From the NCBI RefSeq assembly GCF_036971445.1, contig NW_027212309.1:1-39908 (forward strand): DNA of 39,908 nt. The letters are read 5' to 3'. Under the pieces are notes generated by a model. It saw only the letters and a list, made by a program, of their open reading frames with translations. It did no database searches and was not told where the DNA came from. The DNA comes from Narcine bancroftii (Eukaryota). The position numbers and the translations under genes are program-made. Shown piece by piece: positions 1-39,908 of this stretch (position 1 is its first letter; the number at the start of each line of letters is the position of its first letter).

Positions 1-137
1 AATCAGTGCTTGGAATATTACAATTTTCTGCAGCGTGGGAGTGTGGCAACTTTTTGTGACCTGCTTCAAATATCTTTAACAATATTTCTGGGCACCAATT
101 AATTCCTGGACATACCAGATGACAGGTGTGTACGTAT

Positions 138-845
138 GAAGCAGGAGCAAAGGTCGACTATTTGGCCTGTGATACCTGCACCCTCAACCAATAAGATCAT
201 GTCGGATCAGTTCCACATACCTGCCTTTCACCCATTAGCCCTGATTCCCCAACAATGCAAAAATCTATTGAACTGTCTTAATTACATCGAATGAACAAGT
301 CTCCAAAACTGCCCAGGGCAGAGAATTCCACGGATTCGCTACTTGATGTGAAAACCACTTCCTCATCATCTCAATCCTAAATATATTCCTATCCCTTTCC
401 GATTTCAAATTTCCTCATAATATTTCTGTAAGACTCCTTCTCATTCTTCTCTCTTCCAGCGTGTATAGTCCCAAGCAACTCAATCTCCACCCCTAGTTTT
501 CCCTCCATTATCTACAGACTCAACCTGATGAGCCTCCTTTGCACCGCTTTCTGCCAGGATAACATTTCTCACGTAAGGAGACCAGAACCTTACCCAATAC
601 TCCAGCGGCGGCCTCACCAATAGCCTGTCCAGTTGCAGCAGAATCTCCCTGTTCTTCATTTCAATCCCTCCAGCAATGAACCCGCATCCCATTGACCTTC
701 TTAATGACCTGTTGTACCTTAACACCAAGCTTCGGCGATTCACGCACAAGCACTTCCAAGTCCATCTGCACAGCAGTATGCTGCAAACGTTAACCATTTA
801 AAGAATAATTTGATCAACTATATTTTTCTTCCACTGTGAATGACC
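138..845 (-). mobile_element. Old CR1-type LINE fragments (related pieces also at ~1165-1385, 3368-3620 and 3845-5040)
   Basis: Minus-strand translations include LEYWVRFWSPY, RWNSLPKEIVE and LRKMRGDLFEMCKIVKG. Confidence 0.7.
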
Positions 846-1499
846 TTGGTCATAGCAGGGTCTGTGAGATAGTTGCAAGCTGAGTGACCTTTAGCTTCCC
901 TAATGCAATAAGTGCAATCTCCAGCAGATGTAGTTTCTGGACTGGCTACCATGTGACTCTAGAACCATGTGACTGTCCTCAGAATGAACAACAGCAAGTG
1001 CTCACCTCAAGGATAGGTCAGGGTGGGCATGAAATGATGACCTTGCCACTGAGGTCCAAATGGTGTGAATGATTCAAATGGTTTTAATCACATTTTTGAG
1101 AAGCTGACCTCAGTCTTGGGATCAGGTTTTTACGTGAAATACTTGCTATGTTTGGTGCACCAAGGAACATAAGAATTGAGCCTGTTCCACCATTCAACAA
1201 GATTATTGCTGATCTGGTCCTAGAATTAGTTCCAAATACCTACCTGTTCCCCATAACCCCCTTGATTCCCCCACAATGCAAAACTCTGTCTTGAATATAT
1301 CTAATGAGCAGGTCTCTACAATTTCCTTGGGCAGGGAATTCCACCGATTTTCTCCACTCTCAGAAAAGCAGATCCTCATTATCAATTACAACCTTGGATG
1401 TCATTAGGTTCGATTTTTTTTCTTTCCCTTTTTTCTCTTTCTTTATTCTTTATGCAACTCTTTGTACAAATTCATATTGGATTGGGAGTTAAGAGCAAG

Positions 1500-3250
1500 T
1501 ATTAAAAAGGGCACAAGGTGTAGGCCAAGCAACTATAGGCTAGTACATTTGATATCGGTGGTGGAGAAACTAATGGAAGGAATTCTTAGGGATAATATGT
1601 ATAAATATCTGGATGGGCAAGGATTGATCAGGGACTCTCAATATCAGTTTGTCAGGGGAAAGTCGTGTTTGACAAATCTTGTTGAATTTTTTGAAGAGGT
1701 GACCAGAAAGGTTGATGAAGGTAGAGCAGTTGATCTGGTGTATTTGGATTGTAGTAAGGCTTTTGATTAAGTTCCACGTGGAAGGTTAGTGAAGAAGGTT
1801 CAATCGCTAGGGACTAATATAGAGATAGACAGATGGGTTTAGCGGTGGCTAGAAGATAGGCACCAGAGATTAATGGTGGACAACTGTCTGTCAGGATGGA
1901 GGCCAGTGACGAGCGGTGTGCCTCAGGAATCGGTGTTGGGTCCTTTGTTGTTCGTCATTTATATTAATGATTTGGATGACAGGGTGGTAAACTGGGTGAA
2001 TAAATATGCAGACAATACAGAAATAGGGGGAGTTGTGGATAGTGAGGAGGATTTCCATGGACTACAGAATTATTTGGACTGTTTGGAATGGTGGGCTGAA
2101 AGGTAGCAGATGGAGTTTAATGTAGACAAGTTTGAGTTGCTTCATTTTGGGAAAAATAACCAAAATAGGACGACGCATGCAGTGAAGGGGATTGAGGAAT
2201 GCTGAGGAACAGAGAGATCTTGGAATAACGGTTCAGCATTCCTTAAAGGTGGATTCCCATGTAGATAGGGTAGTGAAGAAGGCTTTTGGTATGCTGGCCT
2301 TTATAAATCATAGCATATGGTAGCATAGCATAGCTCCATATAGGAGCTGGGAGGTGATGTTCAGACTGTTTAAGGCATTGGTGAGGCCAAGTGTGGAGTA
2401 TTGTGTTCAGTTCTGGTTGCCAAATTCTAGGAATTTATAGAATTATTTATAGAAATATAAATAAGGTAGAAAGGGTGCAAAGAAGGTTTACAAAAATGTT
2501 GCCTGGATTGGAGTATCTTGAATACGGAGAAAGATTGAGTAGACTGGGACTTTATTCGTTGGAGCGTAGAAGGTTGAGAGGGGATTTGATCGAGTTTTTG
2601 AAAGTTATGAAGGGAATAGATAGAGTAGATGTGAATAGGCTCTTTCCCCTGAGGGTAGGGGAGATGGGAACAAGGGGTTATAAGTTAAGGGTTAGGGGGG
2701 AAATTTTTAGGAGTAATTGTGGTGGTACACCACCGGCCTACTGCAGGGGCAACCTCTGTACCTGCAGAAGTGTGAGGGGACAGGACAACACCTGGCTGGC
2801 TATCAATCTGTCGGCCTGAATGGATCAAGATCCACCCAGTCGGGTGTCAATCATCCTCCGGGATATAAGCCTGCGCCGGCCTCCCGAGGCCTCACTCAGA
2901 GTTGCTACAGCTAGAGCCAGCCTGGCTCTGTGGAAGTCTTTGTGGATTAAAGCCTGTTGTACAGTCTTTACCTTTGTGTGTGTCTGATTCTGGCTATCAG
3001 CGCACCACAGTAATATAAGAGGATGCTTCTTCACTCAGAGAGTGGTGGTTTAGTGGAATGATCTACTGGAAAAGTAGTTGCTGCAGGGTTAATTTTGTCA
3101 TTTAAGAGGAGGCTAAATGAGTACATGGATGTGAGGGGATTGGAGGGTAATGGGCATGGTAGTAGATAGGTGGAACTAGTGGAGTTTCACATAAATCGGT
3201 GCAGACTAGAAGGACCAATATGGCCTGTTTCCGTACTGTAAATTGTTATA
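1500..3250 (+). mobile_element. 5'-truncated, degenerate CR1 LINE (RT C-terminus and 3' UTR)
   Basis: NYR...SCLTNLVEFFEEVT...VYLDCSKAFD, SGVPQESVLGPLLF, KYADN, RRRLRGDLIE. Multiple stops and frameshifts. Confidence 0.92.
2718..3009 (+). mobile_element. Solo LTR inserted into the CR1 element
   Basis: TGTGGTG...CACCACA termini with perfect 5-bp TSD GTAAT (2713-2717 and 3010-3014). TATA-like and ATTAAA signals; CR1 sequence resumes on both sides. Confidence 0.88.
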
Positions 3251-4476
3251 TGCTTATATTATTGTCATAATATGTGCTATAATCTTTAATGTGTAATAGT
3301 CTCATGCGATCAATTTATTATACATTTGTTTTGTTTTTCTGATAAAACAATAAAAATAACATAAAAAGAATATATCTAATGAGTAGGTCTCCACATCTTC
3401 CTTGGACAGGGAATTCCACAGATTTGCTACACTCTCTGAAAAGCAGATCCTCATCATCTCTCTCTCTTCAATTCCCCCAAGTCTTCATGATATGTTCCCT
3501 GTTCGAATTTCACCTCCCAGAAGAAAAACTTTCCTGCCACTGTTATCTATCCCTTTGACAATTTTGCACATTTCGAAAAGATCCCCTCTCATTTTTCTTA
3601 ATTCCAGTGAACACAATTCTCTCTGCAAAAAGGAGTTAATCCTCAGTGGCTGCCACGACGTGACAAACACATACCTTTGTTGTGAACATCTTGATTGTTG
3701 TGTGTAACTGTGGTTGGTTAAGTGTTAAATGTGGAGAGGGTATAGCAGGGTGGGGGGGGGGTGTGGGGGCGGTGTGAAAGGGATCGAGAAAACTTGAACT
3801 CAATAACTGTTCAATTCAGAAAATTATAAATAGAATATTAAAAGAAAAGGAGTTAATCCACACTTATATCTTAATTGACTACCCCGAACGTTGAGGTTAG
3901 GCTCCCCCTACTAGAGGAAATAAATTTCCTGCCACATCTGATCAATCCCTTTCATAATTTTACCTTTCTGTAAGATCCCCTCTCATTCTTCTTAATTCCA
4001 GTGAGTATAGTCCCAGCAACTCAATCTCCCCTTACAGGCTGAACCTTTCTTTGATGGAATCAACCTGATGAACCACCGCTTCCAATCCAGTATAGTCTTT
4101 TTCATATACAGAGACTCAAACTCCAGGTGCAGCTTCACCTGAACCCTGTTCAGCTACAGCAGATCCTACCTCTCTTCAATTCAGTCCCTCCGGAAGTGAA
4201 GGCCCGCATCATCCCATTTCCCTTCTTCATTACCTCTTGCAGCTGCAAATTAACCTTTGTGATTCATTCACAATCACTGCCAACTCCCTCTGGATCAGAG
4301 CATAAGGTAAATATTCACCATTAAAAAAAATAACCTGATCTATTATTTTCTTCCACTGTGAATGACCTCAGATTTTACAACTTTGTCCCACCTGACAGAC
4401 CCTTCTCCACTCATTGACTAGTCTCTCTCTCTCTTCAGACTCTGCATCCTTTCCACAATTTTCTCCTGTACATATG

Positions 4477-4727
4477 GGCGACATGGTTAGCGTAGCAGTT
4501 AGCGCATTGCCTTTAGAGTGCCAGCGATTGAGACCGGGGTTAAAATCCTGGGCTGTCTGTAAGGAGTTTGCAAGTTCTGCTCATGTCTGCATGGTTTTTT
4601 CCTGAGGCTCCAGTTTCTACCCACTCTTTGAAATGTACCAGGGATGTAGGTTCATTGGGGGTAAATTGGGTGCCAAGGGCTTGTGACCGAAATGGCCTGT
4701 TTCTGTGCTGTGTGCCTCTATATCTCA
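4477..4727 (+). mobile_element. tRNA-derived V-SINE (HE1-like)
   Basis: tRNA-like head GGTTAGCGTAGC...GGGTT, V-domain-like core GGAGTTTG...TCTGC...GGTTT...CTCC, and CR1-like 3' tail GGCCTGTTTCTGTGCTGT. Confidence 0.75.
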
Positions 4728-5042
4728 ATTTTGTGTCATCAACAGGCTTTGATACAGAGCACTCGGTCCCTTACTTAAATTATTCTTGCATATCATGGGC
4801 CCAGTATCAACCCCTGTTGCAAACTGCCAATAGATAACACCCATTTATCTGAATCTTCTGTTTTCTTTTGGGAAACCAATCCTCTATGCATCCTAATATC
4901 TTATGCCCCAATTTCAAGCATCCTTATCCTCTGGGTGTCTTTTTTGTGGCACATTATTGAATGCCTTCTTGAAGCCCAAGTCCCCAACATCCACCTATTC
5001 TCTTTGATCCATTGCTTTCATTACATCCTCAAAGAACTTCAG

Positions 5043-5280
5043 GGTTGCACAGTTAGCGTAACGCTCTGACAGCTGCAGAGATTGGGACCAGGGTTCAAAA
5101 CCCGCGTGGTCTAAAAGGAGTTTGTATGTTCTCCCTGTATCTGCGTGGGTTTCATCCCAGTGCTCTGGTTTCCTTCCACAGTTTAAAAAAGTACCAAAGA
5201 TTGTAGGTCAATTGGGTGTAGTCAAGCAGCACAGGTCCAGGTGCTGAAAGGGCCTTTTATCGCGCTGTATCTCTAAATTT
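5043..5280 (+). mobile_element. V-SINE whose AT-rich tail was the target of RTE copy 1
   Basis: Same head, core and tail as the other copies. The (AAATTT)n tail continues at 8837-8864 after the RTE. Confidence 0.78.
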
Positions 5281-8200
5281 GCAGGCGGCGGCCTCGGCCC
5301 CGGTCCGGGCAGTATGGACCGACCTAGGAGGGGAGGCAGGCCCCTCCAGCCCGGGTAAGAAACCTGCATAGGAGAAGGCCACTCCGATATAAAACCTACG
5401 ACCCAAGGACCTCGCTGCCACGTCCCAGCTTGCTTGGCCACGGCACACGAACCATGGGTGTAAAGGGTGGGGCCAGTACTGCGCGCACTGCACTCCACCT
5501 AAAAGCTCCTTTGCGCAGGCCCGAGGACAGGTCCACGTCCTCCCCCTCCACGTCCTCCCCCTCCACGTCCTCCCCCTCAAAAGATGCTCACAAACTCAGG
5601 CTAGCATGCTGGAACATCAGAACCATGCTAGACAAGGCTGACAGCCACCGACCTGAACGTCGGTCTGCCCTCATTGCACATGAACTCCTCAGACTTGACA
5701 TCGACATAGCCGCTCTCAGTGAAGTCCGCCTGGCAGATGTAGGCAGCCTCCGAGAACGCGGCGCGGGCTACACACTCTACTGGTCTGGCAAGCCTTTGGA
5801 TGAACGACGCCTATCTGGTGTAGGCTTCATGGTCAAGAGCTTCATTGCCTCCAAACTCGAAAACCTTCCGACAGGCCTCTCGGACCGAATCATGTCCATG
5901 CGACTCCCACTTCAAAACAAGCGTCACATCACCCTCATCAGTGTCTATGCTCCAACCCTCCAGGCGGAACCAGCAGAAAAGAACAAGTTCTACACCGACC
6001 TGCGCAACCTCATCCAACGTACCCCTACAGCCGACAAGGTTGTCATCCTGGGCGACTTCAACGCTCGTGTCGGCAAAGACTCAGAAACCTGGCCAGGAAT
6101 CCTGGGCAAGCATGGTGTCGGCAAGTGCAACGACAATGGGCGCCTCCTGTTGGAGCTCTGCGCAGAACAGCGACTTGTCATTACAAACACCCTTTTTCAG
6201 CAGAGGGACAGCCTTAAGACCACCTGGATGCATCCCCGATCCAAACACTGGCACCTCCTGGACTACATCCTGGTGCGAGAAAGTGACAAACAAGATGTGC
6301 TCCACACCAGGGTCATGCCTAGCGCGGAATGCCACACTGACCACCGGCTGGTTCGCTGCAAGCTCAACCTTCACTTCAAGCCAAAGCCCAGGAACAATAA
6401 AGCCCCCAGAAAGAGGTTCAATGTTGGAAACCTGCAGTCAGACGAAGCGAGAGGAAACTTCCAGGCAAACCTCAAAGCAAAGCTCGACGTTGCAACCCGC
6501 CTCACGGACCCGTCCCCTGAAACCCTCTGGGATCAGTTGAAGACTACCATACTGCAATCCACTGAAGAGGTACTGGGCTTCTCCTCCAGGAAAAACAAGG
6601 ACTGGTTTGACGAAAACAGCCAGGAAATCCAGGAGCTGCTGGCAAAGAAGCGAGCTGCCCACCAGGCTCACCTTACAAAGCCGTCCTGTCCAGAGAAGAA
6701 ACAAGCCTTCCGTCGCGCATGCAGCCATCTTCAGCGCAAACTCCGGGAGATCCAAAATGAGTGGTGGACTAGCCTCGCCAAACGAACACAGCTCAGCGCG
6801 GACATTGGCGACTTCGGGTGTTTCTACGAGGCTCTAAAGGCTGTGTACGGCCCCTCACCCCAAGTCCAAAGCCCGCTGCGCAGCTCAGACGGCAAAGTCC
6901 TCCTCAGCGACAAGATCTCCATCCTCAACCGATGGTCAGAACACTTCCAATCTCTTTTCAGTGCCAACCGCTCAGTCCAAGATTCCGCCCTGCTCCAGCT
7001 CCCTCAACAGCCCCTAAGGCAAGAGCTGGATGAGGTTCCCACCCTGGATGAGACATATAAGGCAATCGAACAACTGAAAAGTGGCAAAGCAGCAGGTATG
7101 GATGGAATCCCCCCAGAAGTCTGGAAGGCTGGCGGCAAAACTCTGCATGCCAAACTGCATGAGTTTTTCAAGCTTTGTTGGGACCAAGGTAAACTGCCTC
7201 AGGATCTTCGTGATGCCACCATCATCACCCTGTACAAAAACAAAGGCGAGAAATCAGACTGCTCAAACTACAGGGGAATCACGTTGCTCTCCATTGCAGG
7301 CAAAATCTTCGCTAGGATTCTACTAAATAGAATAATACCTAGTGTCGCCGAGAATATTCTCCCAGGATCACAGTGCGGCTTTCGCGCAAACAGAGGAACC
7401 ACTGACATGGTCTTTGCCCTCAGACAGCTCCAAGAAAAGTGCAGAGAACAAAACAAAGGACTCTACATCACCTTTGTTGACCTCACCAAAGCCTTCGACA
7501 CCGTGAGCAGGAAAGGGCTTTGGCAAATACTAGAGCGCATCGGTTGTCCCCCAAAGTTCCTCAACATGATTATCCAACTGCACGAAAACCAACAAGGTCG
7601 GGTCAGATACAGCAATGAGCTCTCTGAACCCTTCTCCATTAACAATGGCGTGAAGCAAGGCTGTGTTCTCGCACCAACCCTCTTTTAAATCTTCTTCAGC
7701 ATGATGCTGAACCAAGCCATGAAAGACCCCAACAATGAAGACGCTGTTTACATCCGGTACCGCACGGATGGCAGTCTCTTCAATCTGAGGCGCCTGCAAG
7801 CTCACACCAAGACACAAGAGAAACTTGTCCGTGAACTACTCTTTGCAGATGATGCCGCTTTAGTTGCCCATTCAGAGCCAGCTCTTCAGCGCTTGACGTC
7901 CTGCTTTGCGGAAACTGCCAAAATGTTTGGCCTGGAAGTCAGCCTGAAGAAAACTGAGGTCCTCCATCAGCCAGCTCCCCACCATGACTACCAGCCCCCC
8001 CACATCTCCATCGGGCACACAAAACTCAAAACGGTCAACCAGTTTACCTATCTCGGCTGCACCATTTCATCAGATGCAAGGATCGACAATGAGATAGACA
8101 ACAGACTCGCCAAGGCAAATAGCGCCTTTGGAAGACTACACAAAAGAGTCTGGAAAAACAACCAACTGAAAAACCTCACAAAGATAAGCGTATACAGAGC

Positions 8201-8836
8201 CGTTGTCATACCCACACTCCTGTTCGGCTCCGAATCATGGGTCCTCTACCGGCACCACCTATGGCTCCTAGAACGCTTTCACCAGCGTTGTCTCCGCTCC
8301 ATCCTCAACATCCATTGGAGCGCTTACACCCCTAACGTCGAAGTACTCGAGATGGCAGAGGTCGACAGCATCGAGTCCACGCTGCTGAAGATCCAGCTGC
8401 GCTGGATGGGTCACGTCTCCAGAATGGAGGACCATCGCCTTCCCAAGATCGTGTTATATGGCGAGCTCTCCACTGGCCATCGTGACAGAGGTGCACCAAA
8501 GAAAAGGTACAAGGACTGCCTAAAGAAATCTCTTGGTGCCTGCCACATTGACCACCGCCAGTGGGCTGATAATGCCTCAAACCGTGCATCTTGGCGCCTC
8601 ACAGTTTGGCGGGCAGCAACCTCCTTTGAAGAAGACCGCAGAGCCCACCTCACTGACAAAAGGCAAAGGAGGAAAAACCCAACACCCAACCCCAACCAAC
8701 CAATTTTCCCTTGCAACCGCTGCAATCCTGTCTGCCTGTCCCGCATCGGACTTGTCAGCCACAAACGAGCCTGCAGCTGACGTGGACTTTTTACCCCCTC
8801 CATAAATCTTCGTCCGCGAAGCCAAGCCAAAGAAAA
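5281..8836 (+). mobile_element. RTE-clade non-LTR retrotransposon, copy 1 (5'-truncated UTR; single APE-RT ORF broken by a TAA at 7686-7688)
   Basis: APE endonuclease motifs (WNIRTM, LSEVR, SVYAPT, GDFNAR, LDYIL, TDHRLV) and RT motifs (QCGFR, FVDLTKAFD, GVKQGCVLAP, LFADD). A/G-rich tail; TSD ATCTCTAAATTT at 5269-5280 and 8837-8848. Confidence 0.95.
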
Positions 8837-9391
8837 ATCTCTAAATTTAAATTTGAAATTTAAATCAGCTACTTGATGGTTATTCATTGCCCCATCACAA
8901 TAAGACTCATACTGGAGACTAAAGGCACTTTTAGGTTGCCAAAATCCCCCTATGTAAAGCCACATATTATGCCCATATGTGTCTGTCAGGAGGCCACTTG
9001 AAAGCACAGGAGGTGGATGTGAGGCAAACTTTGTAACCCTCCTCCAGGAGGGATAGTCGCCGGAGTACTGAGGACCCCCGGCACCTGAATGCAGCCGCCT
9101 GAAAGCGAATGCTGAGGGGATGACAATATGCTGGTGAGCGCTTGACAGCTCCCCTCGCTGCTGCCCTGCCCGCTGGCACAGGACGTCAGGGCAGGGGCAG
9201 TGGGCATGGGCTGTCAGTGCTGGGGCAGCCAGCACGGTCAGTCAGGGTTGAGGTGACCGGCGCGGTCAGTCAGGGTTGAGATGACCAACGCGGGCTGTAG
9301 GGGTTGTAGGGCTGTAGTGGTTGGGGAGGACGGCGCGGGCTTTAGTGGTTGGATTGGCCGGTGCGGGCTGTAGTGGTTGGGCCTGCCAGTA

Positions 9392-10023
9392 TGGGCTGTC
9401 CCTATACTGATCCCACTTATGTGGGACAGATTAATTTGTTGCTTTCCAATGCAGGCACCGAACACCAAATGTTTGTTGATAATCTGCCCACAGCCACGCC
9501 AAACCTTGAGTGCTCTCCCCACAGCCCTTAATCAGTCCCAACACTGTGGGGCGGCCGGTGTGGGCAGAGCAGTGGGATCAGTGTGGGGACCAACATGTGG
9601 CTATGGGGAGAGAGCAGAGCAGTGGGATCAGTCTGGGGACCGACATGGGGCTAGTTTAATTGGACGGTAATGTTTGGTGCACACATTGTGGCCAAATGGG
9701 CTATTTCTGTGCTGTCCTGTTCTTTGTTTTAGATATTCATTATATTTAGTGTTTGCATTTCTCTTTGATAAACTAGCTGGGTTTTTATTTGCCACCGTGA
9801 TGTCTTTTGCTAACTGGTTCATGTGTAAATTCTTCTGTACCATATATTTTTCCTAATGCCTCTGCTAGTTCAAACTCTCTGCCGGTCTGATTCCTCTCAG
9901 AGCACTGAAGGTTTGACTTGGCTGTCGGCAGATTCTCAACAAACATTTGGTGCTCGGTGTCTGCATTGGAAAGCAACAAGTTAATCTGTCCCTCATAAGT
10001 GGGATCAGTATGGCAACAGCCCA
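9392..10023. repeat. Diverged inverted repeat pair (arms ~9392-9516 and ~9899-10023)
   Basis: ATACTGATCCCACTTATG.GGGACAGATTAA.TTGTTGCTTTCCAATGCAG... occurs on + in arm 1 and on - in arm 2. Confidence 0.85.
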
Positions 10024-10202
10024 CGCCGGCCACCCCAGCGCTGACAGTCTGCGCTGCCCACCCCAAACCCTGTAGACCACCCCACCTCTGACAGCCTGCC
10101 GCCCCAACCCTGACAGCCCGAAGGGACAGGAGCCAGAGTGTGCTCCGAGGCACCTCCCTTGCAGCTTTCCCTTTCAGATGGCCAGCGCTGCACTTTCAAT
10201 CG

Positions 10203-13200
10203 CAATAGATATTCACCAAGAGAAATGGTTACTTAAACAAACCTTGCTTTTAATTATTTTGAAACATGAAAATAGAAGAAAACTTTAACTTATCGCTATT
10301 GACTTACTTAACCTAACTTAACCCCCTTCTAATTCTAAGCGCACGTGTATGTAATGTGTGTGTAAGTTCTCTGGTTCTCAGTCCAATCTCACTTCTCATT
10401 CCTCCAAGTTCACTGATTGCAGGCAATTCTTATACTGTGCACAGAATTTAACATTTATGAAGTTCACCAGGCTTTGGTGCTTGAAAGGTGAGGTTCTTGT
10501 CGGTTTTCAGAGAGACATTTGTTGTACGATGGACACCAGCCACCTCAGTGTCTCGCTGATGAAACTTATCCCCTGTGACAGTACAGGATACAATCACCAA
10601 TGTATATTTTTCTATATTTTTACAGAAAGTGATTGGCTGAGAGCCGGAGCCACACCTACTGGCAGGTCATAAAGGGCTGCTCTGGACTGGTCGACCTCAA
10701 TGTACTACGCTCCAGTCTTTTGTCAATAAAATCGTAGCGCGTCAAATGACTCGAAGACTTGTTGACTCAAATCAAGGCTCATGGACCTTCTACCTCCCCA
10801 AACCCAGAAGGTACTCAAATGCTGCCTGGGTTTTTTTTTCTTATTATGCTCAATGAGTCCCACAGTACCCTGACAAGGCACGGCCTAATTAAGTCCACCT
10901 CCTTCCCCTTGTCAGCGGAAGCCAGACTGTCTTTTGACCGCATCAAGTCGGATATCACCGTGGTCACTCTGTTCGCAGTAGACATATCCTTCCAGGTGGA
11001 GACCAATGCGTCTGACTTTGCATTGGCAGCCACCTTAAACTAGGCCGATAAGCCTGTCACCTTCTTTTCTAGGACCCTGCAGGCCCAGAAAGCCAACACT
11101 AATCTGTTGAGCAAGAGGCCCAGGCCAGCAGAGAGGTCGTATGTTGTTGGAGATACTACCTCGCTGGCAGGCGCTTTACACTCCTGACCGACCAACGCGC
11201 AGTCTCATTTATATTTAGTGGCAGCAGCGGAGTAAGATCAAACATGACAAGATTCCCAGATGGAGAATCAAACTCTCTATCTTCAACTACGACATTCAGC
11301 ACAGGCCTGGCAAACTCAATGACCCGCTGACGTCCTTTCCCATGGGACATGTGCCAGTGTACAACTGGACAGGCTGAATAGATCCACGAGGAGCTCTGTC
11401 TCCCAGAGGTCACCAGGTCTGCCCACTTTGTAAAGGCCCACAACCTGCCTTATATGGTCGAGGAGATCTGCTCCATGACCCGAGCCTGCCCAGTATGCAC
11501 TGAGTGCAAGCCCAATTTCTTCTGGCCCGAGAAGACCCAGGTCATTCAAACCACCCAGATCTTCGAACATCTCAGAGTGGACTTCAAAGGGCCCCTACTG
11601 TCGATGAACCGTAACACCTACATTCTCACAGTGATACATGAGTTCTCCTGCTTCCTGTTCGCTATTCCCTGCCCAGACGTGATTGCCTCTTCAGTCATAA
11701 ATGCATTCCACAGCATCTTCGCCATTTTCGGGTACTCCAGTTACATCCATAGTGACTGGGGGGTCCGCGTTTATGAGTGCGGAGCTGAGGCAGTACCTCC
11801 TGGAGCATCGAGCAGGACCACGAGCTGCAACCCACATAGTAATGGACAGGTCGAATGGGAGAATGCCACCGTCTGGAAAGCAGTCACGCTTTCCCTCTGG
11901 TCCAAAGGCAGAATGTCCTCCCAAATGCCCTACACTCCATCAGGTCCCTGTTATGCACTACCACCAACGCTACTCCGCACGAATGTATATTCTCGTTCCC
12001 GCGGAAGTCGGAACCGGGAACAACTGCACCAGCATGGCTGACGGTCCCTGAACCTGTCCTGCTGAGAACTCATGTCCGCTACTCGAAAACAACCCTCTAG
12101 TCCACCAGGTAACGCTGTAACATGTGAACCCGCACTATGCCTATATCGAGTACCCGGAAGGGCGGGAGGACACGGTTTGGATAAGGGACCTGACCCAAGC
12201 CAGGTCTAACATTGTCACGTTCCAACCCCAACCTCCATTCAATCCTCCCCTAGGTTACATGCAGGGACAGTGGGACCAGCAGCACCTCGCAGATGACAAC
12301 GGCAGCAGATTGGACCAGTCCTCAGCCAACGACGTCTGTGTACTAGGCGAAACTGCACCCACACCCGGGGTCTCCAGCAATGATATTCTGCCAGCTACCC
12401 CGATCCCGGTGATCATGTGAACAATCAGGCCTCCCGACTGTTACAGCCCGTGAACACTGCATGATATACTTTCCACTTTTTCTTTTATTCACTCCGAGGT
12501 CAGTTCCTCAAGAAGGGGTGAATATGATAATACAGGATACTATCACCAATGTATATATTTACATATAGTAATAGTGATTGGCTGAGAGCCGGAGCCACGT
12601 CTACTGGCAGGTCATAAAGGGCTGCTCCTAACCAGACCCAGGTCAGTCTGGACTGGTCGACCTCAATGTACTACGCTCCAGTCTTTTGTTAATAAAAGCC
12701 TTGTTAATAAAGTCAACAAGTCTTTGAGTCATTCGATGGGCTACACCCCCTTCAGGTTTCTCCAGATGCCCAGCCACCTCACTGTCTCTCTGACAAAACT
12801 TGCCCCCTTCAGGGTTCTCCAAATGATAACGTCTTTCTTTCAGGTCACCACAGAGTGCCTTTTCCTTTCTCTTCTTGCAAGTGGAACATTAGAGAGCCAG
12901 TCCTCTCCTCTTGTATGAACCACAAGGGCTTTGACCAGGCTAAATCAAGCACTTACAACCCATCTTTCACATGGGGTTTTCCACAAGCTTGCAAGCTTGT
13001 CCTGTTCCAGTCCCAGCTGCTGTTGCTGGGTGTAATACTGGAGAAGTAATCTTTGTCTCTCTCTCTTTCTGAGAGAAAGTCTGTTTTACTCTCTCTGCTT
13101 GCAAAACCACATGACCCACTTAGACCAGTAAGTTCTCTTCCAGACAGAAGGCGACCGACAAGATCTTTCATTTGTTGCATTTTTGTAAACAACAATCCAT

Positions 13201-13380
13201 TCGTCAAGTCTCTTGGGCACTCTCTGAATCTCTTGCAAAGACTGTTGGCCCTGACATGTCTAGCAAATGGCAGAGCTCCAGTATTTTAAATAAGATCTGT
13301 TTTAAAGTGTTTGTATGTGACCTACTCAAACAAACCTTTCCCAATTTATCTCCCAAAAACTATCTATATATTCTGTCACA
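10203..13380 (-). mobile_element. Probable LTR-like repeat (~1 kb without the insertion) interrupted by the Gypsy element
   Basis: Minus-strand TGTGACAGA start at 13380. An internal repeat unit (CCAGCCACCTCA...AAACTT.CCCCCTTCAGG) is split exactly at the Gypsy TSD and recurs at ~12770-12820. Left boundary uncertain. Confidence 0.45.
10574..12745 (+). mobile_element. Internally deleted, degenerate Ty3/Gypsy LTR retrotransposon
   Basis: Two similar LTRs (10574 to ~10779 and 12523-12745), CCCC TSD, and polypurine tract AAGAAGGGGTGAA before the 3' LTR. RNase H remnant (FQVETNASDFALAATLN) precedes integrase remnant (CPVC, VDFKGPL, IHSD, NGQVE), which is Gypsy order. Confidence 0.88.
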
Positions 13381-14290
13381 CAGGGAACAACATCTTTGAC
13401 TCCAAGTGAGCCGATTTTCACTGCAGAGGAGCTGCTTCTCAGAACCCTTTTTTCAGCACGAAATAAGTACAGTTCTGTTTCTTTCCAAATTAACCTGAAC
13501 AACTTCAAAGTCAATTTCTTTCAAAATTTATTGTAGAAATAGAGGACTGTTACCCACTGTAATTAGAGATTAGTCAGTTTGGCCAATGATTTGAGAATGT
13601 GGCTTCAATCAGCAGTGCCCTGATATGAAGAATTGCAAGGTGTTCAGCCCTGTCCTGCAGTCGTGACACCGAGACACAGTCACAGTGTCCAGTGCCCCAG
13701 GTAAGGTCACCATCAGAAAGCCTGGCAGTGTTGGGACTATTCCCCTTATTGTTAGAGAATGCTGATCCTATTCCAATGGCTAATTATATTCACCTTTTGG
13801 CAGAATTTAAACAAACACTTTGCCAATTTCTGCACTTGACTGAATTCACTGATTGGAATGAAAATGACACAGTTGTTGCTTTTGCTGCCAAGTGTTTCAA
13901 CCAAACGCACAGGAGGAGACAGAGAACCAGTTGGATCCCTGTGTTCAGTCTCACCAACCTGCCGCAGGTTCAGGTTTGTGAAAGGGTTCGCCACCCTCCC
14001 CCATCCACCCGCATTATCTCCTGCCCGTCAGGCTCTGGATGAGAAGGAGGGCTTCCAGTTCCCAACAGGAGTCTGACCAGAAAAATGATCTGGTCCTGCA
14101 GTGGGTCAGTGGGCTGAGTGACAGTGAGCCAACATTGTTCACAAATAAATGGGCAAGGAATAGGGGGAGTGTGACTGGGGATTGCTCCTCCCTCTCTTTC
14201 AATCATTTTTATTGTTTTTTATAATAAATACACAACAATGAAGAGAAGGGAACAAAACTGAAAATACCTGTACACGATCACCTATCGAAA

Positions 14291-14292
<2 letters not shown>

Positions 14293-14334
<42 letters not shown>
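14293..14334. repeat. (TG)21 microsatellite
   Basis: Perfect dinucleotide run. Confidence 0.98.
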
Positions 14335-14338
<4 letters not shown>

Positions 14339-15099
14339 GTCCACGTGGCTTACAATGCCATCACCTTCTGCTGCTGGTAACCCTTTATATCCTTTCAGCC
14401 ATGTCATGAATATGTCCATGATTGGTTACGGAAGCAACTGAGGTCATTACAGGACACTGCACATCATCATCTCCTGCTGGGTTCAGTTCCCACCCATCGT
14501 GTCTTCAGTCTTTCTCCTGTCCTTCTGCCACTCAGACTTCAGGCTGCAACATGTGGCAAACAGTTTCTCATGAGAAACATTTGCAAACGCCTCAGAAAAC
14601 TCCTCTCAATAAATTCCTGTCTCAGATACTTTAATTGCCTCTTTAATAAGTTCATTGATGTTCCTAAGTTATGATGAGACCTACAAAAGATTAGTGCTGG
14701 ATAACAATGAGGAGTGAGGTCTCATAGAGTGGGAATAAACCCAGTGAATCATGGGAAGGTTCCCCCTCTGTGAGCCTCATCCTGCTTTACTCTCACATTC
14801 TATTTTCCCTCTTTGATTCTTCCACACGCTATTTCTCTCTCAGTCAATTTTCTTCCCACTTCAATTTTTGCTTCTGTTTGCAATTTTCTCCGTCTCCATC
14901 TCCATTCTCCTGAGAAGAACAATGGAAAAAAGGAGCAAGAGTAAACTACCAAGCACTTCACGTCCACCCAGCCAGTCAACCTGAACATGGCTGATCCACT
15001 TTGACCTCAACTCCACTACTGTGCCAGTTACCCAAAGCCCTCAATTCCTTGCTGGGTTTCAGAGGTACTTTTCCTTTCAGTGAGTTTAACTGTGCCATT

Positions 15100-15575
15100 G
15101 GAATGGAACAGCTTTCTGGTTTGGAAAACAATTCTCTTGAGGCAAGGTTAGCAGAGCTGGGACTTTTGACTTTGGGGTGTAGAAGGATGAGAGGAGAATT
15201 GATAGAGGTCTACAAAATTATGAGAGGCAGAGATTGGGTGGAAAGCTAGCACCCATTTCCCAGGACAGGATCAGGAAACCCCAGAGGACATATGTACAAA
15301 ATTAAGGGAGGGAAGTTTAGGGGAGACATAAAGGGCAAGTGTTTTTTACACAGAGAGTTGTGGATGTCTGGAACACCTTGCCAGGGATGGTGGTAGAGAC
15401 TGAAACATTAGGGACATTTAAAAGACTCTCAAGGCAAGGACATGGATGAAAGGAAAATAGAAGGTTCTGGGGTAAGGAGGGTTTAGAACTTTTTTTTGGA
15501 AGGAATACATGAGTCGGCACAACATTGAGAGCTGAAGGACCTGTACTGTGTGGAATTGTTCGATGTTCTATGTTA
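15100..15575 (+). mobile_element. CR1 LINE 3' fragment
   Basis: RLAELGLLTL..RRMRGELIEVYKIMRG, TTTTACACAGAGAGTTGTG, and TGTTCTATGTT tail. Confidence 0.82.
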
Positions 15576-16244
15576 ACAGGTCCTGACATTGAAGAGTCCC
15601 TTTATTTTATTTCACATTTATACACATGGTGAGCATCAGCCATGGATTCCTCAAACAATGAGGACCCCTGTTGGACACAGTTGTCACGTGTGGCTCAGTG
15701 GTTAGCAATGGCACCTCTTGGACTGAAGGTGATGGATTCTAACCTCTATCTAGAATTAGGCTTTGAACAGAGGGGCTTTTTCAGATAAATCTCAATAATC
15801 TCATGACGAGCCCAAAAGAAGAAAATAAGAGCGTTCCCCAGGACCCTGAGCCAATATTTATCACTAAACTAACAATTAAATACAGAAGATCCAACCGTAT
15901 TCGATTGGTTATGTGAAGTCTTGCTTCAAGAACATTGTGACAATTGGACTGGGAAAGTCGATGATCTGTCAGCTCACATTCTGTCACCCTGACAGTCACA
16001 TGACACAATGATAATGGAGTTATCGACTCATAATCACAATCCATCCCTGTCCATTAGTCTCCGGCGGGTCCAGGTATGGTGCAAGGCTACCCAATGATGG
16101 AAGGTTTTGCACATCATCGATCCAAAGACACCAATTTCTCCCAAAATGTGCATTTTCCACACAGCACATCCCACATCATTCATTTCCTGCCTCTCAAAGC
16201 CCATCAGCAAAGCACACGCAGAATCATGACATTTTCAAGTTACA

Positions 16245-16250
16245 TTTATT
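16245..16250 (-). terminator. Polyadenylation signal (AATAAA) for long secreted IgW
   Basis: Minus-strand AATAAA about 250 nt after the CH6 stop, followed by GT/T-rich sequence. Confidence 0.7.
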
Positions 16251-16500
16251 GAACTTCCAAATGATACATGAACACATCCATTGATTTGACACATCTTGAG
16301 ATCCCAGATCATGTTTCAATCTGATCAATGTCTGTAAAGCCATACAGATGCTGAGAAATTTGTGGCTAATGTAATCCTCGAGTCTCATTTTGTTCTCAAT
16401 GGTTCAGAAATGTCCAGATCTTAATCATGATAGAAAGTAAAATGATCTTCTTGGACAGTTAATTTTCATCAAACTAACAAAACCATTGAATCGTGAGGTA

Positions 16501-16886
16501 TTATGCACAAGAGGTAAAACTATCAGTGAGAACAAGTGAGACATTGACCGAGGTGGGTTTGCTGTGAGATTTATTGATGCTTCTGAACAGATTAGTTGTG
16601 AGCGACTCATGTCCCACCACGCAGGAGAAAGTGGTGCCATGATCCCACTCCTCTGGAGAAACCTTCAACTGACTGGTCATCATGTTCCAGCCACTTCTGG
16701 GGTCCTCGGTCACTGGCTGGTTCACGTAGCCAGTCTTCAGAAGGATGTCGTTGGCCATCCAGGCCACGTAGATGTCTGCAGGAGAGAACTTCTTGACTAG
16801 GCACATCAGGGTTGCAGACTGATCGCCCTCTAACTCTTCTGATGAAGGGGGGAGGAGGAAGATGTGAGGAGAAGTCACAACTCCAC
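16501..16886 (-). CDS. IgW constant exon CH6 with secretory tailpiece
   Basis: Acceptor ttctgttcccag|; PHIFLLPPSSEE...ATLMCLVKKFSPADIYVAW...FSCVVGHESL. Tailpiece KPTSVNVSLVLTDSFTSCA* has an NVS sequon and penultimate Cys. Confidence 0.96.
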
Positions 16887-17419
16887 CTGGGAACAGAACG
16901 AACCTCAGTTAGGTTGCATCTTTCAATAATTCTGTGCTGAACCCACACATTGTGCTTTCAAACCAACATGGGCAACTTCTACATCTTGAGGGATTTCACT
17001 TTACCTGACACTGGAGCCTTTTCCCTTTCTACTCATTGTTGGGATGTGCAGGGTGGAAGCCTTGACTCGGACACATTTTAAAGCTTCCAGAGAGGTTTGT
17101 CTGTTTCGTTTAATCAGTGGAAGCCACTGATCACAGAGACTCCACAGAAAGTGGGTCAGACCATGGACTTGACTCATCCTGTGCTGTTTGGTCCATCTCC
17201 CCCTCTGCTTCAATGATCTGCTGAACTTCAGTCTGTGCCTCAGCCTCCCTGCCCTTCCACCCACTGCCTTGACTCAGTCTCTCCCTCAGGGTTTGAAAGC
17301 TGCAGATCCTTCTCCCTCGACATCATCACAGGAACTCACCCCGCAGCTGAGTTTGGTTTTGGATGAGGCTGCTGTGGTGATTTGGGGTCTTACTGGTTTT
17401 CTCTGGAGGCTTCAGTCTT

Positions 17420-17832
17420 CCTTTGCTCCTTAATATTCTCTGACCAACATGAGAAGACCTTCTCCAAGGCAAAGAAGAATGTGGGGAGTCTCATGGAAAC
17501 TATAACATTCTGAACTGATTGGACAGAATCGATACTGGAAGAATGTTCCTGATGGCGGCAGAATCCAGGAACAAGGGTGACAAGCTGAAGATGGTGTGAG
17601 AGGAGGAATGATAGAAAGGAGAATGGTGAACCTAGGGAATTCTCTGCCACAAAGAGCAGTTGAAGCCCAGTGAGTAAATATATCCAAAGATGAGCTGGAT
17701 ATTGTTCCAAGGGTAAAAGTTCAAGGGGCATGGAGAGAAGTCAGGAATAGGGGGCGCAATTTGAATAATCTGCTTTGATCATATTGAATGGCTAAGCAGC
17801 AATGAAGGGTTGAATGGCCTACTTCTACTCTC
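17420..17832 (+). mobile_element. Old CR1 LINE 3' fragment in the CH5-CH6 intron
   Basis: GAATTCTCTGCCACAAAGAGCAGTTGAAGCC core and GAATGGCCTACTTCTACTC terminus, similar to other CR1 ends here. Confidence 0.6.
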
Positions 17833-17980
17833 TAATTTTCCCTGAGACAACCACACTGCTGAATGGTGACATATGCTTTGCTTCTGTACATTACACAATG
17901 TAAATGACAAAACCTCAGTATTTATTATCATTCCTCTACTTGCTTAGATCAGAATCACACCAAGCTCTCTCTTCACGTAC

Positions 17981-18301
17981 CTGTGGCCTTCTTAATGGAC
18001 CTCTTCTCCGGTGTTGGCAAACTCTTGTCCTCCACCACGCACGAGTACTCAGTTCCTATCTCCCACTCCGCAGCGGGCACCGTCAGTCTGCTGATAATTA
18101 TGTCTTCACCTCCGTTCCTATTTGGACCCTGAGTTCTCACCCCATCTTTTCTCTCACTTCCATCCACTTGCCAGGTTACCCTGAATCCCTCTAAATCACC
18201 ATGGACCACCTCACATAGAATGGTCGCCGTCCTGTTCATCCAGATCTCTTCGAAGGAAGGTTTTCTTAAAGTGACTGAGGGGCTGGTATCTGAACAGTCA
18301 G
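17981..18301 (-). CDS. IgW constant exon CH5
   Basis: Acceptor tttctcccag|; ADCSDTSPSVTLRKPSFEEIWMNRTATILC...TWQVDG...EWEIGTEYSCVV; donor G|GTACGT. Confidence 0.95.
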
Positions 18302-19102
18302 CTGGGAGAAATGTCATAATTATTATTTTGTAGAGGCTCACTGGAGGCTTAATCGAACCAGCTCAAGAGGTTCCGAGTGATGTCATGATATTATTTGGAA
18401 CGTACGGTGTTTTCAAAATCTGCGCGTGACTGTTTGAGTAAAAGACTTTTACTGAACTTCAACTGGACTATGTCTGATCATTTTCTCATTCTTCAATACA
18501 CGCTGTAAACCAGTTGCTACAATTTCACCATTCCCCAAAGGATAGGGCATCACTGGTGAGACCAACATTTCATATTCATCTCCAGCAAATCATTCGTTGG
18601 TCGCATCAGATCAGTCGAGACTTATCTACATTGATGGAGGAATGAGATTTCCCCAATTGAGCAGACAGGGTAAACCCTTGTCAGGAATATCAATGAACAA
18701 ATTTGTCTCTGATGTAAGTTGGACAGTTTCAAGGACACTTAAGCTGTTCCCAGCCACTTATTAAAACAAAAACAGAAAATTCCAAACAATTCAGGCTGCA
18801 CCTGTGCAGAGGGAAGCAGAGCTAATATTTTAATTCAGAAATATTCCAGCAATTTTCCTTGACATTTTTAAAATTCAAGCAGCATCAGAAATAGTTGATC
18901 TTTATTACAACTGTTAAAATGCATTTGGCCTCCATGAAGTGTAACTGAAATCTCTTGCTGCTTTCTCAGAACGTTTTGTGTTCAAGCCGTCCTGCAGAGG
19001 CTTCCACATTGCCCAGGCTAACTCTTCCCATGCTGGAGCAGAGTGCTGTCCTGATGCAGATTCAGTCACGGCTGAGGCCATGACCAGAGGCCCAGATTAC
19101 AT

Positions 19103-19158
19103 TCAAAGACAGAAGGAGAGACCATTTGGAAGAGGGATATCCGGGATCTCCAGGGCAC
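19103..19158 (-). CDS. Candidate short secretory exon after CH4: GALEIPDIPLPNGLSFCL*
   Basis: Acceptor atttcactggccag| in phase with the CH4 donor. Penultimate Cys as in Ig tailpieces; AATAAA at 18906-18901. Confidence 0.62.
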
Positions 19159-19336
19159 CTGGCCAGTGAAATAGTTTGTATTGTGCTCAAGTTATGAAAG
19201 CAATTATTTCTCTGGCCAAGATTCTGGAGGATCCGTTCAGTCATCAAACCATAACAGGTCTGCACCATGTTTCTGTCTGGCACAGTTTATAGCAAAAAGC
19301 AAACAATGTCAACAATGGAGTGGGTCGGGACCTTAC

Positions 19337-19654
19337 CTTGGAGGTTCCTCGCTTCCTTTGTGATGCTGGTGTTGGAGGAGGGATGAGACACCGTGCAGCT
19401 GAAGATTGAGCCTGTCTTCCACTCCTGTGAACTCACCGTCAGGAAGTGGCTGGCACTGAAAGTCCCATCCTGCTCCAGAGCAGTCTGTGTCCTGCTGGTG
19501 TTGGAGGAGATCAGGGAGTGACCTTTCTTCCAGGTGACATCAATGTGGTCTGGGTAGAATCCCGAGACCACACACTCGAGGGTAGCCACATTCCTATGCT
19601 TAGCCTCTTCGTATGGTGGAGGCAGCAGTCTGGCCACAGGAGGTTTTGTCTCAA
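19337..19654 (-). CDS. IgW constant exon CH4
   Basis: Acceptor ttctgttccag|; VETKPPVARLLPP...ATLECVVSGFYPD...TWKK...EWKTGSIFSCTVSH; donor G|GTAAGG. 85-nt intron from CH3. Confidence 0.95.
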
Positions 19655-19739
19655 CTGGAACAGAAGAACAAAGAAAACATTGGACTCTTTCTCACATCAT
19701 CACTGATGTTTGTTATTTAATCAGTGATTTCTTACCCAC

Positions 19740-20039
19740 CTTTGGTGCTTTTTGTCCATGCTGAGACTGGTGAGGATAAATGATCTTGGGCAGAACACAT
19801 GTACTCCATCCCGCTGGACCACTCCTCCACGCTGGTCTGGAGTCGGCTGATTATTGTGTTTTGGAACCCTTTCCTTCTGGGCTGTTGGGTCACAGCTGCA
19901 TCACTTTTATCCTCTCCGTTCACCTCCCAGGAGATGTGGACTTTCTTCGGATCAGCAGAGATGACTGTGCACACCAGAGTAGCTGTTTTGTTGATCCATA
20001 TCTCTTGAATGGAGGGATTTTGAATTGAGACAAACAATT
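19740..20039 (-). CDS. IgW constant exon CH3
   Basis: Acceptor gatccacag|; ELFVSIQNPSIQEIWINKTATLVC...SWEVNG...EEWSSGMEYMC; phase-1 donor G|GTGGGT. Confidence 0.94.
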
Positions 20040-21070
20040 CTGTGGATCAGAAAGAGGAGATGTCAGAATTGTAGTGGAAACTTTTCTCTTTGTGATGGAA
20101 AGTCAAAGCAGATCCAAGTGCATTGTGGCAGTGAACTGGAAACAAGGTAACAGAAACTCGCAAGGGTGGAAAGGTGTGCTGCAAATGTTGGCTGGGAAAA
20201 TAAACTCAGTATAAAGGACCTGCCAAATGGGTTTAATCGCCTTCCCCACAACTGTGACCACAAGGTTCAGAGCAGGGACTCGATGGGAGGTGAGAGGCTG
20301 AACAACATTTTGATGCTGCAAAGCCAGTCACAGGTTTGTGGGAAGCCAGAAGAGAGGGAAGTGGGCATATTTCTCATCAGAGACAATTCAATATCTTCTT
20401 CACATGGAGCCCCTGTGGAATGAGTTACCTCCACTGAGCATTGTGAATCAATGAGAATCCTTTTCTCTGGACTGAGGCTGGGATTCCCTCAGTTTGTATT
20501 CAGTTAATAAATGCATCCTGGAATAAAACACTCTCTTTGGTGGTGGGGATTATAAAGTATTTGTGCTGTTATAAAACCCATCTGGTCCACTGTTGTTCAT
20601 CACCAGAAGAAATCTGTCATCTATACCTGGTCTGGTTGCATGTGACTCCAGACCTGCAGTTACATGGCCAAGCCCTGGTCCAGCAAAACCCTCAGTTCAA
20701 GAGCGATCAATGAGGGACATGAAATTGTGAATGAATATGATTCCTCTGTGACGGAGCTTTGGGGGCACCTGACATCTGGGTTTGAATCAGTTTTCTGTGA
20801 GTGTGCTCCAGTGAAGTGGTGCGGTGTTTTAATATTTGAAAATAACTATTTGAAAGAAAGATGTGGACAACTTGCTCTCCAGCAACAACAGAGCAAACCA
20901 TAAATCTGGAGAATAACAGAAATCTCCCTCATGCTGCACTTTGGGAAATTTTTGGAACAGATGTAGTTTCCCCGTTTCATTTTAGAATCGTTTGTTTCCT
21001 GTTTTCTGCAAAGCCACTGGTCTCCTCAAGCACCATCGTCACATCAGTTAAACTGCAGTTCACCATTTAC

Positions 21071-21236
21071 ACAATCAGTCACTTTGGTCCACGAGGGCTG
21101 TGTTTGCTTTCAAACACTTTTCAAGGAGGGTGATTATGTTTGTGTCAGGGTTGAAACCTTCACGACATTCAGCGTAAATTCCTCTATGGTATTTAGAGCA
21201 GATATAATGAACTCTGTGCCTGTCTGGCAGGACACA
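21071..21236 (-). pseudogene. Decayed sushi/CCP-like coding segment between CH2 and CH3
   Basis: CVLPDRHRVHYICSKYHRGIYAECREGFNPDTNIIT..., then after a frameshift QPSWTKVTDC. Resembles CCP spacing C-x-x-P...C-x-x-G-F...W-x5-C. Upstream in-frame stop and no clean acceptor. Confidence 0.4.
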
Positions 21237-22145
21237 TTTCATTTGATGACATATGATGTTATCTCTTGCTCAACCCATCTTTCTTTTAACAAGTGTTGAG
21301 CAATTTAAAAACATATGACAGGTACCTGGTGTTAGTCCAGATAAGATTTCTCGCAGTGTGTGGTCTGAAGTTTGTAAAGTGAGGTGTGTGGTGTCAGGGT
21401 TATTTCTTTCAGAATATTGGTTTAATCAGTACAGTGATGTTGTTGAACGTTTGTTTGTTGTTCAGTGCCATCCCATATCAATGACAAAATCCAATGCTCA
21501 GCCATCTCTGGTGAGAGGCAGTTCCCCCTCATAAGTCCTCACAGTGTCAAGATAGCTTTCCTTTTTGCAAAGTGCTGATATTATTCTATTAACCTTTGGG
21601 TGATTACACCCACACACTCCCCTCAGTGGCATTCCTTGTGATCACTGAGTTTCTCTCTTGGACTGAGTTCAGTGTCCAGGAAGTGAGTGAACAAAATGCT
21701 TCCAATGTTTGCTGTCCATCCCTTTCACACCAAGCGCGTGAGTTTGGTCAGGTCACTGGTGGGGTCCTGTGGTTTGTCTCACTGATTTGTCACAGGCCCC
21801 TTTTCTTACAGGTTGTCACATTCTGTAACTGAGCCAAGGTGACATTTCACCCCTGTATATCTTCAGCACCTCCTCCCCAAGCCACTGGCTGAGATGTAGT
21901 TTCTGGTTCTTGCTGACCTGGAAAGAAGGTGGTGAAGGGAAGTGGGGCTGGGATCTGAATCACACTGAACCAGCAATGTCCACAAATGAATGAGTGTACA
22001 TGTGAGGTGTGGAGTGGGGATGGGGCAGCTTGAATTGATGCCTTGTTCTCTGCTGCACTTTGATCTCAGTGGATATGGTGGGATAGATTTGAATCCAGAA
22101 AATGGATTGTAATAAAATTCACTGACGAATTCCACATGCAGCCAA

Positions 22146-22273
22146 TCACTTTATTTGACACTTTCCTTGTGAACAATGATACGGTCGGGTGGTACCATCA
22201 GAGAATGTCACATTGACATTAGTCTGCTGGAAGAATATCGGCACACACGTCGAACAGCTGGGACAGTTTTTAT
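22146..22273 (-). CDS. Cys-rich secretory exon of short-form IgW: DKNCPSCSTCVPIFFQQTNVNVTFSDGTTRPYHCSQGKCQIK*
   Basis: Acceptor cttccattttcag| in phase with CH2; 5 Cys; NVT sequon; AATAAA at 22155-22150. Matches the established two-C-domain short IgW/IgX form with a Cys-rich tail. Not in the ORF track. Confidence 0.88.
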
Positions 22274-22907
22274 CTGAAAATGGAAGATGCATAGATTTAA
22301 CCATTAGATATTCTCTCCTCTACTGGCTGCACTGAGAAAGGAAGTAGCTCCACACAGTCCCGACCTCTATTCTCTGCATTCACCATCTTTTAGGGATGAG
22401 ATAATGAAAACCAATGATGACCTGTTGTCCCAAGTTCTAATCCCAGTGTTTCTGAGGGGTTGGCCAACAGAATAATAATCCATCTTTGTGAGTGGATGAC
22501 GTGCCAGGGAGATTCCTGGGATACTGTGGAGATAGACTGTGGAGATTCATTCACTCGGCTGGAGCTATTTTTCCAGAAACTGAGACTGCAAAGTGAAAAG
22601 TGAAGGTGGAGATCTTCTCCACATGGTCTATCGGTTGGGACACATCTTGCTTGATGTCCCATTTCCCTTTCACTCCACACAGTAACCACAAGAATTATGT
22701 GGGAGTAAGTGCACAGGAGACTTAAACTTTCATTTTTGCTGTACAACAGATTGTGTTAAAATTAGTGACGGAAAGGGTTGGATTGAAATGTAGAGGGAAT
22801 AAATATCACACCTCACTCAACAGGACTCCCATCGGGGACATGAATTGAGTGGAGGTCAGCTAGTTGAATACTGTAAGTAAATTAATTCTCCTTCAGACAC
22901 CACTCAC

Positions 22908-23210
22908 CCCCCTGATATCTCATGACGATCTTCTCACTGAAGCTGGAAGGTTTATGGGTCACTTCACAAGAATATTCTTGTTCGCTGGTCCATTCATCCA
23001 CAGACAAGGTCAGGTAGGCAACAGTTTCAAATCCACCATCAGTTTTCGTGGAAGGGAGAAGAGTGCCCACTTGCTCTGATTTGCCTTTTTTCCAGGTCAC
23101 CTGAATCTTGTCAGGTGAGAATCCAGATATCACACAGCCTAGGATAGCAGTTGTTTGATTGCTGAGAACCTCCGGGGATGGAACAAGAGGCATGAGCTTT
23201 GGAGATTGAG
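22908..23210 (-). CDS. IgW constant exon CH2
   Basis: Acceptor tgttttacag|; QSPKLMPLVPS...ILGCVISGFSPDKIQVTWKK...EW...YSCEVTH; donor G|GTGAGT. Confidence 0.95.
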
Positions 23211-23700
23211 CTGTAAAACAATGCAATGTTAATGCAATATTACTGATGGCATAACTGGCCACAGTGTAGGTGGACTCCATTCCCCAACTCCATTTGCAAA
23301 TGCCCCAACAGCAGCCCACTCTACAAATCTGATCATTACAGATGACCTGTCGTAGGATGGATCCTATCGTGAGATGTTGGGTAGAGCTGTGATTGGGAGC
23401 TCAAGGTGTACAACACAGGCCTCCCCAGCATTATGTCCCACACTGCAGTGTTGAGGGGGTTGAACGAGGAAGTGGCCTGTGTGGGCAGACTATTGGTGAT
23501 CTGATTGTTTGGTGGAATGGCTGACTCCAGATCCTGTGGATATGAGCTGATGGGGTAGAACAGGACATTAGGGAAGCACAATATTGAGGACAATCAAAAA
23601 GAAGAACAGATGGACAAGAGGAAATTATTTGGTTTTAATGGCAATGATTTGCTCACATCTTAGAGGTGATGGATAAAGGTGAGTGGGGGATGTTGATTCT

Positions 23701-23825
23701 TCAGTTCCCTTCACAAGGAGTGTGAGTTTTGCAGGAACAGTGACTAATGTCTGTCTGGTTCCGTGTGGAGGAGCTAATCTGGGGGGTGGTGCTTGGGCCA
23801 GGTGGTGGGGATGGTGCAGAGTCTT
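23701..23825 (-). CDS. Candidate alternative terminal (hinge-like/secretory) exon after CH1: (Q)DSAPSPPPGPSTTPQISSSTRNQTDISHCSCKTHTPCEGN*
   Basis: Acceptor ctaatttcag| in phase with the CH1 donor. Rich in Pro/Ser/Thr, with an NQT sequon and 3 Cys. ATTAAA at 23639-23634. Confidence 0.5.
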
Positions 23826-24122
23826 CTGAAATTAGATAAATGAGTGGATACAATGGAGGCTGTTCAGCACAGATTATTTCCTGTACATTCCACCAAAATT
23901 CAGTTTCATTGACTGGAGGAAACTGCCTCATTCTCCGTCTATTTCCACCTAATTTCTCTCTGCCTTTTTTGTGCGCTACAGCAGCACTGGCTTGTAGGAA
24001 TGGAAGAAATGAGTAAAGGAATGAATGGACATCCTTGAACATTTTTTGACAAAGGTTCCTGCTCTAGTTTTATCCCTCGACAGTAATGTAGTTTCAAATA
24101 GAAAATCAAATCTCATACTAAC

Positions 24123-24437
24123 GTTCAGCGAATATTTGTTCTGTGTTTGCTGTCACGAGCTCGGTTGACTTGTACCCTGCCTTGCAGTAGTAGATATTGT
24201 TGCTTTTCCAATCCGCCGCAGGGACTCGGAGCAAGCTGCTCATTGTGTACTTTGCATTCTGCCCCAACACTGCTGGATATTTCTTGATTCCATTGGTGAT
24301 GTCCCCACTGGCAGTGGACCATTTCTGGATGATGCTCTCAGGCTGATAATCCTTGACCAGACACAGGAGGCTGATCACTTGGTCAGATTCTCTGTGGCAG
24401 GGAGGGGCGATGAAGACTGACGGTAATGACTCAACCT
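24123..24437 (-). CDS. IgW constant exon CH1
   Basis: Acceptor cttttcag|; EVESLPSVFIAPPC...LLCLVKDYQPE...W...YYCKAGY. Extra N-terminal Cys typical for light-chain bonding; phase-1 donor C|GTTAGT. Confidence 0.93.
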
Positions 24438-24622
24438 CTGAAAAGTAAATAAATTCACAGACAGTCCTGTCAATAAATGCATGACCAACAGATGAAGCAA
24501 ACATCCAATGTCATTTCCAAATTCATTTACCGTGTTACAGAAATGGCTTCCCGACTTATGTCTCAACAGAGAGTCTATGTCTCTGAGGGAGAAAGGCATG
24601 GAATAATCCAAGGAACAGCAAA

Positions 24623-24848
24623 AGGCAGCTCGGTTAGTGTAGTGGTAGCACAACGCTGTTACACCACCACCAACTGGGGTTCAAATCTGGCGCTGTCTAT
24701 AAGGAGTTTGTACGTTTTCCCTGTGTGTGTGTGGGTTTCCTCCAACCATTCAAATTGTACCAGGGTGTGTAGTTCAATTGGGTGTAATTGGGTGGGACAG
24801 GCTCGTGGGGTGAAAACACTTGTTACCGTGCTATATGTCTAAATTTAA
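24623..24848 (+). mobile_element. V-SINE in the J-C intron
   Basis: GGCAGCTCGGTTAGTGTAGTGG head, GGGTTCAAAT B-box, GGAGTTTGTACG...GTGGGTTTCCTCC core, CTAAATTT tail. Confidence 0.72.
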
Positions 24849-25540
24849 TATTCAAAAATCCCACAGAGGAGATTTAAGCATGGCATATAAGGTGACTCTC
24901 TCCTGCAGTACTGAGGCAGTGTCCCAATGTCTGACGTGTGGGATTTTGATCAAAGTTGCACCAAATCTCTCCCTCAAATGCAACGAATGATCCTCAGTGA
25001 ATGTTTTGCACCAGAATATTGTTCACAGAAAAAAGGAAGAATTTGGCAGGAAGGTTATTGTATAAATCAGAACATTTCACCGGTAATGTTTTTGCATGGA
25101 ATGAAGTTACACCGGCCTGAATACCTGAACCTCGTCAATATGAAATGTGTGATATGGTGGCACCTGGGGACTCTTCTTCTGAAATTCAATTGAACTGACC
25201 CCACAGTGAATTTGTTCCTGCTTTACAGGTTTTCCAAATGTAGTGGCAGAGGAGCTTGATGAAGCAGGAGGGAATGTTAACATGGATAAGAAAGGAATTT
25301 GGAAATCCATTAGCCCAGTCCTGAGTAAATGCAGGAATCTTGGAAGGTTGAAAGGTTCACGGAATACACAGCTCCCAGTGTCCAGAGAGGAAATGCACCA
25401 GTTAAGAGGCAGAATCTACTTGAAAGATCTGGTTCTCATTTGACTGGAAAAGTGCAACCAATGATCATGTGGTTACTTCAGCTAATTCCTGAGTTCAGAT
25501 GGCATGAAAGCTACAAGCTTGTAAATGAGAAAAATATCAA

Positions 25541-28500
25541 GGTGTAGCCGCACGCTACTTGAAGTAAAGCTGCACACACGAGTGTAAACAGGTACGGCGG
25601 CCCCGGCCTCGGTCAAGTGTGACAGGCGGAGGCCCCGGTCCGGGCAGGGAGTGGGAGGCGGCGGTCCCAGTCCAGGCACAGGGAGAGCAGCAGCGGCCCC
25701 GGCCCCGGTCCGGGCGAAGGGTAGACGGCGGCGGCCTCGATCCGGGCAGGAGCAAGGGGGAGACGGCGGCCCCGGCCTCGGTCGAGTGGGGCAGGGGGAG
25801 GCCCCGGTCCGGGCAGAGAGTGGGAGGCGGCGGCCCCAGTCCAGGCACAGGGTGAGCTGCGGCGGCCTTGGCCCCGGTCCGGGCAGTATGGACCGACCTA
25901 GGAGGGGTGGCAGGCCCCTCCAGCCCGGGTAAGAAACCTGCATAGGAGAAGGCCACTCCGATATAAAACCTACGACCCAAGGACCTCGCAGCCACGTCCC
26001 AGCTTGCTTGGCCACGGCACACGAACCATGGGTGTAAAGGGTGGGGCCAGTACTGCGCGCACTGCACTCCACCTAAAAGCTCCTTTGCGCAGGACCGAGG
26101 ACAGGTCCACGTCCTCCCCCTCCACGTCCTCCCCCTCCACGTCCTCCCCCTCCACGTCCTCTCCCTCCACGCCTTCCCCCTCAAAAGATGCTCACAAACT
26201 CAAGCTAGCATGCTGGAACATCAGAACCATGCTAGACAAGGCTGACAGCCACCGACCTGAACGTCGGTCTGCCCTCATTGCACATGAACTCCTCAGACTT
26301 GACATCGACATAGCCGCTCTCAGTGAAGTCCGCCTGGCAGATGTAGGCAGCCTCCAAGAACGCGGCGCGGGCTACACACTCTACTGGTCTGGCAAGCCTT
26401 CGGATGAACGACGCCTATCTGGTGTAGGCTTCATGGTCAAGAGCTTCATTGCCTCCAAACTCGAAAACCTTCCGACAGGCCTCTCGGACCGAATCATGTC
26501 CATGCGACTCCCCCTTCAGAACAAGCGTCACATCACCCTCATCAGTGTCTATGCTCCAACCCTCCAGGCGGAACCAGCAGAAAAAAACAAGTTCTACACC
26601 GACCTGCGCAACCTCATCCAACGCACCCCTACAGCCGACAAGGTTGTCATCCTGGGCGACTTCAACGCTCGTGTCGGCAAAGACTCAGAAACCTGGCCAA
26701 GAATCCTGGGCAAGCATGGCGTCGGCAAGTGCAACGACAATGGGCGCCTCCTGTTGGAGCTCTGCGCAGAACAGCGGCTTGTCATTACAAACACCCTTTT
26801 TCAGCAGAGGGACAGCCTTAAGACCACCTGGATGCATCCCCGATCCAAGCACTGGCACCTCCTGGACTACATCCTGGTGCGAGAAAGTGACAAACGAGAT
26901 GTGCTCCACACCAGGGTCATGCCTAGCGCGGAATGCCACACTGACCACCGGCTGGTTCGCTGCAAGCTCAACCTTCACTTCAAACCAAAGCCCAGGAACA
27001 ATAAAGCCCCCAGAAAGAGGTTCAATGTAGGAAACCTGCAGTCAGACGAAGCGAGAGGAAACTTCCAGGCAAACCTCAAAGCAAAGCTCGACGATGCAAC
27101 CCGCCTCACGGACCCGTCCCCTGAAACCCTCTGGGATCAGTTGAAGACTACCATACTGCAATCCACTGAAGAGGTACTGGGCTTCTCCTCCAGGAAAAAC
27201 AAGGACTGGTTTGACGAAAACAGCCAGGAAATCCAGGAGCTGCTGGCAAAGAAGCGAGCTGCCCACCAGGCTCACCTTACAAAGCCGTCCTGTCCAGAGA
27301 AGAAACAAGCCTTCCGTCGCGCATGCAGCCATCTTCAGCGCAAACTCAGGGAGATCCAAAATGAGTGGTGGACTAGCCTCGCCAAACGAACCCAGCTCAG
27401 CGCGGACATTGGCGACTTCAGGGGTTTCTACGAGGCTCTAAAGGCTGTGTACAGCCCCTCACCCCAAGTCCAAAGCCCGCTGCGCAGCTCAGACGGCAAA
27501 GTCCTCCTCAGCGACAAGATCTCCATCCTCAACCGATGGTCAGAACACTTCCAATCTCTTTTCAGTGCCAACCGCTCAGTCCAAGATTCCACCCTGCTCC
27601 AGCTCCCTCAACAGCCCCTAAGGCTAGAGCTGGATGAGGTTCCCACCCTGGATGAGACATATAAGGCAATCGAACAACTGAAAAGTGGCAAAGCAGCAGG
27701 TATGGATGGAATCCCCCCAGAAGTCTGGAAGGCTGGCGGCAAAACTCTGCATGCCAAACTGCATGAGTTTTTCAAGCTTTGTTGGGACCAAGGTAAACTG
27801 CCTCAGGATCTTCGTGATGCCACCATCATCACCCTGTACAAAAACAAAGGCGAGAAATCAGACTGCTCAAACTACAGGGGAATCACGTTGCTCTCCATTG
27901 CAGGCAAAATCTTCGCTAGGATTCTACTAAATAGAATAATACCTAGTGTCGCCGAGAATATTCTCCCAGAATCACAGTGCGGCTTTCGCGCAAACAGAGG
28001 AACTACTGACATGGTCTTTGCCCTCAGACAGCTCCAAGAAAAATGCAGAGAACAAAACAAAGGACTCTACATCACCTTTGTTGACCTCACCAAAGCCTTC
28101 GACACCGTGAGCAGGAAAGGGCTTTGGCAAATACTAGAGCACATCGGATGTCCCCCAAAGTTCCTCAACATGATTATCCAACTGCACGAAAACCAACAAG
28201 ATACAGCAATGAGCTCTCTGACGCCTTCTCCATTAACAATTGCGTGAAGCAAGGCTGTGTTCTGGCACCAACCCTCTTTTCAATCTTCTTCAGCATGATG
28301 CTGAACCAAGCCATGAAAGACCCCAACAATGAAGACGCTGTTTACATCCGGTACCGCACGGATGGCAGTCTCTTCAATCTGAGGCGCCTGCAAGCTCACA
28401 CCAAGACACAAGAGAAACTTGTCCGTGAACTACTCTTTGCAGACGATGCCGCTTTAGTTGCCCATTCAGAGCCAGCTCTTCAGCGCTTGACGTCCTGCTT

Positions 28501-29440
28501 TGCGGAAACTGCCAAAATGTTTGGCCTGGAAGTCAGCCTGAAGAAAACTGAGGTCCTCCATCAGCCAGCTCCCCACCATGATTACCAGCCCCCCCACATC
28601 TCCATCGGGCACACAAAACTCAAAACGGTCAACCAGTTTACCTATCTCGGCTGCACCATTTCATCAGATGCAAGGATCGACAATGAGATAGACAACAGAC
28701 TCGCCAAGGCAAATAGCGCCTTTGGAAGACTACACAAAAGAGTCTGGAAAAACAACCAACTGAAAAACCTCACAAAGATAAGCGTATACAGAGCCGTTGT
28801 CATACCCACACTCCTGTTCGGCTCCGAATCATGGGTCCTCTACCGGCACCACCTACGGCTCCTAGAACGCTTCCACCAGCGTTGTCTCCGCTCCATCCTC
28901 AACATCCATTGGAGCGCTTACATCCCTAACGTCGAAGTACTCGAGATGGCAGAGGTCGACAGCATCGAGTCCACGCTGCTGAAGATCCAGCTGCGCTGGA
29001 TGGGTCACGTCTCCAGAATGGAGGACCATCGCCTTCCCAAGATCGTGTTATATGGCGAGCTCTCCACTGGCCACCGTGACAGAGGTGCACCAAAGAAAAG
29101 GTACAAGGACTGCCTAAAGAAATCTCTTGGTGCCTGCCACATTGACCACCGCCAGTGGGCTGATATCGCCTCAAACCGTGCATCTTGGCGCCTCACAGTT
29201 TGGCGGGCAGCAACCTCCTTTGAAGAAGACCGCAGAGCCTACCTCACTGACAAAAGGCAAAGGAGGAAAAACCCAACACCCATCCCCAACCAACCAATTT
29301 TCCCCTGCAACCGCTGCAATCGTGTCTGCCTGTCCCGCATCGGACTTGTCAGCCACAAACGAGTCTGCAGCTGACGTGGACTTTTTACCCCCTCCATAAA
29401 TCTTCGTCCGCGAAGCCAAGCCAAAGAAGAAGAAAGAAGA
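25541..29440 (+). mobile_element. RTE-clade non-LTR retrotransposon, copy 2 (longer GC-rich repetitive 5' UTR; frameshift at ~28200), in the J-C intron antisense to IgW
   Basis: Near-identical to copy 1; ORFs 26004-28247 and 28124-29374. 10-nt deletion (GTCGGGTCAG) relative to copy 1; (GAA)n-like tail. 5' boundary approximate and no TSD recognised. Confidence 0.95.
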
Positions 29441-32120
29441 ATGGGTGCTTAGGTTTTCATTACTTTAATCTTCTCAATGGCTTGAAAAGTTGTGAATCAT
29501 TTCTTAATGTTCAGTGTGTGACAAACGACATCTCCTCTATTTCCTCCACATCTGCTCCAACTCCCCCTCTCCTCTTCTCCACATTTTCCACTTCTCCAGC
29601 CTCTGCATTCAACAGATCAACCTTGGTGATTTCTGCCACCTTCAATGAGCTTCCACCACCAGGTGCATCTTCCCCTTCCCTTCCATTTCAGTGCTCTGAA
29701 GGGACTGTTTTCCTTGCACCTCCCTTGGCCACTTTTCATCTCCACATTTCACTCCCCTTACAGCACTCTCCCTGCAACCACAACACTTGCTTTTTCCCCT
29801 CTTTCCTCACTCTCCATGGATTGTTTACAAATAAAGGGATATCCAGCAAGTGGGCTTCCAAATGTGAGATAGGTGGACTTCAGGACCAACATGATCCTGT
29901 TAAAATGCAGGATAAAACTGGCAGTAGGAGGGAACCTTGGACAATGAGGGATTTCAAGGATCTGGTCATGGAAAGACAAGGAGGCACATGGACAAGTTGG
30001 GTTGAAGGGTTGGTTTCTGAGCTATGACTCCATGACAGATTTGATAGCAGGAGATTTTGTTTTGGCCCATTGTCAGAATTATCTGGAGCAGAGTTGTGGG
30101 CAAGACTAGTCTTGGCCACCAAAATAGAGTCACAGAGTCAGAGAGGGTTGAAACAGTCCCTTTGGCCCTACTTGCATGCACTGACCAGAATGTCTGACCC
30201 ACACTCATCCCACCTGCCTGCTTTTCATGTCTTTCCCTCCAAATTTATCCATGTATCAATCCACATTTTTCTTAAAACATGCCTCAACTTCCTCTTCTGC
30301 CAGCCCATTCCATACAGCCACCACCCTCTGTTTAAAAAAGTTATGCCTCATGTTCCATTGGATATATTCTGCGAATGAAAGGATAGTGAGCAAACTTTGG
30401 CCAAGATTTCAATTAGGTGGAAAATAAAATTACAAAATATTTACTTCACAATAGTTTCCTCCAGTAGATGGAGGTGAAATGTTGAACTGCAGTGCACAAT
30501 GGTGCAGGAGAAACTCAGCAGGTCACTCAGCACTGATGGGAAGTAAAGGGTAACCAGCATTTCAGCCCTGAACCCTTTGTCAAGGTAATGAACAAAAAGC
30601 AGTGCTGATATCTTGCTTCAAAGACATTATTCAACCAGATAGCAATGGCCATGATTCCCAGGTGTCAGCTTCTCTGAGGATCTGTCCTGGAGCCTCCATT
30701 TTGATGCAACAACAAAGAAGGTTCCCCAGTACCTATACAACCCAGACCTGTGTTGTGGTGAAGTGTCACAGGACAGGAGTTAGCTGGACCATAACTACAC
30801 TCAATGGGCTGAATGGCGCTGGTCTGGCCTGCTATTGGGACTCTCCCCACCCTGCCACACAGGAAAAGGTGGGACCTGGCTGGGCCTCAGGATGTTGGAG
30901 ACCTGCAGTGAGGAGCACCAAGACCTCAACACCCTATGGTTTCATTTCTGGGTCTCTGGGCCAAGAACACCCTGACACAAAGCAAACCTGGGTTAGCAAA
31001 GCTGTCATGTAACATAACAAATTTAAATGTCTGAAACATAAAAACTGACGTAAATTCTGCCACAAAAGGTACTTTGTTTAAAATAAGCGATCTACAGTTC
31101 ACTGAAACCACAAAATGTACCCCGAAGTCCTTCATCACAAATGATCTTCCCAGATCTGCCGACCGAGAGTTCCCAGATGAATGGGGACTGTGAGCCTTTA
31201 CCAGGCCCAACTTGGTAGCGAATCATAGTGTTGGAATCCCTCTTGTAATCCTGGGAAGCCCAGCTCCATGTGGAGAAGTGTGGTGAATGGCCCACTACAT
31301 CTCAGTAAACTCTGTAAAGTGGGTCTGTGCATGTCCAGGACTAACTGTAGTGCACGTGGCTGCACACTGTTGGTCCCCTTTGGAACTGCCACTCACTGCA
31401 AGCACTGTCTGATCCTGGTGAGCCTCAGCTTCATAAGGAGTCAGCAATTCAAGTAAAGGATGATCTGAGGAACCTCACTGCTCTTCATTGATGTCAGCCC
31501 TTAGTAATACAGGGATTCCTGGAGCAAAGAACTGGGATCATCTGGATGCCCTCCAGCCAATCAATGTCTGTCCATTCATCCACAGCAGAGTCATTCTTCA
31601 GCAGAGGAGTCCCCAGTGGAGGAGAACTTTGGGAACTCGGGTCCCTCCCGACATCACTAAAGCAGACCGTCTGGACTTTTTCCTGGTTCCGTTTGTGGGA
31701 CCAAGCTGCAGACAAGTTGGGTACAATGTGTCTGCACCTCAAGGGCTAGGGAAGAGTTTGGGATGTTTTGGGGATATGAAAATCAATGAAAAACACAAAT
31801 GAACTTTCACCAAATAAAAGGGTCAAAATAAAAATGAAAGAGGCTGGGTGTCAAAAATCTGACTGAAGGACTTTAATGAAAGGCCATTGATGTAAAATAT
31901 AATCTCTGTGTCCTTTCCCACAGAGGATCGGAGAGCTGCCGAGTGTCTCTGGTGGAGAGGCACAACGTCAGTGAGTGGGATTTACATCCAAGGTTCTTCT
32001 ACATCCCAAGATCTGCAGATTGTAAGTGCAATTTAATTGGGATCAGTGTTCTGAATGATGGTCAGGAGGTGAACTTGGAAAACACATCAAATCGTCAGCA
32101 GGGAGTCAAGTGTAGAGGGT

Positions 32121-32950
32121 TAGAAGCTGAGTGGGTCAGCAGGATGCTGGGATGGAGAGGGGAGAAGTGCTTGGTGGGACAGCAAGGTGCTGGGATGGAG
32201 GATGAGGAGCTGGGTGGGGCAGCGGGGTGCTGGGATGGAGAGGGAGGAGCTGGGTGGGACAGCAGGGTGCTGGGGTGGCGAGGCGAGAAGGGCTGGGTGG
32301 GTCAGCAAAATACTGGGGTGGAGAGGGGAGAAGTGCTTGGTGGGACAGCATAGTGCTAGGATAGAGGGGGGAGGAGCTGGGTGGGACAGCAGGGTGTTGG
32401 AGTGGATGGGGGAGAGGAGCCCATTGGACAGCAGGATAATGGGGTGGAGGGGAGATTTTCTGGGTGGGACAGCAGGGTGCTGGTGTGGAGAGGGGAGAGG
32501 TGCTGGGATGGAGGGGAGGAGCTGGGTGGGACAGTGGGGTGCTGAGATGGAGGGGAGGAGCTGGGTTGGACAGCAGGGTGCTGGAGAGGAGAGGTGAGAG
32601 GTGCTGGGTGGGTTAGCAGGATGCTGGGATGGAGAGAGAAGTGCTTGGTGGGACACCAGTGTTCTGGGGTGGAGAGGGGACAGGAGGTGGGAGGTACAGC
32701 AGTGTGCTGGGGTGGAGATGGGAGAGGTGCTGGGTGGGTCAGCATAGAGTTAGGATAGAGGGGGGTGGAGCTGGGTGGGACAGCAGAGTGCTGGACTGAA
32801 ATGGGTAGAGGAGCCCATTGGATAGCAGGGTGCTGGAGTGGAGGTGACAGGAGCTGGGTGGAACTGCAGGGTGCTGGGGTGGAGGTGACAGGAGCTGAAT
32901 GGGACAACAGGGTGCTGGGGTGGAGGTGGGTTTGATAACACAGTGCTGGA
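32121..32950. repeat. G-rich (plus strand) degenerate tandem repeat in the J-C intron, switch-region-like
   Basis: Recurrent unit GGAGCTGGGTGGGACAGCAGGGTGCTGGGGTGGAG, roughly 35-45 nt, with higher-order repetition. Confidence 0.92.
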
Positions 32951-33445
32951 TTTTCCAAAAGAATAACCTGGGGATGTGGGAATCAGCAGCTCGGTTTGGA
33001 TTCGGCCTCATCTCAGGAAGTGGAAAGAACATCAGAAAAATTAGGCATTTTGACTCTAAACTCTGAGCCATGTTAATACATAATGTGGACTGAAATGCTT
33101 AGAGTTCTCGAGCATCTCTAAATATTGCAATTCAAGAGAAAAGAGAAAGCAAATTTGTTCAGCTGAAAAATCACATCTCAACCGGGTTCACTGGAACCCT
33201 GGGGTTATTCAGACTTTAACCGGATCACACATGTGCGGACCTTTTCCCCAGCCAGGTCTTATCTAACAGTTATAACCACGAAAGCAGCCGACAGGAAACC
33301 CCGATTCCAGTAACTGGAGAAACCGCCCGTCTCGGGGAGATTCAAGTAATTGCTTCAATATCTCACTGGCCTCAGTGAATCAGCTCAAAGGGCAAATTAA
33401 TAAAATACAAATGGGAAAGGGTGGAATGGAGAAGTAGGGTCTTAC

Positions 33446-33490
33446 CTGAAGTCACTGTCAGCGAGGTTCCTTTCCCCCAGTAGTCGAGCG
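33446..33490 (-). CDS. JH segment LDYWGKGTSLTVTS
   Basis: WGxG motif and phase-1 donor TCAG|GTAAG at 33445. Confidence 0.96.
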
Positions 33491-33529
33491 CACACTGCTC
33501 CGTCTCCCGACTCTCCCAATACAGTAACT
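33491..33529 (+). promoter_or_regulatory. JH 5' RSS (23-RSS)
   Basis: Plus-strand CACACTG (33491-33497), 23-nt spacer, nonamer ACAGTAACT (33521-33529). Confidence 0.82.
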
Positions 33530-33854
33530 TCACTGAGCCGTCACCTCCAGTTATCTCAGCCAAGTGTCAGAATGAACCCTGTCCGGACCAGGAGCAGCCG
33601 CTTCCCAAATCTCTGTCACCAACTCCGTCCTCGTCTCTTCCTGACGAGTGAATAAAAGCAGCATTTTGGGCAGTTTTCCTGTCTGCCGGCACCGGCTCCC
33701 CCGCCCCGCGAGAAACTCAGTCGCCGGCTTTGGGGTGTTTAATTGCCGGCAAATGGACATTTCCTCAGTCTTCGGGGATGTGACCCTGGGAAGCAGCAAT
33801 GCGGGATCCGTGGAGACAGACTGCGCTGCAGACGCTCATTTGTAGGGCGGGACC

Positions 33855-33882
33855 AGTTTCTGCTCAGCTCCCCACCACCGTG
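33855..33882 (-). promoter_or_regulatory. J-facing RSS of D segment (12-RSS)
   Basis: Minus-strand CACGGTG (33882-33876), 12-nt spacer, nonamer GCAGAAACT (33863-33855). No nonamer at a 22/23-nt spacing. Confidence 0.85.
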
Positions 33883-33897
33883 GCTCCCAGTTATAGT
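33883..33897 (-). other. DH segment ACTATAACTGGGAGC (15 nt)
   Basis: Short segment bracketed by two outward-facing CACGGTG heptamers, each with a 12-nt spacer and a nonamer. Lies midway between V and J. Confidence 0.9.
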
Positions 33898-33925
33898 CAC
33901 GGTGACACACCGCCGTTCAACAACC
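33898..33925 (+). promoter_or_regulatory. V-facing RSS of D segment (12-RSS)
   Basis: Plus-strand CACGGTG (33898-33904), 12-nt spacer, nonamer TCAACAACC (33917-33925). Confidence 0.85.
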
Positions 33926-34236
33926 TCCGTCCCTCGCTCTGTCTCCGACCCCACTCTCCCCTCAGTTAAACCGTCCCGACACTGTCCCGGCTCACAGATC
34001 CCCTCCCATCCACACTGGCCAGGGGGCTGGGGCCGCCGCTTCGTGCTCCTGGTTCCGATACTCCAGTCCCATCCGCGGCGCTTGGCTCCGACCTGTTCTG
34101 TGATCGATCCCCTCGTCCTTCAACCACTCGCCTCCTATTGCAGGGAGGGTCGACGGGGGCACAGCAAGGCCGGGAATCCCTGTGGTGATCACTGCTGCCC
34201 TCTCACTCCGCGCCCTGAGGGCAGGCGCTCTCGCTG

Positions 34237-34275
34237 GGTTTTTGCAGCGGTCCAACCCCGCTTCCTCTCGCCGTG
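34237..34275 (-). promoter_or_regulatory. VH 3' recombination signal sequence (23-RSS)
   Basis: Heptamer CACGGCG (34275-34269), exactly 23-nt spacer, nonamer GCAAAAACC (34245-34237). Confidence 0.92.
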
Positions 34276-34573
34276 TCTCTCGCACAGTAATAGGTGGCCG
34301 TGTCTTCCACTTTCAGCTTGTTCATTTGTAGGTAGAAGTTGTTACTTCCCTTGGAAGCGGTGAATCTGTCTTGGATTCCAGGCGCGTAATACTTGTAACT
34401 TTCGCTATCATACGCCACCAACCATTCCAGCCCTTTCCCGGAGACCTGTTTCACCCAGGACATGTAGTAGCTGCTGAGATCGAACCCTCTGGTCTCACAG
34501 GTCAGTCTGTAGGACTCCCCGGGCTTCTTCACCGCTGACGCGACCTGTGTCAGGACGACGTCGGACCGCACGC
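34276..34573 (-). CDS. Unrearranged germline VH segment (IgW-type)
   Basis: Acceptor ttttactgacag| then (G)VRSDVVLTQ...LTC...[15 protein letters not shown]...RFTASK...[14 protein letters not shown]. Canonical V-domain Cys/Trp/Cys; followed immediately by an RSS. Confidence 0.97.
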
Positions 34574-34682
34574 CTGTCAGTAAAAGAGAAAAGAGTGGAT
34601 TTTAATGATCGGTTCAACGGCGAGAGAGTCTCCGAGAAGCAGCCGGGCCCGGCCGGGCTGGGTGAAGACACGGGGCACCCAC

Positions 34683-34728
34683 CTGCCAGACAGGACAGAA
34701 AGAGAAAGAGATAAGGAGCGATCCCCAT
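34683..34728 (-). CDS. IgW heavy chain leader (signal peptide) exon, MGIAPYLFLFLSCLA(G)
   Basis: ATG at 34728 followed by 15 hydrophobic codons plus 1 nt. Donor CAG|GTGGGT at 34682, phase 1, matches the VH exon acceptor. Confidence 0.9.
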
Positions 34729-34816
34729 CGCCCCGCGCACTGAGCCAGACTTGGACACTCCACAGATCGGCGGCTTCAGCTCAGACCGGCTTTGTCGGGA
34801 GCTGCAGTGAGCGCTG

Positions 34817-34823
34817 TTTAAAT
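34817..34823 (-). promoter_or_regulatory. TATA-like element (ATTTAAA) of the VH promoter
   Basis: Only AT-rich patch in GC-rich DNA, about 90 nt upstream of the leader ATG. Confidence 0.5.
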
Positions 34824-35019
34824 GGGGAAGGGGCCAGTGAGAGGGAGAGAGGGAACCGCGGCTTGAACAGGCTCCCGCCCACTGAAACCAGAGGGGCAGC
34901 TTCCTGTCCCCTCCCCCAGCAGAGATTTCAGTTCCCCAAAAGATGTTTGTCTGTGCAACAGGTGCAGGCCAGTGGTCATGATAAGATCCGGATTAAAGAT
35001 CTATCATACTTTTCAATTC

Positions 35020-35410
35020 ACTCATATACCCCTGAGAGAGAGGGACTGGTCAGTGTTCAGATATCCCCTCAACCCCCAACCCCCAGAGAGAAGGACAGAG
35101 AGACACAGGTCAGTGTTCTGATATCCCCCTGAGAGAGATGAACTGAGAGACACTGGACAGTGTTCAGATATGCCCACCACCCCCACCCCCCAGAGAGAAG
35201 GACTGAGATACACCAGTCAGTGTCCGATATCCCCCCGAGAGAGAGGGACTGTGTACAGATCTTCCCGTGAGTGACAAAGAGAGACATCGGTCAGTGTACA
35301 GATATCTCCAAGAAAAAATAAATGAGAGATACCAGTGAGTATATGAATACCTCGCAATAGACAGGAATTGAGAGGCAATGTTCAGTGTACAAATATCCCC
35401 CTGAGAGAGG
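35020..35410. repeat. Degenerate minisatellite upstream of the VH promoter
   Basis: Repeated CAGTGT(T/A)CAGATATCCCC...GAGAGAGA units. Confidence 0.8.
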
Positions 35411-37599
35411 GGAAAATTTAGAAGAAACATCAGGGGCCTTTATTTTTACACACAGAGTGGTGTGTGTCTGGAATGGAGACTGGTACCATCAGAACATTTG
35501 AAAGACTTCAAAAGAAAGATTGTGGATTACAGATATGAGGTGGGGAAAAGGCCCTGTACTGTGCTATATCGTTCTATGTTAAATCAGGGCTTGATCACAG
35601 ACAGCAAAGTACTTTTTGAAGTGGAGTGACTGTTGTCTTGGAGGGACGCTGGGACCCAAATTGTACAAAGCAAGTTCCCTGAACATCAAAGAGATAAAGA
35701 GAGCAGACAAGCTATTTCAGTGATGCTGGTTGAGGGATCGATGTTGGCAAGGATGATGGAAAATTTCCAAAACCTACATCCACTTCACATGACAGGCATG
35801 CTCTCAGTTCACTGCTTCTTCAGATGGGCAGACCACCTTCAGTCCTGTGCTGGGAGGGCCAGACTGCAGAAAGGGCTCCAGTCACTGGAGTGGGACCTCA
35901 ACCCACTGCCATCGACACAAGCTGGCTGTGACCTCACTGGTGAAGGTGAAATTGATACAGGCAGAAACCATACATGTTGTTGGAGGTCCCCAGGACAACT
36001 CTGTTACATCCTCAGCTCTCACCGTGGAACCAGTTGATCCAGGACAGTGGGAAATACAAAAACATGAGAGACAGAGAGAGGAGAAGCCCATCCAGCCCCA
36101 CATACTCTCTCCATCAATCAGTGAGATCATTGTTCACATTTGACCTCAGGGCCATTTCTAGGCATAAACTCACATCTGTTGAAACATTCATGTCTCAAAG
36201 TCCATTTATTGCAGCCTCAAATGGAGTCAGGGACTGACTCTGGATCCAGAATTTCAAGAATTTCACAGATTCACTCCACTCTGGGTGAAGACATTCTCAT
36301 CTTCTCGGTGATAGAACTATGTGACTATGAACCTTGGTTCTCGACACCCCACCAGCAGAAACATCACCTCAAAATTTATCCTGCCAAGTCTCTCACTAAT
36401 ATCAGACATTTTAATGAGGTCACACACCCTGTTCCAAACTCTGGAAAGCAGAGATGCAGCCTGCTTCATGCTTAACATACAACAAGCCCACATCCCAGAA
36501 CTCAATCCCTGCACTCCCTCAATCACGTTGATCCTTCCTTCAGAGCTGTAATCCTTATTCCAAATATTGTGTCAGTAGGGCTCTCAAAAATTGGAGCAAC
36601 TTTCCTCTGCTCCTCTACTCAAATCTTCTTCCAATAATCACTGTCTCACCTGCATTTTAACTTCAGTGATTCTTGTGCAAGGGCACCCACATCCCTCTGA
36701 CCTTTCGTTCTCTCACTTTGTAAACAATACTCTGAATTTGTATTTTTGTTTCCAAAGTGGACGAGCTCACATTTTCCACATTCAATTTTCCAGTGTCTGA
36801 GACGTGAATCCTTGCTGTACACTTGCTGATAGCCCACACTAAGTCCTGTTGTGTTATCAGTCGCTGTACCTCTCCTTCAGACTGAATGCCAGTTAATGAA
36901 GAGGACAAAGGCTGTGTAGTTCACCGGAAATCATGGCTTTTATTAGTAGAAACTAAGTAATACAATAAGGAATGATAATGGGTGCAAACACAGTTATAAC
37001 CAAGGGGAGAGTCTTTAGTGGTAGAGATAATACACGTCTAATGTCAGTAAAGAAGACTAAGCACAGTGAAAGACTGACAGCATGACACAGATTCATCACA
37101 CAGGCCCTGTTAGTTTCCCCTTAAATACATCTCCATCATTCTCTTCAGCCATCTCCTGTAGCAACAAGTTCCTCCATCTCAGGTGCTTGGGGACAAGCGT
37201 TCTTCAAATTCCCCATCACATTTCTTGCTGGCTCTCTGACAATGTTGCCCAGGTTGGGAGAGTGAGCTGAACACTTTGCCCCTTGAGCTTACTCAGCCAT
37301 CCATGGGATCACGACTGATCTCACTCTAAGCTCAACTCCGCAATTCCACTATTCATCCCTTGCTTTTCAGGTACCCACCTCCCTCTGCCTTCACAAATAT
37401 CCAAACACCGTGCTTCCATTGTCCTGGAAGGATATCATTCCAAAGACCTGATCTCTGTTTTAATTTGGCAATCCTTTACTTTTAAGCACTGATCCCTAGT
37501 TCCAGAATCTCCCACATCACCCTGCCATTATCCCTCAGGATTTTAGACATTTCAATCAATTCATCCCATTCTTCTAGATTCCAGCAAATGTAAGCCTAA

Positions 37600-38575
37600 C
37601 ATGTATTTGGATACAAGGATTTAGATTGACAGGGACTGATGAGGGATTGTCCACATGGCTTTGTGCATGGAAGGTCGTGTTTAATCTCGAGTTTTTTGAG
37701 GAGGTTAACAGCAAAATTGATGAAGGCCGTGGATGTTGTCTACATGGAATTTAGCAAGGCCTTTGACAAGGACCCACATGGGAGGATAGTGAGGAAGGTT
37801 TAATTGCTGGGTGTTCATGGTGAGGTAGTAAATTGGGTTAGACATTGGCTTTATGGAAGAAGCCAGAGAATGGTAGTGAACAGCTGTCTCTCTGACTGGA
37901 GGCCTGTGCCTAGTGGTGTGCCTCAAGAATCGGTGCTGGATCCACTTTTCATTGTCATCTCTATCAATGATCTGGTCTTTGGAACGATAATGTGGTAAAT
38001 TGGATGAGTAAACTTGCACATGACACAAAGACTGGAGGTGGAGTGGATAGTGAGGAGAGCTTTCAAAGCTTGCAGAGGGAACTGAACCAGCTGGAAAAAT
38101 AGGCTGCAAAATGGCAGATGGAATGACATGCAGACCAATGTGAGGTGTTGCACTTTGGAAAGACAAACCAAGGCAGGACATGCACTGTAAATGGTAGGAC
38201 ACTGAGGAGTACAGAAGAACAGAAGGATCTGGGAATACAGCTAAATAATTCACTGAATGTGGCATCAGAGGTGGATAGGAATGTAAAGAGAGCTTTTGGC
38301 ACATTGGCCTTCGTAAATCAAAGCACTGAGTACAGTGGTTGAGAGGTTATGATGAAGTTTCATAAGATATTGATGATGCCAAATTTGGAGCATTCTGTGC
38401 AGTTTAATTTCTGAGATTTAAGAAAAATTTAGATGGATCCAAGAACAGGAGGAGTAGGGAGGGATATGTTCTGGATGCAAGTCAGTTGGACCAGGCAGGA
38501 AATAGTTCGGCACAGACTAGAAGGGCCAAAGGGCCTGTTTTGGTGCTTTATTGTTCTATGGTTCTATCGTTCTAA
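37600..38575 (+). mobile_element. Degenerate CR1 LINE RT fragment with 3' end
   Basis: WRPVPSGVPQESVLDPLF, LHFGKTNQGR, GGGCCTGTTTTGGTGC...GTTCTAT tail; similar to 1500-3250. Confidence 0.85.
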
Positions 38576-38694
38576 GAAAATTTGTCCAGTCCAGGTTGCT
38601 TTTGAGTAAACCTTCTCTGAACTGCTTCTCTGATTGAATAAGGAAAAAGTATTGTGCACAGTAATTTGCATGGATATTTACCAGTGTTCTATAC

Positions 38695-38941
38695 CAGCCA
38701 TTCTTACAAGGGCCCATATAGACTCTTGGAAGTCACAGCACATTTAAGTATGGGGTGGGGTGGGTGGGGGGGGGGGGGGTGTCACGGTCTGAAATCATAA
38801 AATATGAGTTTTTTTTATGCAGTCAGTAGGAGAGATATATGAGGAAACCAACTAAACTTGACTGTTTCACAGGAAAGGGAGCCCATAGACTTCTGTCAGA
38901 GTCCTAAGGGGGCCATAGTTTAAAAAGTTTGAGAATGGCTG
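38695..38941. mobile_element. Probable non-autonomous hAT (Charlie-type) MITE
   Basis: Terminal inverted repeats CAGCCATTCT(T)A and TGAGAATGGCTG. Imperfect 8-bp flanks TTCTATAC and CTCTCTAC resemble the NTCTAGAN target. Confidence 0.55.
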
Positions 38942-39506
38942 CTCTCTACTACTGATTCATAGCTCTCCCACCTACGTCATCATTTCCTCGGTCTGCAAAC
39001 AACAACAATCTGTGAGCTTTCATTATTGCTGTGGTTATATACCAGCCTTTTGTAATCTGTGCAAATGGTTACCCAGATCTCTCTTCACCTCTGACCCCTG
39101 CAATCTCTCACTCTTGGCATTTTCAGTTTCTGAAATGGACCATTGCAGATTTTCTAACATCCTTTGCCAGATTTTTACACCCTCACTTAACCCACCTCTA
39201 TCCTTTTTGTCTTCAGCATCGACTTTCGATCCGATCATCAAGCAACTGTGCCTTCAGAACCTTTGCCCAAGCATTGATTATATTTATATTAGCAGGTTGA
39301 AGGCCCAGCACTCTTCTTGTGGCACCTCACTCAGTACATTTTTCCAATCAAAAAAGACCCAAGAATGTTGACACCCTGCTTCCCGTTACTACCCAGCCCT
39401 TCTCTCCATGTCAAGATGTTACCTCCTGATCCCTGAGCTTTATTTTTCTGTAAAGGCCTTTGAGGGCTATTGCAGAAAAATGAAGCTCAGGGCTAAGGAG
39501 GTAACT

Positions 39507-39736
39507 GGGCAGCACGGTTGGCGTAGCAGTTAGTGCAATGCCTTTACAGCGCCAACAATCAAGACCAGGGTTGTCATCCCGCGCTGTACGTTCTCTCGGA
39601 GTCTGTGTGGATTTTTCCCAGGGTCTCCAGTTTCCTCCCACCATTAAAAACTTACCACTGGTGTCGGTTAATTGGGTGTAAATTGGACCCGTGGACTGAA
39701 ATAGCCTGTTCCTGTGCTGTATATTTAAATTTAAAT
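39507..39736 (+). mobile_element. V-SINE
   Basis: GGGCAGCACGGTTGGCGTAGCAGTTAG head, conserved core, GCCTGTTCCTGTGCTGT plus (TTTAAA)n tail. Confidence 0.75.
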
Positions 39737-39908
39737 GATCCTTGTCTTCTGCAATCTGAGTAGAGTACATCCACCGGCTACCCATTCTCTGCAACTCATG
39801 TCACGTATTCAAAGAATTCCAAGCAGGGGTTGTGTGTTCTTTCTGTGATTATGTAGGTTTACTGCTGGATTCTCCAGTCTGCTCTCGCAGGGATGTAATG
39901 ATGTTGGA

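What the first reader, a model, noticed from the sequence alone, without database searches (positions are those of the whole stretch)
32121..32950. Switch-region-like GAGCT/GGGT repeat packed with AID hotspots just inside the J-C intron of an IgW cluster
Seen: an ~830-bp tandem repeat starts ~500 nt downstream of the JH donor. It is built of GAGCT, GGGT/GGGGT, AGCA and TGCT motifs. A hand count gives about 45 WGCW tetramers, against about 13 expected at uniform base composition. Known: mammalian S-mu is made of GAGCT/GGGGT pentamers at this same position, WGCW is the overlapping AID hotspot, and cartilaginous fish switch C regions between clusters although conventional S regions are generally considered absent. 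Inference: this could be a proto- or convergent switch region. Caveat: the G-rich strand is the template strand for IgW transcription, opposite to mammalian S regions. R-loops would need antisense transcription, for which the GC-rich 5' UTR of the plus-strand RTE at ~25.5 kb is a conceivable source. WGCW motifs themselves are orientation-independent.
Basis: partly seen in the sequence, partly recalled or inferred. Interest (0 to 1): 0.85.

Follow-up and report, generated by a model that had tools for sequence, protein, structure and literature searches.

The report
Hotspot-rich repeat in ray IgW intron
An expressed electric-ray IgW antibody gene has an 0.8-kb G-rich tandem repeat, unusually rich in the DNA motif that the antibody-mutating enzyme AID prefers, just after its J segment; it looks like a small class-switch region in a group said to lack them, but faces the opposite way to mammalian ones and nothing yet shows that it is used.

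Summary
Window 32121-32950 is a tandem array of 20 decayed units of about 42 nt. It starts 495 nt after the JH splice donor, inside the 9.0-kb JH-CH1 intron of a minus-strand IgW cluster (V plus six C1-set exons).

It has 45 WGCW sites, against 6.4 expected from its own composition, and is the densest stretch in the window. Counting the array as one amplified unit still gives P about 0.002-0.004. Two other G-rich arrays in the window have only 10-12 WGCW per kb.

The array is low-copy in DNA runs. It is present at 100% identity in RNA-like runs that also show VDJ joints and J-to-CH1 splicing. It is as stable as its flanks in a second genome.

Points against a switch region:
- The G-rich strand is the template strand.
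- AGCT is sparse (9 sites).
- The array is short.
- No junctions were seen in it.

I could not fetch paralogous or orthologous clusters. Four unchecked scan notes report similar arrays in other IgW clusters of this genome.

My estimates: 0.45 that it acts as an R-loop-independent AID break zone, 0.38 that it is a neutral fossil minisatellite, and 0.25 that it is a selected switch region.

The parts
32121..32950 (.). Tandem array of 20 decayed units of about 42-43 nt. It is G-rich on the + strand and C-rich on the IgW sense strand. The consensus unit has three WGCW sites (A/T-GCT, AGCA, TGCT).
   Evidence: TRF; segmentation and per-site retention; motif counts
24438..33445 (-). JH-CH1 intron, 9,008 nt. 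The array occupies intron nt 496-1325.
   Evidence: Donor gtaag after 33446; RNA loose end at 33446 equals the CH1 start at 24437 with 0 mismatches
33446..33490 (-). JH segment (reads ..DYWGKGTSLTVTS), with an RSS heptamer-like CAGTGTG at 33491-33497.
   Evidence: Sequence; V(D)J joints end at 33479-33491 in runs X1 and X6
34276..34573 (-). VH exon (V-set). Coding ends at 34276 and is followed by a non-canonical heptamer CACGGCG and a nonamer CAAAAACCC.
   Evidence: Pfam V-set E 6.5e-15; sequence; joints at 34275-34279
34683..34728 (-). Leader exon (ATG at 34728). A TATA-like TTTAAA lies near 34820, so the transcription start is near 34790.
   Evidence: Sequence; leader-to-V splice seen as a loose end at 34580. 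The start site is inferred.
24121..24437 (-). CH1 exon (C1-set). The 5' end is mapped; the 3' end is only bounded by the open frame.
   Evidence: Pfam C1-set E 4.5e-14
16504..23400 (-). CH2-CH6 exons, within open frames 22885-23400, 19735-20046, 19290-19691, 17976-18362 and 16504-16908. The last carries a secretory tail.
   Evidence: Five C1-set hits, E 6.7e-10 to 2.8e-21; translations
25500..29500 (+). Frameshifted APE+RT LINE inside the intron, pointing towards the array. Its GC-rich 5' end has 32-nt repeats. The boundaries are approximate.
   Evidence: Pfam Exo_endo_phos and RVT_1; composition; TRF
30500..30781 (.). High-copy dispersed element inside the intron. It serves as a contrast for the copy number of the array.
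   Evidence: DNA run X2 depth 2e4-9e4 here, against about 45-58 in the unique intron

Best explanation
The array is an old, low-copy, G-rich minisatellite 0.5-1.3 kb into the JH-CH1 intron of an expressed IgW cluster. It is transcribed with the IgW pre-mRNA.

After VDJ joining it lies about 1.05-1.9 kb from the inferred V promoter. In mammals, AID-driven hypermutation reaches that far.

Each unit carries three palindromic AID hotspots (WGCW). At these sites the hot C on one strand lies next to the hot C on the other strand. Dense WGCW therefore turns deaminations into closely opposed nicks, and so into double-strand breaks.

I think the array most likely works as a passive break-prone zone that needs no R-loop. 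That would make it a weak functional analogue of a switch region, closer in logic to Xenopus S-mu than to mammalian S regions. It could feed the inter-cluster C-region exchange known from sharks.

Shown: the anatomy, the hotspot excess, the low copy number, the coverage in RNA-like runs and the stability between two genomes.

Inferred: AID access, break formation and use in switching. Selection for this role is not shown.
For: - WGCW is 54/kb, against 18-22/kb in the rest of the intron and 19.6/kb in the window. This is 7 times the composition expectation.
- Under a one-amplified-unit null, P = 0.002-0.004.
- Two other G-rich tandem arrays in the window hold only 10-12 WGCW/kb, so G-rich repetition alone does not give this density.
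- The three WGCW windows rank 1st, 2nd and 4th of 40 four-mer windows for retention across the decayed units. WGCW columns are 0.867 identical against 0.795 for the rest, P = 0.019.
- 63% of the Cs on the G-rich strand are in WRC context.
- Place: intron nt 496-1325 after JH.
- Contigs 100% identical to the array occur in runs X1 and X6, which show VDJ joints and J-CH1 splicing. The depth ratio of transposon to unique intron is 56 in X1 and about 1,750 in DNA run X2, so the intron signal is mostly RNA.
- Depth in the DNA run is 48-116 in the array and 45-58 in the flanks, so it is low copy.
- Literature: sharks exchange C regions between clusters without conventional S regions (PMC4279169, PMC8201067). 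AID mutates a switch core equally in both orientations (review PMC5485518). A synthetic 720-bp cassette with 50 AGCT/kb supports switching (PMC4245955).
Against: - The sense strand has 10% G and no G4 motif, so R-loops are not expected under IgW transcription. In mouse cells, dense hotspots without R-loops switch poorly (PMC5485518, PMC4245955).
- On the sense strand only 13% of Cs are hot (WRC) and 40% are cold (SYC).
- AGCT is only 9 of the 45 WGCW sites.
- The array is short, at 0.83 kb.
- No joints or loose ends in the array appeared in RNA-like runs X1 and X6 in the part of the output that was shown. Contigs drop rare variants, so this is weak evidence.
- The retention test is confounded. 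The least retained columns are G/GA runs, which are prone to slippage and misalignment.
- Conservation among paralogs can be explained by descent alone.
- Reviews state that shark Ig loci lack S regions.
Confidence: 0.45

Rival explanations
1. Neutral fossil minisatellite. A chi-like G-rich array (GCTGG cores) amplified once in an ancestral IgW intron, decayed, and was copied along with cluster duplications. Its hotspot content is a by-product of the unit sequence and has no measurable effect on antibody genes.
For: - Units are only 77% alike and show no neighbour structure, so the array is old and no longer turning over.
- Divergence between two genomes inside the array (4 of 442 nt) is like that of the flank (6 of 1074 nt).
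- Two of the three WGCW sites sit in the two similar halves of the unit, so they stem from one duplicated half-unit.
- The orientation is wrong for R-loops.
- Reviews say shark loci need and have no S regions (PMC4279169, PMC8201067).
- G-rich minisatellites are common in vertebrates (own knowledge).
Against: - The WGCW density is improbable for a composition-matched unit (P 0.002-0.004).
- It is absent from the other G-rich arrays of the window.
- WGCW sites are the best-kept parts of the unit.
- The array sits where switch junctions are reported in nurse shark (abstract recalled from memory; the paper is not held).
Confidence: 0.38
2. The array has another cis-acting role. One possibility is that G4-prone DNA on the template strand pauses RNA polymerase II, or that C-rich intronic RNA binds poly-C proteins to tune IgW splicing or expression. 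Another is that it is a germline recombination or gene-conversion hotspot that homogenises neighbouring V exons between clusters.
For: - There are five G4 motifs on the template strand and none on the other strand.
- Composition is extremely skewed (GC skew +0.6).
- A scan note (s1-878396, unchecked) reports a gene-conversion signature between clusters.
Against: There is no direct evidence for any of these roles. No E-box-type enhancer motifs stand out in the unit. No Rfam family matches in the window.
Confidence: 0.1
3. The array is part of a dispersed transposon-borne satellite that landed in the intron by insertion.
For: The intron does hold transposons: a LINE at 25.5-29.5 kb and a high-copy element at 30500-30781.
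Against: DNA-run depth in the array is 1-2.5 times single copy, against 400-1,900 times for the nearby element. The flanks on both sides are single copy. The core matches nowhere else in the 40-kb window. Limit: copies less than 90% alike would not have been laid.
Confidence: 0.05
4. The array is an assembly artefact.
For: Repeats are error-prone in assemblies.
Against: Contigs from four runs of three studies and two organism labels reproduce stretches of the array. Two RNA-like runs match at 100%, and a 442-nt contig differs by 4 letters.
Confidence: 0.02

Closest known systems
Mammalian switch regions (S-mu pentamers; S-gamma-type 49-nt repeats)
   Same: Intronic tandem repeat between the VDJ or I exon and CH1. 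G-clusters together with GAGCT, GGGT and WGCW motifs. A unit length of tens of nt, like S-gamma (own knowledge). Transcribed.
   Different: The G-rich strand is the template strand, not the non-template strand. The array is 0.83 kb rather than 1-12 kb. AGCT is a minority of the hotspots. There is no I-exon or promoter of its own. Junctions are not shown.
Xenopus S-mu (AT-rich, AGCT-based)
   Same: The hotspot palindrome is the main feature, rather than non-template G-richness. It is the model for switching that leans less on G-richness (PMC4279169).
   Different: The Xenopus region is AT-rich, several kb long and AGCT-rich. It was later found to form R-loops and to depend on orientation (PMC5485518). 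Here the array is 62% G+C and AGCT-poor.
Synthetic minimal switch cassette of Zhang et al. (9 x 80 bp, 4 AGCT per repeat; PMC4245955)
   Same: Nearly the same size (720 vs 830 bp), hotspot density (50 vs 54 per kb) and G-density of the rich strand (46% vs 52%).
   Different: The cassette works with the G-rich strand as non-template, and 29% G already lowers switching. Here the sense strand has 10% G.
Sigma-delta, the non-canonical switch-like region 5' of C-delta in human and mouse (PMC8861003)
   Same: A short, atypical switch-like stretch serving the IgD/IgW lineage. IgW is held to be the IgD counterpart (PMC12227049, PMC8201067).
   Different: Sigma-delta lies between C-mu and C-delta in a translocon locus and pairs with S-mu. 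Here every cluster has its own VDJ and the array follows JH. No homology was tested.
Nurse-shark J-C intron switch zone (Zhu et al. 2012; Zhang et al. 2013)
   Same: Same gene organisation and same intron. Inter-cluster joins are reported in the intron 3' of JH (reviews PMC4279169, PMC8201067).
   Different: It is described as lacking repeats and conventional S regions. The primary papers are not held, so I could not check whether any hotspot-rich array was noted.
Classical G-rich, chi-like hypervariable minisatellites
   Same: G-rich strand asymmetry, GCTGG cores and a unit of tens of nt (own knowledge).
   Different: This array is decayed and stable between genomes, and it carries three WGCW sites per unit.

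Membership tests
Immunoglobulin switch (S) region, general | Lies in the intron 5' of the CH1 exon, downstream of the VDJ or I-exon promoter | tested here: met
   Intron nt 496-1325 of the 9,008-nt JH-CH1 intron
Immunoglobulin switch (S) region, general | Tandemly repetitive, 1-12 kb | tested here: inconclusive
   It is tandem, with 20 units, but only 0.83 kb. A scan note reports a 1.5-kb version in another cluster (unchecked).
Immunoglobulin switch (S) region, general | Strong excess of AID hotspot palindromes (AGCT/WGCW) | tested here: met
   WGCW 54/kb, against 19.6/kb in the window and 6.4 expected per 830 nt; P 0.002 under the amplified-unit null. AGCT alone is only 10.8/kb.
Immunoglobulin switch (S) region, general | Transcribed in B cells | tested here: met
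   Contigs 100% identical to the array occur in runs with VDJ joints and J-CH1 splicing. The depth ratios argue for RNA rather than DNA carry-over. Strand and cell type are not known.
Immunoglobulin switch (S) region, general | Somatic recombination junctions and AID-type mutations map inside it | not testable with these tools
   Only contigs were available. None of the shown joints lies in the array, and 85 joints were not shown. Targeted long reads of B-cell DNA are needed.
Mammalian-type, R-loop-forming S region | G-rich, G-clustered NON-template strand | tested here: not met
   The sense (non-template) strand has 10.1% G, 2.4 GGG per kb and no G4 motif. The template strand has 51.7% G, 105 GGG per kb and 5 G4 motifs.
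Mammalian-type, R-loop-forming S region | Own germline (I) promoter and exon upstream | tested here: inconclusive
   None is evident. The V promoter would serve, as it does for S-mu. A + strand exon-like piece at 31923-31972 (AG...GT) is unsupported, because the RNA contigs run through it unspliced.
Dispersed or transposon-borne satellite | Many near-identical copies across the genome | tested here: not met
   DNA depth is 48-116 in the array, 45-58 in the flanks and 2e4-9e4 in a true repeat nearby. Copies less than 90% alike were not assessed.
G-rich minisatellite | Tandem units of 10-100 nt with strand asymmetry | tested here: met
   Unit about 42 nt, GC skew +0.6
IgW (omega) heavy-chain cluster | V-D-J followed by six C1-set exons in one minilocus, expressed | tested here: met
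   V-set plus six C1-set exons on one strand, with VDJ joints and J-CH1 splice. The isotype name rests on the domain count and on scan notes. No named IgW relative was retrieved.

The most novel reading that the evidence does not exclude
Batoid IgW clusters carry a selected, conserved switch region built on WGCW palindromes. It would work without sense-strand R-loops, through its place in the hypermutation window, template-strand G4 pausing or antisense transcription. If so, repeat-based targeting of AID for C-region exchange predates tetrapods, and the textbook statement that cartilaginous fish lack S regions would need revising.
Probability: 0.25. Interest if true: 0.85.

Novelty: new variant of a known kind. 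Interest (0 to 1): 0.58.

Why it matters
Reviews state that cartilaginous fish exchange constant regions between Ig clusters without switch regions (PMC4279169, PMC8201067). How AID-made breaks are focused there is an open question.

A hotspot-dense repeat at the expected place in a ray IgW gene gives that question a concrete, testable target. One amplicon design can ask whether junctions and mutations pile up in 0.8 kb.

The inverted strand bias also makes it a natural experiment on whether hotspot density alone, without R-loops, is enough in an early vertebrate. If the array proves neutral, it is a caution that switch-like composition can arise in ordinary minisatellites.

Tried and rejected
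- **Paralogs through proteins (ORF search).** I translated the long open frame across the repeat (window:32123-32749:-) and searched the 5.8-billion protein set. No hit reached E 0.001.
- **Paralogs through proteins (V exon).** The VH exon search returned only distant V domains, 69% identity at best and none from rays. One Scyliorhinus torazame protein on a 159-kb contig was found.
- **Fetching that contig.** No catshark or paralogous intron could be read.
- **Scan notes by sequence.** This look-up was blank, which means nothing on this genome.
- **Primary papers.** Zhu 2012, Zhang 2013, Zhang 2014 (Cell Rep) and Zhang 2015 are not held.
- **Rfam.** No family matches in the window.
- **Ig octamer.** A search for ATGCAAAT near the V promoter found only a chance-level site at 38664.
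- I recomputed the same test from the window reference.
- **Read laying.** It gave contigs only, so strand, transcript ends and rare somatic junctions could not be seen.
- **Spliced model.** Exons were searched apart, by reference.
- **Rejected: artefact.** Four runs reproduce the array.
- **Rejected: high-copy transposon satellite.** The DNA depth rules it out.
- **Rejected: higher-order 83-nt structure.** No lag signal was found.

Full report
**What is there.** Tandem Repeats Finder reports one large array at 32125-32926, with period 41-43 (also 83), about 19-20 copies and 72-73% matches. Aligning the stretch to a cyclic consensus derived from the window gives 20 units, one of them truncated. 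Mean pairwise identity is 0.77, with no rise between neighbours or at lag 2. So it is an old, decayed array, and the 83-nt period is not a real higher order. The + strand has 51.7% G and 10.1% C, with GC skew about +0.6.

They are exact: 45 WGCW, 9 AGCT, 14 AGCA, 21 TGCT, 8 GAGCT, 34 GGGT and 10 GGGGT.

**Gene context.**
- The minus strand carries a V-set exon (34276-34573) and six C1-set exons between 24437 and 16504.
- The leader ATG is at 34728.
- A JH segment ends at 33446 and is followed by gtaag.
- Six C domains in one minilocus is the IgW long form (own knowledge). Scan notes call this genome an electric ray.
- The JH-CH1 intron runs from 24438 to 33445, which is 9,008 nt. The array fills intron nt 496-1325.
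- A frameshifted APE+RT LINE lies on the + strand at about 25.5-29.5 kb, inside the same intron.

**Expression and copy number.**
- Runs X1 and X6, which the tool only guesses to be RNA, behave as RNA from a lymphoid tissue. They hold hundreds of V-to-J joints with inserted letters.
- They also hold a leader-to-V splice, and contigs that leave the genome at 33446 and continue with 27 letters that match this window's CH1 start exactly.
- Depth is about 1e6 on the V exon and about 270-740 across the intron. Contigs 100% identical to parts of the array are included (32065-32271 and 32368-32534).
- The high-copy element at 30641-30781 is 56 times deeper than the unique intron in X1, but about 1,750 times deeper in DNA run X2. 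The intron signal is therefore mostly pre-mRNA and not DNA carry-over. This is my inference.
- Strand cannot be read from contigs.
- In DNA run X2 the array has depth 48-116, against 45-58 in the flanks. So it is low-copy at 90% likeness or above. It is not a transposon-borne satellite.
- A second organism label (X9) has a 442-nt contig across ten units with 4 differences and one gap, against 6 differences in 1,074 nt of flank. The array is therefore as stable as its surroundings.

**Is the hotspot excess meaningful?**
- Shuffling the 830 nt gives 6.4 +/- 2.5 WGCW. That test overstates the case, because a tandem array multiplies its unit.
- I therefore simulated composition-matched random 42-nt units. 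This gave P(3 or more WGCW per unit) = 0.004. After amplifying to 20 copies with similar decay, P(45 or more) = 0.002.
- Two internal controls are the other G-rich arrays of the window, at 9185-9381 and 25595-25847. They have 10-12 WGCW/kb, below the window mean of 19.6. The rest of the intron has 18-22, and the array has 54.
- Within the decayed units, the three WGCW windows are kept in 14/19, 15/19 and 15/20 units. They rank 1st, 2nd and 4th of 40 four-mer windows.
- At site 1 the first base alternates between A and T, which keeps the motif.
- WGCW columns are 0.867 identical, against 0.795 for the rest (P = 0.019).
- This retention signal is mild and confounded, because the least kept columns are G/GA runs that slip and misalign.
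- The unit looks like two related halves, each starting W-GCTGGG. Two of the three sites therefore share one origin.

**Against a mammalian-type S region.**
- The IgW sense (non-template) strand has 10% G, 2.4 GGG/kb and no G4 motif. The template strand has 105 GGG/kb and five G4 motifs.
- R-loops under IgW transcription are therefore not expected.
- On the sense strand only 13% of Cs are in WRC and 40% are in cold SYC context. On the G-rich strand 63% of the few Cs are WRC.
- In mouse cells, lowering non-template G from 46% to 29% cuts switching (PMC4245955). Hotspots without R-loops switch poorly, and inverted S-gamma1 is impaired (review PMC5485518).
- The same review reports that AID mutates a switch core equally in both orientations. 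Orientation therefore bears on steps after deamination, which may differ in sharks.
- AGCT is only 10.8/kb, and the array is short.

**Why a switch-like role is still plausible.**
- The inferred start site is near 34790, from a TATA-like box near 34820.
- VDJ joining removes about 790 nt. That puts the array about 1.05-1.9 kb from the promoter, within the reach of hypermutation in mammals (own knowledge).
- Reviews report that shark VDJs are expressed with C regions of other clusters. They describe this as a process tied to hypermutation and without conventional S regions (PMC4279169, PMC8201067).
- Size, hotspot density and G-density of the rich strand are close to those of a synthetic cassette that supports switching: 720 bp, 50 AGCT/kb and 46% G (PMC4245955).

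**Paralogs and orthologs.** The ORF search was blank. The V exon search found no ray proteins.

The scan's own notes list four other first-reader findings of switch-like arrays in J-C introns on other pieces of this genome, of 807, 823, 826 and 1,484 nt. These notes are unchecked leads. Even if true, shared descent of a fossil array would explain them.

**Verdict.** The array is not an artefact and not a high-copy satellite. It meets the positional, repetitive, hotspot and transcription criteria of a switch region. It fails the non-template G-richness criterion. The junction criterion is untested.

My estimates:
- 0.45 that it works as an R-loop-independent AID break zone.
- 0.38 that it is a neutral fossil minisatellite.
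- 0.10 that it has another cis role.
- About 0.07 that it is a dispersed satellite or an artefact.

Separately, I put 0.25 on it being a selected switch region.

Noticed in passing
window 5430-8780 and 26004-29374 (+): There are two copies of the same APE+RT LINE, each with a 15-nt tandem motif near its 5' end (5532-5578 and 26106-26182). The second copy is frameshifted and sits inside the JH-CH1 intron.
   Followed up: partly
window 30500-30781: A very high-copy dispersed element lies inside the intron. DNA contig depth is 2e4-9e4, against about 50 for unique sequence, and many loose ends occur at 30507-30721.
   Followed up: no
window 34269-34275 (-): The V-segment RSS heptamer reads CACGGCG rather than CACAGTG. 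Even so, V-J joints are abundant at 34275-34279 in the RNA-like runs. These joints may come from paralogous V segments at least 90% alike.
   Followed up: no
window 33764: DNA contigs of X2 and X9 carry a 14-nt insertion in the D-J region relative to the window. This is an indel polymorphism or a paralog difference.
   Followed up: no
window 31923-31972 (+): An exon-like piece on the antisense strand has an AG before it and GTGAGT after it, and lies just upstream (+ sense) of the array. RNA contigs cross it unspliced, so nothing supports its use.
   Followed up: partly
window 31852-32094: Besides the near-identical contig, the RNA-like runs hold a second contig with 14-17 differences (about 93% identity). 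A diverged paralog or allele of this intron segment is therefore also transcribed.
   Followed up: no
window 33602-34165: The D-region DNA, which VDJ joining removes, still has depth of about 1e4 in the RNA-like runs. This suggests germline or partly rearranged transcripts of the cluster.
   Followed up: no
window 9185-9381: G-rich 28-nt tandem arrays lie just after the 3' end of the first LINE copy. They are poor in WGCW (10/kb).
   Followed up: partly
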